A stretch of DNA of 64,000 bases, taken from IMG/VR virus record IMGVR_UViG_3300025645_000002, positions 6,742 to 70,741 of that record; one strand, 5' to 3'. Within the stretch, counting starts at the first letter, position 1, and every line of letters starts with the position of its first letter. Below, piece after piece: positions 1-64,000 of the stretch. A program made the position numbers and the translations under genes. This stretch comes from a virus. Below the pieces are notes generated by a model. That model was not told where the DNA came from. It did no database searches and saw only the letters and a list, made by a program, of their open reading frames with translations.

Positions 1-2667
1 GCCGCCAATCGTGCAAAAAACTCTGACGCGCTCTGAACCAGGAGTGCCTACCACAAACTCAAATTGAAAATCGTCAGATTGGTTTGCGTCGATATAAGCA
101 GATCCGCATACTGTATCCCCATTCGCGATAGATGCTACGGCTGGATACCCTCGTGCTGACGAGGTGTTGAGGAGATTGAGTACACCCCAGTTTGGTAGCC
201 CAAGAGGATTTGATCCAGCCGCAGTAAAAGTTGCACCAGACGCCGCCGTCCATTGTGTGTAGTCTTGCGATTGAGTGATCAGATTAGTCGCCGCTGCACT
301 CTCGTGGCGGTAGCCATTTATAGGCCATGAGGCCGCTGTGTTCAGCGTGGCAGGTACTGCTGTGGCTGTGGTGGGAACGTATAGCCCTGAGACAGCATTG
401 CCCGAGTTGGCTACAACACCGTTGAGGTCGGAGCGGTATAGATGCAGACCACCCAAAGCTATTGAACCACTGTCGTTACTGTCAGTACCAACACCAACTC
501 TTAAAGGGCCAATCTCGCCACCTGCCCAAGTAAATGTTTTGGTAGCTTTCCCATCAACCACATCGCTTTTATACATGGCAGATCCTGCACTTGCCATCGT
601 GAGGTATGCAAAAGGTCGGCTTAAAGAACCAGAAAAGCTATCCACATAAACTTCAAAAGTATAAGTACCTGCGGGTAAATCACCTGTAAATACTTGGTAA
701 AATTCTCTGGCCGTTGATGCCGACATGACGTAGCCACCAAGACCATTAGCAAGAGTTGTTGGCGTAGATGTGCCGCCTGTACTTGGAATATAGTTATCTA
801 CAAAAGTCTCAGAATACGGCAGATAGTTATGCGCATTCCAAGCCGCTGTGGTAGGGTCGTAAACCTTGTGATTACGCCGTGGGAGATACACCGCCGCTGT
901 CGTTGTTGGTACATAGGTTTCAGAGCCAGCCACACGGTCAGCTAAGGGAACAGGGGCCATGCCGCCAAGGTCGGAGCGGTAGATGCGCAGGTTGTCTGTT
1001 TTATATTGAACAGTACCAGCACTCTCTGAAGTAATAAAAAGCGCAAGCGACGTGGCTGTCGTAATCACATCAGACTGTAAGGTAAATAAAGTTGGCTCCT
1101 CTGGAACTAAAGTGGTCGAACCAACTGTGTTTGCTTGTCCGCTCATGGAAACAGCCGTAGAGAACGACTTGCCGACATCCTCTGGACGTGCTGCCCACAA
1201 CCGAAAAGCAACCGTGTATGTTGCGTTGACTGCTGGAACAACTTGGGAACCAGACTTAGTTTCTAAACGCTGCCCCGTACCTGTCGATTGCCAAGTATTT
1301 GCGTCTATATTTGTAGCTGATGTATACTTCCACGCCACCACTGTTTCAGAAATATCATCTGACTGAAACTGAAAGTTATGCGGTCCCCACTTCAGCAGCC
1401 CATCGCTGTCAGTCATGGTCGCCAAGGATGTGCGGGTCTGCGTCACAATATCAGAAAACTTATCGCCGACCGTCCCGGCCTTGGCATACCGCTCATTCTG
1501 CATGTCCAAGATTGTCTTCGGCAGAATGCTGTTTGCTACATAAATGTAGGCGACATCGTTTGATAGAATTGCGCGAGTGGCTGTGCCAGACAACAGACGC
1601 TCCGTGGTGTCGTACCAACCATCAGGAATGGATGTGAGCCGCAAAGGCCATAGGATTTCCGCATTTACTGGCGTGACAAACCCATTGACCAGAGCCGCCG
1701 CAGCCACCGCGTCAGAAACAGATGCAGCCGCCACAATCGCGGCGTCAGAAACAGATGCAGCCGCCGCTGCTGCGCTTGTAGATGCCGAAGAAACATTCGC
1801 GGTTGTCGTGACCACATCAGCGCTCGTAGATACGACATCAGCGTTAGTCAGAGCCAGATCAGCCGCCGTATCGATTGAAGCCTGCGCCGCAGTTGCGGCA
1901 TCCGCAGTTGTCTGAGCCACGGCACCCGCAGCAATCGCGGCGTCGGCGTTGGTGCTTATGACATCAGCCGCTGTGGCCGCCTCACTGCCTGCGATACTGA
2001 CAACATCAGCAGCAGTCGCAGCAGCATCAAGTCCTGTCTGGACCAGGTCAGCCGCCGTATCCAGCGTGTCTTGATTGGTTGCAGCCAGATTTGCTGCTGT
2101 CGCGATAGCATCTGCAGCTGTAGCCCCGGCATCTATGGTAGTCTGAGCCAAATCAGAAGCTGTGGCTGCTGCGTCAAGGCCTGTCTGTACTCGATCCGCT
2201 GCTGTGGCTACGGCATCTAAACCGGTCTGCACGCGGTCTGCTGCTGTGGCTGTCGCGTCAGCTTCTGTATCAAGTGTGTCTTGGTTCGTAGCTGCAAGAT
2301 TTGCCGTTGTGACGATGACATCTGAACCAGTGGAAAGAGCATCAGCTGCTGTCGCCGCCGCATCCAACCCTGTCTGTACACGGTCAGCGGCCGTCGCTAA
2401 TGCATCCGCTCCTGTGGCTGTCTCGCTTGACGCTGCAGCTGCTGCTTCGATAGCTGCTTGCGCTTCACTGCCCAAAGCACCTGCTTCAGAGGCTGCTGCA
2501 GCTTGTGCAGACGCCAATGCCTCCGCTGCATATACACCAGCCTCTACGGTGCTTGCACCGGCGTCCCCTTTCAGTCCTGTTGGACCGGTCGGGCCTGAGA
2601 TACCCACCTCTTCAATAACGACAGATGTCCCGTCAGCAGTGGTATTTACTGTAATATCAGCGCACAT
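1..2667 (-). CDS. Tail fibre / receptor-binding protein (runs off the window start; not in the ORF track)
   Basis: Hand-translated MCADITVNTTADG..., collagen-like GPTGPTGLKGDAG, Ala/Thr/Asp coiled-coil repeats (ATAADRVQTGLDA), duplicated C-terminal motif YRSDLGG/YRSDLNG; GAGGTG RBS. Confidence 0.8.
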   Translation of the reverse strand, partial: MCADITVNTTADGTSVVIEEVGISGPTGPTGLKGDAGASTVEAGVYAAEALASAQAAAASEAGALGSEAQAAIEAAAAASSETATGADALATAADRVQTGLDAAATAADALSTGSDVIVTTANLAATNQDTLDTEADATATAADRVQTGLDAVATAADRVQTGLDAAATASDLAQTTIDAGATAADAIATAANLAATNQDTLDTAADLVQTGLDAAATAADVVSIAGSEAATAADVISTNADAAIAAGAVAQTTADAATAAQASIDTAADLALTNADVVSTSADVVTTTANVSSASTSAAAAAASVSDAAIVAAASVSDAVAAAALVNGFVTPVNAEILWPLRLTSIPDGWYDTTERLLSGTATRAILSNDVAYIYVANSILPKTILDMQNERYAKAGTVGDKFSDIVTQTRTSLATMTDSDGLLKWGPHNFQFQSDDISETVVAWKYTSATNIDANTWQSTGTGQRLETKSGSQVVPAVNATYTVAFRLWAARPEDVGKSFSTAVSMSGQANTVGSTTLVPEEPTLFTLQSDVITTATSLALFITSESAGTVQYKTDNLRIYRSDLGGMAPVPLADRVAGSETYVPTTTAAVYLPRRNHKVYDPTTAAWNAHNYLPYSETFVDNYIPSTGGTSTPTTLANGLGGYVMSASTAREFYQVFTGDLPAGTYTFEVYVDSFSGSLSRPFAYLTMASAGSAMYKSDVVDGKATKTFTWAGGEIGPLRVGVGTDSNDSGSIALGGLHLYRSDLNGVVANSGNAVSGLYVPTTATAVPATLNTAASWPINGYRHESAAATNLITQSQDYTQWTAASGATFTAAGSNPLGLPNWGVLNLLNTSSARGYPAVASIANGDTVCGSAYIDANQSDDFQFEFVVGTPGSERVRVFCTIGG

Positions 2668-2941
2668 TGATTATCACCTCTGGTGTAGCTAACGTGTTTC
2701 CATCAGTTCCTAGTGCCCGGACACTAAACGGATAGTCCCCCACGATAAGAGGCTCCGTCCCTTCCAACTTCACGTCGAAAGTCCCGATCAACAGATCGAT
2801 CGGGATCACGGAGAACTGGAGCGCAGGGAATTTACAAATAACAGTGACTTCAGACACTTCCAGGGGTGCCCCTACTGCGTCTGTCCATGTGAAGCGCATG
2901 ACCTTGTCCGCGCCCCTGTAAACGGTGATTCCTGACGCCAT
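2657..2941 (-). CDS. Small beta-rich tail-fibre adaptor (BppU-N-like)
   Basis: MASGITVYRGADK...VIINVR; overlaps the start of the tail fibre gene. Confidence 0.55.
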   Translation of the reverse strand: MASGITVYRGADKVMRFTWTDAVGAPLEVSEVTVICKFPALQFSVIPIDLLIGTFDVKLEGTEPLIVGDYPFSVRALGTDGNTLATPEVIINVR

Positions 2942-3049
2942 CTGTGCACTCCGCCATTTCGTTTTTGTGGTAAATTCTCCGCTATGATAGAGGAAATTTT
3001 CACACCAAACCAAACCACACCACAAACGACTATAATAGGGAATGTCATC

Positions 3050-3256
3050 ATGAGATTACGCACTTCAAAGCTCTTCGCTCTCGAAGGCGCTGCCGAAGCA
3101 TTTATGGGCAGTCTGCCCGCTGGCTCGGAGCCTCTCATCATCCCCAACGTCAATGCTGAAGACAAAGCTCGGGCATACCCAAACCCACGCATTGAATCTT
3201 TCAAGGTTGCGTATTGGGACATCCCGCAAGCATTCCTCAAAGGAACACCAACATGA
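3050..3256 (+). CDS. Hypothetical protein
   Basis: ATG downstream of TATAAT; ATGA overlap with thyX. Confidence 0.55.
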   Translation: MRLRTSKLFALEGAAEAFMGSLPAGSEPLIIPNVNAEDKARAYPNPRIESFKVAYWDIPQAFLKGTPT

Positions 3257-4242
3257 CTATTTTCAAAGGCCCTCAAGAAATGGAAGTCGAGGTCATTCTC
3301 GCTTCCAGAGCAGACGGCTGCCAGCCGCTCTACACTGTCCGCTGCCGCTACCCCCGCATCATCCACGGCGAGATCATGACGCACCGCGATTTCTCTCGCA
3401 ACGCCCGCAGCTCTCGCGCTGTACCAATCAAGACCATGCTCAATGAAGTCCGCAATTCCCCCTTTGTCCCTTGGCATTGGGGCAAGAACCAAAAAGGGAT
3501 GCAAGGCGCCGGTGATCACAACCAGCCTGTCATCATCCCTTATGGTTTTGTCAACGATTGGGACTTTGACACGCCTATTTCTCGTGAAGACGCCTGGCTC
3601 TACGCACGCGACCGAGCTGTTGAAGTGGCCGAAGCCTTTATGACGGCAGATTATCACAAACAGATCCCCAACCGTTTGCTCGAACCTTTCTCTTGGATCG
3701 ACACACTGATCTCCTCCAGTCGCTGGGACAACTTTCTCTGGCTCCGTGAACATGGAGACGCAGAACCCCACTTTCAGGATCTGGCAAAGCTTGTCGGTTT
3801 GGCTATCAAAGATGCTGAGCTTCAAGAGCTTGAGCCAAATCAATGGCACCTGCCCTACATCACAACCGAAGATCGTAAATTCGTCGAAGGTAACGGGATG
3901 ACCGCTGCCTTCAATGTTAGCTTTCTGGCCAAAATCTCTGCCGCCCGTTGCGCACGCATCTCCTACAAGCCTTTCGACGGAGATGCATCCTACGAGCGTG
4001 AGATTGAACGCTACGATAGCCTTCTCAGCTCTGACCGTGTCCATGCCTCTCCTCTGGAGCATCAGGCCACACCAGACCACATGATAACCATTGAAGGCAT
4101 GATGCTGGACAAAGAAGGAAATGACATAGAGCACCTTGGTGTTCGTGATTTCTGGAATAGTCCACGACTTCACGGCAATCTCCCTGGCTGGATCCAATAC
4201 CGCAAGACGGTCCCCGGCGAGGTCTACCGAGACCCTGTCTGA
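3253..4242 (+). CDS. thyX: Flavin-dependent thymidylate synthase
   Basis: THRDFSRNARSSRAVP, HKQIPNRLLEPF, ARCARISY and HASPLEH motifs. Confidence 0.88.
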   Translation: MTIFKGPQEMEVEVILASRADGCQPLYTVRCRYPRIIHGEIMTHRDFSRNARSSRAVPIKTMLNEVRNSPFVPWHWGKNQKGMQGAGDHNQPVIIPYGFVNDWDFDTPISREDAWLYARDRAVEVAEAFMTADYHKQIPNRLLEPFSWIDTLISSSRWDNFLWLREHGDAEPHFQDLAKLVGLAIKDAELQELEPNQWHLPYITTEDRKFVEGNGMTAAFNVSFLAKISAARCARISYKPFDGDASYEREIERYDSLLSSDRVHASPLEHQATPDHMITIEGMMLDKEGNDIEHLGVRDFWNSPRLHGNLPGWIQYRKTVPGEVYRDPV

Positions 4243-4319
4243 TCTCCAAGTGTTCGCACCATTCTTGTTTTTTGGTGCGGACACGCATTTCATCATTAAC
4301 CCTTAAAGGAGGCACGCAC

Positions 4320-5378
4320 ATGTCCACCATGTTTGGCTGCTCACTTAAATCCGCATATCAAATTTGCGTTGATTATCTCATGGCTGGCATCACGCCCTCA
4401 CTTGAATCCAGTCCCGGCCTTGGCAAATCTGCCCTTGCCAAGAAGATTGCCAAAGACTTCAACCTCAAGCTCATCGACATCCGTTTGAGCCAAGTCACGC
4501 CAGAAGATCTCATGGGCTTACCTATGCGGAATGAAGCAGGCCGTGCTTACTACGCCACCATGGAGATGTTCCCTCTCGAAGGGGACCCCATCCCTGAAGG
4601 CTTCGACGGTTGGCTCCTCTTCTTTGACGAGTTCAACTCCGCGGCCAAATCTGTACAGGCTGCGGCCTACAAACCTATTCTCGACCACATGGTCGGCCAG
4701 GAACGTCTGCACGAGAACTGCTATGTCATGTCGGCAGGCAACCTCCAAACTGACCGGGCCATCGTTATCAACGGCGGCACGGCCATTCAAAGCCGCGTCG
4801 GTCACATCACCATCGAGCACAATGAACCAGAGTTCATGGAGCACATGATCGACGCTGGCTTCGATTACCGCGTCCGTGGCTTCATCGACTACAAGCCGGA
4901 GTACGGGCATTACTTTGACCCCGATCACCATGACCGCACGTTCTCTTGTCCCCGCACTTTGGAGTTCCTCTCGGACTACGTCAAACCCAAGGCGACTGAA
5001 GACATCACGGCCACTGGTTGTGCCGGTCTGGTCTCTGACGGCGTTGGTGTCGAATTCGTTGAGTACATCAAGGAATACGCCAATCTCCCTAAGTACGGCG
5101 CCATCGTTGCACACCCGGATTCTACAGGTATCCCGCAACGAGGAGCCACGTGCTTCGCGGTGACGTCAATGCTGATCGAATACTACGATCGCGCAGACTT
5201 CAAAACTGTCTCGAAATACATTTCTCGGTTCTCGCCTGAGTTCCAGATCCCGTATTACCGCGCAGTCAAAGTCAAAGACCCAGCAATCATCAAGGACCCG
5301 CAGTTCAAAGCACGTATCGGCGAACTCACGCGCTTCTTGAGTGACTCTGAACTCACCGGTCTCCACGAGGCCGCATAA
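4320..5378 (+). CDS. MoxR-like AAA+ ATPase (N4 gp24-like)
   Basis: Walker A SSPGLGKS, Walker B LLFFDE, AGN sensor; AAGGAGG RBS. Confidence 0.85.
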   Translation: MSTMFGCSLKSAYQICVDYLMAGITPSLESSPGLGKSALAKKIAKDFNLKLIDIRLSQVTPEDLMGLPMRNEAGRAYYATMEMFPLEGDPIPEGFDGWLLFFDEFNSAAKSVQAAAYKPILDHMVGQERLHENCYVMSAGNLQTDRAIVINGGTAIQSRVGHITIEHNEPEFMEHMIDAGFDYRVRGFIDYKPEYGHYFDPDHHDRTFSCPRTLEFLSDYVKPKATEDITATGCAGLVSDGVGVEFVEYIKEYANLPKYGAIVAHPDSTGIPQRGATCFAVTSMLIEYYDRADFKTVSKYISRFSPEFQIPYYRAVKVKDPAIIKDPQFKARIGELTRFLSDSELTGLHEAA

Positions 5379-5395
5379 CCAATCTGGAGCATCCA

Positions 5396-6580
5396 ATGGA
5401 TCTTGTTACCCTTCCCCAATACGAACACGTCACCCCGTTACCGGAAGCGCAACTGGACAAGTTGCTCCAGAAAACCAAAGGACGTTTGTTCTTCAAGCAC
5501 AACTCCGCATTTGTCGCACGTCTCTTGTGTGACATCGACATCTTCTGGGATTACTCCTGCAAGACTGCATGGACCGACGGGGAGCGTATGGGCATCAACC
5601 CGGCGCTGTTCACTTGGCTTGAGCCAGAGGAACGCGTTACGCTTCTCGTCCATGAAGTCTGGCACCCAGGCTTCGGTCACGTCATTCTTTCCCGTATCGG
5701 CAAACGCGTCTTTGATATTTGGAACCAAGCAGCTGACCATGTGATTAATACCATGCTGCGCTCAGAGGGATTCACGTTTGGTCCCAAACTTATGTCCCTC
5801 AACCCATGTATCGACATGCGTTTTCACAAGATGTTCACCGAGCAGGTCTACGACATCCTGTATAACGAGCAGCCTCCCTGCCCTGAAGGAATTCACGGCT
5901 CAACGGAACCCCTAAGCGGTCAGGACATTGTCCCCTTTAAGGGAGAGAAAGGCATCATCGAACGCAAGATCGTCACAGCACAACAGGCGGCCAAAGCGGC
6001 GAACCAAGCAGGCAGCACTCCGGGTGAAACCACCCTCCTTCTTGATGAGTACCTGCATCCAAAACTGCCTTGGGAAGTCCTTGTCCAGAACTGGTTCACT
6101 GCGCTCTCCCATGACGATTACTCCATGCGGCGCCCTAACCGACGCTACGAGGACATGTATCTCCCGTCCCTTCTCGCCAATGAGGGTCTCGAGCATCTCA
6201 TGTATTTCTGGGACATCTCTGGCTCAGTTTCAGATCAGGACATCGCTCAGTCCAACGCTGAACTGCGTCACGTCCATGATAACCTCCAGCCTGAGCTCAT
6301 GTCGCTTGTCACATTCGATCATGAACTCCAGGATTTCTACGAATTCGAACGGGATCTTCCCTACGATAAAGTCGAAGTCACTGGCCGGGGTGGCACCTGT
6401 TTGAAGCCTGTGCTTGCACACATCAAAAAGCATCGTCCAACAGCGGCCATTATCTTCTCCGATCTTCACTGCGCGCCCATGAGAGAGGACCCCAAAATCC
6501 CTGTTCTCTGGATCGTCCTAAATAACCCCGATGCCACAGTCCCCTTTGGACGCATGGTTCACCTCGACACGCAAAGCTAA
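5396..6580 (+). CDS. Metallopeptidase-vWA protein (N4 gp25/DUF2201-like)
   Basis: TAWTDG, HEVWH zinc motif, MIDAS DISGS, GRGGT. Confidence 0.85.
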   Translation: MDLVTLPQYEHVTPLPEAQLDKLLQKTKGRLFFKHNSAFVARLLCDIDIFWDYSCKTAWTDGERMGINPALFTWLEPEERVTLLVHEVWHPGFGHVILSRIGKRVFDIWNQAADHVINTMLRSEGFTFGPKLMSLNPCIDMRFHKMFTEQVYDILYNEQPPCPEGIHGSTEPLSGQDIVPFKGEKGIIERKIVTAQQAAKAANQAGSTPGETTLLLDEYLHPKLPWEVLVQNWFTALSHDDYSMRRPNRRYEDMYLPSLLANEGLEHLMYFWDISGSVSDQDIAQSNAELRHVHDNLQPELMSLVTFDHELQDFYEFERDLPYDKVEVTGRGGTCLKPVLAHIKKHRPTAAIIFSDLHCAPMREDPKIPVLWIVLNNPDATVPFGRMVHLDTQS

Positions 6581-6589
6581 GGAACCAAC

Positions 6590-7111
6590 ATGTCTACAGT
6601 CAACGGACGCTCCCTCATCGAAGCAGGCCCCATCGCAAACATGCTTGAAGTCAAAGAGCGCCTTCATGGTGTCTCGCACGGCTTGACTGAAGCCGGATAC
6701 GACATCCGTCTCAAGCAGGCCATCAAGTTCTCCCGCAGTGTCGGGGGCAGACCAATGGTTGAGGTTGACGATGCCTACGGTCAAGCAGTGCACACTGCCC
6801 GTGGCCGCTTTGTCATTGCTTCTGCCATGGAACGCTTCACCATGCCTGACGATCTCGTCGGCGTGGTCCATGACAAGTCTACATGGGCACGCCAAGGCGT
6901 GTCTGTCTTCAACACCGTCATCGAGCCAGGTTGGCAAGGCTTCCTCACACTTGAGATCGTTTTTCACAGCGAGACAGAAGTCATCATTCCTGCTGGTGCA
7001 GGTATCGCACAAGTTCTCTTCTCACGTGTTGAGAACCATGCTAAATATGCGGGCAAGTATCAGGATCAAGCAGACGAACCAGTCTCTGCCATCCTCGAAT
7101 CCTCCTCATAA
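6590..7111 (+). CDS. dcd: dCTP deaminase
   Basis: AGYDIRL, DKSTWARQG, VIEPGWQGFLTLE and YAGKYQDQ motifs. Confidence 0.88.
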   Translation: MSTVNGRSLIEAGPIANMLEVKERLHGVSHGLTEAGYDIRLKQAIKFSRSVGGRPMVEVDDAYGQAVHTARGRFVIASAMERFTMPDDLVGVVHDKSTWARQGVSVFNTVIEPGWQGFLTLEIVFHSETEVIIPAGAGIAQVLFSRVENHAKYAGKYQDQADEPVSAILESSS

Positions 7112-7171
7112 AGTTGCCTCCCCCTGTGCCTGTGTCCTCGAACGCTTACCCAGCGTTTGGCAGGGGGCAAC

Positions 7172-7206
7172 TGTCTGGTCAGTTCCTATGCTGATCAGAC
7201 ATTTTT
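7172..7206 (+). terminator. Intrinsic terminator after dcd
   Basis: TGTCTGGTCAG/CTGATCAGACA stem followed by a T-run. Confidence 0.65.
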
Positions 7207-7230
7207 ATTCAAGAATATGGTTGTAGATCG

Positions 7231-7533
7231 TGCCATGGGTAGCCCCCTAACGGTCTTGCTTGCAAGGCAACCGTACCCGACAGCTCTGATTCCAGTCCGC
7301 CGCAAGGACGTTACGAGATGATGAGTTGTCGGGATTAATCCCTCGGGACGCCGGCTTGCTAGGTCGGGGTATAAAACATCAGTAAGCAGAGAAGCCCGGG
7401 CACATACTCGGATATCTGCTAAGTCGTCACGGCATAAGGACCTGCAAAGTCTGGACCCAGGGCGCAACCTCATAGCCCAGCCAGCGGTGGCTTTATAACA
7501 CTGCGCAGCCAGAGGGGGTAGCTGCCATGTGGC
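7231..7533 (+). ncRNA. Putative large structured non-coding RNA of unknown class
   Basis: Terminal helix plus at least six nested hairpins, G-U pairs on the + strand, several GCAA loops; no convincing ORF. Confidence 0.55.
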
Positions 7534-7616
7534 TTCTCCGGCCTAGTCTAATCCGCTAGGTTACTCCTGATCTGGTACGTGTGTGGGGGCTTATCACCCC
7601 CACACACACTCTTAAA

Positions 7617-7633
7617 TGTAAGGTATTCGGGGA
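7617..7633 (-). promoter_or_regulatory. Inverted iteron upstream of rep (autoregulatory operator)
   Basis: Reverse complement TCCCCGAATACCTTACA matches origin iteron TCCCCGAATCTCTTACA at 15/17. Confidence 0.75.
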
Positions 7634-7672
7634 ACCCTTCCCCATCTCCCCGTCAGGCCCTAATCTACAGGC

Positions 7673-8563
7673 ATGACAAACACTCCCAAAACCTACCGAG
7701 TCCTTGAACTCAAGCCCTCGTCTGACACAGCTTCGAAACCTTCGGAGCTTATCCAGATCCGCGGGCATGATGGGCTCACGCTCAATGCACGCAGAGCCAT
7801 TACCCTTCTCTGGCATAATGCTCACCGTCAGGGCATCGAAGAGAACAAGGACTATACCATTGAAATAGACCAGCTCATGCCCCTGCGGCACAAAGGCTAT
7901 GAAATGGTTGAAGAGGCTATTGAAGCCCTTATGACCACACTGATCATGGTCCCGCTCCCGGACGGCAGCACACGCCGTGTGCAAGTCCTGGGCGGGAATG
8001 ATCTCACAGACAAGAACCGCCGTGCGGGAACGCTGACCTACAGCTTCGACCGGCGTCTTGTGGAAGTGCTGCGTGACAGTGCCATCTGGGGTAAGATCTC
8101 GATCCCCGAACTCATGGCCTTCTCGTACCGCTACTCCATCACGCTTTATGAGCACATCTCTCAGTGGATCGGTCTGACGCAGATGCAGGGAAAGACCTTC
8201 AATCTCGAAGAATTCCGCCATGTCCTCGGTGTCACTCCCAACAAATATAAGGCATTCGGGGGATTGAACCAACAAGTCCTGAAACCTGTTCTGGCTGAGA
8301 TCAATGCATTGGCTCCATTCAATGTTGCTATACAGCCAATAAAAACAGGGAAAAGTGTAACGCACATCCGTCTGCAATGGTGGGAGAAGTCTATCCCAGA
8401 ACGCCAAGAGGCCTACGCTGAAGTCAATCGATCCAAGATCGGAAGACGTGCAAGGATCAAAGGCAACGTGGAATATGTGCTTCCTTCCGTCTCTTCACCA
8501 CAACGTCTTGTGCGTGATGCTAGGAAATCAGCCACAAAGAATGATGATTCACTGATTGAATAA
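7673..8563 (+). CDS. repB: Plasmid replication initiator, Rep_3 family (Rhodobacterales RepB-type)
   Basis: KPSELIQI..LTLNARRAITLLWHNAH, LTYSFD, YSITLYE, VLKPVLAEINALA; iterons directly downstream. Confidence 0.88.
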   Translation: MTNTPKTYRVLELKPSSDTASKPSELIQIRGHDGLTLNARRAITLLWHNAHRQGIEENKDYTIEIDQLMPLRHKGYEMVEEAIEALMTTLIMVPLPDGSTRRVQVLGGNDLTDKNRRAGTLTYSFDRRLVEVLRDSAIWGKISIPELMAFSYRYSITLYEHISQWIGLTQMQGKTFNLEEFRHVLGVTPNKYKAFGGLNQQVLKPVLAEINALAPFNVAIQPIKTGKSVTHIRLQWWEKSIPERQEAYAEVNRSKIGRRARIKGNVEYVLPSVSSPQRLVRDARKSATKNDDSLIE

Positions 8564-8735
8564 TCCCCGAATCTCTTACAGCAACTCCCCGAATCTCTTA
8601 TTTTACTGCCCATATTCCTTACCGGACTCCCCGTATATCATACACTTAGTCCCGTAAGCTTTTGATTTTGTTAAGCGAATACCGCTTAGAATCTATGAAT
8701 TCCAAATCAAAAGAGAATCTCCCGAATCCCTTACA
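8564..8735 (+). repeat. Iteron array and AT-rich stretch (plasmid oriV)
   Basis: TCCCCGAATCTCTTA-like units at 8564, 8586, 8607, 8628, ~8649 (21-22 bp period) and ~8719. Confidence 0.8.
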
Positions 8736-8888
8736 CTTGTAACTCGCCAATAGCGGGAATTTTTCCTTGTGTCATTGCCCTCTTTTTTGGTAACACCACA
8801 CCACACCACACCTGTTCTCCCTCCTCCCCAGGTTCGGTGCTTCAGGCCGGTCCAGCCTCCTCCTCCCAGAGTTCACTGGACCGGTCTT

Positions 8889-9134
8889 TTATTTAGGGAC
8901 TTTGTTGCCTTGAACATAGTACGCCATCAGAACCCCAACCATCTCACCGTTGGTTCTCCGCTCGGTCATACACAGCTGCCGAAAGTTCTCGTAGTCGCTC
9001 TCCGGCATACGCACAGACATCTGCACAACTGGGTTTGCTTCGCGCCTGCCCCAACGCTTACTGCGCGCTGCGACGAGTTCAGGGTTCTTTTCGGCTTCTT
9101 GAGCCAATCCTTCAAAGTTCAAACTTTTAGCCAT
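8889..9134 (-). CDS. Ribbon-helix-helix partition adaptor (ParG-like)
   Basis: Flexible N-terminus plus VVQMSVRMPESDYENFRQLC RHH; overlaps the parA stop. Confidence 0.72.
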   Translation of the reverse strand: MAKSLNFEGLAQEAEKNPELVAARSKRWGRREANPVVQMSVRMPESDYENFRQLCMTERRTNGEMVGVLMAYYVQGNKVPK

Positions 9135-9825
9135 TACGACCTCCATCATGGTTAAGGCGAGGTTCTCTTACCCAGCCCAGAAGCTCACGCACCTCTTCTC
9201 CAAAGAGGTCGGCGTTAGCCATCGCCTTCTCAACGCCACTGACCTCAACTCTGTCGAGATCGTGCAGCGTTCCCCCGTAATTATGCAAAGAGGAATAAGC
9301 AGTGCGGTTGTGCAATTCGATGTCAAACGCGCCTACCTTCGCTCTTACCTGTGCATTCAGGGATTTTGCCAACCGCGACTTCACCGCGGCTTGCGTACGC
9401 GCAAACAAGATCCTCACCGGGATCTCCCTACGCATCGACCGAGCCTCAAGATTTACTTGAGCCAGTGTCTCGATCGCTCCTTCGGCATCCGGCTGTTCGT
9501 CTCCCATGGGGATGATCACAAGATCACTCTCCCCCATGGCAAATGCATTCAGCCGGGTGGCCGCTCCTTCCAGGTCCAGAATAACGAAATTGAAGTCCCG
9601 GTCAGCGATCGCAATCGCATCATGGATTTCTCTCTCGCTCGTGCAAGACAGCACTCTGATATTCTCAGGAAGATTTGCTTTCGTGGCCCACGCCTTCAAG
9701 CGTTGAGCGGGATCTGCATCAATAACGCAAACCCGGCTTCGTTGAGCCAACGTGACGGCAAGTATAATTGCCGACGTGGTCTTACCAGCACCCCCTTTGG
9801 AGGATGCAAATGTGATGATCGCCAT
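9127..9825 (-). CDS. parA: ParA partition ATPase (short, type Ib)
   Basis: Deviant Walker A SSKGGAGKTT, IDADP, ILDLEG; no N-terminal HTH; GGAG RBS. Confidence 0.92.
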   Translation of the reverse strand: MAIITFASSKGGAGKTTSAIILAVTLAQRSRVCVIDADPAQRLKAWATKANLPENIRVLSCTSEREIHDAIAIADRDFNFVILDLEGAATRLNAFAMGESDLVIIPMGDEQPDAEGAIETLAQVNLEARSMRREIPVRILFARTQAAVKSRLAKSLNAQVRAKVGAFDIELHNRTAYSSLHNYGGTLHDLDRVEVSGVEKAMANADLFGEEVRELLGWVREPRLNHDGGRNG

Positions 9826-9888
9826 ACTCAGACTCCAGTTTCCCAATCAAAGCCGTGCTCCCACCATACACATACTTTTTTAGATTTG

Positions 9889-9918
9889 TGTATCAAATTG
9901 TATCAAACTGCATCAAAT
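9889..9918. repeat. Three tandem 10-bp repeats upstream of parA (candidate centromere/operator)
   Basis: TGTATCAAAT TGTATCAAAC TGCATCAAAT. Confidence 0.6.
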
Positions 9919-9980
9919 CACCCCAAATCGCTGCTTTCATGTAGTTTTTTGGGGTTTTTTCGTAAGGAAGGCCTTCTCTT

Positions 9981-10487
9981 ATGAGCTCCCCTACCGGTAT
10001 TTCTACCTCACACGACGAGATACACGCACTAGCTCTCATGGTTTCTGCTTCGCTGGATACCCCCCTTCACCTCATAAAGAGGGACGGTAAGCTCACCCAC
10101 GCTCTTATGCGTGTCCGTCAGCGCATCATACGGGAAGTGCATTCTGTGGGGCGTTACAAGCGCCAGACCATTGCCGACTTCTTCGGCCTTTCAATCTGCA
10201 CAGTGACGGCCTCCCTCACAGAAGAGCAGAAATGTAAGCCCCGCCCCTACACACCCGAAGAGGACGCCTTGATCGCCTCGATGCACCGTAGCGGAAGTTC
10301 GATCCCACAGATCCTCAAGCACATATCCTCCCGCTCAGCCTCCTCCATCCGCAGACGCTTGGCTCATCTCAAGAAAGGAGATCCATCGATCTCCCGTGAC
10401 CACCAGCCCACATATCTGGGATGCGTCCCTCCGTTAATGCTCGAGCTTGCTCGTCGAGAGAATGAACGGATGCGGAGTAATTTATAA
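9981..10487 (+). CDS. Putative DNA-binding regulator (DnaA-C-like HTH plus Myb/GcrA-like HTH)
   Basis: RVRQRII..QTIADFFGLSICTV and YTPEEDALI..GSSIPQI..RSASSIRRR. Confidence 0.55.
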   Translation: MSSPTGISTSHDEIHALALMVSASLDTPLHLIKRDGKLTHALMRVRQRIIREVHSVGRYKRQTIADFFGLSICTVTASLTEEQKCKPRPYTPEEDALIASMHRSGSSIPQILKHISSRSASSIRRRLAHLKKGDPSISRDHQPTYLGCVPPLMLELARRENERMRSNL

Positions 10488-10551
10488 CTCCCCATTCCGT
10501 TTTTTTGAGGGGGTCTTCCAGAAACTCCCACTCCTCAACGAAAGACATACC

Positions 10552-11925
10552 ATGACCTCCCTCAATCCTGACCAACTGAAGGCAGCCAATGCCTTCCTAG
10601 ACTTCATGCTCTCCGATGATATCTATGCCGTCATCACCGGCCCTGCTGGTGTCGGAAAGACCTTCCTCATGGAGCACCTCTCCAACAACGGTATGAAGAT
10701 GTACGCCGATGCATGTACTCTTATACAGGAAGAGCCAAAATACACTGAGACGCACTTCACAGCCACAACCAACAAAGCCGCTGAAGTTCTCGGTACATCC
10801 ATTGGCAAGCCTGTCAGCACCATCCACTCATTCTTGGGTCTCAAGATTCAACGGAACTTCGACACAGGCAAAGCCTTCTTAACCAAGTCGCGCAACTTCC
10901 ATATTCGCGAGGGTGTCGTCGTCTTCATTGACGAAGCTTCTACAATCGACACCGACCTCATGAAGTTTCTCGATATAGGCCTGCCTAATTGCAAGATTGT
11001 CTTTGTAGGTGATCACGCTCAGATGGCCCCGGTCAACGAAGACATCTCCCCCGCATTCCTTATCGGTAAGCCAGAGAACTGCTACACGCTGACCACGCCT
11101 GTGCGTAACGCCGATACCCCAGCACTCATGGCTCTTTGCCAGCAGCTGCGTGACACTGTCGAGACAGGTATCTTCAAGCCTATCGTGGCTGTCCCTGGCG
11201 TCATCGAGTACCTCACACCAGATCACATGGAAGAAGGTCTGGGGTACGTCTTCGAAGATCCCGATCCTTCTTGCCGTGTCCTGTGCTTCACAAATGACCG
11301 CGTCAAAGACTACAACGCCCACATCCGCGAAGATGTCCGCTCTCTTCCGGCGCACCTGACCGTAGGTGAAGCTGTCGTTGTCGGTGACTCCTACCAGCGC
11401 GGCCAACTCACATTCTCCGTCGAGCAGCAACTCACCATCACGTCTGTTGGACCTGACTTACCGACCGGCTACGAGTATGAGGGTGAGCCTGTCATGGCTC
11501 GTGACGTCGGCTTTGGTGATGCCGACCCTGACGCACCCTTCTTTGGCGCCCCCGTCTGCACCAACCCTCACGTCCTCAAGAGCGCCCTTGCAGTGGTCAA
11601 GCGGCGTAAGGACTGGCGCACCTTCTACGAGATGAAAGACCGCTTCCTGGATATCCGGGATAAGGCCTCTTGCACCGTCTATAAATCACAGGGCTCCTCC
11701 TACGATTTCGTCTTCGTGGATCTGGGGAATATCGGAACCTCTTTCGATGCCCAGCAGGTAGCGCGCATGATCTATGTCGCTGTCTCCCGAGCACGCCATA
11801 AGGTCTTCTTCTATGGTGAGCTCCCCAATCGCTACAACGACTCCAAAGGAGCTCAGCTATGGATCCCAAAGAATGGGCCGAACTCATCTCAGGAAAACTC
11901 CTCGAATACGACCGAGGCCGCCTGA
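10552..11925 (+). CDS. Dda/RecD-like SF1B DNA helicase
   Basis: LNPDQ, GPAGVGKT, IDEAS, GDHAQ, TVYKSQGS, YVAVSRA. Confidence 0.92.
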   Translation: MTSLNPDQLKAANAFLDFMLSDDIYAVITGPAGVGKTFLMEHLSNNGMKMYADACTLIQEEPKYTETHFTATTNKAAEVLGTSIGKPVSTIHSFLGLKIQRNFDTGKAFLTKSRNFHIREGVVVFIDEASTIDTDLMKFLDIGLPNCKIVFVGDHAQMAPVNEDISPAFLIGKPENCYTLTTPVRNADTPALMALCQQLRDTVETGIFKPIVAVPGVIEYLTPDHMEEGLGYVFEDPDPSCRVLCFTNDRVKDYNAHIREDVRSLPAHLTVGEAVVVGDSYQRGQLTFSVEQQLTITSVGPDLPTGYEYEGEPVMARDVGFGDADPDAPFFGAPVCTNPHVLKSALAVVKRRKDWRTFYEMKDRFLDIRDKASCTVYKSQGSSYDFVFVDLGNIGTSFDAQQVARMIYVAVSRARHKVFFYGELPNRYNDSKGAQLWIPKNGPNSSQENSSNTTEAA

Positions 11926-12350
11926 GTGAAAACAAAAGCGAACTGATTCTAAATCACGCAAAGTTAACCGGTAACCACACCGGTTTTCTTTTCGGGGGGA
12001 GATTCATCTCGAACTTGCCCCCGGTACAGCACCGGAATGTCGTCAAGAGCATGCTCCATCCCCTCCTCCATGATGACGCTCGTCTGTATCTTGATGACGT
12101 CAAGCTGGCCGATCGTGAAGAGATGCAAATTAGGCAGGGCGTCTATTCGCTCCTGCAGCACTGCAATGATTTTCAAGATGCCCGAGACGCTCTTCCTGAT
12201 GCCATCGTCAATCTCTTTCAAGCTTTGTCGATGTTCAAACGTACCCGGCCTGAAGCTTATCCCATCGCACATAGCGAGATCAAAATGCACAACTGGAAGA
12301 TCATTTCAGATGTCATTTTCACCCGCTTCGCCAGTGCCCTAATCAACTGA
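11859..12350 (+). CDS. Conserved N4-like hypothetical protein (gp38-like)
   Basis: Syntenic position between helicase and polymerase. Confidence 0.65.
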   Translation: MDPKEWAELISGKLLEYDRGRLSENKSELILNHAKLTGNHTGFLFGGRFISNLPPVQHRNVVKSMLHPLLHDDARLYLDDVKLADREEMQIRQGVYSLLQHCNDFQDARDALPDAIVNLFQALSMFKRTRPEAYPIAHSEIKMHNWKIISDVIFTRFASALIN

Positions 12351-12357
12351 GGCCCCC

Positions 12358-14379
12358 ATGCAATACCAGACATTCACAGACATCGAAGCTACCACCTACC
12401 CTGTTGCTGTTCTGGTTCCTAAGCTGGAAGTAGACGGCATCGTCCGTGAGTATCTGGATCCAAGCACAATCAATCCCCAAGACGTTGTCGCATACCAGCT
12501 TCATATCGCTGGCAAGACGACGCCTATGGTTGAGCAGAAAGCATTTCTCGATGAGATGCTGTCCATCTTTGAAGACTTGGAAACCAAGTACATCCTTGTC
12601 AGCGATCCCGCATACTTCAAAACACTCACCGGCGTGAATAAGGCAGACGCCTATCTTGGTTACGTCTTGCCAAATACCTACCCCGCTTCACAGGCCCACC
12701 GCTTCAATGTGATTTTCATCCCCAACTTCCGTCAGGTCTTCTATGACCCGCAGCGGACACGGAGCAGAATCACCCAGGCTCTGGACGCTCTTCACAGCCA
12801 CAGGAACGCGCATTACAGGCCCCCGGGCGATTCCATCATCCACTTCGAGGCCTACCCCAGCACAGTCACTGACATCGCTGCTTGGCTCCAGAAGCTCATG
12901 GACATGCCGTCCCTCACAGCTGACATCGAAGCCTTCTCTCTGCGTCATTACGATGCCGGTATAGGCACCATTTCTTTTGCATGGAACAAACACGAAGGGA
13001 TAGCCTTTCCCGTCGATCTGGGAACCAATCCAGTTGAGATACGCCGCCTTCTCGTCAAGTTCTTTCGTGAATACAAAGGCAATCTCAAATGGCACAACGG
13101 CAGCTATGATCTGACCGTCCTTATCTACCAACTCTTCATGGACGATATCTTGGACCAAGAAGGCCTGCTCACAGGTCTCGAAGTCATGGCGCAGCGCGAC
13201 TGGGACGACACCAAGCTCGTCGCCTATTTCGCAACCAACTCCTGCGCCGGCAACAAACTCAGCCTCAAAGATCAGGCGCAAGAGTTTGCAGGCAACTATG
13301 CTGAATCTGAGATCAAGGACATCACCAAGATCCCCCTGCCCGATCTCCTGCGCTACAATCTCGTTGACTCTCTGGCGACTTGGTATGTCTGGGACAAGCA
13401 CTGGGACACCCTGATCGCTGACGATCAGCTCACCACCTACACTGATCTCTTCATGCCTGCCCTCACGGACATCATTCAGATGCAACTGACAGGTATGCCT
13501 GTCGATATCAGCAAGGTCTCCTACGCCAGGGAAGCTCTTGAGATCGAAATGGCTGAGGCGGTACGCCGCATTCAGACAGAACCAGTGGTGCAAGCTTTCA
13601 CGTATGAGCTTGATATGGAGCACGTCGCCAAACGGAATGCGGCGCTCAAAACCAAGACCATCAAAATGGGCGAAGAGCCACAGGAGTTCAATCCTAACTC
13701 GGGTCCCCAGCTTATCCGGCTTCTCTACGAAGATGTCGGCTTACCTGTTCTTGAACGGACAGACACCAAGCTCCCTGCCACTGGCGGGGAAGTCTTGGAA
13801 AAGCTCAAGGCACATACCGAAGATCTCCAGATCATCAACTTGCTCGATGCTCTGATGAATTTCAAAAAGGTCGAGAAGATCCTGTCTTCTTTTATCCCGG
13901 CACTCGAAGGCTCCGTTCAGGGTCCTGATGGCTGGTACTACCTCTTTGGTTTCTTCAATCTTGGGGGGACTATCTCTGGTCGCCTGTCTTCCAACAGCCC
14001 CAATCTTCAGAACCTCCCTGCCAACTCCAAGTTTGCAAAAGTCATCAAAGACTGTTTCGTTGCGCCTGATGGACAACTGTTCATTGGTCTCGACTTTGCA
14101 TCACTTGAAGACAGGATCTCTGCTCTGACCACCAAAGACCCAAACAAGCTTGCCGTTTATACGGAAGGCTTCGACGGTCACTGCCTCCGGGCACAGAGCT
14201 ATTTCTCTGAAGAGATGCCTGACATCGAACGTGCGCCTGAAAATGCGCGCTGCTTTGAAGCCACGATCAATGGCTCCTCAGTCTTTTTCCATGAACATGA
14301 ATCTGTGACTTACCTCGGCCAATCTATGTCCGGTGGCGAGTTATGGGATCGTCTCTCCAACGTGCAGACAGCTGCATAA
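12358..14379 (+). CDS. Family A DNA polymerase, N-terminal part (3'-5' exonuclease to motif A)
   Basis: ADIEAF, HNGSYD, YNLVD, GRLSSNSPNLQN, DFASLEDR. Confidence 0.92.
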   Translation: MQYQTFTDIEATTYPVAVLVPKLEVDGIVREYLDPSTINPQDVVAYQLHIAGKTTPMVEQKAFLDEMLSIFEDLETKYILVSDPAYFKTLTGVNKADAYLGYVLPNTYPASQAHRFNVIFIPNFRQVFYDPQRTRSRITQALDALHSHRNAHYRPPGDSIIHFEAYPSTVTDIAAWLQKLMDMPSLTADIEAFSLRHYDAGIGTISFAWNKHEGIAFPVDLGTNPVEIRRLLVKFFREYKGNLKWHNGSYDLTVLIYQLFMDDILDQEGLLTGLEVMAQRDWDDTKLVAYFATNSCAGNKLSLKDQAQEFAGNYAESEIKDITKIPLPDLLRYNLVDSLATWYVWDKHWDTLIADDQLTTYTDLFMPALTDIIQMQLTGMPVDISKVSYAREALEIEMAEAVRRIQTEPVVQAFTYELDMEHVAKRNAALKTKTIKMGEEPQEFNPNSGPQLIRLLYEDVGLPVLERTDTKLPATGGEVLEKLKAHTEDLQIINLLDALMNFKKVEKILSSFIPALEGSVQGPDGWYYLFGFFNLGGTISGRLSSNSPNLQNLPANSKFAKVIKDCFVAPDGQLFIGLDFASLEDRISALTTKDPNKLAVYTEGFDGHCLRAQSYFSEEMPDIERAPENARCFEATINGSSVFFHEHESVTYLGQSMSGGELWDRLSNVQTAA

Positions 14380-14396
14380 ACCCAAAGGACTCTACC

Positions 14397-15008
14397 ATGT
14401 CTACACCCCGCCTTACCAACGACACGCGTGAAGCTATCATTTCAGGCATCATGACTCATGCTTTTGGAAAAGATCTTCAAATCCAGAAGGATACAGAGAT
14501 CCAGTTTTCCCATGATCTCTTCGAGTCTGTCTACAAAAACGACCTTGAGACATTGCGCACTGCAGGCTCTCACATGTTTCCGGAATCAAACTCTTTCCGC
14601 ATCAGTTTTGAGGGATCAACACAGCAATGCTCGTTTTATTCTGGTATTCAGAATGTCCATTTTTACGAATCTTGTGGGATATACCCCAGTAAACCAGAAA
14701 AATCTACTCGTCGTGTGCCTGATCAGGTCAAAACTTGGCGGCCCATCACTGTTCTGGATCCAAAGACCAAACTTGGAAAGCGTTTTGAGGCGCTTGAAAA
14801 GTCTCACGATGCTTTGCTGGAGCGCGTTGTTTCTGCTCATGCCAACGCCAAAGCCATTCTCACCAAAACTTCATCTTTCAAAAAACTCCTTGAGATCTGG
14901 CCTGAAATTGAAACCTTCGTGAAACCTTTCATGAAGAGCGAGACAACTGCTCAGGTTCCCATGATCCAGGTCGAAGCACTCAACACTTCTTTGGGTCTTC
15001 CAGCGTAA
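14397..15008 (+). CDS. Nmad5-like protein inserted between the polymerase halves
   Basis: RLTNDTREAII N-terminus and KKLLEIWPE...LNTSLGLP C-terminus resemble the Nmad5 family. Confidence 0.6.
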   Translation: MSTPRLTNDTREAIISGIMTHAFGKDLQIQKDTEIQFSHDLFESVYKNDLETLRTAGSHMFPESNSFRISFEGSTQQCSFYSGIQNVHFYESCGIYPSKPEKSTRRVPDQVKTWRPITVLDPKTKLGKRFEALEKSHDALLERVVSAHANAKAILTKTSSFKKLLEIWPEIETFVKPFMKSETTAQVPMIQVEALNTSLGLPA

Positions 15009-15018
15009 GGAGCCAAGC

Positions 15019-15783
15019 ATGCTGACTATCACTGATATGATCGACGAGATCTCTGAGACGTCAGCCTCTGCGCATGACGTCGCTCGGATCAACTCTGTCG
15101 CTACTCTCTATCCAAAGCAGCGGCAGATCTCCAAGACACCTACCTTCGCGCTCACTTATCAGGGCACCTTCGTCACGCTTATGGTCAAGTGCGGGTTCAC
15201 CAAAGAACTCGCCACGCAAATCTATGATAGATTCCATGGGCTTTACCGGGTCTCTGACGAGTGGGTCGATGCGCAGCTCAAGCAAGCCTCCAACACTGGC
15301 TACATCACCGCTGCATTCGGCCTCCGTGTGCGCACACCTCTGCTCAAGCAGGTTGTCATGGGAAACCGTGCTACGCCTTACGAGGCGGCCGCTGAAGGGC
15401 GCAGCGCAGGCAATGCGTTGGGACAGTCTTATTGTCTCCTCAACACACGGGCTTTGACCGAGTTTATGATCAAGGTCCGGGCACACCCGGAGTACCGCTA
15501 CCGCATCCGCCCTATCTCTCAGATCCACGACGCAACCTACATCCTCATCCCCGATGACATCGAGGTTCTGCGTTGGGTCAATAAGCACCTTGTCGAGGCT
15601 GTGGAGTGGCAGGACGATCCTGCCATTGCGCATGATCTCGTTAATCTGGGCGGAGAACTCTCTGTCTTCCACCCATCGTGGTCTCACGAAGCTGTCCTCA
15701 GCAATGGAGCCAGTGAAGACGACATCCGAACTGCAATTGCAGACCATCTCACCAAGCTACAGTCCAAAGGCATTGTAGTTTAG
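15019..15783 (+). CDS. Family A DNA polymerase, C-terminal part (motifs B and C)
   Basis: RQISKTPTFALTYQG, RSAGNALGQS, QIHDA; has its own AAGGAG RBS. Confidence 0.92.
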   Translation: MLTITDMIDEISETSASAHDVARINSVATLYPKQRQISKTPTFALTYQGTFVTLMVKCGFTKELATQIYDRFHGLYRVSDEWVDAQLKQASNTGYITAAFGLRVRTPLLKQVVMGNRATPYEAAAEGRSAGNALGQSYCLLNTRALTEFMIKVRAHPEYRYRIRPISQIHDATYILIPDDIEVLRWVNKHLVEAVEWQDDPAIAHDLVNLGGELSVFHPSWSHEAVLSNGASEDDIRTAIADHLTKLQSKGIVV

Positions 15784-15798
15784 AACCAAGGAATCCCT

Positions 15799-16125
15799 AT
15801 GTCCAAGAAATCCCCCCTCCCTGCTGCCGAAGCAAACGCCTACCATTTTCTAGCTGCGGCTCAGGTCCGCTACATCGACGAAGATGATCAGGTTAAAGAT
15901 CACACGCTGAACACCATGCTGCAGGGTACGAGCCCGCAGATTCATGCCCATGAATTGTCGGTCATCACCAAGTCCGCGCATCAGCGGGCTTGTCAGGAAC
16001 TGGGTATTGCCCCGAACAAAGTGACCAATATCACAATTCTCAACATCCAGCTTCTGAGCATCTGCCCCGAGTCTGTCTTTCACGGCACCGCAGCTGAGGC
16101 ACCTCCAAAATCTGAGGTGCACTGA
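15799..16125 (+). CDS. Hypothetical protein
   Basis: AAGGA RBS, co-oriented in operon. Confidence 0.65.
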   Translation: MSKKSPLPAAEANAYHFLAAAQVRYIDEDDQVKDHTLNTMLQGTSPQIHAHELSVITKSAHQRACQELGIAPNKVTNITILNIQLLSICPESVFHGTAAEAPPKSEVH

Positions 16126-16391
16126 TGGATTACGTCACGCATATTGAGCATGCCAGTATCTGGCTTCGCAAGTCCGGCGTCTACAAGCAGGCAAGATTGT
16201 TTGTCCGCGGTGAGGTCCTCTTTGCTGAAATGGGCTCTGGGTATATCCGTCTTCACGCATCCGGTGCGACATCTGTTCCCACCATGCATTGGCTCGAGAT
16301 TGATCCCAGCCCTGACTTCCGTCTGACCCATACGGACAGGCAACCTCCCGCCATTGAGCGGATCAGGCTTTCCACTCAGAAAGCTGCATAA
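16125..16391 (+). CDS. Hypothetical protein
   Basis: TGATG coupling to the upstream gene, GAGGTG RBS. Confidence 0.6.
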   Translation: MDYVTHIEHASIWLRKSGVYKQARLFVRGEVLFAEMGSGYIRLHASGATSVPTMHWLEIDPSPDFRLTHTDRQPPAIERIRLSTQKAA

Positions 16392-16492
16392 AGCTCTAAA
16401 TAGTCCCCGGCATCCATTTTTTCTGGTCAAAGCCGTTGTCGGGGGCTATCACCTCACACCACACCCCACCCAACCACATCAGGAGCATTGTC

Positions 16493-17464
16493 ATGACATT
16501 GTCCAACTACGCCGAAGTAAGCCTTCCCCTCGCTGTTTGGCTGGCTGCCGATGGCTATGACTTTCACCCCGGCATGACCCGCTCCATTTCGGCCACAGCT
16601 CTTCTTAAGCCGCCCCGTCAGATCCTCCTCAAGGAACGTCTGACCGAAGCTGATATAGAGCCAGCAGACGTATCCGACTTCATTGCCTCTCGTCTCGGCA
16701 GCACGATTCACGACGGTATCGAGAAGGCGTGGACGCACAACTACGCGTCATCCATGACGAAGCTGGGCTACCCGCAGAGTGTCATCGACAAGGTTGCTAT
16801 CAACCCCCCTGTCCCACGCCCCGGCATCTTCCCCATTTACCTGGAGCAACGCACATCCCGTGACTTCATGGGCTACAAAATCTCCGGCAAGTTCGACATG
16901 ATCATTGACGGCGAGCTTCACGACTTCAAATCCACGTCTGCTTACTCCGTCAAAAGCGATGACAAGCACGCGGATTACCGCCTTCAAGGCTCCATCTATC
17001 GTTGGCTCAACCGTGACAAAGTCACAGCCGATCACATGTACATCCACTTCATCTTCACAGACTGGCAGAAAGCTTTGGCCAGATCCTCGCCAACGTATCC
17101 CCAATCCCGTCTCTTCTCTCTGCGCATCGAACTCATGCCACTCGCAGAAATTGAGCAATGGATCGCTAACAAGATCAAATTGTTGGAAGACCATGCCGAA
17201 GAAGACGAGACTGATCTTCCATTCTGCACAGACGCTGAACTCTGGCGCTCTGCCCCTAAGTGGAAATACTTCTCAGACCCCGCCAAGGCCAAAGTACCTG
17301 GCGCCCGCTCATCAAAGAACTTTGACAGTGCTGCAGAAGCAGCTGCCCACCGTGCCTCTAAAGGCGGCGGAGCAGTTCTCGAAGTTCCCGGTCAAGTGAA
17401 AGCATGCGGCTATTGCCCTGTTTTCTCCATCTGCACCCAGAAAGATTTGTACGATCATGGATGA
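16493..17464 (+). CDS. PD-(D/E)XK / Cas4-like exonuclease (N4 gp42-like)
   Basis: RLGSTIH, SGKFD..DFKS, Q..IY, C-terminal CGYC..C. Confidence 0.82.
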   Translation: MTLSNYAEVSLPLAVWLAADGYDFHPGMTRSISATALLKPPRQILLKERLTEADIEPADVSDFIASRLGSTIHDGIEKAWTHNYASSMTKLGYPQSVIDKVAINPPVPRPGIFPIYLEQRTSRDFMGYKISGKFDMIIDGELHDFKSTSAYSVKSDDKHADYRLQGSIYRWLNRDKVTADHMYIHFIFTDWQKALARSSPTYPQSRLFSLRIELMPLAEIEQWIANKIKLLEDHAEEDETDLPFCTDAELWRSAPKWKYFSDPAKAKVPGARSSKNFDSAAEAAAHRASKGGGAVLEVPGQVKACGYCPVFSICTQKDLYDHG

Positions 17465-19622
17465 TTTCAATACATTCGCTCACCACCCGACCGTAGAGGA
17501 GATCTCCGATGTCCTCTGCGCACGCACAGAACGGAAAGCAAAACCCTTCTTCCGCATCCTAACCCTGTATTATCTCGGCATCGCTGCAAGCTGTATGCGG
17601 GCCAAGATTGACAGCCCGGTCTATGGCGAGATCCCGATCAATAACTATGTCGTGGCTCTTGCCACCTCTGGCTTCGGTAAGGGTAAATCCACAGGTTTCA
17701 TGGAAAATGAAATCATGTGCGACTTCCGCAACAGCTTCCGTGACTTCGTTCTGCCAACACAGATCGACGGTCGCATCGAGCAACTCGCATCCCGCTTCGC
17801 AGCCCTCAAGGGCACAGAAGAGGACAAGGAGCGTGCCTCCCTGCAACGTGAGGTCGCGACACTCGGTGAGTTCCCATTCGTCTTTGACGGTGGCTCTGAA
17901 TCTGCAATCAAGCAAGTCCGCCAACTCCTTCTCATGGCTGACTGCGGTGCCTTGAATCTTCAGATCGATGAGATCGGCCTGAACCTAGAGAAGATTGGAA
18001 CCCAAGAAGCCATGGGCGCTTATCTGGAGCTCTATGACCTTGGCATGATCAAGAACAAGCTCCTGAAGAACACCTCTGACAACAAGCGAGCCAAAGAGAT
18101 CGAGGGCAAGACGCCCGCCAATATGCTTTTGTTCGGTACGCCAACAAAGCTTTTGGATAGCGGCCCTCTGGAAAAGAAGTTCACCTCTATGCTCGAGACC
18201 GGTTACGCACGTCGGTCCCTCTTTGCATGGACAGACATTTCTGGCTCTGATGCCGACGACCGTACAGTCGATGAGATCTATGACGCGGCTACAAATCCGC
18301 TGAATACTCAAGCGACAAACAAATGGCGTAACCACTTCGCTGCGCTGGCTGACCCAATGAAACTCAACTGGACAATCTCAAGTACCGAGGAAACAGACAA
18401 GTTCCTCATCGAGTATAAGTTGGACTGTATGCGACGCTCCCGCGACCTCTCCGAGTTCGATGAGATCCGTAGAGCTGAGCTTGAGCACCGGTATTTCCGT
18501 GTGATGAAGGTCGCTGGCAGTTACGCGTTTACGGACGAGTCTATTGTTCTCACGCTGGATCACGTCAAAGCAGCCATTCGCCTCGTCGAAGAATCCGGCG
18601 AAGGCTTCCAGAAACTTCTCAACCGTGAACCACCACACGCAAAACTGGCGCGCTATATCGCCGGTGTTGAGACTGAGCTCACACATGCCGAGCTCTTCAA
18701 TGCCCTTCCGTTCTACAAATCTTCTTCTAAAGCAGAACGTATGGACCTTCTTACGATGGCAACATCGTGGGGATATCGTCAGCATATTATCCTTAAGCGT
18801 CAATATGTTGATGGCATCGAACTGATCTCTGGGGAGACTCTGAAAGAGACCTCCCTCGATTCAGTGTCTTTGAGCTACTCCGAAGACTGGGCCTATAACT
18901 ACGAGAGCGGCGAACTCGCTTTCGAAGATCTTCCAGGCCTGACCCAAGAGAATGGTCTGCACTGGAGCAACCACGGCTTCACAGACGGTCATCGCTGTGA
19001 AGAGAAAGCAATCGAAGGATTCAATCTCCTCGTCCTCGACGTAGACGGTGAAACCCCGATGCAACTGGTTCACGATCTTATGGAAGATCATGTCTTCATG
19101 ACGCACACCACCAAGCGTCATACCCCGGAGAAGAACCGGTTCCGCCTCATTCTGCCCATGAACTATCAACTCAAGCTGGATGCAGACGATTACCGTGAAT
19201 TCCAACACAACGTCATGGAGTGGCTCCCGTTCAAAGTTGACGAGAGCACAATCGATCGCTCACGCAAATGGCAGACATTCGCTAACGGAACACACCACAT
19301 GAACCTCGAAGGCCGGATGTTTGACGTCCTACCTTTCGTTCCTAAGACTGTCCGCAACGAGCAGCGTGTTCAGGAGATCAAGGAGCTTGGCTCTCTTGAT
19401 AATCTCGAGCGTTGGTTTGCCCAACGTATCGCTGACGGCAACCGCAACAACCAAATGGTCAAATTCGCTTTGGCTCTGGTTGATACCGGCATGTCCTACT
19501 TGGAAGTTGAGCAAAAAGTTCTCGATTTCAACGCCAAGATCAACAACGGATTGACCGTCGACGAGCTGCAAAGAACGGTCTTGGTCACTGCCGCAAAGCA
19601 CGCAGACAAACTCTCATCCTAA
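17457..19622 (+). CDS. DNA primase (N4 gp43/dns-like)
   Basis: SGFGKG, IDEIG, LVLDVDG, RFRLILP, GNRNN (PriCT-like). Confidence 0.85.
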   Translation: MDDFNTFAHHPTVEEISDVLCARTERKAKPFFRILTLYYLGIAASCMRAKIDSPVYGEIPINNYVVALATSGFGKGKSTGFMENEIMCDFRNSFRDFVLPTQIDGRIEQLASRFAALKGTEEDKERASLQREVATLGEFPFVFDGGSESAIKQVRQLLLMADCGALNLQIDEIGLNLEKIGTQEAMGAYLELYDLGMIKNKLLKNTSDNKRAKEIEGKTPANMLLFGTPTKLLDSGPLEKKFTSMLETGYARRSLFAWTDISGSDADDRTVDEIYDAATNPLNTQATNKWRNHFAALADPMKLNWTISSTEETDKFLIEYKLDCMRRSRDLSEFDEIRRAELEHRYFRVMKVAGSYAFTDESIVLTLDHVKAAIRLVEESGEGFQKLLNREPPHAKLARYIAGVETELTHAELFNALPFYKSSSKAERMDLLTMATSWGYRQHIILKRQYVDGIELISGETLKETSLDSVSLSYSEDWAYNYESGELAFEDLPGLTQENGLHWSNHGFTDGHRCEEKAIEGFNLLVLDVDGETPMQLVHDLMEDHVFMTHTTKRHTPEKNRFRLILPMNYQLKLDADDYREFQHNVMEWLPFKVDESTIDRSRKWQTFANGTHHMNLEGRMFDVLPFVPKTVRNEQRVQEIKELGSLDNLERWFAQRIADGNRNNQMVKFALALVDTGMSYLEVEQKVLDFNAKINNGLTVDELQRTVLVTAAKHADKLSS

Positions 19623-19685
19623 AATCTTCAGTTCGCCCGACAGCCTTTTTTGTTGGGCGAATCCCTCTAACGAAAGGACATTTCA

Positions 19686-20426
19686 ATGTCAGAAGACGTC
19701 TCAGACCAGATGAACGAACACCTTGTGTTTATCACTGGTGAGAGTGCCACAGGCAAAAGCGCATCCCTCCAGCACATCAAGAACCAAGAACGGTGGATGT
19801 ACCTGAACTGTGAGGCTGGCAAGCGCCTGCCATTCCGTAACAAGTTCGACTCGTACACCATCACTGATCCCTATGAGGTCTACGACGCAATCAAAGCAGC
19901 CTCTGAATCCGCTGACTACGACGGCGTCATTATCGATACCATCACCTTCCTGATGGAGATGTTCGAGACCCGGTATATCGTTGGCTCCTCGGATGGACAG
20001 AAAGCCTGGGGTGAATATCAGCAGTTCTTCAAACGTCTCATGCAAGAGTACGTTGCTGGCTCCTCGAAGAGTTTCATCTTCCTCGCGCACACGCGCACGG
20101 ATTATGACGAGAAAGCTCTCATGAATCGCACAGCTGTTCCGATCAAAGGAGCACTGAAAAACAACGGCTTGGAAGCCTATTTCTCCACTGTTGTTTCCAC
20201 CAAGAAGATCGAGCTCAAGAACTTGGGCGAGATCGACGAAGCACTCCTGCACACCACTCCGCAGGATGAGACACTGGGCTTCAAGTACGTCTTCCAGACC
20301 CAGCTCACGAAGTCCACTCTCGGCGAGCGCATCCGCTCTCCTATGGGCATGTTTGATCCACACCAGACTTACATGGACAATGATGCCCAACTCCTCCTCG
20401 ACCACCTGAGCGCCTACTACAGCTAG
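19686..20426 (+). CDS. AAA/Sak4-like ATPase (N4 gp44-like)
   Basis: GESATGKS, IIDTIT, FLAH. Confidence 0.82.
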   Translation: MSEDVSDQMNEHLVFITGESATGKSASLQHIKNQERWMYLNCEAGKRLPFRNKFDSYTITDPYEVYDAIKAASESADYDGVIIDTITFLMEMFETRYIVGSSDGQKAWGEYQQFFKRLMQEYVAGSSKSFIFLAHTRTDYDEKALMNRTAVPIKGALKNNGLEAYFSTVVSTKKIELKNLGEIDEALLHTTPQDETLGFKYVFQTQLTKSTLGERIRSPMGMFDPHQTYMDNDAQLLLDHLSAYYS

Positions 20427-20469
20427 TCGTTCATTCCCCCCTCCCCTCCCCCTTTGAAAAGGAAATCCT

Positions 20470-21213
20470 ATGACCAAAATGTTTGGTAACCTCAGCACTG
20501 AAAACCTAGAAACAGCAACCGACACTCTTGGCGGTGGCTTTGAGCCAGTACCGTCAGGCGTTTACGACGGTACAATTGAACTGGCTTACGCTGGTATTTC
20601 CTCCGGCGGCGCTTCAAGCGTAACAGTCCACTTCAAAACTGATGGGCGTGAGGTCCGTGAAACGATCTACATCAGCAACAAAAAAGGCGAAAACTTCTAC
20701 GCCGACAAGCAAGACGCCAAGAAGAAGCACCCGTTGCCCGGCTTCACAACCATCAATGATCTTTGCCTTCTCGCTGCCGGTGAGCCTCTCGCCGAGCAGG
20801 AAACGGAAGAGAAGACCGTCAAAATCTACAACTTTGACGAACGCAAAGAAATACCCACACCGGTGCAATGCCTGACTGCGCTGCACGGTAAAGAGATCTC
20901 TTTGGCCATTCTCCGCGAAGTCGTGGACAAAGAGAAAAAGGACGGCTCCGGCGTGTATCAGCCAACTGGCGAAACACGTAACCAGAATGCGATCGACAAG
21001 GTCTTCCATTCTGAAACGGGCCGTACTGTTAACGAGTACCTTCAGGAAGTTGAGACTCCTGAGTTCCGCGATGCTTGGGCAACCAAGCATACTGGCAAAG
21101 ACCGTCTGAAAACCAAGGGCGTTGCTGCCTCTGGTGCCGGTCAAGCTGGTACGGGTCGCCCTGGTGGCGATAGCGACAATTCTGCCAAGAAAAACATCTT
21201 TGGTAAGAAGTAA
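20470..21213 (+). CDS. ssb: N4-type single-stranded DNA-binding protein / late activator (gp45-like)
   Basis: DTLGGG..SGVY, LPGF..NDLCLL, C-terminal KKNIFG; synteny. Confidence 0.8.
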   Translation: MTKMFGNLSTENLETATDTLGGGFEPVPSGVYDGTIELAYAGISSGGASSVTVHFKTDGREVRETIYISNKKGENFYADKQDAKKKHPLPGFTTINDLCLLAAGEPLAEQETEEKTVKIYNFDERKEIPTPVQCLTALHGKEISLAILREVVDKEKKDGSGVYQPTGETRNQNAIDKVFHSETGRTVNEYLQEVETPEFRDAWATKHTGKDRLKTKGVAASGAGQAGTGRPGGDSDNSAKKNIFGKK

Positions 21214-21219
21214 GCGTCC

Positions 21220-21702
21220 GTGCTGTTTATTGGTATAGACCCAGGGAAGAAGGGGGCAATCGCCCTCTTCGACCCCTCTCCGCATACCCTCCATGTTGAG
21301 GACATGCCCCTCGTCCCTCGGCCGCAAGGCAAAAAGGGAGAAGATACCAATTACGCTGCCCTAGCGGAACTCCTTCAAAAACCTCCTGGAACCAAGGTCT
21401 TCGCTCTCATGGAGAATGTTTGGTCCATGCCTCGAGAAGGGGTTTCCTCAGCTCACGCGTTTGGCCGCAATAACGGCGCCCTGCTCATGGGCTTAGCTGC
21501 TGGGAAAATTCCTCACGGCCTGATCACGGCTTCCAAATGGAAGAAGTATTTCGGGTTATCCTCCGACAAAGGCGCAAGCCGTTCTCTAGCCATCCAGCGT
21601 TTCCCTGATGCCGCCGATCTCTTTATCCGCGTCAAAGATGACGGTCGCGCTGAAGCTGCGCTTTTGGCTCTGTACGCCTTTGAGACAATGAAAGTGACCT
21701 AA
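21220..21702 (+). CDS. RuvC-like Holliday junction resolvase
   Basis: IGIDPGKKGAIA, E, DGRAEAALLA. Confidence 0.85.
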   Translation: MLFIGIDPGKKGAIALFDPSPHTLHVEDMPLVPRPQGKKGEDTNYAALAELLQKPPGTKVFALMENVWSMPREGVSSAHAFGRNNGALLMGLAAGKIPHGLITASKWKKYFGLSSDKGASRSLAIQRFPDAADLFIRVKDDGRAEAALLALYAFETMKVT

Positions 21703-21703
21703 T

Positions 21704-21940
21704 ATGCCCCACAAATGGGAAGAAGACATGGAGAAAGTCCATGCTGCCCTCCAAGAAGCGGGGGTTGGTTTGACCAAGCGTGAAATCGCTGTGTCCGCCA
21801 TGCGCCCCATAAGCGCCATCTCCACTGCAGTCACACGGCTCCAAGCCGCAGACAAGATCCACTCCGTATATCAGGATTCCACCCGCGTCTTTGGTAACCA
21901 GACCAAACTCTACGTCTACGGACCTGAACAAACGCACTGA
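21704..21940 (+). CDS. Hypothetical protein, possible winged HTH
   Basis: GLTKREIA...ISTAVTRL. Confidence 0.55.
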   Translation: MPHKWEEDMEKVHAALQEAGVGLTKREIAVSAMRPISAISTAVTRLQAADKIHSVYQDSTRVFGNQTKLYVYGPEQTH

Positions 21941-21966
21941 AACCCGCATAAAAGGAACAATACCCT

Positions 21967-22404
21967 ATGCAAATTAGCCTGAATGAGAAAGAGATCACAG
22001 AAGCTGTCACTAAACAGGTTCTGGAGATGATCTCCTTGAAAGCGAACCAAAACATCACTGTTGATTTCACAGCCGGTCGTGGCACCAATGGCCTCACCGC
22101 CAACATCGAGATCAATGACGGCGCAACCAGCTCAAAGCCAGTCCCGCGCACTGCCATCCAGGCCGTCCCTTCGACGCAAGAAGAGGAAGACACGTCTGAG
22201 CCGGAAGCTGCTGAAACTCCCGAACCAGTGAAGAAGTCACCTGTTTTCGGTAAGCCGAAATCCTCCGGGGCGCAGGATGAGTTAACTGAAGCTGAGGCAC
22301 CCGCCGAAGACTCAGAAACTGAGGGCGATGCTTCTGAAGAAGCTGAGGCTCCTGCTGACAAGCCAGCGAACAAGTCGATCTTCGCCAAGAAGAAGGCTAG
22401 CTAG
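21967..22404 (+). CDS. Conserved N4-like acidic protein
   Basis: MQISLNEKEI..FTAGRGTNGLTA; C-terminal KSIF. Confidence 0.7.
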   Translation: MQISLNEKEITEAVTKQVLEMISLKANQNITVDFTAGRGTNGLTANIEINDGATSSKPVPRTAIQAVPSTQEEEDTSEPEAAETPEPVKKSPVFGKPKSSGAQDELTEAEAPAEDSETEGDASEEAEAPADKPANKSIFAKKKAS

Positions 22405-22427
22405 ACTCAAAGCGTCTTACGTCGAAT

Positions 22428-22461
22428 ACCGTCTTCCTGTTCTCAGGGAGGCGGTTTTTTT
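22428..22461 (+). terminator. Intrinsic terminator
   Basis: ACCGTCTTCCTG/CAGGGAGGCGGT stem followed by a T-run. Confidence 0.75.
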
Positions 22462-22484
22462 ATGCCTATATCAGAGAGGTTCCC

Positions 22485-22811
22485 ATGCTTGATCATGAAA
22501 TTCTTACCCCACCTCCACCAACACCCAAGGAACTCCTTGCCGTTGTTGCAGAGATGTATGGTCCCCCACCCAATCCCGACAACCCTTTTGAGGACACCAA
22601 AGCAATCACGCTCAAACGCCTTGCTGTAGATATCCTTGTCTCGTCTTTTGGTGATGATGACCCGCTGTCACAGATGGCGCGTGTCTATCTCAACTCGGGG
22701 CTCAGTCCCTACCCCAGTCCCGCTGACGCAGAAGAGCGCCTTTCAGCCTTCAACGCCGCAGCTGCCTCTGTGGTCTTCCAACTCGAAGCCGCCACTGAGA
22801 ACCCCTTGTGA
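22485..22811 (+). CDS. Hypothetical protein
   Basis: GAGAGG RBS. Confidence 0.6.
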   Translation: MLDHEILTPPPPTPKELLAVVAEMYGPPPNPDNPFEDTKAITLKRLAVDILVSSFGDDDPLSQMARVYLNSGLSPYPSPADAEERLSAFNAAAASVVFQLEAATENPL

Positions 22812-22969
22812 TGATGACGGTGCTCGCAGTCTTCGTCATCCTCCTTCTCGCCCTCATGGCTCTCGTCAGTGGTATTTGGTTCGTCCTCGCCCTGATCATC
22901 TTTGGCTTCTGTCTCTTGGTCATCTTCCTCATTATCGCTGTTTTCTTTGGAGACGATGATGAGAAATAA
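22811..22969 (+). CDS. Small membrane protein (52 aa)
   Basis: Hand-translated MMTVLAVFVILLLALMALVSGIWFVLALIIFGFCLLVIFLIIAVFFGDDDEK. Confidence 0.6.
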   Translation: MMTVLAVFVILLLALMALVSGIWFVLALIIFGFCLLVIFLIIAVFFGDDDEK

Positions 22970-22970
22970 A

Positions 22971-23000
22971 AAAGACCTCCCAGAAAACTGGGAGGTCTTT
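22971..23000. terminator. Bidirectional terminator between the middle and late blocks
   Basis: Perfect inverted repeat AAAGACCTCCCAG/CTGGGAGGTCTTT. Confidence 0.8.
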
Positions 23001-23076
23001 GTCACTGCCGACAAGTGGGAAACTGTTAGGTATATGACCACTTCTTTATAGAGGAGTCCCTCTCACACGGCTACCC

Positions 23077-26000
23077 CTACCACGGAAGCAAATTATCCGT
23101 GATCGCGTGGAACGGGTGGAGTTGCGGTGAATTCAGCCCCATCTCTGGTCCGAAGGAGAACGGTAGGCTGTCATCCATGTATTTACCGAACAGGGATCCT
23201 GACATAACACTGTCTACTCCGGCTGCAGGACCTACCTGCCCCATCATGACCAGCGACGACAATGGACGTTCCCGCATCATATTTGCAGAGACCTTCATGA
23301 TCCGTAGCGCATAGTTCATGAACCAGACCATGCCCATGCTTTCCAGATAATCCCGCCCACGTCCTGGCAAGCGGTTATACTGCACGAACTCTTCCATGAT
23401 GATATCAAGCACCTCGCGCTGGTCTTTACCCTGCGCAATGAGATGATCGTACAACACAGCCTTGGCGACGAAGTCACCATATTGGACCATCCGGTTCAGG
23501 CCTTTGAAGATCGCCGTATCCTTCGTGATCGCGATATTCCGGGCCACGGTGCCTGCTGACTCTGGCAAACGATCAACCGCTTTCTCGATGTAATCCATCA
23601 AACGGCCCTCACGCACGGCTACGTCCGCCTCTGTGAGGTCTTCTGAGATCGTGGAGAACTCACCCGCCTCAATCAAAGGAGCGATCGACATGCGCTTGTT
23701 TGCCGCCTCTAGGGACGCAATCCTTGCTTTGATCTTGTTACCCGCGTCTGTGTCTTCAATCCGCGCTGCATAAGAAATCTGCAGTTCGCTGATCTTCTCC
23801 TTGTTGCGCACATACTCTTGGATCTCCAAGATCTTCTCGCGTCCGCTTGTTGCAATCGTGTTCACCGGTACGCCTCGCAGTGTCAGATGCAATACGTTGG
23901 AGACAATGTTGGCCGTACCCACAACCGCGGATCTGACAATGATTGTTGTCTTCGCAACGCCAACCGCATCCTGCGCAAACATCTCACCCTTCTTGAGCCA
24001 AGGATATGCTCGCTTGCCTCCGATGAGTGTGACCAGATCCTTGACCACTTTCTGGGCTTTTGGATCAAGACGCGACTGTCCTGTCCACACATCTGTGATC
24101 GACGGAGCCCGATACCCTACCACATCTTCGATGAGATCTTTACGCACATAGAACGTATCAGGCGACTCGAAGATCTCCTCTGCGTATTCCTTGATCCCAG
24201 CACCCATTGTGGCCCATGCATCCTTGTAGATCTTATCTTTGATCTTTGGATCTGCAATGTTCACGTATTCGGCGCCACGTCCTTTGGCCAAACCCTCTTT
24301 GTAATTCTCCATCACACCATCGACGAGCACTTCGTTGAATTCGTGTGCTGCCTCTTCCTCAAGAAGACGTCCTGCCCACACACCGAGCATCCGCCCCATG
24401 TGCGTGTCTTTCTGAAGACCCCGTGTTTTGGCTGGATCCATGTGACGGTCATACCCCACAACATTCCAATCCTGATCAAAGATCGGCATCATGTACTCAC
24501 CCGGAGCCAAGTTATCGAGGCTTCCTGGCTGTGCACGTGCCATTCTCTCGCCAATACGGCCCGCCCTGACGCCTTTGAGTGTCCCTGCCACTGTATCGCT
24601 GCTCAGAGCCCCTGTAAGGACGCTGACGCCGCTGTACGTCGTGTGTACGGTCTGTGCTATGCCCTGCTTGAAGGTGGCTTTGCCTGCCGTTGTAGACTGG
24701 TAATAGCCCCGACGCTCACGCACATCCTCATCACGGCTACCATTGTAGTCACCAATGCGGACCCACCCCTGCATTTCCAGCTCTTGCTGGTTGCTGTCGA
24801 ATTCCACAACCACTTTTGAATTTGGCTGCGTTGCGTTTGGCACGTACCCATGCAGTGCATTGTGCGTCGCAATAGCCCTCTTCTCTGGATCAGCAGACAA
24901 AGTCTTTTCCAATTCCAGTGCGCGCACCGAAGCTGTCAGACCAATGACTGCATCCATTCCGGCACTCTCTTTTGCCATCAGATCGGCCATTGCTTTCTTC
25001 GATGCAGCGTCAGTCATCTGATACGCATAGAGCGCCACCAACCGATCGACCTGATCAATCGTTGCTTGGCTCACTGTAGCCGGATCTGGCCTCCCCTTCT
25101 CACCACCCAAGTGTGCAATTGCATAAGCATTCCGCAGCAAGTGTGTGCTGGTCAGTTCATCCGTTACACGGAAGCGCGCCAGAGCTTTTGCTTTGTCTGC
25201 GTACCGGCTTACGAAGTTTGGAGCCAATCCCTGAAGACCTTCCAGAGTGTCTGCAATTCGCTGGTCTACTGTCGCCGGGTTTGCCAGAAGTGCTTTGCTC
25301 TCAACCAGTCCCAGAATGCTCAGGCCTGTTGTGCCGATTGCCTTGTGTATCCCTGCCCATTCTTTGCCTTCAAGCTTACGGCTGAAAGCCTTAGCCAACG
25401 TCTCTGGTGTGTTTTCGCGGAAGTCCTGACGCAGCGCATCGATCTTGGCTTTGACCGGGTTGATCAAACGCAGCAAGTTCATGTTGCTTGTGTTTCCCCC
25501 ACGCAAGTCATGCAATGTGGCGCGTACTGTGTTCCAGCCCTCGATACTGTTGAGGAATGTCGTCATCGTATCACCGCGGGCTTCAGACTCTGTCTTCGAT
25601 CCCATGGCTGCAATGAAACTCATTGTGTTGAAGGCCAGCTTTTTGGTTTTATTGTCCGTGGCATTTGCACGTCCACGGGTGAACCGGCTTGCCTGTGTGC
25701 TCTTTGTATCCACGTACCCGGCGACCGCTGCGTTGGCTTTGTCGATCTGTTTGCTCAGTGCACCTGAAGCTTTATCCAGACGCGTCTCGCTATCGAGCGC
25801 CGAGATCCCTTGTGACAATGCGTCCAGTATCCGTCCAGCGGAACCCTGCCGGCCGATGTCCTTGAAGCTCAATCGAGCCAAAGCAGACATGGCGAAACTA
25901 CCTGCGGATTCAATCGCTGTGTCAAAGCTGCTGTACTCGAACTTCGCGCTCGGCGTCACTTCCATGCCCGCCAATGCTTCACGGAACAATGGGCTGCTTT

Positions 26001-29000
26001 CGCTCAGAGCCAAGAACTTCACCATCAGCTCTGTGTCGCGACCACTTTGCAGGTACGCGATCTGTGCCTTGGCTGTGTCTTCATCAATGGCTCCAGCATT
26101 CACCATGATCTCAGGTGTGATCTTTGAGAGCACCTCATCGTGAAGCGCATGCAACTGACGCAGAAGTGCTGGGTTCAATTCAACCGCACTGCTCATGAAG
26201 GAATGCACTGACCTGAAAGCACGTTGCTGTGCCACACTCATTTTGAAACCGGCAGCCACTGCGCGCTCAGCACCCTTACGACCATCAAGCAATAGCTTTG
26301 CAGTATCCCGTTTGATCTGTTCACGTTGAGCTGCGGTCGATTCATTGGCCCCAGTCTTGATTGCTTTACGACGTGCTTCCAAAAACTGACGACCCCGGCG
26401 CTGATACCGTTGGTTGATGTGCCATACACGCTTTGCAGCCTCGGACTGATTTCCACTTTGGTTCATCACCAGATCCGCAGAGCTTGTTGTCTCTGCCGCA
26501 TCCATCAGGATTACCTTCGTGTTGAAGCGTACCTGATCGAAGATGTCCTTTGTGGGCACGTCACTGTTACTCAGCCCCAAGATACGCTTAAGCGCAGCCA
26601 GGCTCTGCTTCACGACACGGCTGAACCGCTGATAGGATGTCATCCCGGCTGACCAGTCTGACAAGCCTTGGTTCGTCAAGATGTACGCTACGAACTCCAG
26701 CATCTGCTCCGTAGGCTGACCTTCGTAATCATTGAGAACTTCTTGCAGTGTCGCCAGACCTGCATTGACAGCATTCATGCCACGGACTTCAGCCATCAGA
26801 CCGGTGAGGTTGTTCATGCCAAGCGTGACTTGCTCAGGAGCATTCTCAGGGTCTTTGTAGAATTCCGACACAACCGAGGCTGTCTTCGTGTGCATCATCT
26901 CATGCAGGAACGTCTCTGGCGTCTGGTTGGTTACAAATGCAATGCCCTCACCCAGATACGTGACACCGGCTTTGATCGGGTCATTCCCCAAGTCAGGGTA
27001 CGCATCTGCACGGAAAGCATTCAGTTCGGCTTCAGTTCCGAAGTAATACTGCGTTCCTGCGATCGCTGGATCTTTCCAGAAGAACTCCCCGAGGATCTTA
27101 CGTTTGGAACCAGACAAAGATGTCTTCATCTTTCCGAGGGCTTTGGTCAGTGTCTTTCCCGACACGCGCCGTACGCCTGGATGACTCCCAGAAACAGGTT
27201 CACCAATCTCATTCAGCGCCTCTGTGAAGACTGGGTCCACTGGGTCAAGATACCCGTCTTCTTGGGTTTCTTCCTTGGCCATTTCCGCTTCAACAGTCTT
27301 GTTCAGCTCTGCAGCAATAGCAGCAGCATCTAGCGGAGATGCACCTGCAATGGTGCGTCCCTCCGTGCTGTGAGGCTTCTCTGCCCCTGCCATGTGGTCA
27401 ACCTGCGCTGCCATCTCTGACATCGCTTTCTTGCGTGCTGCCTGTTCTTTGGCCTTTTGGTTAAGGACATCCACAACCGACTGCAAATCTGCATAGGCAG
27501 GAAGTTTCCCCTTCTCGAGGCCCATTGCACGACCGATTTCCTTCTTCGTGTCTGCGCTCAAAGAATTCCACATCTCAGGTGTCAGGCGGGTCAGCATAGC
27601 GGTGAAGCCCTCCGACACACCTTGGTACATATTGCTTTGCATCCAAGCATCCCACACCGCTTTGTTAATCGCGGGAGCCTGATCCTCAATCCTATCGATC
27701 GCCATCTCGACGCCGTCGAAGACGGCAAGAGTGGCGGTCATATCTGCCTCAATCTGATCGTAAATGTTGAGCATCATCTGCCCGTCACCAAGACCGATTG
27801 TCATGTAAGGTGAGACTTTCACAGACGCATCTGCAGGCTGAACCCCAGTCAGTTTTGCTGCGAGTTTTCCGCTAAAGCTTTCCGAGGCCACTTTGTCCAG
27901 ACGGTCCCGCTCAGGCTTAGCAATATGGAAGCTTGCATCAGGGCTCTCGTAGATCGGTGCGAAGCCCATCATTTCAATGAAGCTCTCCTCCAGATCTACT
28001 TCGGACGGTATAGTACCGGCCTCGCCTGTCAGCATTCCTTCTTGGTTCTGCCTAAACAGCTCCTTGAAGATAAGCGTCTGAATGCTCGCTGCGCCTTGGA
28101 TCAACTGCATGTTTGTGCGCAGTCCCCCGGTCGCCCGGTTAACCGACTGCATCATAGGCTCTGCGAAGTTTTCCTGAATCCTCGTTGATGCCGTCAAAAA
28201 CGAAGCTGCATTCATTGAGGCATTCACAGGATCAGCGAAGACCTTTTGCAACTCCCGTACATCTTCAATGTCTCCAAACAACGCAGCCAGATCCGCCATG
28301 AGGTCTTGGTTCTTTTGGAAGGTCGGGTGAGACATCCAGCCTTTAGGCAAACTGCCGTCAGCTTTACCTTTGGCGATCTCAGACATCGTCTTGTAGATCT
28401 CTTTAACAATCGCGTTCGTCAGTTTGTCGGCGATGCCTTTTTCACCCGAACCATACAGGAAGACCGTCAAGGGGTTTTTCACCAAACCTCGTTTGATCCT
28501 GATTGGATCTCCTTCGATCCCTGTCAGCTCAAAATCAGGCAAGAACGCATCGAACACCCGCATAAGCGACATGTTCTTTTCCAGCTCCGCTGGGTCAGAT
28601 GTGAGACTATCTTCCAGATCTGCGGCCGCCAGGTGATATAGATCCTGCGCCCGGTTATCTTCGTTGCCTGTTACGCCAACCTCCTGCTCGATATAATCGC
28701 TCAAAGATGTTGGCTGATCTGTGAAGAACAATCCTCCCTTAGCGAACCGCACCACATCCATTGCAGTGAATAGGCCCGTTGCCATGTTCACCATGGCATT
28801 AACTGGACCATCCGTTTTACCGTCAGCCTCGAGTGCAAGGTGGGTAATGAACTCGCTGCCCTGCTCTTGGTTCAGTTCCGCTACAGTCATCAGCGCGTGC
28901 ACAAGCTTCGCTGTGGGCTCTACGCCGCCTTTGGCGATGGCTGCTGCCAGATCACCCTGACGTAACTCGCCGGTCTCTAGCCAGTTCTCCAACACCACGA

Positions 29001-32000
29001 CAGCATCAAACAAGGCTCCGCCTGTCGTGACCATATCCTGTGCCTCGCCAATGACGGCGCTGTGCTTGCTCTTCTCAACTGAGATGTCCAGCGACTGTGC
29101 AATTGCGAGCCAAAGACCTTTGACGTGAGTTTCGTTGCGCAAATCGAGCGTCGAGCGTGTCTGTGAAATAGCTTCACGCGCAATCTTGTCACCCTGCGGT
29201 GTCACTGCCCCCTGCTGCTGTAACCGGTTCACTGAAGACAGGCGCCAGGCAAAGTAAATAGGCACACTGCTGAAGGTCCCACCAGTAGCCTGAGCAGTTT
29301 TATCCGCGGCTTGCGAATACTCTGCGACACCAGACAATCCCTGTTGCAGAGAGATATTTTTACCCTCAATGGAGCTCAGATCTTCCTTGTTGGTTACGGC
29401 GCGCACATCGTCTGTGACATCAACGTACCCAAGGATGTTTAGATATTCTGCATCACCTAGCGCTTCTATTAGATCAACCAGACCCCCGTTTATGAACGCC
29501 GGAGTATTCTGTAGCTTGTTAATAACCCGTGCTGCCTTCTTAGAGATCGGGGCCAAACGGTTCTTGATTTGGTTTGGGTTGATCTGCTTTGGGGCCGTAC
29601 CAACGTACATCACATTGTCAAAACCTGCTGTCAGTGTTGCAGTGAACGGTTTTGTCAGGCTCTGTACTTTAGCAAAGTCTGCGTCCTTCTGTACGTCCTC
29701 AGACATAGATAGGCTGATCATCGTCTTCGGCGCCGCTTTACCGCCTATGTCGGTCGTGGAGAAGCGGATGCTGTTTTGGCTCAACGATCCGTTATCAATC
29801 AAGACTTCCAACGCACTGCTTGCCATTGCACGGAATAGACCCTGTGTCTCTGTGATCTCTGCTGTTGGGTCAGCCTCGATGCCCAACAGATCTTCCATGG
29901 TTTTCGCCATATCCTCGATGGCTGTCTGAAGTGGGATACCTGTTGTGGCAAACGTCCGCATCTCTGCTGTGACTTGACCATTCCGCCCCATACCAAACAT
30001 TTTCGAGACATACTCGTCATCGATCCGTGGCAGGCCACGCTTTGCTTGCCCAACAATCCAGTCCATGGCGGCCATATAGGCTGCCTGAGCAACCATTGGA
30101 TCCAACTCAAAGCTGGTGCCGGTGTCTGTTGTGATCGCGTTCAGCGGCAGTGCGTTGCGGTATCCAAGGATCTTCGCAATCTTTCCGCCTCGCAGTTCGT
30201 CTCCCCATCCTTTGGAGTCGATCAGTACATTCATTGCTTTATTCAAAAGCCCGGTGAATTCCCCGGCGCCATTTGCAATCGAAATCAGTGCCGCTTGCTC
30301 ATCGATTGTCAGTTCACGATCCAACGCTTCGACACGGATCTCTCCGCTACGAATAGCCTCGGCCAGCGCTTCCTGAGAGCCCTCATACTTCCCCAGCGTT
30401 GACTTACCTTCCTTGTGACGGAATGCATTTGCCAGCACATTGCGGCCTTCCGCCGACTTCATGTTCAACTTTGCTTTGAGGTTTTCGAACCAAGTGCCCT
30501 CTACGGGTGCCGCTGGTTCTTCAACAAACTCCTCTAGTGAAGCTCGATCGACATCGGCTCCATCTGCAGAAACACTATCTTCTCCAACGCTGGAAACAAC
30601 GGACTCTCCCGACTCACGCGTCCCCCCTTGAATATCAGGTTCCTGAGTTGATCCCGTTCCCACTTCGAGATCTGCTTCGATCTCCGCAGCATCTTGAGCG
30701 ACTTCTGCGTCGACGGGTACTCCTCGTGCTTCCACAGCTTCTTCGATTTCTCTTTCTTGCTGGACCTCTGGCTCACGAATAGTCTCCTCGGTTGTGTCGA
30801 TTTCTTCGATCACATCGACATCTTCCTCCACAACAGGCTGCGCCTCTTGCGTCGTCGCTGTCTCGCTCTCTGGGTTGGTTGGGGTTGGTGTGGTTTGGTT
30901 TCCAGTCAAACCCAATTTCTCTGCAACAAGTTTTGTTGGGAGTGTCAGACCATACGCCTCGGCCAAAGCCTCTACCAAAGCCACGGCTGTGTTTGCGTCC
31001 ACCTCAACTTCACGCGCTTGAGCGATCGATCGTGGATTTGCCTCGTCTACCCAGACGCCTTTTTGGTCAAAGAAACCGCTGCCGTTATAGGCCCGGTATC
31101 CTTTTTTGCTTTTGCTTCCGCCACCTTCGGCTTTGCTTGCAGCCAGTGCCTTCAGTTTGTTGACTTGGCTCTCTGCAAAGCTGCTGAGTTCTGTCAGTGC
31201 ATCCTGTGCCCGTTCCACGTGACCGCTGCTTGCTGCGTCGGACACTCTCCGGCGGTGCTGCAACAGGGATGGGAGGTTATTCGTCTTGTTGCCTGTCAGG
31301 TTCACTTCATCGCGTACGATGTCGTATGTGCCGTGAGGGCGTGCCCGTGCAGTCTTCTTCTGCTCAGGTGTCAGGTTCTCAATGGCTTTCGCCTGATCAG
31401 CGACCAGTTCCGCTTTGAGTGTATCAGCACGCTGAAACTCCTCGGCGACTGTCTTTGCCAACTGCAACTTCTTCTTCAGGCCCTCGGCTTGCTTGCCTCC
31501 ACCAACTTGGTTCAGAACCAATCCAATAAGCTCTGCGCCTACTGCATCCGGGTTAATGCGCGCAATCAGCTCTAGCCGTCCTGCTTCTTCAAGCCGGTCT
31601 TCTATGGATGCATCTTTGTTCTTAATCAGATCCAAATCAATGATACCGGCCACTGTTTCTGGCGTGTATCCACGGATCTCGGCCTCGGCTTTCGCGATAG
31701 CTGGGCTGCTGTTAACCGTTTTGATCTGCTCTTCCAAACGGGCAAATTCTTCTTTGGTCTGAACATTTAGAGGATCGCTTGAATTCAGCTTGTTGATCTC
31801 GGCCCTGACGTCATCCGAATCTACAGCACTCATTTCTTCTCTCAGTTCCATGAACGAGAATGCTGCGATTTGACGCTGTTCCTGTGTTTCGTTTTTATCA
31901 TCAAGCACAGCGGCAAATTGGTTCACAACATCCAACCGGCTCAAAGGCACGTCAGGGTTTGTTGCTTTCTTCTCTGCGAGGGTAGGGAACTTTTCAGCGA

Positions 32001-33645
32001 ATGCCACTTCTTCGTCTGGTGACAGTAAAGAAGCAGATTTTACGCGCTCCCCAACAACTTGCGCTTCTGCGCTTTGCTCTGGTGTGGTTAGATTTGACAC
32101 CACTGCACTCGCTGCGGCCGAGATATTCGTTGCGGCTGTCTCTTGTGCAACAGACCCTGTCACAGACGTTTCATCTGCCTTCTTCTCTAGGGAATCCATG
32201 CGTGCTGTGGCTGCTGCGGATACACCACCAGCTGCAGCAAGGGCGACAGCCCCGGCTGCGGCGGGGGTTTGCATTGCGCCAGATGTCATTGCGCCGCCAA
32301 GAGCACCCAATGCCGCATTACCACCAACACCTTCAATCGGATCGATGTCTAAGCCTGCGCCAATATTCTGACCCAGATTGGATGCAAGCTGTGTATTCGC
32401 TTCCTGTAGAGTTTCTTCAACAGTCTCGCCGACCACATTGCCTGCAACTGAACCAAGGCCACGTGAGGCACCGCCCAGAGGATTGACTGTGAAGCTCTTG
32501 GAGAGGTTACCTGCGAGGAATGCACCGGGCATGGACAAGAGACCTGCCGTCGTACCTGCTTGGCTCGCCAGGGCACGCTGTGCGTCCTCATGGCTATCAC
32601 CGCTGTCCCGCAACGCCACATAGTCGCTGCTCTCACCCAACTCGGCCTCAGACATGCCCATGATCGCCTGCTGGGCCTGATTAATGCCTGCGCCACCTTC
32701 AGACAGGGTGGCCAGAACCGGTACAGCACTCTCGGCACTCTCCGTCATCATCTTGCGGCCAGCGGGCGTAGACAGGAATGTTTTTGCTGCTGCGGGGGTC
32801 ATACCCCTCGATGTGAGTTCTGCCGTTGCGCGCGCTGCGCCAATACCGCGTGCTGCCAAGCTAATAGGCAAGAGGGAACCAACAGCATTGGCTGCCAAGT
32901 TCGTCATTGCCTGTGGGTTTGTTGCCGCATTTGCACCGACATCTTTGAAGTCTTCGATGATGTTTGTGGCTCCGGGAACGAAGGTCCTCTCGAAGAACCC
33001 GGCATCTTCGGACATCCCGGCCACTGTGGCTGCACGTTCTCTGGCGTTGTCTCCCTGTAGGATCTCCGCCTCGATACCCTGTTGGCTTTCACCCTCTTGC
33101 GCCACTGTGCTTTTCGCGCCTTGCAGCGCATTGGTGAGAAAGCCTGTCGCTTCTGACACATACGGCGCCAGTTGTGTTTTGTCTTCTGTGCCTAGGATCT
33201 GGTGACGTAGCGCATCATACCCATCAATCGCCCCTGCAACGGCTGCCCCTGCACCCCCAAGAAGGTTGGTCGTGCCCTGCGCAACACCGAGACTTAGGTC
33301 GCCTGCAATCTGTGTCCCTGTGCGTCCACGGTTCTTGTCTTCACGCAGTTCCCGATCAGCTTGGGCAAACCGATACCGGTTCTGTTCCGCCTCGACACCA
33401 TACTTTGCCGCAAAGGCAATTGGCTCCAGCGTGCGCATATCAACAAGTTCTTGGCTGCGACTCAACTCGGAATCGACGATGACGTTGGAAGCAATCTGTC
33501 GCTGCTCTTCACGGGAACCAAAGATGGCTTGCTTCATCAAGGTGGACATTTCCACCATCTGTGCCTTCTGCTCCGTAGGGCTGGGGACATCGACGTTGTC
33601 CAGTTGTCCAATAGTAGCAAGCTCAGAAAAGTTGAATTCGGCCAT
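23077..33645 (-). CDS. Virion-encapsidated RNA polymerase (N4 gp50-like)
   Basis: 3522 aa; LEADGKTDGP, KRGLVKNPLTVFLYGSG and VFDG motifs. Confidence 0.95.
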   Translation of the reverse strand: MAEFNFSELATIGQLDNVDVPSPTEQKAQMVEMSTLMKQAIFGSREEQRQIASNVIVDSELSRSQELVDMRTLEPIAFAAKYGVEAEQNRYRFAQADRELREDKNRGRTGTQIAGDLSLGVAQGTTNLLGGAGAAVAGAIDGYDALRHQILGTEDKTQLAPYVSEATGFLTNALQGAKSTVAQEGESQQGIEAEILQGDNARERAATVAGMSEDAGFFERTFVPGATNIIEDFKDVGANAATNPQAMTNLAANAVGSLLPISLAARGIGAARATAELTSRGMTPAAAKTFLSTPAGRKMMTESAESAVPVLATLSEGGAGINQAQQAIMGMSEAELGESSDYVALRDSGDSHEDAQRALASQAGTTAGLLSMPGAFLAGNLSKSFTVNPLGGASRGLGSVAGNVVGETVEETLQEANTQLASNLGQNIGAGLDIDPIEGVGGNAALGALGGAMTSGAMQTPAAAGAVALAAAGGVSAAATARMDSLEKKADETSVTGSVAQETAATNISAAASAVVSNLTTPEQSAEAQVVGERVKSASLLSPDEEVAFAEKFPTLAEKKATNPDVPLSRLDVVNQFAAVLDDKNETQEQRQIAAFSFMELREEMSAVDSDDVRAEINKLNSSDPLNVQTKEEFARLEEQIKTVNSSPAIAKAEAEIRGYTPETVAGIIDLDLIKNKDASIEDRLEEAGRLELIARINPDAVGAELIGLVLNQVGGGKQAEGLKKKLQLAKTVAEEFQRADTLKAELVADQAKAIENLTPEQKKTARARPHGTYDIVRDEVNLTGNKTNNLPSLLQHRRRVSDAASSGHVERAQDALTELSSFAESQVNKLKALAASKAEGGGSKSKKGYRAYNGSGFFDQKGVWVDEANPRSIAQAREVEVDANTAVALVEALAEAYGLTLPTKLVAEKLGLTGNQTTPTPTNPESETATTQEAQPVVEEDVDVIEEIDTTEETIREPEVQQEREIEEAVEARGVPVDAEVAQDAAEIEADLEVGTGSTQEPDIQGGTRESGESVVSSVGEDSVSADGADVDRASLEEFVEEPAAPVEGTWFENLKAKLNMKSAEGRNVLANAFRHKEGKSTLGKYEGSQEALAEAIRSGEIRVEALDRELTIDEQAALISIANGAGEFTGLLNKAMNVLIDSKGWGDELRGGKIAKILGYRNALPLNAITTDTGTSFELDPMVAQAAYMAAMDWIVGQAKRGLPRIDDEYVSKMFGMGRNGQVTAEMRTFATTGIPLQTAIEDMAKTMEDLLGIEADPTAEITETQGLFRAMASSALEVLIDNGSLSQNSIRFSTTDIGGKAAPKTMISLSMSEDVQKDADFAKVQSLTKPFTATLTAGFDNVMYVGTAPKQINPNQIKNRLAPISKKAARVINKLQNTPAFINGGLVDLIEALGDAEYLNILGYVDVTDDVRAVTNKEDLSSIEGKNISLQQGLSGVAEYSQAADKTAQATGGTFSSVPIYFAWRLSSVNRLQQQGAVTPQGDKIAREAISQTRSTLDLRNETHVKGLWLAIAQSLDISVEKSKHSAVIGEAQDMVTTGGALFDAVVVLENWLETGELRQGDLAAAIAKGGVEPTAKLVHALMTVAELNQEQGSEFITHLALEADGKTDGPVNAMVNMATGLFTAMDVVRFAKGGLFFTDQPTSLSDYIEQEVGVTGNEDNRAQDLYHLAAADLEDSLTSDPAELEKNMSLMRVFDAFLPDFELTGIEGDPIRIKRGLVKNPLTVFLYGSGEKGIADKLTNAIVKEIYKTMSEIAKGKADGSLPKGWMSHPTFQKNQDLMADLAALFGDIEDVRELQKVFADPVNASMNAASFLTASTRIQENFAEPMMQSVNRATGGLRTNMQLIQGAASIQTLIFKELFRQNQEGMLTGEAGTIPSEVDLEESFIEMMGFAPIYESPDASFHIAKPERDRLDKVASESFSGKLAAKLTGVQPADASVKVSPYMTIGLGDGQMMLNIYDQIEADMTATLAVFDGVEMAIDRIEDQAPAINKAVWDAWMQSNMYQGVSEGFTAMLTRLTPEMWNSLSADTKKEIGRAMGLEKGKLPAYADLQSVVDVLNQKAKEQAARKKAMSEMAAQVDHMAGAEKPHSTEGRTIAGASPLDAAAIAAELNKTVEAEMAKEETQEDGYLDPVDPVFTEALNEIGEPVSGSHPGVRRVSGKTLTKALGKMKTSLSGSKRKILGEFFWKDPAIAGTQYYFGTEAELNAFRADAYPDLGNDPIKAGVTYLGEGIAFVTNQTPETFLHEMMHTKTASVVSEFYKDPENAPEQVTLGMNNLTGLMAEVRGMNAVNAGLATLQEVLNDYEGQPTEQMLEFVAYILTNQGLSDWSAGMTSYQRFSRVVKQSLAALKRILGLSNSDVPTKDIFDQVRFNTKVILMDAAETTSSADLVMNQSGNQSEAAKRVWHINQRYQRRGRQFLEARRKAIKTGANESTAAQREQIKRDTAKLLLDGRKGAERAVAAGFKMSVAQQRAFRSVHSFMSSAVELNPALLRQLHALHDEVLSKITPEIMVNAGAIDEDTAKAQIAYLQSGRDTELMVKFLALSESSPLFREALAGMEVTPSAKFEYSSFDTAIESAGSFAMSALARLSFKDIGRQGSAGRILDALSQGISALDSETRLDKASGALSKQIDKANAAVAGYVDTKSTQASRFTRGRANATDNKTKKLAFNTMSFIAAMGSKTESEARGDTMTTFLNSIEGWNTVRATLHDLRGGNTSNMNLLRLINPVKAKIDALRQDFRENTPETLAKAFSRKLEGKEWAGIHKAIGTTGLSILGLVESKALLANPATVDQRIADTLEGLQGLAPNFVSRYADKAKALARFRVTDELTSTHLLRNAYAIAHLGGEKGRPDPATVSQATIDQVDRLVALYAYQMTDAASKKAMADLMAKESAGMDAVIGLTASVRALELEKTLSADPEKRAIATHNALHGYVPNATQPNSKVVVEFDSNQQELEMQGWVRIGDYNGSRDEDVRERRGYYQSTTAGKATFKQGIAQTVHTTYSGVSVLTGALSSDTVAGTLKGVRAGRIGERMARAQPGSLDNLAPGEYMMPIFDQDWNVVGYDRHMDPAKTRGLQKDTHMGRMLGVWAGRLLEEEAAHEFNEVLVDGVMENYKEGLAKGRGAEYVNIADPKIKDKIYKDAWATMGAGIKEYAEEIFESPDTFYVRKDLIEDVVGYRAPSITDVWTGQSRLDPKAQKVVKDLVTLIGGKRAYPWLKKGEMFAQDAVGVAKTTIIVRSAVVGTANIVSNVLHLTLRGVPVNTIATSGREKILEIQEYVRNKEKISELQISYAARIEDTDAGNKIKARIASLEAANKRMSIAPLIEAGEFSTISEDLTEADVAVREGRLMDYIEKAVDRLPESAGTVARNIAITKDTAIFKGLNRMVQYGDFVAKAVLYDHLIAQGKDQREVLDIIMEEFVQYNRLPGRGRDYLESMGMVWFMNYALRIMKVSANMMRERPLSSLVMMGQVGPAAGVDSVMSGSLFGKYMDDSLPFSFGPEMGLNSPQLHPFHAITDNLLPW

Positions 33646-33748
33646 GAAAAACCCATCTCCTAGAAATGTAAAAGGGCAGGGGGTCTACCCCTGCCCAGTA
33701 TCACCGATAAGCTGGTGTGACGCTACACCCAATCACACCACGGCAATT

Positions 33749-35347
33749 CTACCTAGAGAGTACCCCGTTGGAAAAGAGGAGTTCTTTCTGTTCCGGAGTC
33801 ATCCCTGAAAACTCTTGTTTCTGACTTACGCTCATATCTTCTAACCGAATACCATTACTCTGCGGAGTAAGGCTGCTCTTGAACATACGATCCATAATCT
33901 CGCTGACAGGCGTCTCCAGTCCAACGCTTTCCCCTAAGCTCCCAACCCCATTAAGGCGGTTATTGCTGCTCATGTCACGGAACAGCTGATCAAGGTTTGC
34001 CCCAGAATTTGCTTCCCCTGCGCCTGCTTCCTGGGCGTCATATCCCAGAGATTTCTGCACATCCGCAATCAACTGATCCGCTGCTGCTTGCGCTTCTGCG
34101 TCAGTTCCGCCGGCCTCTTTGGTCTTTGCTTGGACCATCGTCCGTAGGGCTTCCAGATCTTTCAAGGCTGAATCGACCTGTCCTTGGTTGCCGCGGCTAC
34201 TGGCCAACTCGAACTTCTCGATGACGCTGTCGAAGCTTTCACGAACTTCACGGTTCTCACCAATCCGCCGCTCGATCCCAACGCGCTCTTGCTCAAGCTG
34301 CGCAATCTGCTCGGGTGTGTTCACCGCATCCAGCATGGCACGGATGCCACCCATTGCAGGCTTCAATCCGTTATCTCCGAGCCAACCAAGACCTGTGTTT
34401 TGTAGGTTGTTCTCGATAGCTGTGGCAATCATGCTTGCAGGGAGGTTCGGGTACTCTTTGGCAATGTTTTCGTAAACTCCTGCCAATTGGCCGGATGACC
34501 GTGCAATCATTCCTTCGGAGTCTTCTTCGTTTGGATCGATCCGTGAGTTCAATCGGTCGATCATACCCAGCATCGGATTCTCAAAACCGTCAGCCGCTTT
34601 GACTGAGGCCGCATAGAACGACAGGCCTGGATTTGTAGATTGCTCCAGTGTCAGTCCTGAATCCAGTGCACTGAGGCTATCGCCCACAAGACCAAACTGC
34701 TCATTCAACAGGGCCGTTCCGGTGAAGTTCTCGTCTGCTGTCCATTGGTTTGCAGGCACTTCCTCCAACGCATCCAACAACAGCTTCTGCTGCGTCGGAT
34801 CTTCAACACTCGCTGTGATCCGGCGTTCTGCTTCTTCGCGCGAGAAGGTCTCGTCTGCAATCCCTTGCGAGATCCCAAGAGCTTCAAGACGCGCTGCTTT
34901 AGCTGCTTCGCTTTCTTCCAGAGTTTCGTCTGCACGCTGATCTTCTAGCTTGGCCCGATCAAAATCATACTGATCGCGGTTGAGGCTGAAAGCACTGTTT
35001 GCTGCTGAACGCTCGGCTGCCAGTGCCGCTGCTTCTTCTGCGCGTAGATCTTTCCCACGTCCCATAACGAAGTCCATGAGCTCGCCTGTGGCCTGCTCAG
35101 GGCGGATACCCAATGCACCAATACCTTGTGTCTGCATCGCCGTATCCCAGCTTGCAGCGTCGCCAAAGCCCAATGCTGCGTCGAGAGCCTCTTTACTGGC
35201 ATCTCTCCGCTGTCGCCCTGCGACGTCTTTCATCGTTCCGCCAAACTGACTTGCCGCGCTTGCGAAAAGTTCTCCGGCTTGCCCTACGCCAGCAATCGCT
35301 GCTCGGGCATCTGGTGCGGCAACATTCTGCCAAGTGATACGTGCCAT
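33749..35347 (-). CDS. Virion/ejection protein (gp51-like)
   Basis: MARITWQNVAAPD N-terminus; synteny. Confidence 0.7.
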   Translation of the reverse strand: MARITWQNVAAPDARAAIAGVGQAGELFASAASQFGGTMKDVAGRQRRDASKEALDAALGFGDAASWDTAMQTQGIGALGIRPEQATGELMDFVMGRGKDLRAEEAAALAAERSAANSAFSLNRDQYDFDRAKLEDQRADETLEESEAAKAARLEALGISQGIADETFSREEAERRITASVEDPTQQKLLLDALEEVPANQWTADENFTGTALLNEQFGLVGDSLSALDSGLTLEQSTNPGLSFYAASVKAADGFENPMLGMIDRLNSRIDPNEEDSEGMIARSSGQLAGVYENIAKEYPNLPASMIATAIENNLQNTGLGWLGDNGLKPAMGGIRAMLDAVNTPEQIAQLEQERVGIERRIGENREVRESFDSVIEKFELASSRGNQGQVDSALKDLEALRTMVQAKTKEAGGTDAEAQAAADQLIADVQKSLGYDAQEAGAGEANSGANLDQLFRDMSSNNRLNGVGSLGESVGLETPVSEIMDRMFKSSLTPQSNGIRLEDMSVSQKQEFSGMTPEQKELLFSNGVLSR

Positions 35348-35356
35348 GATCTACCT

Positions 35357-35887
35357 CTAAATTGAGTTTTCTTTTGTGTAGTCAGCGGCATAGCCAGAGT
35401 CGCCGTATTGCGCCCCACGCGCCGTAGCGCGGTCAGCCACTGACGTATTGTAGCTCTGTTTTTGGTTCGCCAAGTTCTCTTTGTACGCGGACTTCTGCAT
35501 GTTCAGGGAATCTCGTGCGATGCGGTTTGATTGGATACCACTCCAAAGCGTACCCAATGAGCCAAGCGTTTCTGCAAAGGAGCCAATGTTCTCCATGTTG
35601 AAACCGCCACCTTCGTTCATGAAGGTGTTAGATAGGGTGCCCATCAAGCCACCTTGTCCGCCAGCTCCAGGGGTAACAGCGCTGCCTGGTAGACCTGTCG
35701 CGTTCATGCCCTGCGCTTGCGTGACGGCATTATTCATCACACTTACAGGGGAGGGGGCACTGATCTGGGGCAGGGCCATCGGCTGCGGCATGCCTGGTAT
35801 AGTAGAGCCAAAGCCTAGATTTGGTTGGCCTGACGGCATACCGAAGTTTCCGAGACTGGCTCCGTAGCTGAGATCTTGATATGGCAT
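35357..35887 (-). CDS. Virion/ejection protein (gp52-like)
   Basis: NLANQKQSYNT..DR motif; synteny. Confidence 0.7.
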   Translation of the reverse strand: MPYQDLSYGASLGNFGMPSGQPNLGFGSTIPGMPQPMALPQISAPSPVSVMNNAVTQAQGMNATGLPGSAVTPGAGGQGGLMGTLSNTFMNEGGGFNMENIGSFAETLGSLGTLWSGIQSNRIARDSLNMQKSAYKENLANQKQSYNTSVADRATARGAQYGDSGYAADYTKENSI

Positions 35888-35929
35888 CTGTAAAGTCCTC
35901 GTGTGGTCGCTTTTGATTTGCGTGTTGGG

Positions 35930-38194
35930 TTAGGTACTGGCCAGCGGTAGTGTGAGGTTTATCTCAGCAAAATCGTAGACCAGAGTCCGGGTTAATTCGG
36001 CGATATCTGAGCCGGTCATTAACGTCCGTTTGAAGAAACCTTCTGAAGGTTCTTGGAAATATTCATCTTCGTTAAGGAACATCATACCGTCAATTCCTGG
36101 TCCTGTCATTCCAAGTACACGTCGGGACAATTCCTCCATCTCTTTCATCTCTTCACCGTACTCTTCGGCGGCCGCTCTGGAGGCTTCCATTATCTCAAGC
36201 GTGTCAGCATTGAGGAATGCATTGTACCCTTGGCTCACCGAGCTTGTCAGCTTTATCAGGTTCTCTGCTTTGGCGAGCTGTGACCAATCTACCTCGAACG
36301 TGCCTGTCTGGGCGTACGCTGAGGAATAGGACATCACGACAACCATGGTCGCAATCGCAATCACCTGTCCCCACTTGTCTCCAAAAATCGCAACAGAGGC
36401 TGTTGAGATAAGTTGGCCGATGATCATTCCTGCGAGCGCATTCACAACAGCCCCAGCAACAGCGGCCGCCGCACCAGCACCAAGGCCCAGCATCGCGCCT
36501 ACCGCGGCATTCGTACCTAGAATTCCTCCTGCAGCCGCAAGAGATCCGCCTGCCGTCACAACTGACAGCGCGATCGATGCAATCACCAAGAGCACTTTGA
36601 ATGCGCCTGTCTGATACCACTTCTGTCTGACGATCTCGTAGCTGTTGATGACCATGTACATGTTGCATGTCGCAAGCTGTGCCTGCTTTGTCATGCTCAT
36701 GGACTTCATGGTCGGGTAGTGCAGGGGGACAATAAAGCCAGACTCTTCCGAGTCTTCCATTGCGTCTCCGGCATTGATTGTCACAGACTTGCTGCCATAG
36801 ACTTTGTTGACGTGAACCAAGCCTCTAATGCGGAGGAGTTTGTAGCTCTGCTTTGTTATCTGGCGCGCGATGTGCAGTGTCTTGTCGTTGCCCTGTGAGG
36901 TCTCTATATAGCCTTGGCCTGTATATGTGTTCGAGTACCAAGTGACTGTCTCACCGACGCGCACATACCCGTTCACGCCATTGTTTGCCCCGGCATTCCC
37001 CAGAACCGTCGTCTCGTCGATCTCGGCCCAAGACACACGCATGTCGTAGGAGTCCAATCCCGGCATCCGCAGATTAAACGAATTCGTGTCAGGCGCCGAT
37101 GCGCCAATATTGTCTGGTGCCGCTGTCCCAAACAACGGACTCAATGAGCCCTCTGTATGCGCGTTCTTCCATACATCCAGTACAGCGTCTGCAGCCAGTG
37201 CATTTGTTGCTTGGCTCTGAACCGTACTCAGGTCAACGAACTCTTGGTTTTCCAGCATCAGTTCAAAGAACTTATAGAGATATTCTTTCCCTGCTTTGTC
37301 CTTCGTATTCAGAGATACCCCGAATGTGACAAACGCATAATCCATGTCGTCAACATTTTCATGCTCTTCGATCTGTTCCAGAAGCGTGCTGATCTTCCCA
37401 CCCCGGGTGATCTTCTTGTACGCTTTCGTGACATTCTCCACATAATCTTTTGTCGATAACGACTGGTTCTTTATCCGGATCGGGAGCGACGGGAAGAATT
37501 GGCCAAGGTACTCGGCTTCAGTCGGGGTCACTGCGTCATAGGTCGCGTTCCCTGTACCTAACCGATACGAAAACAACCTCGCCTGATCGATCTGGAGGAT
37601 CTTGCTATCCTCATCCACAACCATAATCTGATAATTCACAAACAGTAGACGTCTGCTTGGGGCACCGAGACCCCATAGGAAATCGGCCGGCGCCGGGAAC
37701 GACTCTTCATCCCCAGGCGCAAATACGACTGTAATGGTCTGAGCCACGCTATCATAGCGAGACAGCCATGGGTCATCCAGAGCCAAGGGACGATTATTGG
37801 TGATGTATTCCTCTGCCCAGTAGGCCTCATCTACAAAGTCGATGACGGCGCTGTTTATCTGGAGGGAGTGATAATCTTCTTGGAGGAGGGTGCTCTCAAG
37901 CTCTGCACGTATGAGCGAGGCATCCACAGACTTCTCAACAGCGATGTGTCCCGTCGGGATACCAAGATCGTAGTTATCCACGGCCCATATGAAAAACCGT
38001 TTCTGTGCCATCGCTGAGGAGTTCAAAAGTGCAGTGCGAAAGATCTCTCCCAACTCTCCCCCAGATCCTGAACGGCCTGTGACAGCCGACAAGACCATAT
38101 TGGGGACAACCTTGAATCTATCGTTGTACTCCCCAGCCATATTCCAGGCTGAGGAGGAAACGTAGGTGGTCGACGATCCTGAGAAAAGGCCCAA
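35930..38194 (-). CDS. N4 gp53-like protein
   Basis: MGLFSG N-terminus, KWYQTG followed by hydrophobic segments; synteny. Confidence 0.72.
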   Translation of the reverse strand: MGLFSGSSTTYVSSSAWNMAGEYNDRFKVVPNMVLSAVTGRSGSGGELGEIFRTALLNSSAMAQKRFFIWAVDNYDLGIPTGHIAVEKSVDASLIRAELESTLLQEDYHSLQINSAVIDFVDEAYWAEEYITNNRPLALDDPWLSRYDSVAQTITVVFAPGDEESFPAPADFLWGLGAPSRRLLFVNYQIMVVDEDSKILQIDQARLFSYRLGTGNATYDAVTPTEAEYLGQFFPSLPIRIKNQSLSTKDYVENVTKAYKKITRGGKISTLLEQIEEHENVDDMDYAFVTFGVSLNTKDKAGKEYLYKFFELMLENQEFVDLSTVQSQATNALAADAVLDVWKNAHTEGSLSPLFGTAAPDNIGASAPDTNSFNLRMPGLDSYDMRVSWAEIDETTVLGNAGANNGVNGYVRVGETVTWYSNTYTGQGYIETSQGNDKTLHIARQITKQSYKLLRIRGLVHVNKVYGSKSVTINAGDAMEDSEESGFIVPLHYPTMKSMSMTKQAQLATCNMYMVINSYEIVRQKWYQTGAFKVLLVIASIALSVVTAGGSLAAAGGILGTNAAVGAMLGLGAGAAAAVAGAVVNALAGMIIGQLISTASVAIFGDKWGQVIAIATMVVVMSYSSAYAQTGTFEVDWSQLAKAENLIKLTSSVSQGYNAFLNADTLEIMEASRAAAEEYGEEMKEMEELSRRVLGMTGPGIDGMMFLNEDEYFQEPSEGFFKRTLMTGSDIAELTRTLVYDFAEINLTLPLAST

Positions 38195-38195
38195 G

Positions 38196-39326
38196 TTACA
38201 GTCCTAGATTAGTCTTGAGGCTACCCATCAGACTGTTGATCTCTGCGTCACTCAGAGCTGTTGGTGGTGCCAGCCCTTCGTCTGTAGACTTCTGCAGCAT
38301 CCACGTATCGATCACCATTTTGGTCATCTTGGTTTCAGCATCACGCTTGTAGCTCGTGATCTGTTCTTTCTGCAGATCCTTCTGAACACCAACTGAACCA
38401 GTGACGGTTGTGGCATCGCGCCGGGTATCGAGTGTCTTTGCCCGGTTGCCTTCGATCTGCTCGTTGATGTTGTCGAGAGTCGCAGGCAGGATGAATGACC
38501 GGTTGTAGACCTTGCCTTGCGTGTCTTCCAAGACGCCTGCAACCTGAGATGTGAGCACATCAGAGAGCTGGTAATCTTTGATCGCGTTGTCTTTTGTCAG
38601 TCCGGCATTCTGCGACGGCAGGATATTGGCGGTCTGGTAAAGCAACTGGTCGACTTGTGCGACAGACTTGGAGATCTCGGATGTTGCAATCTCGATCTGC
38701 TTATCAAGGCGAACGCCTTCTTTCGGCAAGAGATTGATGGTCTCGTATTCGATCTTAGCCACGGACGCTTCGAGCTGCTCAATCGACACAGCTTCTGTCG
38801 TCAGTTTCATCTTGGTCAGGGCGTACTGTGTCTGTGCTGTCAGTGCATTGGCTCGTGCGTTAATCACGTCAGCCCGTGTCTGCTCAACCTGCAACGCAGC
38901 CATCGCTACGTTAGCCTCAGCAACGCGTGCCTGCATCTGTGCTAGGAGAGCCTGCATATACGCTTGATCGCGTCCTAGGAGGAACTGAACGGCTGTCCCG
39001 AGGGCACCTGTCGTGGCTCCCACGTAGGCCTGTGCATAGTCAGCTCCTGTGATGCGCCCCTTCTTGAACTGCACTTCGAATTGCGCGTTCAATGTCTGCA
39101 TCAGAACGTCAAAAACACCTGTGCCATCGACCGTGCCTGTTGTCAGGTCGTCGATCGTCAGCGCCGTAGGTGGGGTGTAGAGTGGATTGCCCAGGACAGT
39201 AGGTGGATCATAAATGCTCGCATTTAGATCAATGTCGGGAAGGGTGAGATCGACGCCAGCGGTCAGTGCCGAGAAGATCGTATTGGCGTGTCCAGTGGAT
39301 TCTGTGATTTCTGCTGCGTCTGTCAT
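38196..39326 (-). CDS. N4 gp54-like structural protein
   Basis: LTTGTVDGTGVFDVLM, GRITGADYA. Confidence 0.75.
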   Translation of the reverse strand: MTDAAEITESTGHANTIFSALTAGVDLTLPDIDLNASIYDPPTVLGNPLYTPPTALTIDDLTTGTVDGTGVFDVLMQTLNAQFEVQFKKGRITGADYAQAYVGATTGALGTAVQFLLGRDQAYMQALLAQMQARVAEANVAMAALQVEQTRADVINARANALTAQTQYALTKMKLTTEAVSIEQLEASVAKIEYETINLLPKEGVRLDKQIEIATSEISKSVAQVDQLLYQTANILPSQNAGLTKDNAIKDYQLSDVLTSQVAGVLEDTQGKVYNRSFILPATLDNINEQIEGNRAKTLDTRRDATTVTGSVGVQKDLQKEQITSYKRDAETKMTKMVIDTWMLQKSTDEGLAPPTALSDAEINSLMGSLKTNLGL

Positions 39327-39340
39327 CGTTCTCTTCTTTC

Positions 39341-39372
39341 AAAAAAGGCGCCTCTCGTAGTGAAAGGCGCCT
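39341..39372 (-). terminator. Intrinsic terminator of the capsid operon
   Basis: AGGCGCCT inverted repeat with a T-run on the - strand. Confidence 0.65.
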
Positions 39373-39398
39373 GTGTGTTTCCAATCTAGCCCAGCGAG

Positions 39399-39986
39399 TT
39401 ACTCATCGTCGTTGTAATCTCGGGCTTCCTGCATGCGACCAAGCTCTTTCAACTCTTCAGCTGTCAGAGGATCCAAAATATCAATGGAGAACTCAGGGAC
39501 CCAGCTCTGCTTGACAGTGTCCGGCTTTCCCAGTGTCTTTGACTTGATCGTACGGAGCTTCAGATATTTCCGGCTTTTCAAGTTGTCGTAGAGACACTTC
39601 TCGACGTGATATCCGTTCTCGGTGACTTCACCGTACGGAATGTATTTCTTCACTTCGCCGATGTATTTGTTGGCGACTGTGAAGATCTCACCGGGGACAT
39701 CATTCTTCTTCGGGTTCAGGTTTGAGACACGCACACGAATCAGCTTCAGCGCTTCTTTACGGACACGGATACGTGTCGCTGACTTGATCATGGCCGGTGT
39801 CATTTTGCTTGTGTCAGCTTCTGCAACAGGCTTCTCGCCGGAGAGCTTTTCGTCGATCTTCGTTTTCAGAGACTCGATACCAATCTTTGGGTGGTAGCCT
39901 ACGCCCATCTGGTCGGCGCGCTTCTTCAACAGCGTCAGCTCGTCCGGTGCGAGGTCTTTTTCTTCTACGATTACTTCATCAGTCAT
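39399..39986 (-). CDS. N4 gp55-like protein
   Basis: LKKRADQMG, NLNPKK, LDPLTAEELKEL. Confidence 0.75.
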   Translation of the reverse strand: MTDEVIVEEKDLAPDELTLLKKRADQMGVGYHPKIGIESLKTKIDEKLSGEKPVAEADTSKMTPAMIKSATRIRVRKEALKLIRVRVSNLNPKKNDVPGEIFTVANKYIGEVKKYIPYGEVTENGYHVEKCLYDNLKSRKYLKLRTIKSKTLGKPDTVKQSWVPEFSIDILDPLTAEELKELGRMQEARDYNDDE

Positions 39987-40057
39987 GGTGTAGACTTTCA
40001 TTGGGGGGTTGTGGGAAGGCCCCGGGCATTGCTGCCCGAGGCCGTGTCACTCAGGTC

Positions 40058-41254
40058 TTAGACCGGTGCGACTGTTTTGATCACCGCCATGCGCTCGTTA
40101 CGCAAGCCGAGGAAGCCGTAGTACCACTTGATGGAAGCGAAGCCGGTCTCACCGTAAGGATCGGTTTTGTCAGCAACTTTCTCACCTGGCATCTTCGTGA
40201 TGATTTTGAACTTGAAGCTCTTACCACCCGATTGGAAACCAATGGTTGTGAACGAACCTTCGCCAACGCAGAGCATCGGGAAGATGTCGTAGTTGCCGCC
40301 GGTCGCCATGTAGCCGGGGTTCGTTTGCTCGGCTGCACCAGCGCCTTCCCAGTGCTGCATCTCAGGAACAACAATGATACGGAATTCATCGACTGTGCCG
40401 ATTTCACCGTTCATGGTTGTACCTGCAGCATTTGCATACTGGTGGACAGGGATGAAGGCCGCATTACCGAACAGGTCAGTCATACCCTTTACAGTGGATT
40501 CCAGTTCGGAACCAATGTAGAGAACACGGCCCGCAGCGATCGTTTTCGTGTCGATCATACGGGAACCAGCAATGACCTTGGTCTGCTTCGGTGTACGGTT
40601 GTCGTTGAGAACACGGCTCAAGCGCATCAGGTCTTCGTAGGTGACGACGCTTGGGTCTGCGGTCTCGGTTGCACCACTGATTGTGATATCAGATGTTGCT
40701 TCACCAGTGTAAACAGTCACACCTGCGAAACCCAACAGGTCTTTCTGAAGCACGGCTTCAGTCAACTGGTTGGCGCCTGTGATCAGCTCACGAGAGACGT
40801 GCTGGTAAAGGTCAGCATCCGAATCAAAGTCAACGCTCTCTTGGGTCCATTCATGGAACATACCCATTTTCTCGATTGCGCCTTCACGCTGAATACGAGT
40901 GAAACCAACGCGGTTAACGCGGCCACCGTTCTCAGTCAGTGTTGGGATCTTGCCAGTGATCGTACCGACATCCTTCGAGGAACCATACAGGTTACCGTCA
41001 GCAATGGTCGTACCAGCAGCATCGATACCCTGATCGTTGTCATTTCGGACATCGAGCAAAGGAAGATAGTGGTAGACTTTGATCGTCTTGCCCATGTTCT
41101 TAGGCATAGAAACGACGTCAGCAAGTGGGCTGAAGTACATCTCTTTGGTGGCTTCAATCAAGGCTTTGCGCCAGTAGAAGAAGGTATTCATTTGCGAAGA
41201 GCCTGCACCTTCGATGGTGGATTCGGTTACGCCGGGTTCATTATAATTAGCCAT
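40058..41254 (-). CDS. Major capsid protein
   Basis: [35 protein letters not shown] (N4 gp56 pattern). Confidence 0.93.
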
Positions 41255-41270
41255 TTGTAAAGTCTCTTTC

Positions 41271-42503
41271 TCAGACCTTGAGGGAGTTCATTGCCATAAT
41301 TTGGTCATCGGTCAGATCGAAGGGATCGATGGCCTTTCTGGCGGTTTTGCTGCCGTTGCTCGGTGTCGGTGACACTTTGCGGGCTGCTTCGCCATTCCGT
41401 ACGCTGCTCTTCAGCTTGCTTGGGGAGGCTTCACGTCGGCGGGTTACTTCTGCAGTCTGCGGAACCGGGGTATCTACAGCAGCTGGCTGTGGAGCGGGGT
41501 TCGGACTCAAAAGACCTGCGTTCTGGAGCTCATTCCCGGCCTGCTTATAGGCTTCGATGAACGGCATGTTGTTGAGGCGTCCCAATATCTGCTGTCTATC
41601 AATCTCAGCGGAGATTCGGGCATACAGCCCGTTTCCTCTGTGCTGGTCGATCAAGGACAAAATTGCTGGCTCTTTGTAAACGGCCTGCTTGCTCCGCTCA
41701 TCCCAGTCTTTGTTGATAACGGCGACAGTTTCTTTTCCGCCATCAGTGGCCATTACGCCATTGAGAGCTTCTGTGAACACCATCTCGTCATCACCAATAC
41801 TGTGATTCCCGGGTTTGTAGGTCGCTTCGTCGGAAGTATCGACATCCAGAGGATCGATCTTCGCATCTTTCAAAAGCTTCGCGACGGCGTCTGGCTTTTT
41901 CTTGTCCAGATCAATCAGGAAAGAAAGCTTCCCTTCGTCGAGTAGCTCATTCTTTTCGAGCATGCGGAGCAGCTTCATTTTTGGCTGAAGGCCCTGCATT
42001 TTCTTTGTATAGTTGGCCCCGAACTGCATGAGGCTTTTTACTTCCTCGGGGGAGCTCGGTGCGAAGTCACGCCCATTGGCACGAAACGGAGCCATGATTT
42101 GCTTGTAAAGCTCTTCATAGTTGACCGGCTTGTCAGACGTGTCAGTCTCGTCAGTGGAGGTTGTCTTCTCCTCCTTGTCGGACTTCTGCGTATCATCTAC
42201 GGCTGGGGCTTCTTCGCCCTCACCATTACCAGCATCGGCCTCGTCCCCAGAATCATCTCCAGGCTCCACAACCGGGGCGTCGACTTCTTCGTCGGACATC
42301 GCAGCGGCTTCTTCGAGGTCGGTTTCTGTTTCTGTGGGAAGCTCAGTATCATCTTCTGGGATAACCTCTGCTTCCGTGACTTCTTCAGCCACGGCTTCCT
42401 CTTCAACGTCTTCCGTAACAGCCATCGCGGGAGAAGTCATTTGCATAAGCTCCTCGTCGCTCAGCTCATTGAGGACTCGATCGTTTGATGTAGTTCCATC
42501 CAT
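41271..42503 (-). CDS. N4 gp57-like protein (scaffold/tape-measure annotation)
   Basis: Acidic N-terminus, [14 protein letters not shown]. Confidence 0.78.
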
Positions 42504-42520
42504 TATCGAAATCCTCCTAT

Positions 42521-42847
42521 CTACTCGTCACCGTTTTCAATGAAATCGCGCTCACTCTCGAGATCGTCCATTGTTTGCTTCGCCATATTTGCGGCAACGC
42601 CGATCAGCTTCAGATACTGCTGTAGGTGCGAGATACCGCTGATACAGCTTTGGATCTCGTCCCAGTAATTCTTCAGGGCAGGGTCCGCAGAGACGCTGAC
42701 GAGGCGCACGGCTTCATCATTGAAGTAACCATCGGTGATGATTTTCTTGAACTCGCGGTTGTTCATCAGCTTGGTCAACGCATCACCTTTAGCGACAAGT
42801 TTCCGGGCTTCGTCCATCGAGAGTTCGATCTGTTCGATATCATTCAT
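42521..42847 (-). CDS. N4 gp58-like protein
   Basis: Synteny; FKKIITDGYF..EAVRLV. Confidence 0.7.
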   Translation of the reverse strand: MNDIEQIELSMDEARKLVAKGDALTKLMNNREFKKIITDGYFNDEAVRLVSVSADPALKNYWDEIQSCISGISHLQQYLKLIGVAANMAKQTMDDLESERDFIENGDE

Positions 42848-42971
42848 CTTCTTCTGCTTTCTCTAATTGGGTGTAGCTAGAATGCACCTCCCACCCAATC
42901 ACATCACACCACACCAGTCTATCTTGTAACCAGTGAGGGAAATTCTTCACAATTTGCCTCTATTTGAGTCT

Positions 42972-45122
42972 TTATGACGCTTTAGCTGCCTGCTGAATCG
43001 CTAATGCTGACATGATGTCCTGATCACGTGGTCGCTTCTCTGGCGCCACCAAGAGGGCTTTGCTGATCGAGTGTAGCTGGTTTGCCTCAGCCTGCGCTTC
43101 CGACTTCTGGATATCGCGGGCCTGCTTTGTTCCACTTTCCTGCTCCAGGAAGTCCAGATCTTTGATATCCGCATTCGACGCTGTCTCGCGTGCTTTGGCT
43201 TCCAACAGACGTGCCTTGGCCTGCGTCTCTGCAATCTCGACTTCAAGCTTCGCGATCTCGAGTTCTTGCATCTTTTGAGCCAAGGGATCTGGTTGCGGCT
43301 GGTATTCCTTCAAAGCATGCAGGAGAACCGGCATACGCTTGAGGCGTGCAAACTCTGTCAGCATGATCTGCGTGATCTCGAAGGGCAGGGTGTTTCCTAG
43401 CGTCTGCATCATGAAGCCAATGTCTGCGGCTTTTGCCTCTTCGATCTCTGGTGTCGTGATATCGACGGTCAGATCGTACTCGCCTTGGATGTCTTTCAGA
43501 CGCACAGTGATGAACTCGTCATTCGTGACGCGTACCGTCTCCTCTTCGGACAGGAACGCTTGGTTCATCGAAATCATCTTCTTACCGATGCGTTCCATGC
43601 CACCTGCGAAACGTCGCAGAATGCCCATCTCACGCTTCGCCGTTGCATCCAGAATGCCCCGGATACCTGCGGCCACTTCACCGTAGGCCTCGCCGGAGAT
43701 ACCGCCAGAGAAGCTCTTTACGCCGGACATGGCTTCTGCTTCTTGGTTCTGGAGATTCAGCATGTTGAATGCCGACACTGGTAGCTCAGGGAAGGTGTGC
43801 TCTTTGATGCCCATGTCGGGCGTTGTCTGTGGGTTGAAGTCGTAGTCTTCGCCTCGCTCAAAGCGCCGCTTGTTGACGGTGTCCAGCATTCCCTTCATCG
43901 TGCCGCGCTGTCCGTTTGCAGAACGACCCAACAGGTCGATCATGCCCCGTGTCACAGCACCCAGAATGTCTTGGTTGTCTTCCAGAAGAGCTGCATCAGG
44001 TTCGCCTGGGATCTGCTTACGCACTGGCATGTAGGTCACGGCAACCAATGGGATCTTCTTGTCAGGGTAGGGGTTCTCTTCCATCCGGACCAGGACATCC
44101 CCGATCCATGTGGCCACAATCGGCATCAGGATACCGGTCTTGTTGATGTCCCAGAAACCCCAGTATTCGTAGGCGATCACGGGACGACGCAGATCATCTT
44201 TGTACTGTGCGGTCTCGTCTGTATTCGTCTGGTGCTCGGAATCAGTCAGCGGCGTGTTCGAAGACCAGTTCACCTGTTTCAGGTTTGAATACCGACCATC
44301 TTTGTTCAACTTCGCTTGTGAGGTTTCAAACGAGATGATGGCAAAGTTTGCCTTATCCACGTCACCCTGTGCAGCGGGATCCAAATGTACATTCTCGAAA
44401 TCCACGATATCGAGGGTAGGGTGGTTCTTGACTGTCCGCTCTTCTTCGACCGTCTCGTGTTCAGTGATCACTGCGAGGAACGGAGCTCCCACCTCCATGG
44501 TGTACTCTACGCTTGCTTGGATCTCTTCAGGAAGTTCCCCAAAGCCTTGCGGGTTCGTCTGCATGATCTTAATAGCAGACTCGAGCGCCTCAATCTGTGC
44601 AGGGTCTTGAGTCGGGCTGTACGTGAATACAGGAACCTCGACCTCTTCGATAACGCTCTCGTAGATCCAACCGGGCTTGACGTAGACTGTACCTTCGTCG
44701 ACGCCAGTCCGCACATATTCATCGATGAACGCAACGCGATTGATGTAAGTGCTGAACTGGTGGTTCAACAGTTTCTCGTTCTGAACCGCGCCTGGTTTGT
44801 CTTCCCAGCTCTTGGGGCTTACGGCCCACTGCTCTTCGGATGCAAGGAACGGCTCTGACAACGCCGAGTAGCGCCATTCATTCTGGCGCCGTACAAGCTT
44901 CGGTTGGACCGACGACCGGTTTGGGCGCTTCTTGATTGCTTTCCCGTTGGTGACATTCCGCACGTCACGCCAGTCCTGTACCTTTTGCACAGAGGCGTCG
45001 TGGGTTGGCTTCGACATATCCAGATCTGCTTTCAGATCCATCAACGACGGTTCATTTTCCCACTCGGTCAGTTCAACCACTTCAGTGTCATCAATCTCAT
45101 CATTCGTGTTGTCATCAAACAT
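42972..45122 (-). CDS. Portal protein
   Basis: RSSVQPKLVRRQNEWRYSALSEPFL (N4 gp59 pattern). Confidence 0.92.
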   Translation of the reverse strand: MFDDNTNDEIDDTEVVELTEWENEPSLMDLKADLDMSKPTHDASVQKVQDWRDVRNVTNGKAIKKRPNRSSVQPKLVRRQNEWRYSALSEPFLASEEQWAVSPKSWEDKPGAVQNEKLLNHQFSTYINRVAFIDEYVRTGVDEGTVYVKPGWIYESVIEEVEVPVFTYSPTQDPAQIEALESAIKIMQTNPQGFGELPEEIQASVEYTMEVGAPFLAVITEHETVEEERTVKNHPTLDIVDFENVHLDPAAQGDVDKANFAIISFETSQAKLNKDGRYSNLKQVNWSSNTPLTDSEHQTNTDETAQYKDDLRRPVIAYEYWGFWDINKTGILMPIVATWIGDVLVRMEENPYPDKKIPLVAVTYMPVRKQIPGEPDAALLEDNQDILGAVTRGMIDLLGRSANGQRGTMKGMLDTVNKRRFERGEDYDFNPQTTPDMGIKEHTFPELPVSAFNMLNLQNQEAEAMSGVKSFSGGISGEAYGEVAAGIRGILDATAKREMGILRRFAGGMERIGKKMISMNQAFLSEEETVRVTNDEFITVRLKDIQGEYDLTVDITTPEIEEAKAADIGFMMQTLGNTLPFEITQIMLTEFARLKRMPVLLHALKEYQPQPDPLAQKMQELEIAKLEVEIAETQAKARLLEAKARETASNADIKDLDFLEQESGTKQARDIQKSEAQAEANQLHSISKALLVAPEKRPRDQDIMSALAIQQAAKAS

Positions 45123-45134
45123 TGGTTTGTCTTT

Positions 45135-45824
45135 CTACCCTGCGTGCCGGGCTGCGTAATCTGAGAGGGATGTGCCGTAGGCGTCAGCCGGGTTGTATTG
45201 CCCGTTTGACTCCAGATACCGCTGCATGCCGTTACGACCTCCCAAGTGGGCGATTGCCCGCAAGGAGTTCATGGAGAGTGCTGCACCATTCACTTCGCGT
45301 CCGACGTAGCTGTTGAGGCCGCGGTCTTTGATGTAGTTGTCGATGTCATTGAAATGCCAATTCGTTGCAGCGACTTGTGCATCGTCATTTTGTGCGAACT
45401 CTTCCGCCGTCATCTGCCCGATAGCACCGCCTGCGATCGCATCGGCAAGACGGCCCCTTGAGAATTGAACCAAACCGAAGTGGCCTTTTCCGCCGGACCC
45501 TTGGACGTCATTGGTTGCTTGGAAGTTCCCGCCGGATTCTGTTTGAATGAGGCTACGGGGAACATTCTCCCCGAAACCGCGCTCGCCCCAGCTGTCTGCT
45601 GGTGCCACGGCCCCTTGCGGATTCCACGCACCCAAGGTTTCCCCATAGGACGCTGGTCCAGCTGCCAACTGCTGGCGCTCCTGCGCAGCGCCGCGTTGGC
45701 GTCCTTGCTCAGCATTAAAGGAGAGCTGTTGAGCTGCTGTTCCAATCTGCTGTTCGGATCTCTGTTGTGCTTGGGTCACCATATCGGAGAACCCAGAGAA
45801 ATCCATTTGTGGTGCTGCAAGCAT
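45135..45824 (-). CDS. Lysozyme-like / lytic transglycosylase (candidate endolysin or virion lysin)
   Basis: TESGGN catalytic Glu, GLVQF, AHLGG. Confidence 0.65.
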   Translation of the reverse strand: MLAAPQMDFSGFSDMVTQAQQRSEQQIGTAAQQLSFNAEQGRQRGAAQERQQLAAGPASYGETLGAWNPQGAVAPADSWGERGFGENVPRSLIQTESGGNFQATNDVQGSGGKGHFGLVQFSRGRLADAIAGGAIGQMTAEEFAQNDDAQVAATNWHFNDIDNYIKDRGLNSYVGREVNGAALSMNSLRAIAHLGGRNGMQRYLESNGQYNPADAYGTSLSDYAARHAG

Positions 45825-45919
45825 GAAAGCTCCCTTTCGATCTGTTCCCACCATATTCAAAAGGCGGAAAACACTGAAACGCCCAGCGGAGGCGGGAATT
45901 GTTGATTGTACTCTCTCGG

Positions 45920-46174
45920 CTAGAACCGGTAGGTGAGACCAAGCCCGTATGGCACTGCTGATACATGACCAAATTCCTGTTGGTACACATGGGTCGGAAA
46001 CCCCTGGTCATCCCTCATGTTGCCGATGTTGTCGTGGATCGATCCTTGTGGACCTGCCGGAAAGGTCATCCCGTTCACATAAAGCTGCGGTTGAAGTTGT
46101 CCTGCACCGCTGCCCAAGGGCGCGCATGCGCCAAGCATAGGAATGACCGAAAAGAGGGTGATAAAGTATCGCAT
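45920..46174 (-). CDS. Small lipoprotein
   Basis: Signal peptide ending in an LGAC lipobox; AGGAG RBS. Confidence 0.55.
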   Translation of the reverse strand: MRYFITLFSVIPMLGACAPLGSGAGQLQPQLYVNGMTFPAGPQGSIHDNIGNMRDDQGFPTHVYQQEFGHVSAVPYGLGLTYRF

Positions 46175-46182
46175 ATTCACTC

Positions 46183-47079
46183 CTAGAATGTGGTTATGAG
46201 GAATTGGGCATCGTCATATGAAGCGTAATTGTAGCTGGCCCAGCCGGTGCTGTTCCCGCTGGCCCTCTCGCGGTCGAACTGGATTGTTGTTGAATTGATC
46301 GCGCGAATTCTGACGTTCTCCATCCATGAGGACCCGTCGATGTCGTTACGCCAGTTCGAGAAGAAGTCGCAGTTGATCCAGATGTCACTTGTCACCAGCG
46401 GCACCCGCAGTGTCTTGTCTACCACGGCACCTGTCGTGATGATGCTTTGCGCTTCTGCTGCGGTAAGGCTGATCGTGTCCCTGAATGTTGCAATCTCACG
46501 GGCGGTATCGAAGGTCAGCGCGCCTGACGGATCAAACCTGCGTATACCGTAGTTCCCGTCAGGCGTTGGGAGGTCTGTCGAAACAACCTTGTATTGCAGT
46601 GCTTCTGCCTCGGGTACATCTTTGCTCATACAGACATACGCGCCAAGGTGGGGCGTGACCCTTTCGGTCCCCGCCTCATTAAAGTTGCAGATGTACTGTG
46701 TCGCTCTGATCAAACCGTTCGTAGGTAATTTGAAGAACACAATGTCATTGAAGTTCTCGGACGCGCTCACATAACCCATCGTCACTGACCCATTGTATGC
46801 CCATTGGATCGTAGGCATTGATGCTCCAGCGATACGGATTCTGTCGAAAGTTTCTGTAAAGCCGGTCTGTAAGTTTAGGGCTATGAGATTGTCACATTGG
46901 GTGATGTAGGAACTGAACGGGCAGAATCTCCTTTGTTGCTTGTTATTGGTTGATAGGGTGAAAGGTATGTCCGTTGAACTAAAGCATGTGCCTTCACTCT
47001 TCAGATAATAGGTAAAACCCTCGGTCTGATCGACCAAGTTGTCATTGAATTCGTTTCTAAGAGCGATGCCAAATGTCAT
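46183..47079 (-). CDS. Tail-associated protein
   Basis: MTFGIALRN, YGIRRFDPSGALTFDT pattern typical of tail-tip accessory proteins. Confidence 0.6.
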   Translation of the reverse strand: MTFGIALRNEFNDNLVDQTEGFTYYLKSEGTCFSSTDIPFTLSTNNKQQRRFCPFSSYITQCDNLIALNLQTGFTETFDRIRIAGASMPTIQWAYNGSVTMGYVSASENFNDIVFFKLPTNGLIRATQYICNFNEAGTERVTPHLGAYVCMSKDVPEAEALQYKVVSTDLPTPDGNYGIRRFDPSGALTFDTAREIATFRDTISLTAAEAQSIITTGAVVDKTLRVPLVTSDIWINCDFFSNWRNDIDGSSWMENVRIRAINSTTIQFDRERASGNSTGWASYNYASYDDAQFLITTF

Positions 47080-47083
47080 GCTG

Positions 47084-47500
47084 TTACCTGTGATGAATGA
47101 ACTTGATGCGGGTCGGCGGGTTCCTGTCCATGACATCACTCGAACTGGCGCCGTCGATTGTTTTTTGAGGCTCTGTGTTCGCCGTGACGGTCATTATCTT
47201 TGTGGTGTTATTCCAAGACACGACGGGGTTTCTGGACCCCATTAACTGCGGCTGCGGGTTCCCCGATTGGCTCCATGTCTCGGTATCGGCAACCGGAGAC
47301 CATACCCCTGAAAGTCGCTTAAAGCGGGTCAGGTACGGGGTGATGGTCCAGAAGCCCAAGTCGCTGTCAAATGCGGGAACTGATAGTGTCCCTGACCACT
47401 GGTCTTCAATCCTTTGAGAGAAAATCAGCCGTGCCACGCCGTCCGTTGAACTGATCAACTTCGAGCCATTTGCGCGATATGCTTCAAAGCCGTAAGCCAT
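47084..47500 (-). CDS. Tail-associated protein
   Basis: MAYGFEAYRANG N-terminus; coupled to the upstream tail gene. Confidence 0.6.
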   Translation of the reverse strand: MAYGFEAYRANGSKLISSTDGVARLIFSQRIEDQWSGTLSVPAFDSDLGFWTITPYLTRFKRLSGVWSPVADTETWSQSGNPQPQLMGSRNPVVSWNNTTKIMTVTANTEPQKTIDGASSSDVMDRNPPTRIKFIHHR

Positions 47501-49572
47501 TAGGTCAGGTCCCCAATGACTACGCGGAGAGTATCGGTTTCATCGTAAACCTCGATCTTTGCGTCTGATATGACTACGCGCTCACCCGTCACCGCACTAG
47601 CAAACGTCCCAAGCACAGCGGAGATCGCGGAAAGACTGGTGACGTTCATACGATCTGCGGTCACGCTCCCGGTCTTGATGGTTGCACCATCAATGACCGT
47701 GCGCCCATAATTGGCTTGGAGCTGAGATCCACCCTTATAGGTGGCCAAGATGACGCGATCAGATCCATAGGCTGTCGCGAGCGTTGTTGTGGATACAAGA
47801 GTTGATCCACCCTGGTCCCAGTAAACGTATTGCGTACCTGCGGTCCATGTTGCAGATCCGGCTGCAATGCTTTGCGTTACTGCAGTTCCAGCATTGTCGA
47901 TGTACGAGATCGTACCAGCGGTCCAACTGACTTGGTTCGCGCCCGGAGAATTGAATTCGAACTGAAGATCGGTGACCGACAAGTTCCGGTTCCCCACGGT
48001 CAGTTTGTTCGTCGCGATTGTATTTGCCGACACAGCGCCGCCGTCGATCTTTGTTGTGTCGCCGCCGCGGCGCCAATCAGACAGTGTGGTCTCACCGGAG
48101 ATCGTCACTTTACCGGCTGTGATCGCCCCGAGGTTTCCCTCCTGAATGATCGCTTCACCTGTCACAGTGTGTCCCACGGATGTTGTGTAATTCGAGGCAT
48201 TCTGGAATCGGTCATGTGCTCTCACGCGCACCGTGTAGGACGCGCCCGGAGCTGCTTCAGCCGACCACCTATTTGTAGCAACACCAAAGACGACTTCATT
48301 TCCGCCGTTCTGTGAAACTGCAACATCGTAGCCCACCACACCCTCCGCGGCGGGTATGTTCCATGTCGCTGAGATTTTATAACGGATGCCGTCGACATCT
48401 TCCGATGTGACGTTCACGCCCGTTGGGAGGTCTGGCGCTGTGGAGTCTATCTCATCGAACACGGCTGCCCGCGCTTCGAAGGCTTCAGTCACATCCACTA
48501 TTTCCAGTACCCCGAGGCGCAGTGTGCCGTCAGTGGCTCCGGCTACGTTTTGACGCACGAACGGGAAGATCTTGATTGCGCTGGTTGCCCCGGTAAGATC
48601 CAGAACAGTCTTTCCTGTCAACCGCGTCAAGAAGTCCGCAGAACCAGTCATGTAGATGTACGCCTGCTGCTCACCTACGCCTGCCGTATAGGTCGTTGGA
48701 GCCAACTCGTAAGTGGTCCCTGGCTGCCATGCTGTTGCACCAAACCCGAGGGAGACGCCGCCCATTGTCCCGTTGGATGTCACACGGAACCGCAGCATCA
48801 CCCGATAAACTCGATCGGGATCAAAAATCAGCCCGAGCATCGGACCAATCTTCTTATCGCCCGCCGGGAACTCGTAAGCCTCTCCGTACACAGCGTCGTC
48901 TTCGTAGAAGTCTCCGGGGACAGGGGGTGTTTTGGTACTCAATAGTGCCGCGTCAGGTGTAGTTGTCCAAAGACCAACCGGTGTCCGCATCAGCGCGTAA
49001 GACAACGGCTGTGCAATTCGCACAGCTTCTGCAACCACGGCGTCAAGGCCACCCGCTACCGTCGCGTGCCCGAGTCCCGCGAGGGCTACATCCAACTCAG
49101 ACTGTGTTGAGCTGTTCGCGGATGACAGGCTACTTATCAGGTTTGTCAGGTTTGGTATCTCTACGTTGTAGAGCTGATCATTAGTGACATTAATCGCATC
49201 TCGCTCGACACCGAATTGGGTGAGATCCGCAAGAAGATTATTCACCGTATCTGTGAACGCTGCCTCGAACGTAGGCTCGTACAGATCCACTTGACTACTG
49301 ACTTCATTGGCAATCAGGCTGTTTAGGTTCACTGTGATGCTGTTGATTGAGTTGGTGAGAGCCAATCGTAAGAGCTCGACCTTTTCGTCGGTGTAGAGTG
49401 TACCGTCCAGCCCCGTTTGGAGAATGCGTGTCAGGGCCGTGTTGGCGGAGACCTGCGCATTATCTGCATCATCCTGAGACGCATCGATCCGCACAGAGTG
49501 CAGAGCGAGCGAGTCCAGTGTCTGCTGGCTAAAAGCGGTAAACTCGTTGTCGAGCTCTATCAGCGTTGGCAT
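47500..49572 (-). CDS. Tail/host-specificity protein with an FN3 domain
   Basis: FN3-like ATWN..GYDV..YTVRVRAHD, gpJ-like C-terminus SLSAISA...LRVVIG. Confidence 0.7.
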   Translation of the reverse strand: MPTLIELDNEFTAFSQQTLDSLALHSVRIDASQDDADNAQVSANTALTRILQTGLDGTLYTDEKVELLRLALTNSINSITVNLNSLIANEVSSQVDLYEPTFEAAFTDTVNNLLADLTQFGVERDAINVTNDQLYNVEIPNLTNLISSLSSANSSTQSELDVALAGLGHATVAGGLDAVVAEAVRIAQPLSYALMRTPVGLWTTTPDAALLSTKTPPVPGDFYEDDAVYGEAYEFPAGDKKIGPMLGLIFDPDRVYRVMLRFRVTSNGTMGGVSLGFGATAWQPGTTYELAPTTYTAGVGEQQAYIYMTGSADFLTRLTGKTVLDLTGATSAIKIFPFVRQNVAGATDGTLRLGVLEIVDVTEAFEARAAVFDEIDSTAPDLPTGVNVTSEDVDGIRYKISATWNIPAAEGVVGYDVAVSQNGGNEVVFGVATNRWSAEAAPGASYTVRVRAHDRFQNASNYTTSVGHTVTGEAIIQEGNLGAITAGKVTISGETTLSDWRRGGDTTKIDGGAVSANTIATNKLTVGNRNLSVTDLQFEFNSPGANQVSWTAGTISYIDNAGTAVTQSIAAGSATWTAGTQYVYWDQGGSTLVSTTTLATAYGSDRVILATYKGGSQLQANYGRTVIDGATIKTGSVTADRMNVTSLSAISAVLGTFASAVTGERVVISDAKIEVYDETDTLRVVIGDLT

Positions 49573-50312
49573 TATTTGAAGCCCTTATCCCGCAGTTTAT
49601 CGAAGCCGTCGCTTTCTGTTTGGCTCATGGTGTCGTCCATGGTCATATCGCCGAGCTCGATCTTGAACCGCTGCCAGAGTTCCTGTGACCGGAAGGTAGC
49701 GCTCTCGTTGCCAATGGCGCCGAACACGCGTGCCGCAGTGCCCAGTTCCAGCAATGACTCTAGCGTTGTGGGGACATCGATGACTTCCGTCAGATCAGCA
49801 ACCTGCGACAACCGTGTCGCTGCCGCTTGGTAATCCACCCGGTAGATGTCGCCATCCGCCGGTGCTGACAGGATGACCCGATCAGCTCCGACCACACGTA
49901 CACCGATCCCGGAGACGGTCTCGCGCTTGTTGATGTTGGTGATTACAGTCTCGTCGATGTTCAGCGTCGTCGCATCATCGTTGCGCGTCACTTCGAGGAT
50001 CTTGACGATCCCACCCATGAACGGCTCATCCACACTGTCGCGGATATAACGCTCTGCAGTGTTGCCCGGATCGGTGTTCGAGTCTGCGAAGATGTTTGCC
50101 AGGATGTAGCTTGTTCGGGCTGCGGAAGCCTCGAATTTAACATAATCTTGCTTATACGCCATTTTCTTTGAGAGCGTATTGAGCGTTGCATTGATGTGTG
50201 TGATGACCTTCGGCTGGTCCGCATACTCGATGCGCCCCTCGCCGTCGGCGGCCAATCCCAAGCTCGAGAGTTCACCGTAGCTTAGGATTTCAAAAAATTC
50301 ACCTAGTAGCAT
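49572..50312 (-). CDS. Head-tail adaptor (gp67-like)
   Basis: LSYGELSSL N-terminus; synteny after terminase. Confidence 0.72.
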   Translation of the reverse strand: MLLGEFFEILSYGELSSLGLAADGEGRIEYADQPKVITHINATLNTLSKKMAYKQDYVKFEASAARTSYILANIFADSNTDPGNTAERYIRDSVDEPFMGGIVKILEVTRNDDATTLNIDETVITNINKRETVSGIGVRVVGADRVILSAPADGDIYRVDYQAAATRLSQVADLTEVIDVPTTLESLLELGTAARVFGAIGNESATFRSQELWQRFKIELGDMTMDDTMSQTESDGFDKLRDKGFK

Positions 50313-50325
50313 TTTTGTGCATACC

Positions 50326-52026
50326 TCAAACTATGTAAGAATTTATGGGAGAGTCGGAGTGGCCCTGTGAATCTGGATCATCAAACCCCCAGACATCTTC
50401 TGCCTGTGAGGCCTGTGCATCTTCACTCGGCTTCCATGGCTTAAGGTACATCAGCATGGAGATCGTGTCGATTGCGTCATCGTGTTTGGATTTTATTCCA
50501 TCCAGCGTTGCCAGTTCGATCTCTCCAATGAACTCTCCCATGATCACGGATGTCTTCATCTCGAGCGGGAAGAACATCTTCCCTGCCTTGAACAGTGGCA
50601 CGACAAGGTTAAAGCGGCTGAGCTTGTCCACTGTCGGGTTAATCCCCGGCTGGCCATTCTTGCCCTGTGCAAACGAAAACCATGTATTCCGGGTGATCAT
50701 CTCTGTGGTGATCCAATCAAGGAATGCGCCCTGCTGTCCCGAGATCTCTACCCCGACGGACTGCGGCCGGTACGATTGAACCAATCTGAAAAGATCGTTG
50801 ATGTTCTTGTCCATGGTCTGTTTCTTGCAGACGCCGTCCACCCAGAACCAATCGCCATTGGCGTTGTAGGCCCAGACGGAAATGACCGAGAAGTCAGCCG
50901 ACTGCTTCGCCTTCGTGGCGAAGTCAGTCGTGATGTAGAAGTTGAATTTGTGTTTGTTTTCAAGGAGCGAGGGGCGCGAATACCAGCGGATCTCTTCTGT
51001 CTGCACCAGACGCTCTTCGGAGGAGGAGATCCGAAGCATGAGCTCCTGATTGAACGCAGAGACTGTCCCTTCCAGAACGGCCTTCTCATACTGCTCTTTG
51101 ACGAAGTCATAGGTGAATCGGTCTTCCCATGCGCCGTTGAACTCTTCCCGCGTGCACGGAAATCTCTCACAGACCGGCCACACGTTGACGTGCCAAGCCC
51201 CTGATTCCACTGCCTCATAAAGCACATCGCCTTTGTTGAACGGTGTGCCGTTGAAGATCGTCTTGCGGCGGGAAGGATGCAGCGCGAAGTCAACGCCCTT
51301 TGTGATGGTATCGCGGATCGACTTCATCGCGGTCTTTGACTTGGCATCATCATCTGAGACTAGATCGTCGAGCACGCACAGCGTCGGGCGCTTACCAAAG
51401 ATCTTGGTTCCGCGCAGGCCGGTCTTCGCACCAAACATCTTGACGCCCAGCCGGTTCCCCTCTTTGGATTTGAACTCCATGTAGGTATCTGTGATGTGAA
51501 CATTCGCAGGGGGCAGCCAGTCTTGTAGGAAGTCACTGCTCTGCCAGCGGAACTCAATGTTCTTGCGCGCAGACTTCACACCGTTATCGATGGAGTCTGA
51601 GACGTAGATCATTCCTTCAACGCGGCCAAAGCCATCAATCTCACCAAACACTGCGATGTAGAGAACCAAGTATTCAAACATCAGCGTGGTCTTCGCCATG
51701 CCGCGTGCACAGAGGTTTGCAATGTTATTCTTCTGTCCAGCAATCTGGTCCAGCATCTTGAGGTGAACAACCGGCGTCTTGTTCTCTTCTCCGTCGCTTC
51801 CGTTCACAAGTTTGATGAAGGTTGTGAACTTCAGCGCGAAGGCGGACGGGACGTATTCGCCGGAGTTGAGTGAGTCGTAATCGACTGCGTTTAGCCATTC
51901 ATCAACGGTCTTCCGTTCCCGCCCCGTACCAGCGAGCAGCTCTGCTAGCTCGTCGGTGCCGTCGGCAATGTCCTGGACCAGGACGTCCAATACGTTTGCA
52001 TTTGTTTCCTGGTCCTGGAGTCTCAT
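50326..52026 (-). CDS. terL: Terminase large subunit
   Basis: RGMAKTT, VLDDL, GTP, TDFA, HDDAID. Confidence 0.93.
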   Translation of the reverse strand: MRLQDQETNANVLDVLVQDIADGTDELAELLAGTGRERKTVDEWLNAVDYDSLNSGEYVPSAFALKFTTFIKLVNGSDGEENKTPVVHLKMLDQIAGQKNNIANLCARGMAKTTLMFEYLVLYIAVFGEIDGFGRVEGMIYVSDSIDNGVKSARKNIEFRWQSSDFLQDWLPPANVHITDTYMEFKSKEGNRLGVKMFGAKTGLRGTKIFGKRPTLCVLDDLVSDDDAKSKTAMKSIRDTITKGVDFALHPSRRKTIFNGTPFNKGDVLYEAVESGAWHVNVWPVCERFPCTREEFNGAWEDRFTYDFVKEQYEKAVLEGTVSAFNQELMLRISSSEERLVQTEEIRWYSRPSLLENKHKFNFYITTDFATKAKQSADFSVISVWAYNANGDWFWVDGVCKKQTMDKNINDLFRLVQSYRPQSVGVEISGQQGAFLDWITTEMITRNTWFSFAQGKNGQPGINPTVDKLSRFNLVVPLFKAGKMFFPLEMKTSVIMGEFIGEIELATLDGIKSKHDDAIDTISMLMYLKPWKPSEDAQASQAEDVWGFDDPDSQGHSDSPINSYIV

Positions 52027-52254
52027 TTATACAGTCGCTCCTGCCGCTTTCAGGAGGCTTTGCGCCTGTGCATTTTGCACCGCTCGGCGGATCGTCTTCT
52101 CTGTCGCGTCCCCGGCTTCAAGATGGGTAAGCAGACCATCGACCATGTCATTGGTGTCGCTGTAGGCGCCGAGAACGATGTCAGGATTGAAGTTGTCCTC
52201 TACCTGCTGCATCGTCCATCCGCCGTTGGCGGCCTGTTCAAGTAAAATCCTCAT
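52027..52254 (-). CDS. Hypothetical protein
   Basis: ATGA overlap with the upstream gene; abuts terL. Confidence 0.5.
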   Translation of the reverse strand: MRILLEQAANGGWTMQQVEDNFNPDIVLGAYSDTNDMVDGLLTHLEAGDATEKTIRRAVQNAQAQSLLKAAGATV

Positions 52255-52496
52255 ACGCTTGACCCTTTCGTGGCAGCCTTCACAGCCCACATCGCGCCCT
52301 CTTCAATGGCTGTTTGAGCCAAGGCTTTCAGGCGGCGGATCTCGCTTGCGCGTTCGGTGTCGTCTCCACCCCCCTCAGAAATCTCATCGATGATATCGAT
52401 GAAGTTTGCAGACAGGGCTTTCAGATCAGAGACCAGATTCTGCTTGCTGGGGTTGAAGTTGACACCAACGCGGTATTCACCTTTTGAGATTGGCAT
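52251..52496 (-). CDS. Acb2/Tad1-like helical-hairpin protein (putative cyclic-nucleotide sponge)
   Basis: FNPS...RLKALAQTAIEEGAMWAVKAAT resembles the Acb2 A.T..E.A.MW..KA motif. Confidence 0.62.
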   Translation of the reverse strand: MPISKGEYRVGVNFNPSKQNLVSDLKALSANFIDIIDEISEGGGDDTERASEIRRLKALAQTAIEEGAMWAVKAATKGSSV

Positions 52497-52525
52497 TATC
52501 GTTCGTCCTTCTTCGTTGCGTGAAA

Positions 52526-53173
52526 TTAGAGATTGGGTACGTGGGACTCGCGGCCTAGACCGCGCTGCGCGGCCTTGGAACTAGCCTGCTCTAATGGGGG
52601 AAAGCCCTTCTTTTGTAGCTCTTTGTTGGCTTCAGCTTCTGTCAGCTTTCCTCCAAGGATGTAGTCGACGGCCATCCCCTGCTCGTTATACGGGTCATAC
52701 CGCGTTGCTTGAAAAACCGGATATCCTCCAGTAGATGCATCCCCTTTAGGTGGGGCCTTGGACATATTCCGGATCTTCGCAGCTGTGGGGTCTTTGGCGT
52801 CATTCTCGAATGTTCGCATGACCGCCTTCAATGCATTGATGTTCTTGGCTCGATCATCTTCAGCAACGCCGCGCAGGTTTCCGGAGATCAGCATCATCGC
52901 GCAGCATCCAATGTGCCACGTATGCGGAAGACCGCTCTCGTCATCGCAGTCCTCACCCATCTCGTAAGATGCCAGATGCCGCTTCATCGCCGCAGTCACC
53001 CGGCTCACAGACAAGCCTTTGGCCCAGTTCCACGCCGCGTACTTCTTCTCGCCGTAGGTAAACACAGCAGCAATCGCCATCTCTGCGTCGCCGGGTAGCA
53101 AATCCATACGGATTTTGCCCGCATCCAACTTGGCTGCGCCTACGTTCACATCTTGATTATCTTTCGGACTCAT
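52526..53173 (-). CDS. dATP/dGTP diphosphohydrolase-like protein (DUF5664)
   Basis: KLDAGK..MDLLP, YGEKKY..NW..G, RHL, DDESGLPH..H. Confidence 0.8.
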   Translation of the reverse strand: MSPKDNQDVNVGAAKLDAGKIRMDLLPGDAEMAIAAVFTYGEKKYAAWNWAKGLSVSRVTAAMKRHLASYEMGEDCDDESGLPHTWHIGCCAMMLISGNLRGVAEDDRAKNINALKAVMRTFENDAKDPTAAKIRNMSKAPPKGDASTGGYPVFQATRYDPYNEQGMAVDYILGGKLTEAEANKELQKKGFPPLEQASSKAAQRGLGRESHVPNL

Positions 53174-53247
53174 CAGGTTCCCTAACTGTGTGGTGTGGTG
53201 TGCTTTGGTGTAAGACTTCGCCTATCTGAGCCAGTTAAACAACTGTC

Positions 53248-53955
53248 CTACGGTGTTGTGGTAATCGGGGTGACATCAACCATGTCAGGGTCGACGGGAC
53301 GTATCATCTTCTGGTGCGCAATCTCTTGCGTCGTTGTCCCGCCTCGGATCATATCGATCTGCTTCTGTGCCAGTGCTGCCATTGTCTCGCGCAGCTCCGC
53401 CATTCCGCTGTTGTCTGCAACACCGATATCGATCTCGACCTTCTTGGTCTCAGGCTTCTTGAGGTGTGTCAGAATAGAGTTCGCGGCTTCCGCCCTCACC
53501 TTCTCGGAACTCGCAGTCATCATCAGTTCAAGCTGGGTATCGATCGCTTGCTGGTAGACGCCTTGGTTCAGAATCCAGGCTGGAATGATAGCTTGCTCAA
53601 GCACCATGTTGACCAGTTTGTTCTTGTTGTAATTCGCCACATACGCGGAGATCTCTTTCTTGCTCCGCCCCGCCGCCACCAGCAACTGATACCGCTGTGG
53701 GAAGGTCTTCGCGTACGCGTCCTGATTGGTATATTCCATCATCTTGAAGCTGACGTAGGTACAGGCATTGAGGTAATCCTCAATCTTGAACCGGCCATCC
53801 TTCAACACAGAGCCATAGGTCACGAAGTTTTCACGAATAGTTTTCGCCACTTCAGGATCCACGGACGCCTGATTGACCTTGTCGAGAAGCTCTTGTGTTG
53901 CCGCCTTCTTCAGCTGTGGCGGCATCGCTTCGGTCAGTTCATTTAGCGTCAGCAT
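53248..53955 (-). CDS. terS: Terminase small subunit (gp69-like)
   Basis: AYAKTFPQRY, YNKNKLVN, SEKVRAEAANSILTHLKKPE. Confidence 0.82.
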   Translation of the reverse strand: MLTLNELTEAMPPQLKKAATQELLDKVNQASVDPEVAKTIRENFVTYGSVLKDGRFKIEDYLNACTYVSFKMMEYTNQDAYAKTFPQRYQLLVAAGRSKKEISAYVANYNKNKLVNMVLEQAIIPAWILNQGVYQQAIDTQLELMMTASSEKVRAEAANSILTHLKKPETKKVEIDIGVADNSGMAELRETMAALAQKQIDMIRGGTTTQEIAHQKMIRPVDPDMVDVTPITTTP

Positions 53956-54169
53956 TTGGGCATGTCCTGCATAATTGGCTCGGGTGCATGCAGGTACATT
54001 AAGGTATTCTGAGATCCCCTTCGATCAGCCACCACAAAGGGAAATTCCTCCACCCCAGAGGCCGATATAAATAACTCTCTTCTTTTGAGGACGAGCAACG
54101 CGGTGGAGCCAAAACGAAGTGGCGTAGCGGAGCGGTAGCCACAAAGTTTTTGGTCCATAAGCTTTGTAA

Positions 54170-54500
54170 GGACGAGAAAGAAGAGAGTTATTTATAGAGG
54201 TGTATATATATAGTATTAAAACTACTTCAGTAAATGGCTCCGCCATTTCCTTCGCAGTTTTAATACAGAAGTTAACCATTAGTATAGAAGTGTTATATGT
54301 ATATTAAGTAATATAAGGATAGTCTTTATATACTCTAATATATCTCTATAGACTCTACTAAGTATCTCTTAAATATCATTACAAGAGTCTCTCTAGAATA
54401 TATTTCTTAGAGTATAACTCATTCCCTTAATAATAAGAGAAATCCTTATATAAATAATTTACATCATATTTTTCATGAAGGGAAATATTCATAAGTATGT
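54170..54500. other. Very AT-rich non-coding region at the late/early divergence (probable genome-end region)
   Basis: Abrupt AT enrichment between terS and the first early promoter. Confidence 0.55.
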
Positions 54501-54603
54501 CTGAGCTGTCTTCTTATAGGTTACACACTCATACACCAAGATACCCCCCCGGTACTTCTCCCCTGTAACCCTATCCCTACCCCATCATATCTCCTCCCTC
54601 TCT

Positions 54604-54624
54604 AGGGCCACAGGCCCTCATGGA
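54604..54624 (+). promoter_or_regulatory. vRNAP hairpin promoter 1
   Basis: AGGGCC-ACA-GGCCCT; GGA begins 11 nt after the loop centre. Confidence 0.85.
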
Positions 54625-54644
54625 TTAACATAGGAGTATCCCTC

Positions 54645-54980
54645 ATGGCTAAGGTCATCACATCATTTCGTACCGCTGCATCTGACTCACTCATGGCAGT
54701 CAGCAACTCAGTCAACGTAATCTCCAAGGCAGCATCATCTGCCTCCCTCTACATGGACCAAGTCGAAGCCCACGCTGGCTACGTCTCAGCCACAGCCAAG
54801 GCCTCTTATCAGTACAGCACTGAAGAGATCAACGCTATCGCCCGTGACAAAGCACGCATGCGTATGGCCCAACATCGCGTAGAGCTACAATCAGAGCTCA
54901 AAGACCCAGCATTCGCTGAAATGTTTAACTCCATCAAATTCGACGATGAAATCCCTGCAGCTCCCAAAGCAGTCGCATAA
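54645..54980 (+). CDS. Early protein
   Basis: AGGAG RBS after promoter 1. Confidence 0.7.
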   Translation: MAKVITSFRTAASDSLMAVSNSVNVISKAASSASLYMDQVEAHAGYVSATAKASYQYSTEEINAIARDKARMRMAQHRVELQSELKDPAFAEMFNSIKFDDEIPAAPKAVA

Positions 54981-54987
54981 CAACTAC

Positions 54988-55025
54988 AGCTACCTGTCCC
55001 TCGTGGATGGGTAGCTCCCCTTTTT
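54988..55025 (+). terminator. Intrinsic terminator
   Basis: AGCTACCTGTCC/GGATGGGTAGCT stem followed by CCCC-TTTTT. Confidence 0.65.
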
Positions 55026-55130
55026 ACACTCCGACACACCTTAACGATAGAGGTATCGGAGGTATACATCTCCCTCTCATCACACCACAGCACGTCACAG
55101 CAGCTGTATGCACGTGCATCTAGCCTGTCT

Positions 55131-55150
55131 GGGCCACAGGCCCTGCTGGA
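55131..55150 (+). promoter_or_regulatory. vRNAP hairpin promoter 2
   Basis: GGGCC-ACA-GGCCC; GGA begins 11 nt after the loop centre. Confidence 0.82.
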
Positions 55151-55215
55151 ACTACGACCTGTGTCTGTATGGACAGCACAGCGTCTCTCATCAACTCAAT
55201 CAATGGAGAACTCTC

Positions 55216-55413
55216 ATGACTACCTCAATCGTAAACACCGAAGGTTATGCCTACTTCGAAGGCGAGCCTAACAACCGTCCTCGTCTTAAGCTCGAAGTCA
55301 CCTTCATCCTCGATATGGTGCCGGGAGCTTACCATCAGCCAGAAGATCTCATGAGGCACATCGCTTCGCATCCATACGTGGATACCGTCACCCTCGTTGA
55401 AGGAGAAAGCTAA
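55216..55413 (+). CDS. Early hypothetical protein
   Basis: GGAG RBS before MTTSIVN. Confidence 0.6.
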   Translation: MTTSIVNTEGYAYFEGEPNNRPRLKLEVTFILDMVPGAYHQPEDLMRHIASHPYVDTVTLVEGES

Positions 55414-55514
55414 TGCTTGTCGGCGCCGTAATCGTAGGCTCATTCGTGAGCCTTTTCATCACCGTGATCTTTCTGATCGTCCTTCACATCAACCACTAAA
55501 CAAGGAGAAATCTC

Positions 55515-55763
55515 GTGTCACTAAAAGAACAAAACGTAAACAAAGCATTGCTACATGCCATGACCGTAGGTCATCTCGATGATCATATCCTCGCTCTCGA
55601 AGAGGCTGCATGCGAGTCCTCGTACACACTCAAGTATCTCCGTCAGGAGAACTATCTTGATGGAGAAGCCATCGACGAAGCCGTCGTTGAGTATGCCGCT
55701 ACTATGGCGGATCTCCACCGGGCTCAGGCCGTCTTCAATGAGAAGATGGGGATCGCAGCATGA
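55515..55763 (+). CDS. Early hypothetical protein
   Basis: AAGGAG RBS, GTG start. Confidence 0.6.
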   Translation: MSLKEQNVNKALLHAMTVGHLDDHILALEEAACESSYTLKYLRQENYLDGEAIDEAVVEYAATMADLHRAQAVFNEKMGIAA

Positions 55764-55960
55764 ACGAAGTCTTCCTTCTTATGTGGGCTCTGACCCACAG
55801 TGACGGTGACATCATGGAAGCAAGAGCGATCCATGCAACACAGACCATCGAACAGTGTGACGTAGCTAAAACTGTCGTCGCCGTCGCCAACAACCCTAAA
55901 TTCCTCTTCTTCTGTATAGGCTCGTCAGAGCTCACTGAACTGAGGATCCAACCCTACTGA
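55760..55960 (+). CDS. Early hypothetical protein
   Basis: ATGA overlap. Confidence 0.55.
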   Translation: MNEVFLLMWALTHSDGDIMEARAIHATQTIEQCDVAKTVVAVANNPKFLFFCIGSSELTELRIQPY

Positions 55961-55965
55961 AATGA

Positions 55966-56160
55966 TTGGAATATCTTATGACCGGTAACACCACACCAAA
56001 CCGTATGACTTGGGGTGAGCAGGCAGAGCTCACTCAAACAAACACCCGTGCTCTTCGCAAGATAGAGCGCAACAAGCAGATCCGTGACTTCCTCGGAGAC
56101 CTCGTTGGTGTTGCTGCAATTGCAACCATCTTTGTCTGCTTCCTCGTCTTCACTGCCTGA
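55966..56160 (+). CDS. Small early membrane protein
   Basis: C-terminal transmembrane segment. Confidence 0.5.
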   Translation: MEYLMTGNTTPNRMTWGEQAELTQTNTRALRKIERNKQIRDFLGDLVGVAAIATIFVCFLVFTA

Positions 56161-56229
56161 AACTTCCTCGTGCGTAAGGCGCTTCTGCCTTGCGCGCACC
56201 ACCCCTAAACTCCTTGAAAGGAACAACAC

Positions 56230-56412
56230 ATGGGTATTCAAATGTCAGTGCAATCCAGCCATTACAACTTTCATCCCACCAGCTCAGACGATGACTTCGA
56301 TGAGTATGATGCCGAGTTAGATCAAATGCTCGAAGACTACCTCATGGACATCCCAGAGATCACCGACAAGACCGTCCGCAAGGATGACGATCTCTACCGA
56401 GTCCTCGATTGA
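56230..56412 (+). CDS. Acidic early protein
   Basis: AAGGA RBS; Asp/Glu-rich. Confidence 0.55.
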   Translation: MGIQMSVQSSHYNFHPTSSDDDFDEYDAELDQMLEDYLMDIPEITDKTVRKDDDLYRVLD

Positions 56413-56582
56413 ACCACACCAAATCACAGCGCTTGTAATTCATTGTCAGTTTGATAATTCCTCCCTAAGTGGAGGCTAGCTCAACTCAAGGAATTTTGTA
56501 AAATAACAGTTTACCCAGCGTCTCGTTTCTTTGAGAGCAACTGTGAACCAACACCATCAACTCAGTTTCATCTCGAAGAAAG

Positions 56583-56603
56583 AGGGCCACAGGCCCTTAA
56601 GGA
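56583..56603 (+). promoter_or_regulatory. vRNAP hairpin promoter 3
   Basis: AGGGCC-ACA-GGCCCT; GGA begins 11 nt after the loop centre. Confidence 0.85.
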
Positions 56604-56658
56604 GTTATTGCATGATGCAGTGACCCTTACCTTAACACAACTTTAGGAGACCTTACTC

Positions 56659-57036
56659 ATGGCTATTTTCGGAAATCAAAGCCCACTTAACGCACCAGCT
56701 AGCGCGCCTGCCAACAACGGCAAGCCAGAAGCGCAGATCTTTGGTAACATCGGTTACTGGGCACCAAATGAAGATGGCGAAAAAGTATTCGTCAGCCTGC
56801 CAATGGGCGTCGGCATCGATACGATGCGCCACGTCTCTGCAGGCAGCTCCAAGCTGATGCAGGCGAAGAACGCATTGCTTGATCAGCTCAACGACTTGAC
56901 CAAAGACCTTAAGTCTGGCGAAGAGATGGAGATCCCTCTCCTGTTCGTCGCACGTCGCCGGTCTGACCACGAGCAGACCACTGCTGCAGACAACCCATTC
57001 ATCGCAGCGATGGGTGATCTCAAGAAGACAGCTTAA
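56659..57036 (+). CDS. gp2/Drc-like ssDNA-binding RNAP II activator
   Basis: AQIFGNIGY...FVSLPMGVGIDT motif; lies upstream of RNAP1. Confidence 0.78.
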   Translation: MAIFGNQSPLNAPASAPANNGKPEAQIFGNIGYWAPNEDGEKVFVSLPMGVGIDTMRHVSAGSSKLMQAKNALLDQLNDLTKDLKSGEEMEIPLLFVARRRSDHEQTTAADNPFIAAMGDLKKTA

Positions 57037-57045
57037 CCCCTGTCA

Positions 57046-57081
57046 GCGGCCTCACCAGAGATGGTGGGGTCGCCCCTTTTT
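57046..57081 (+). terminator. Intrinsic terminator
   Basis: GCGGCCTCACCA/TGGTGGGGTCGC stem followed by a T-run. Confidence 0.65.
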
Positions 57082-57108
57082 CCTCACCGATAGTATTGGC
57101 AATGTATG

Positions 57109-57129
57109 ACGGCCACAGGCCGTTTTGGG
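57109..57129 (+). promoter_or_regulatory. vRNAP hairpin promoter 4
   Basis: ACGGCC-ACA-GGCCGT; GGG begins 11 nt after the loop centre. Confidence 0.8.
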
Positions 57130-57276
57130 TGTTCATCAATGGATGAACGCTAACGAGACCTATTGCCTAACACAAACTTCATGAGACTTCTCCGACGTAC
57201 TTACCCTGTATGTCTAAAGTCCTGAAAGTGAACAGTTTTGGCTAATGGTTACCTACATCCTAACATGGAGGCAGCA

Positions 57277-58152
57277 ATGCTAGACAACACAGCAGCTTAC
57301 TTAGATGTCACAGTGTCCGATACTGTCGCACTCTTCCCATCAGTAACTGAATCTCCGCAACTTGAGCTGGAGCACAGATACTCAAAATACCAACTCATGA
57401 CATGCTTGCGTAACGAGTATATCGATGCAGACTTCGGCACAGCCTTCGAAAAGATAGGCCTTGCCGCAGACTTTGGCATCGAGCTGATGGTTCAAATGCA
57501 CCTCCATAAACGTGCTGAACCAGCGGTCATTATTGGCATTCTACGCCGCTTCTTTGAAGCGGATGAAAGCCCTGTCGATGCCTGCTCCAAAGCTCTTGAG
57601 CTGGCCGTGCAAATGGACTTCCTCAACTTCGATCCTCTTGCCAATCAGCTCATCGTGATCTTCCAGGTCTCGGAGGATGTGCAGGCTATGATCGATCAGT
57701 TCCAGTACCCTCTGCCAATGATCGAAGAACCCCTTGAGGTGAGAACCAACAAGGATACAGGTTATCTCTCGATCAAACGGTCTGTCCTGCTCAAGGACAA
57801 CCACCACGAAGATGATGTCTGTCTCGATCACATCAACTGCGTGAACGCCCAAGAACTCACCATAAACAGCTCTGTTCGTGCCTTCATCCAGAACTCCTGG
57901 AAGAATCTCGACAAAGCAAAACAAGGTGAAACGTCGGAGGAATTCCAAGCCCGCCGCCGTGCCTTCAACAAGTACGACACGATCTCGAAAGATGTCGTGG
58001 ATACCTTGTTGATGCTCAACGATCGCTTCTGGCTCACCCATGCCTACGACAAACGTGGGCGTGTCTATGCCCGCGGTTATCACATCAATTACCAAGGCAA
58101 CGACTGGTCAAAGGCCATCGTTGAGTTTGCCAACAAGGAGGCACTCAAATGA
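57277..58152 (+). CDS. RNA polymerase II subunit 1 (gp15-like)
   Basis: FQYPLPM, THAYDKRGRVYARGYHINYQG. Confidence 0.9.
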   Translation: MLDNTAAYLDVTVSDTVALFPSVTESPQLELEHRYSKYQLMTCLRNEYIDADFGTAFEKIGLAADFGIELMVQMHLHKRAEPAVIIGILRRFFEADESPVDACSKALELAVQMDFLNFDPLANQLIVIFQVSEDVQAMIDQFQYPLPMIEEPLEVRTNKDTGYLSIKRSVLLKDNHHEDDVCLDHINCVNAQELTINSSVRAFIQNSWKNLDKAKQGETSEEFQARRRAFNKYDTISKDVVDTLLMLNDRFWLTHAYDKRGRVYARGYHINYQGNDWSKAIVEFANKEALK

Positions 58153-58568
58153 ACGATCCAATCGATAGCTTTGACGGGGAATACCGCTTCCTCAGCAACT
58201 TCTGGATGTCTCCTCTCACCATTGAGGGGCTGACATTCCCGACCGCAGAGCATGCCTATCAGGCTGCCAAGAGCCCTCACGAACGGGACTGGGTGAACAT
58301 CACCCAGATCAGAACAGCGGGCCAAGCCAAGCGTCAGGGAGCGAAGCTCCAACTGCGCGACGGCTGGAACAAAATGCGTATCGACGTGATGCGCGAAATC
58401 CTCACAGAAAAGTTCAAAGAACCTGAACTTACGCATCACCTCACCTTGACCGGTGACCGTGAGCTCATCGAGGGAAATCACTGGAACGACACGTTCTGGG
58501 GCGTCTGTAAAGGCGTTGGCTCAAATCATCTCGGCAAGCTTCTCATGGAAGTACGCTCAACCCTCTGA
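58149..58568 (+). CDS. NADAR (YbiA-like) family protein
   Basis: FLSNF, FPTAEHAYQAAK, LIEGN..DTFWG, NHLGKLLMEVR. Confidence 0.9.
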   Translation: MNDPIDSFDGEYRFLSNFWMSPLTIEGLTFPTAEHAYQAAKSPHERDWVNITQIRTAGQAKRQGAKLQLRDGWNKMRIDVMREILTEKFKEPELTHHLTLTGDRELIEGNHWNDTFWGVCKGVGSNHLGKLLMEVRSTL

Positions 58569-58582
58569 AAAGGAAAACTCAA

Positions 58583-59113
58583 ATGAAACTCTTCATCTCA
58601 ATCATCACCCTCTTCCTCATCTCTCTGACTCCAGCCACTGCAGAGAACCAAAGCCTTTACAGCGACGGTATCTGGCAGGTCACTCTCTCGATCGACGATA
58701 CAACCCGAGATCTCGAATGCACAGTTTTCGCCACACCCGGTGAAGATGGCAGCTGGTTTGCTATGAGCGTGGACTCGGACGACTGGTACAAAACTGCTTT
58801 TGCAATGAGTACAGCCATCTTCCCCAAGGACCCTGCCAACACACTTCTCACTGTGTACGTGGATCAGAAACGCTGGGACCTTACTGACGGAGTGATGGAA
58901 GCCATCCCAAGCTCCGGCGTCTTCTACATCATCGATACAGGCTACGGCACGTCTGCCGTCACCCGTGACTGGATCAACGATCTCATCAAAGGTCGCTTCC
59001 TCCTGATCAACAGCAGCAATTCCGCAGGACCTCTCCTGTATCTGTCGCTTGCTGGCAGTTCAGCTGCAATCACTGCTCTGGATAACTGCCGCCAAATGAT
59101 CAGCTCTCGCTGA
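58583..59113 (+). CDS. Secreted/periplasmic protein
   Basis: Sec signal peptide ending ATA; C-terminal SLAGSSAAITALDNC. Confidence 0.65.
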   Translation: MKLFISIITLFLISLTPATAENQSLYSDGIWQVTLSIDDTTRDLECTVFATPGEDGSWFAMSVDSDDWYKTAFAMSTAIFPKDPANTLLTVYVDQKRWDLTDGVMEAIPSSGVFYIIDTGYGTSAVTRDWINDLIKGRFLLINSSNSAGPLLYLSLAGSSAAITALDNCRQMISSR

Positions 59114-59127
59114 AAGGAGCCAGGATT

Positions 59128-59574
59128 ATGACTGATTTTACGCTTTCATTCACCGAAGACTACGACGACATCACCGACGAAATCTGCGAAGAAATGGAGC
59201 GCAATCACTGGAATGGCAAAGGGCACATCGAGTTCTTTGTCATCCAAAACGTCGCAAAACAAAGACTCTTCGAGATTGAAGTTGTCGACTATTCAGGCTG
59301 CGCAGGTGGCCTGAACGAAACGATCGGTATCGAATACATGATCGATGAATGGGGACTTCCTAGCGAGCTCCGCGAAGGCGTCACCTACACCATCCACAAT
59401 CTTGAAGTCACTTGGACTCGCGGGGAATGGGGCTTTACTGATGATGACGTCGAATACGAATTCACCCACATGACCTCTCACGCAACCGCACTCGGCTACC
59501 TGTCTCACAAGATCCGCATGATCTGGTGGAGAAAGGTCTGGTGCCACATCTCTCAATGGAGAAAACCCAAATGA
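59128..59574 (+). CDS. Hypothetical protein
   Basis: RBS present; in operon. Confidence 0.6.
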   Translation: MTDFTLSFTEDYDDITDEICEEMERNHWNGKGHIEFFVIQNVAKQRLFEIEVVDYSGCAGGLNETIGIEYMIDEWGLPSELREGVTYTIHNLEVTWTRGEWGFTDDDVEYEFTHMTSHATALGYLSHKIRMIWWRKVWCHISQWRKPK

Positions 59575-59990
59575 CAGACAAACCCACCAAGCTAGGCGGC
59601 ACTGTCTCAGGACGGTTTACAAAACGGCATCCCGAGCTTCAAGAAATCTACGCCGATGATGTTGAGCCCGAAGGGAGCAACACGCTCTCACTCCAACAAC
59701 TCAATGCAATGAAACTTCTATTGGAAGCAAATTACTCAGACATTGAGTTAAAAACCTACCCCACTATGTCTTTCGACATCTCGCGCGGCTCAGATCACAG
59801 CGTAGGTGTGATCCGCCAAGGCACCCGCTTCCATTTTGTCTATTTTGATGAAGCCCATTACATCAAAGAACCCCTAGACGACAAAGAGAAAGACTGGAAA
59901 CGCACCAGGTTCTCCCAGGACTCCTCCTCATCAACCCCCAGCAAAGCAAAACGTGCTGCGCTCAGAGCCAAGAGAAAGAAACGCAAATGA
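59571..59990 (+). CDS. Hypothetical protein
   Basis: ATGA overlaps at both ends; basic C-terminus. Confidence 0.55.
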   Translation: MTDKPTKLGGTVSGRFTKRHPELQEIYADDVEPEGSNTLSLQQLNAMKLLLEANYSDIELKTYPTMSFDISRGSDHSVGVIRQGTRFHFVYFDEAHYIKEPLDDKEKDWKRTRFSQDSSSSTPSKAKRAALRAKRKKRK

Positions 59991-60538
59991 CCAAGAACTA
60001 TGCCGGCATTGGTGCCCGAACAACGCCACCAGACATCTGCGAGATCCTCACCAGTGTCGCAGCAAACCTGCAAGACTTCGGCTGGACCCTCCGCACTGGC
60101 GGGGCCCAAGGCGCAGATCTTGCATTCTTCCAAGGGATCTCTGATCTTGATTTCGTCGAGATCTCCATCCCATGGGAAGGCTTTCAGGGATTCACCTCCC
60201 AAGACAAGCCAGTCACCAACCTCAACGCCATGGCTCCATCTCTCAAGAGCGCTGCATTCGCCTTAGCTGAAGAGCATCACCCGAACTGGGAAGCTCTCTC
60301 AGAAGGCGGCCAGTCGCTCATGGCGCGCAACTCGTTGCAGATCTTCGGCCTCGATCTCGAAACACCTGTCGATTGCGTCATCTGCTGGACCCCAAAAGGA
60401 GAAATCGTAGGCGGCACAGGACAGGCGCTTCGCATGGCCAAAGCCCACGACATCCCTGTCATCAACCTTGGTTCCCTCACTCTTGAGGAAGCTGAGACAA
60501 TCATCGCCGGTCTCCTCGAAGAGGAGTCGCCATTCTAG
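59987..60538 (+). CDS. SLOG/DprA-like nucleotide-binding protein
   Basis: YAGIGAR, LRTGGAQGAD, ARN, GGTGQA..A....IPVINL. Confidence 0.72.
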   Translation: MTKNYAGIGARTTPPDICEILTSVAANLQDFGWTLRTGGAQGADLAFFQGISDLDFVEISIPWEGFQGFTSQDKPVTNLNAMAPSLKSAAFALAEEHHPNWEALSEGGQSLMARNSLQIFGLDLETPVDCVICWTPKGEIVGGTGQALRMAKAHDIPVINLGSLTLEEAETIIAGLLEEESPF

Positions 60539-60547
60539 GAGCCAAAT

Positions 60548-60877
60548 ATGCAAGTCTCTACGCTTCCAGGCATCGATACCGAGCTTTGGCCTGCAGATTA
60601 CGAAACCTGTCTCGAGTTAGGGACAGGAAAACCAAACCGCATTGCCCGTAACTATGTCCGCGATAAGGCAGACCAGTACGGATATTTCCGGCGAATGGAC
60701 CTACTTCCCCTCATTGAAATGTATAATCAAATCATCCTTTTCGATGTCTGGGAGCCTGTGCTCATTCCCCCAGAACACCTTACCGCCAGAGAGTCCCAAG
60801 CCCTTGTCCGATTAGCAAAGGAGGAACTCCTCGCCTTCCTCAGAACATCCCGCTTCATCAGATTCAAACTCTCATAG
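60548..60877 (+). CDS. Hypothetical protein
   Basis: AGGAG RBS. Confidence 0.6.
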   Translation: MQVSTLPGIDTELWPADYETCLELGTGKPNRIARNYVRDKADQYGYFRRMDLLPLIEMYNQIILFDVWEPVLIPPEHLTARESQALVRLAKEELLAFLRTSRFIRFKLS

Positions 60878-60887
60878 GAGAACCAAA

Positions 60888-61067
60888 ATGCCTAAATATG
60901 TTGTCACGGCCTCAGAAGTCACATTCTACCGGGCCACAGTCGTAGGCTTCACCAAAGAGCAAATCGCACAAGCCTTCGAAGAAGATGACGCAATGCTCAC
61001 TCTCGGTCTCGAAGAATACGACGGTGAAGCGCTGCAAATCGTCAACGTCGTAGAGCTTGCCTCATGA
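60888..61067 (+). CDS. Hypothetical protein (59 aa)
   Basis: Hand-translated MPKYVVTASEV...; AGGAG RBS; ATGA overlap. Confidence 0.55.
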   Translation: MPKYVVTASEVTFYRATVVGFTKEQIAQAFEEDDAMLTLGLEEYDGEALQIVNVVELAS

Positions 61068-61294
61068 GCCTATTCTCTCGCATCCTCAAAAAGCTCCGGC
61101 GCCGCACACGCCAGAAAGGCGTTGTTGCGGCTGCCATGGCCAGACCCGGTCGAAACTACCACGGAGTCACCGCCCAACAGTTATGGGAGCGGTCATTCAT
61201 GTTCCGCGAAACCCCTGCCCTCAAAGCAGGAATGAAACGGCGTATCGCTCGCGAAAGAGCAGCCCGCAAATCCCGTAAATTCAAATTCTTCTAG
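61064..61294 (+). CDS. Basic hypothetical protein
   Basis: Arg/Lys-rich; translationally coupled. Confidence 0.55.
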   Translation: MSLFSRILKKLRRRTRQKGVVAAAMARPGRNYHGVTAQQLWERSFMFRETPALKAGMKRRIARERAARKSRKFKFF

Positions 61295-61304
61295 GAGCCA
61301 TCAC

Positions 61305-62546
61305 ATGCAAAAGTTCACATCTCTCGAATATCTCAAGATCGACATTGCCAGCAACTTCGGCCTCAACAAGAAAGATTGGGACGAGCGTATTGCTTGGTTC
61401 GATGAACACGAAGGCACACTCGCCACCCTTGCAAACATGCAAGCCTCTGCTCTCAAAATACATCCTGTCATGAAAGCCGCAGCCGAGCCTGCCCTGTTCT
61501 ATGCAGGCATCCAGGCCTATGCTGTGGCCCTCTCTGGGGGTGATATCGGATACCCTATCAGCCTTGATGCAACAGCCTCTGGCGCGCAGATCCTCTCCGT
61601 CCTCATTGGGTGCGGGAAGAGCGCCTCTAACTGTAACGTCGTCGACTCCGGCAAACGTGAAGACCTCTACAAAAACATCCATGAGGGAATGGAAACCCGC
61701 ATGGGGACAGAGTCCGGTGTCATCGCAATGGACGCTATCAAGCAAGCCATAATGACTTCACTCTACGGCTCAGAGAAAGAGCCCAAGAACGTCTTCGGTG
61801 AAGGAGAGCAGCTCGCCTGCTTCTACCAAACCATGGAAGAAGAAGTCCCGGGCATCTGGGAGCTCAATACAGAGATGCTCTCTCTCTGGCAGCCTGAAGC
61901 CTTCAGCCACGACTGGGTGCTTCCCGACAACTTCCACACCAAGAACAAAGTGATGGGAAAACGTCAGGAACACACGCAATTCTTCAATGCACCGATCGAG
62001 GTCACAACAGCCGTCAACGAGCCACAAGAGAAAGGCCGGTCTATGGGTGCCAACATCACCCACTCTATTGATGGTATGATTGTTCGTGAGATGTCACGCC
62101 GTGGCACATACGATCCGCTGAAGGTCAAGGAACTCCTCCTCCTCATCAGCACTGGCTCCAAGTCACGCCCACATCGTATTCGTGCCCAAGACGAACTCGT
62201 TGAAATCCTGTGGGCTCACTACAAACGGACAGGCTTCTTGTCTGCCCGTATCATCAATACCCTTGATGCAGACAACATCGGTATGATCGACAGCGGAAAG
62301 CTCCTCACCTTATTGGAGTCGCTTCCAAAGTCATCATTCGAAATTATGTCTGTCCACGATTGCTTCCGTTGCCACCCAAACTACGGCAACGACTTGCGTC
62401 AGCAATACGCAAACATCCTTGCCGATCTCAACGACAGTACCATTCTGGCCGATATTGCGAGCCAAATGTTGCGTGAAGAGATTGTCATCGAGAAGCGTGG
62501 TCTGCATTCTGACCACATTCGCAACGCCAACTACCAACTGAGCTAA
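61305..62546 (+). CDS. RNA polymerase II subunit 2 (gp16-like)
   Basis: LDATASGAQ, KQAIMTSLYGS, NITHSIDG, VHDCF (T7-like motifs). Confidence 0.92.
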   Translation: MQKFTSLEYLKIDIASNFGLNKKDWDERIAWFDEHEGTLATLANMQASALKIHPVMKAAAEPALFYAGIQAYAVALSGGDIGYPISLDATASGAQILSVLIGCGKSASNCNVVDSGKREDLYKNIHEGMETRMGTESGVIAMDAIKQAIMTSLYGSEKEPKNVFGEGEQLACFYQTMEEEVPGIWELNTEMLSLWQPEAFSHDWVLPDNFHTKNKVMGKRQEHTQFFNAPIEVTTAVNEPQEKGRSMGANITHSIDGMIVREMSRRGTYDPLKVKELLLLISTGSKSRPHRIRAQDELVEILWAHYKRTGFLSARIINTLDADNIGMIDSGKLLTLLESLPKSSFEIMSVHDCFRCHPNYGNDLRQQYANILADLNDSTILADIASQMLREEIVIEKRGLHSDHIRNANYQLS

Positions 62547-62553
62547 CGCTCAC

Positions 62554-62588
62554 ATACCCCTGTCTTCGGACAGGGGTATCCTTTTTTT
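62554..62588 (+). terminator. Intrinsic terminator (UUCG loop)
   Basis: ATACCCCTGTC-TTCG-GACAGGGGTAT followed by a T-run. Confidence 0.85.
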
Positions 62589-62684
62589 CCCTCTCCGCAA
62601 CTCACTTGGAAATACTCCCCAGATCTTTTTCTTGGGGACAGTTTTCCTGTGCCATCCACTCACCTCAAACCAAATGGAAATTCA

Positions 62685-62837
62685 ATGCCCACTCAACCAA
62701 CACAACCCGCACAAGTTGCCGACCTACGAGAGGTCTACGGCCCTTGGCTCGAAGACGATCAACCTCAATGGGCAGCAACTTGCCCGCCTTGCAACAACAA
62801 CTGCAATCAAGGGCGTACCTGCCCTGCTCGTCGTTAA
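62685..62837 (+). CDS. Small Cys-rich peptide
   Basis: CPPCNNNCNQGRTC motif. Confidence 0.45.
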   Translation: MPTQPTQPAQVADLREVYGPWLEDDQPQWAATCPPCNNNCNQGRTCPARR

Positions 62838-62842
62838 TTCAG

Positions 62843-63064
62843 ATGCAGGCCCATGACCCCCAACGGCACGCGCCGCCGCATATGTGGACTACGCATGATG
62901 GTCTGGTTCTGATCGAAGACCTCCCTGACGAGTATCTCCTCAATGCATACAAAACCTGTATGCGCCACGACAATCCCAAAGCTGACGACCTCTTCTATGA
63001 GATCGAAGACAGACATCTGGCTTACCGGCTTCGAACCAAGGTAAAGTCCCATGGCACATCCTGA
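62843..63064 (+). CDS. Hypothetical protein
   Basis: WTTHDG..LIEDL.DEYLLN pattern. Confidence 0.55.
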   Translation: MQAHDPQRHAPPHMWTTHDGLVLIEDLPDEYLLNAYKTCMRHDNPKADDLFYEIEDRHLAYRLRTKVKSHGTS

Positions 63065-63272
63065 TCCCTGCTGGCGCTCTGGTGCCATCTACCGCTGCTG
63101 CAAACGCTACGATATGCCCCGGCCTGTCGCATTCCAGCACCTTGCTCAAAATCTACGCAGAGGGGGAGATACTCCCAAAACTGCATGCTACTTCGCCGAG
63201 CGCCTCCTTGAAATCTGGGACAGCTATGGCGCCATGTCCGAAGTCAACAAAAGCTTCAGGAGCCAGCCATGA
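63051..63272 (+). CDS. Hypothetical protein
   Basis: Overlapping operon arrangement. Confidence 0.5.
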   Translation: MAHPDPCWRSGAIYRCCKRYDMPRPVAFQHLAQNLRRGGDTPKTACYFAERLLEIWDSYGAMSEVNKSFRSQP

Positions 63273-63574
63273 CAAAATGGATCATCCCTCAATTCATCTC
63301 CCGTGCAAATCACGAAGCATACACTGCCGATTATATCGCTGCTCTTACAGAGGCTGAAGAAATGACCTCTCTAGCGCAGCTTCACATCACTAAAATTGAG
63401 GCGCAACTTACAATTGCTCTGTCTGGTCTGCATGAATGTGAGCAGGAAATAGACGATTACATTAGGCAGGAATACCCACACGATCACCCTGTCCAAGAGC
63501 GATACAGGCAGCGCGACTTCTTATCTAACCCTGCCCGTGTCACCCTCACAGAACTTAAAGGAACAGACCAATGA
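63269..63574 (+). CDS. Hypothetical protein
   Basis: AGGAG RBS, ATGA overlaps. Confidence 0.55.
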   Translation: MTKWIIPQFISRANHEAYTADYIAALTEAEEMTSLAQLHITKIEAQLTIALSGLHECEQEIDDYIRQEYPHDHPVQERYRQRDFLSNPARVTLTELKGTDQ

Positions 63575-63879
63575 ACAATGAAACCCTACGCGATAAGATT
63601 GCGTCCTGTGTACGTGATTATGATGGGTACAATGGAAACTCGTCGGAGGTGTCCGACGATATCCTAGCCACCATCAAAACGAGTGTGCCGCCGTTAATTT
63701 GGGCGCGCAACGGCGTTCATTGGGCGGGCGGTAATGGGTATGTGATCCGCAAGATTGGGTCTCAGTACACGCTGACAATCCGCAACCAGAACGAGCGCCA
63801 GTTTGAAACCCTCGAAGCCGCCCAAGCCGCAGCCCAATCGCACCACGTCGCGCAACGCACAGGATGGATGATGAAATGA
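63571..63879 (+). CDS. Hypothetical protein
   Basis: AAGGA RBS, ATGA overlaps. Confidence 0.55.
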   Translation: MNNETLRDKIASCVRDYDGYNGNSSEVSDDILATIKTSVPPLIWARNGVHWAGGNGYVIRKIGSQYTLTIRNQNERQFETLEAAQAAAQSHHVAQRTGWMMK

Positions 63880-64000
63880 CCAATAAAAACGAAGCGCCGG
63901 AAGACGGTTATTTAATCCGCAAGAGTGGTGTTTTCTATCGCCCTGATAGCTGCGGATATACCAGAGCAAAAGCAGAAGCGGGGCGTTATAGCTTGAAAGA
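63876..64000 (+). CDS. Hypothetical protein (truncated by the window end)
   Basis: MTNKNEAPEDGYLIRKSGVFYRPDSCGYT... Confidence 0.5.
   Translation, partial: MTNKNEAPEDGYLIRKSGVFYRPDSCGYTRAKAEAGRYSLK

Follow-up and report, generated by a model that had tools for sequence, protein, structure and literature searches.

A complete iteron replicon and a partition cassette lie inside the genome of an N4-like phage of the family Schitoviridae. Their presence had been claimed in an earlier note made from the DNA alone, and it is upheld here by the protein domains, the repeats, and the full set of N4 core genes. We consider it fairly probable that this cassette functions as a maintenance module of the low-copy plasmid kind, that a deep and uncultured clade of N4-like phages has passed it on by vertical descent, and that the phage can persist as a plasmid. 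The stretch of DNA that was analysed, referred to below as the window, comprises 64,000 nucleotides (positions 6,742 to 70,741 of IMG/VR record IMGVR_UViG_3300025645_000002), and all coordinates refer to it.

The phage genome and the genes flanking the cassette

The record originates from freshwater metagenomes and represents a complete N4-like genome of 70,741 bp (CheckV 100%) with a GC content of about 0.52. Its ends are identical over 118 bp, which is uninformative on a plasmid form, because a circular assembly graph and an N4-type terminal repeat would both produce such ends. PHROG searches recovered the virion RNA polymerase (3522 aa, phrog_2206, 1845 bits, with the whole profile covered), as well as the portal, the major head protein, and TerL. 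The Schitoviridae core (RNAP II, Pol A, primase, SSB, portal, MCP, and TerL) is present in its entirety and in N4 order, and in a core-protein tree the genome groups with the Schitoviridae. The backbone and gene order are shared with Sinorhizobium phage ort11 (NC_049469.1), a lytic alphaproteobacterial N4-like phage, at identities of 67% for MCP, 67% for TerL, 53% for Pol A, and 46% and 50% for RNAP1 and RNAP2, the subunits of the two-subunit RNAP II. The lytic replisome, described earlier as intact, was indeed found, with Pol A (phrog_17, interrupted by an Nmad5 ORF), primase (phrog_2135, 939 bits), SSB, and helicase; SSB-, exonuclease-, and Sak4-like genes were identified through their similarity to those of ort11.

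The cassette is located between dcd and the helicase gene, as had been claimed, and both flanks are recognised by Pfam. Relatives also carry dcd to the left of rep. In ort11, the dcd–helicase locus holds thyA (thymidylate synthase), rIIA, and rIIB instead of the cassette, and none of these three has a match among the ORFs of this genome. The flanking features are as follows:

6590..7111, forward strand: dcd (dCTP deaminase), left flank, an ordinary N4-like gene (Pfam DCD, 4.6e-21; 54% identical to the ort11 dCTP deaminase)
7172..7201, forward strand: terminator-like hairpin after dcd, 12-bp stem and T-run (consensus scan)
9981..10487, forward strand: orf168, a weak HTH protein divergent from parA (Pfam HTH_23, 0.0035, under the cut-off)
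10552..11925, forward strand (ORF 10447-11925): SF1 (RecD-like) helicase, right flank, an ordinary N4-like gene (Pfam AAA_30, 3.2e-22, AAA_19, and UvrD_C_2; 42% identical to the ort11 helicase)

The helicase start at 10552 was taken from the point where relatives begin to align. The hairpin may shield rep from phage transcription upstream, while orf168, the only nearby candidate regulator, has no homologue in any related record and is specific to this phage.

The cassette region is covered by independent assemblies from four runs, with even depth on both sides, and a 16,318-bp contig from one independent assembly covers 5000-13000 with 0 differences. A run other than the possible source runs bridges 5827-7424 and 9515-11307. 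Both cassette junctions, whose spanning the earlier note had proposed to confirm, are thus bridged by assembled contigs.

The replication initiator and the candidate origin

The rep gene encodes a 296-aa initiator of the Rep_3 family, which is intact as described earlier: the matches to Rep3_N (2e-8, 35.1 bits vs. a cut-off of 22.4) and Rep3_C (3.2e-17, 62.9 bits vs. 21.1) both exceed the curated cut-offs. There are 1049 Rep homologues found, and the WH2 of the protein matches RepE (1rep) weakly, at 0.009. The features of this region are:

7617..7633, reverse strand: inverted iteron in the rep promoter region, candidate autorepression operator (2 mismatches; the 15-mer occupies 7619-7633, at 40-54 nt upstream of the rep ATG)
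7673..8563, forward strand: rep, Rep_3 family replication initiator, 296 aa (Pfam Rep3_N and Rep3_C)
8248..8262, reverse strand: iteron-like inverted copy within the rep coding sequence (3 mismatches)
8564..8735, forward strand: iteron array, candidate oriV core, with four direct copies at 8564, 8586, 8628, and 8719 (repeat search)
8660..8719, no strand: AT-rich stretch between iterons 3 and 4, candidate DNA-unwinding element (GC 0.30 vs. about 0.52 for the genome)

The iteron 15-mer TCCCCGAATCTCTTA is exact at 8564 and 8586, with a spacing of 22 bp, and has three mismatches in each of the copies at 8628 and 8719. When up to three mismatches are allowed, seven matches occur in the 64-kb window, six of them within 7619-8733, whereas shuffled sequence gives a mean of 1.76 and none of 100 shuffles reaches seven. 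The array that had been reported directly after rep is present in four copies. The iteron-like copy inside rep occupies the same relative place in the relatives G029C1, L047, and L049. The DnaA box motif is TTATCCACA. No such box, within one mismatch, was found in 8500-8900 of this phage, and in L047 and L049 three tandem perfect DnaA boxes adjoin the iterons. A simple E. coli-type scan of 7000-10600 gave 0 sigma-70-like promoters vs. 2.5 expected. The components of an iteron replicon are found in the rep region: the initiator, iterons in phase, a stretch rich in AT, and an iteron copy inverted within the promoter region.

The partition genes and the upstream repeats

The short ParA and the overlapping small gene of the earlier note were both recovered, together with the tandem repeats upstream of parA, which are found by TRF:

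8889..9134, reverse strand (ORF 8889-9149): small RHH-like protein, 81 aa, a ParG/CopG-like candidate centromere-binding protein and operon repressor (fold comparison)
9127..9825, reverse strand (ORF 9127-9846): parA, a small deviant-Walker-A partition ATPase, ParF-like (type Ib), 232 aa (Pfam VirC1, 1e-18, AAA_31, and CbiA)
9889..9918, no strand: three 10-bp direct repeats of TGTATCAAAT, upstream of parA, candidate centromere and par operator (TRF score 46)

From its likely true start, ParA begins with MAIITFASSKGGAGKTT; it is without an N-terminal DNA-binding domain, and its KGGAGKTT motif starts at residue 10. ParF of TP228 (PDB 4dzz) is the closest solved structure, at 1.6e-21 over residues 1-179. 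Within the clade, ParA proteins are 64-69% identical, with KGGAGKTT invariant.

The small gene, again counted from its likely true start, overlaps the parA stop by 8 nt. Its label as RHH rests on fold comparison, because the protein has no Pfam match. The AF2 model has a pLDDT of 86-91 across the C-terminal part, and the top Foldseek matches are CopG (TM 0.85, probability 0.99), ParG, AmrZ, and Arc. All of these are RHH proteins, in line with the earlier assignment of an RHH gene, though none of them matches at E<=0.001. The protein is conserved in nine relatives, in which QxSxR...ERxTNGxM is invariant. When the sequences of relatives were read, 10-bp-phased CAAA-type arrays were seen at the place matching that of the repeats. 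A ParF-like ParA, the RHH-like gene that overlaps it, and short repeats upstream together make up the parts of a type Ib partition locus.

Conservation and selection across the clade

At least 17 further N4-like contigs, from different metagenomes, have the cassette at the matching place. The order dcd–rep–(RHH, parA)–helicase–orf163–PolA is kept in 12 related records, at identities of 53-61% for Rep, 65-71% for ParA, 44-50% for the helicase, and 55-57% for the portal, and five more cassette contigs were located through a helicase search. In that survey, 80 N4-like helicase loci were fetched and the 67 with at least 2.5 kb upstream were counted: ParA was found in 9 of the 12 loci with a helicase identity of at least 43%, and in 0 of the 55 below 43%. 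Among phage records, 479 of which match the N4-type major capsid protein, there is no Schitoviridae genome with this Rep or ParA, so the search for Schitoviridae with Rep_3 and ParA suggested earlier succeeds in metagenome contigs and not in phage records.

Iteron arrays with 21-22 bp phasing stand directly 3' of rep in 9 of the 10 N4-like relatives scanned, and an inverted iteron precedes rep by 54-93 nt in 9 of the same 10; the iteron sequence is lineage-specific, while the layout is constant. In the Rep tree, 10 N4-like Reps fall on one side of a branch (SH-aLRT 93) and 35 plasmid, bacterial, and other Reps on the other, so that the phage Reps form their own long-branched clade, separate from plasmid Reps. 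A tree of MCP, portal, and TerL places five Rep-bearing phages in one clade (93/91), with the same inner topology as in the Rep tree. The rep, parA, and RHH genes are intact in all cassette holders, and in close pairs dN/dS is 0.02-0.08 for Rep, 0.02-0.17 for ParA, and 0-0.03 for RHH, compared with 0.006-0.10 for the helicase, Pol, and primase. Purifying selection acts on the cassette with the same strength as on the replication genes of the phage itself. Because the Rep and core trees agree, dN/dS is low, and the iterons are lineage-specific within a constant layout, the cassette appears to be old, vertically inherited, and functional.

A separate observation concerns ACACC-type pentamer arrays, which occur 1-12 times per genome in the clade, compared with about 0.02-0.06 in shuffles, and are absent from two N4-like genomes without the cassette.

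Plasmid relatives, likely host, and search for carriers

Relatives of Rep at 57-63% identity occur in Paracoccaceae, Roseobacteraceae, Methylobacteriaceae, Aurantimonadaceae, Acetobacteraceae, and Hyphomonadaceae. The nearest relatives of the cassette are real plasmid replicons, with Reps 56-62% identical to that of the phage. Pukyongiella litopenaei p4 (NZ_CP043622.1), with parA, a stability determinant, and rep (Rep 61.6% identical), and Paracoccus sanguinis pPspOM44 (NZ_CP051544.1), with ParA, a CopG-family gene, and Rep (57.8% identical), are examples of such replicons; pPspOM44 also holds metabolic genes, toxin-antitoxin pairs, and a relaxase. A ParA homologue is present at 20 of 35 bacterial Rep loci, mostly within about 1.5 kb of rep, and an RHH homologue is detectable at 4 of the 35. 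As in the phage cassette, the three gene families adjoin in these alphaproteobacterial Rep_3, ParA, and CopG or 'stability determinant' replicons, and iterons lie beside rep; ParA is 41-56% identical between the phage and the related plasmid loci. In the plasmid loci inspected, however, rep comes after parA-RHH, in the same or a divergent orientation, and is preceded by the iterons, whereas in the phage rep comes first, the iterons are downstream, parA-RHH is convergent on rep, and the whole is embedded in a phage genome. Replicons of the p4/pPspOM44 type belong to ordinary plasmids, which also carry genes for metabolism, toxin-antitoxin pairs, and mobilisation. The finding also shows that modules are exchanged between alphaproteobacterial plasmids and phages.

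All nine sequencing runs that hold the phage are freshwater metagenomes, and eight of the nine are possible sources of this DNA. The host is probably a freshwater alphaproteobacterium. The earlier suggestion of Rhodobacteraceae agrees with the Rep relatives in Paracoccaceae and Roseobacteraceae but is too narrow, given the four other families and the freshwater habitat.

Members of the clade were also sought in bacterial genomes and among plasmids, with a negative outcome. The N4 portal, and with it any member of the clade, was absent from 1,203 sampled bacterial genomes (0/401 in the family of the Yoonia genome G016, 0/401 in its class, and 0/401 in the order of G033), and PLSDB contains no member of the clade, the portal matching only an unrelated Acinetobacter element there. 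Among 32 genomes holding a Rep relative, one has the portal, on a 74,951-bp contig of a metagenome-assembled 'Luteolibacter', and this contig may be mis-binned. The statement that no integrase is visible holds across the whole 70,741-bp genome, in which neither an integrase (PF00589), nor a resolvase (PF00239), nor an HTH_3 repressor was found. There is no repressor-like Pfam match among the 29 proteins scanned, with many small ORFs outside that scan, and no anti-repressor or toxin-antitoxin pair was recognised among the genes scanned. These negative results count against a plasmid-prophage lifestyle, which we nevertheless infer, from the sequence, to be probable.

Comparison with known systems

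Phages P1 (RepA/iterons, ParAB-parS), N15, and SSU5 are plasmid prophages with known repressors and immunity, found as plasmids in isolates. Like them, the phage described here combines a complete tailed-phage genome with plasmid replication and partition functions and separate lytic replication. Unlike them, it belongs to the Schitoviridae, with early transcription reliant on a virion-delivered RNA polymerase, has no repressor seen and no isolate, and is known from metagenome sequence alone. The partition locus resembles ParF/ParG/parH of TP228 in its small ParA, the small RHH-like partner gene just downstream, and the short repeats upstream of the operon, but ParG has no detectable sequence similarity to the phage RHH-like protein, and the repeat unit also differs.

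A precedent for the plasmid state of an N4-like phage exists, by analogy, in an unrelated lineage. Plasmid pRBH2-3 of A. baumannii RBH2 (NZ_CP110465.1) is listed in a complete genome as a circular 'plasmid' of 75,126 bp, and its sequence is that of a full N4-like phage, with genes for a recombinase, an HTH protein, and ParA. This ParA is 100% identical to that of a sewage-derived Schitoviridae record, OK149216.1 (Acinetobacter phage vB_IME_Ab2712, UNVERIFIED). The element is on record both as a phage and as a closed, circular plasmid from a cultured bacterium; we found no publication on it. As in the phage described here, a small ORF comes after the ParA gene, opposite in strand to the phage genes around it. 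The element differs in its distant lineage (portal 43% identical), in having no Rep_3 annotated, and in the recombinase and HTH protein, which are absent here; its ParA is not among the matches of the phage ParA and is unrelated at the level searched.

The earlier description of N4-like phages as classically virulent needs a caveat, since N4-like proviruses integrated in chromosomes, and N4-like genomes with an integrase or a DGR, have been reported (mSystems 2023, PMC10654107). These cases likewise speak against a strictly lytic life for every N4-like virus, but the route there is chromosomal integration; the words 'plasmid' and 'partition' are absent from the main text of that report, whose supplementary tables may list such genes.

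Proposed mechanism and alternative explanations

If the cassette works as a maintenance module, the injected, terminally redundant genome would circularise, and host RNA polymerase would transcribe both rep, with Rep limiting its own expression at the inverted iteron, and parA-RHH, with the RHH protein limiting the operon at the 10-bp repeats. Rep would bind the iterons, open the AT-rich stretch, and recruit the host replisome for theta replication, while ParA-ATP on the nucleoid and the RHH protein on the repeats would segregate the copies at division. The phage would then be carried as a plasmid in dividing cells, in true lysogeny or a long-lived carrier state, with its helicase, Pol A, primase, and SSB reserved for the lytic burst. 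One possible hold on the lytic cycle is that early N4-type transcription requires the virion-delivered RNA polymerase, so that the cascade could not restart alone once that enzyme is gone. A bolder form of this proposal, which we regard as unlikely, is that a deep, subfamily-level Schitoviridae clade is made up of genuinely temperate phage-plasmids that do without a CI-type repressor of the classical kind, silent by default for want of the virion RNA polymerase and with only host-transcribed rep and par switched on; in that case, the RHH protein or another clade-specific DNA binder may silence the genome as a whole via the ACACC-type pentamer arrays.

The cassette could instead serve the lytic cycle only, with Rep and the iterons acting as an extra early origin for the host replisome and ParA and the RHH protein positioning or regulating DNA, and no heritable plasmid stage. 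We consider this possible, though doubtful. It fits the absence of the clade from the sampled bacterial genomes and PLSDB, the lack of any repressor or lysogeny switch in the genome scans, and the complete, intact N4 lytic gene set, and purifying selection is compatible with any function, not plasmid maintenance alone. Yet Rep fills no visible gap, because N4-like phages without the cassette replicate with the identical set of helicase, Pol A, primase, and SSB. A type Ib partition locus, such as ParF/ParG of TP228, acts at cell division, and a lytic burst has no need of one. Moreover, rep, parA, and the RHH gene jointly match the maintenance module of real plasmids, and the candidate autoregulatory inverted iteron would be copy-limiting, the opposite of what a burst needs.

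Another conceivable role is that of a weapon or decoy, in which the iterons, Rep, and par site titrate or handcuff the Rep and Par proteins of host plasmids (incompatibility) against resident plasmids or rival phages, with no part in phage maintenance. The host group is indeed rich in plasmids with Reps 57-63% identical and related ParA proteins, but the iterons vary by phage lineage and track their own Rep, as expected of a self-contained replicon, the phage Reps stand in a separate long-branched clade from those of plasmids, and titration requires no full origin layout with an AT-rich stretch, all of which makes this role very improbable. Almost negligible, finally, is the chance of an artefact, whether a plasmid-phage chimera or a recent, decaying plasmid capture. 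The record is a metagenome assembly with junction support from contigs rather than raw reads; nevertheless, chimeric assembly was rejected on the bridging contigs from independent runs and the gene order repeated in at least 17 others, the objection being removed by the conservation and synteny of the cassette, the purifying selection on it, and its inheritance together with the phage core. A dead or recently captured remnant was likewise rejected, on the intact genes, dN/dS of at most 0.17 in close pairs, and a Rep tree that mirrors the core-gene tree. Maintenance as a low-copy plasmid is the reading that we favor.

Implications for N4-like phages

In textbooks N4 stands for the virulent phage, and phages related to it, assumed to be strictly lytic, are widely used and proposed for therapy. 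A plasmid route for N4-like phages was not found in print, the integration route being already published (PMC10654107, main text). A clade with a selected, self-contained replicon and partition locus implies a second, non-integrative route of persistence in the family, and such genomes may have been wrongly called 'lytic' in metagenomic data. It is also implied that the N4 transcription cascade, started by an injected polymerase, must tolerate long-term silence. The iterons, Rep, and pairs of RHH protein and repeats vary by lineage and thereby offer built-in specificity controls. If the reading of a phage-plasmid silent by default is true, it would represent a new way for a phage of the 'virulent type' to become heritable.

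Cassette architecture

Judged from sequence comparison, the cassette lying between the dcd and helicase genes of this N4-like (Schitoviridae) phage is real, ancient, selected and plasmid-derived, and it very probably constitutes a functional replicon and partition module. All of the cassette elements listed in the earlier note are present in the window, including these two genes:

7673-8563, plus strand: rep, with both Rep_3 winged-helix domains above the Pfam cut-offs
Minus strand, opposite to rep: parA, 232 aa, with a deviant Walker A motif and without an N-terminal DNA-binding domain

The iteron is 15-17 bp long, and four copies begin directly 3' of the rep stop, the first two being exact and 22 bp apart, while an inverted copy is located 40-54 nt 5' of the rep start. 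With up to three mismatches allowed, the motif matches seven times in 64 kb, six of them inside 1.1 kb; at the same threshold, shuffled sequence gave a mean of 1.76 matches and never seven. Between iterons 3 and 4, GC falls to 0.30. This layout recurs in the N4-like relatives scanned, nine of ten of which have 3 or 4 direct repeats at 21-22 bp spacing 3' of rep and nine of ten an inverted copy 54-93 nt upstream of it, with the iteron sequence varying between lineages; at the threshold applied in the repeat scan beside rep, no iterons were found in the related locus L037. In L047 and L049, two near-identical relatives, three tandem TAACTCTGTGGATAA repeats lie beside the iterons, 82-107 nt after rep, and each copy holds a perfect DnaA box on the opposite strand. 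Unlike in these two, no DnaA box (up to one mismatch) stands beside the iterons of the window phage. A simple scan with the E. coli consensus, from which the host's promoters may differ, found no sigma-70-type promoter in the cassette. Alphaproteobacterial promoters depart from that consensus, which is why this blank is not counted against host transcription.

In the partition part, the closest solved structure to the phage ParA is ParF of plasmid TP228 (1.6e-21). The end of parA and the start of a small gene of 81 aa share 8 nt; this gene is kept in all relatives and has no match in Pfam. The C-terminal part of its protein model is confident, and the best structural matches, CopG, ParG, AmrZ and Arc, are all ribbon-helix-helix (RHH) proteins, none of them at E<=0.001. 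The predicted complex of ParA with the RHH protein scored 0.20, the mark being 0.32, a value that favours neither binding nor its absence. Three tandem 10-bp repeats lie upstream of parA. Genome-wide dispersal of this candidate RHH operator was considered and rejected, as the 10-mer TGTATCAAAT has only two further matches (up to one mismatch), which is chance level.

Arrays of at least three ACACC-type pentamers occur seven times in the window phage (starts 3002, 8793, 30887, 42901, 53192, 55988 and 56416), and five of the seven are intergenic as read from the ORF table. Among related N4-like records, G009 has 12 such arrays, G005 four, G029C1 two and G015 one, with 0.02-0.06 in shuffles and none in either the lytic phage ort11 or the Acinetobacter baumannii plasmid pRBH2-3. 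A DNA-binding protein specific to the clade may use these arrays as its sites. Similar arrays were also seen upstream of parA in relatives.

Further features were noted in and around rep. An iteron-like inverted copy lies within the rep coding sequence (8248-8262), and likewise in G029C1, L047 and L049, about 550-575 nt after the start. The untranslated stretch before rep (7231-7533, plus strand) has a modest folding z of -2.0, with 4 of 100 shuffles folding equally well, and 76 nt upstream of rep (7473-7548) are 79% identical to a segment just upstream of the G029C1 rep. At 8790-8897 (plus strand), two hairpins carry loops with CCUCCUCC-type anti-Shine-Dalgarno motifs, the second being followed by a U-run; their folding z-score is -4.99, and none of 200 shuffles folds as well. 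Across the whole window, nothing reached the Rfam gathering thresholds, and the similarity of these hairpins to the alphaproteobacterial sRNA ar14 is sub-threshold (24.9 bits, gathering 58.8, E 0.069). They are not conserved at the DNA level in relatives, though the motif recurs in G015 at the corresponding position. The segment may be a phage-borne ar14-like sRNA and, as such, a hint at an alphaproteobacterial host.

The phage genome and its assembly

By its gene content, the record is an N4-like phage. It encodes an N4-type primase, portal, major head protein, large terminase and Pol A (PHROGs), and similarity to Sinorhizobium phage ort11 identified both RNAP II subunits, SSB, an exonuclease and a Sak4-like gene. 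The virion polymerase typical of the group is also encoded:

23077-33645, minus strand: virion RNA polymerase, 3522 aa, matching phrog_2206 over its full length (1845 bits)

By major capsid protein, the nearest isolated phages are Erwinia phage S6 (70%) and N4-like phages of Sinorhizobium, Rhizobium and Agrobacterium (65-67%). The window covers bases 6742-70741 of a 70,741-bp IMG/VR record. CheckV rates this record 100% complete, IMG/VR classes it as carrying direct terminal repeats, and its two ends overlap exactly by 118 bp. This overlap was rejected as a sign of a circular plasmid: an N4-type terminal repeat or concatemers assemble alike, so that the record ends are uninformative on plasmid form.

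Four public runs whose assembly was independent of the record supplied contigs for alignment to 5000-13000. One run yielded a single 16,318-bp contig across this region with zero differences; two runs gave two contigs each, overlapping at 7055-7084 with equal depth on either side; and the fourth, not flagged as a possible source, gave eight pieces with one substitution, bridging 5827-7424 and 9515-11307. A chimeric assembly at the cassette junctions, which the earlier note had raised against its own reading, is contradicted by these contigs and by the gene order of relatives. The junction evidence comes from assembled contigs, not from raw reads, and three of these four runs may themselves be where the record came from, so that comparison with relatives gives the stronger argument against a chimera.

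Elsewhere in the genome, the Pol A gene is split into two parts (12358-14379 and 15019-15783, within 12358-15783), between which sits a 221-aa ORF with an Nmad5 domain (8e-19), and an early-region ORF (58149-58568, plus strand) carries a NADAR domain (8e-24, above the cut-off). A minus-strand block of 10 kb (genome 1144-11037; within the window, from its start to 4296), placed between RNAP II and a gp24-like ATPase, encodes an Amidase_3 endolysin, a 1293-aa protein and the following:

2872-4296, minus strand: 474-aa protein in the 10-kb opposite-strand block

Neither the 474-aa nor the 1293-aa protein has a match in Pfam or PHROGs, and a protein-atlas search with the former gave a best score of 0.78 and no lead. 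A homologue of the 474-aa protein directly adjoins rep in G005 and G015.

Distribution among related phages

A scan of IMG/VR with the single Rep protein as query returned no match, and one with an alignment of Rep homologues returned 15 contigs. An N4-type primase (49-59% identity) is also encoded by 11 of them, and an N4 portal is present on three, the long ones. Bacterial genome assemblies contributed 35 Rep loci from 32 genomes, a single one of which has an N4 portal, on a 74,951-bp contig of a metagenome-assembled genome labelled Luteolibacter. According to local tblastn, the order dcd-rep-(RHH, parA)-helicase-orf163-Pol A-primase is found in 12 of 12 related records, whose identity to the window phage is 53-61% for Rep, 65-71% for ParA, 44-62% for RHH, 44-50% for the helicase, 55-57% for the portal and 32-37% for the virion RNA polymerase. 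The identical Rep is encoded by 14 contigs, and Rep relatives at 60-79% occur on long contigs. All nine runs containing the sequence are freshwater metagenomes, with no RNA run listed among them.

With a helicase alignment as query, 80 N4-like loci were retrieved, 67 of which had at least 2.5 kb upstream of the helicase and were assessed; five contigs were new relative to the Rep scan. ParA together with the RHH gene was found in nine of the 67, all among the 12 with helicase identity of at least 43%, and none of the 55 loci below that value has ParA or Rep. A metagenome scan with a ParA alignment, which relied on generic Walker-A patterns, gave two close loci among the 80 kept. The N4-like 73.9-kb record L174, one of the five contigs new to the helicase scan, keeps ParA and RHH with no Rep_3, which may reflect a replicon swap, and has another ORF in that interval:

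L174, 3437-3970, minus strand: 177-aa winged-helix ORF between dcd and the RHH gene, with sub-threshold GntR and HTH_36 matches

Four IMG/VR records (L038, L039, L048 and L050) carry the same Rep family and have neither an N4 primase nor an N4 portal. One of the four bears a provirus classification, terminal repeats are present in two (45.8 and 54.6 kb), and the iterons of these records are upstream of rep. Further phage-plasmids are one possible reading of them, plasmids entered as viruses another.

Plasmid origin, inheritance and selection

Rep is 56-62% identical to initiators of closed plasmids from cultured Alphaproteobacteria (Pukyongiella, Paracoccus, Acidibrevibacterium, Thioclava and Acuticoccus). 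In Pukyongiella p4, parA, a "stability/partitioning determinant" and rep stand in a row. In Paracoccus sanguinis pPspOM44, ParA and an overlapping gene of the CopG family accompany rep; this is an ordinary plasmid, which also carries metabolic genes, a relaxase and toxin-antitoxin pairs. A ParA homologue is present in 20 of the 35 bacterial Rep loci, in most cases no more than about 1.5 kb from rep, and an RHH homologue is detectable in four. The Rep identity and the shared gene neighbours therefore identify the module as the one by which an alphaproteobacterial plasmid family maintains itself. In the phages its parts have been rearranged: the iterons lie downstream of rep, towards which parA-RHH converges. 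The lytic relative ort11 has thymidylate synthase, rIIA and rIIB at the cassette's locus instead, and these are matched by no ORF of the window phage.

In a tree of 45 Rep sequences, the 10 N4-like Reps lie on long branches on one side of a branch with SH-aLRT 93, opposite the plasmid and bacterial Reps. A tree built from MCP, portal and TerL of 13 genomes groups the five Rep-bearing phages in a single clade (93/91), to which none of the eight cassette-less N4-like genomes belongs, and the inner topology of the clade, (window phage,(G015,G029C1)) and (G005,G009), is that of the Rep tree. In comparisons of four close pairs, Rep has a dN/dS of 0.02-0.08, ParA one of 0.02-0.17 and the RHH gene one of 0-0.03, with 0.006-0.10 for helicase, polymerase and primase. 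The agreement of the trees and the low dN/dS thus show that the cassette was gained a single time, long ago, and that selection has since preserved it with a strength equal to that acting on essential phage genes.

Lifestyle and proposed working

The earlier note had proposed a phage that persists as a plasmid. Its cassette is confirmed and traced to plasmids, but no clade member appeared in three samples of 401 genomes: the N4 portal was found in 0 of 401 in the family sample of a Paracoccaceae genome, 0 of 401 in the class sample of the same genome and 0 of 401 in the order sample of a Rhodocyclaceae genome (G033). On balance, we lean towards the view that the cassette gives these phages a heritable plasmid stage. 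In its favor are a partition locus without obvious use in a lytic burst and a candidate autoregulatory inverted iteron, which would limit Rep and not boost it.

PLSDB records one N4-like genome as a plasmid, pRBH2-3 of A. baumannii (NZ_CP110465.1). This circle of 75,126 bp comprises an entire N4-like genome and carries ParA, a recombinase, an HTH protein and a small ORF. An unverified Schitoviridae record obtained from sewage (OK149216.1) has the identical ParA (100%), and the literature search found no paper on this element. The lineage of pRBH2-3 is distant from that of the window phage, and Rep_3 is not among its annotated genes; it demonstrates no more than that plasmid carriage of an N4-like genome can occur. 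Two further points weigh against a plasmid stage in the window phage: no Schitoviridae genome with its Rep or ParA was found in phage records, and every run containing its sequence is a freshwater metagenome.

Rep_3 plasmids (RepE of F, pi of R6K) and ParF/ParG of TP228 are the established systems behind the proposed steps. By analogy with them, the phage genome would circularise, and rep and the par operon, both autoregulated, would be expressed by the host polymerase. At the AT-rich stretch, Rep would then open the DNA and load the host replisome, and copies would be segregated by ParA with the RHH protein on the repeats, leaving the lytic burst to be served by the phage's own replisome. The full 70,741 bp encode no integrase, resolvase or HTH_3 repressor, which extends to the whole genome what the earlier note had said of integrases in the window. 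The weak point of the proposal is how the lytic programme would be controlled, since a repressor could not be recognised; orf168, the sole HTH candidate beside parA, has no homologue in any relative. One possibility, drawn from N4 biology, is default silence: early transcription would need the injected virion polymerase, and a genome outlasting that polymerase would fall silent.

Phage-plasmids are a known kind of element, with P1, N15 and SSU5 as examples. Within the N4-like group, integrated proviruses and 54 genomes with an integrase, transposase or DGR have been reported (PMC10654107, main text), and these reports had therefore already challenged the strictly lytic view of the family, which the earlier note had repeated in calling N4-like phages classically virulent. 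The words "plasmid" and "partition" are absent from the main text of that paper, and its supplements may bear on novelty. In the literature searched, neither an N4-like or Schitoviridae phage-plasmid nor Rep or ParA in N4-like phages was described. The 3-kb module is directly testable, and the cassette would represent a phage-plasmid architecture in a family where we found none described in print.
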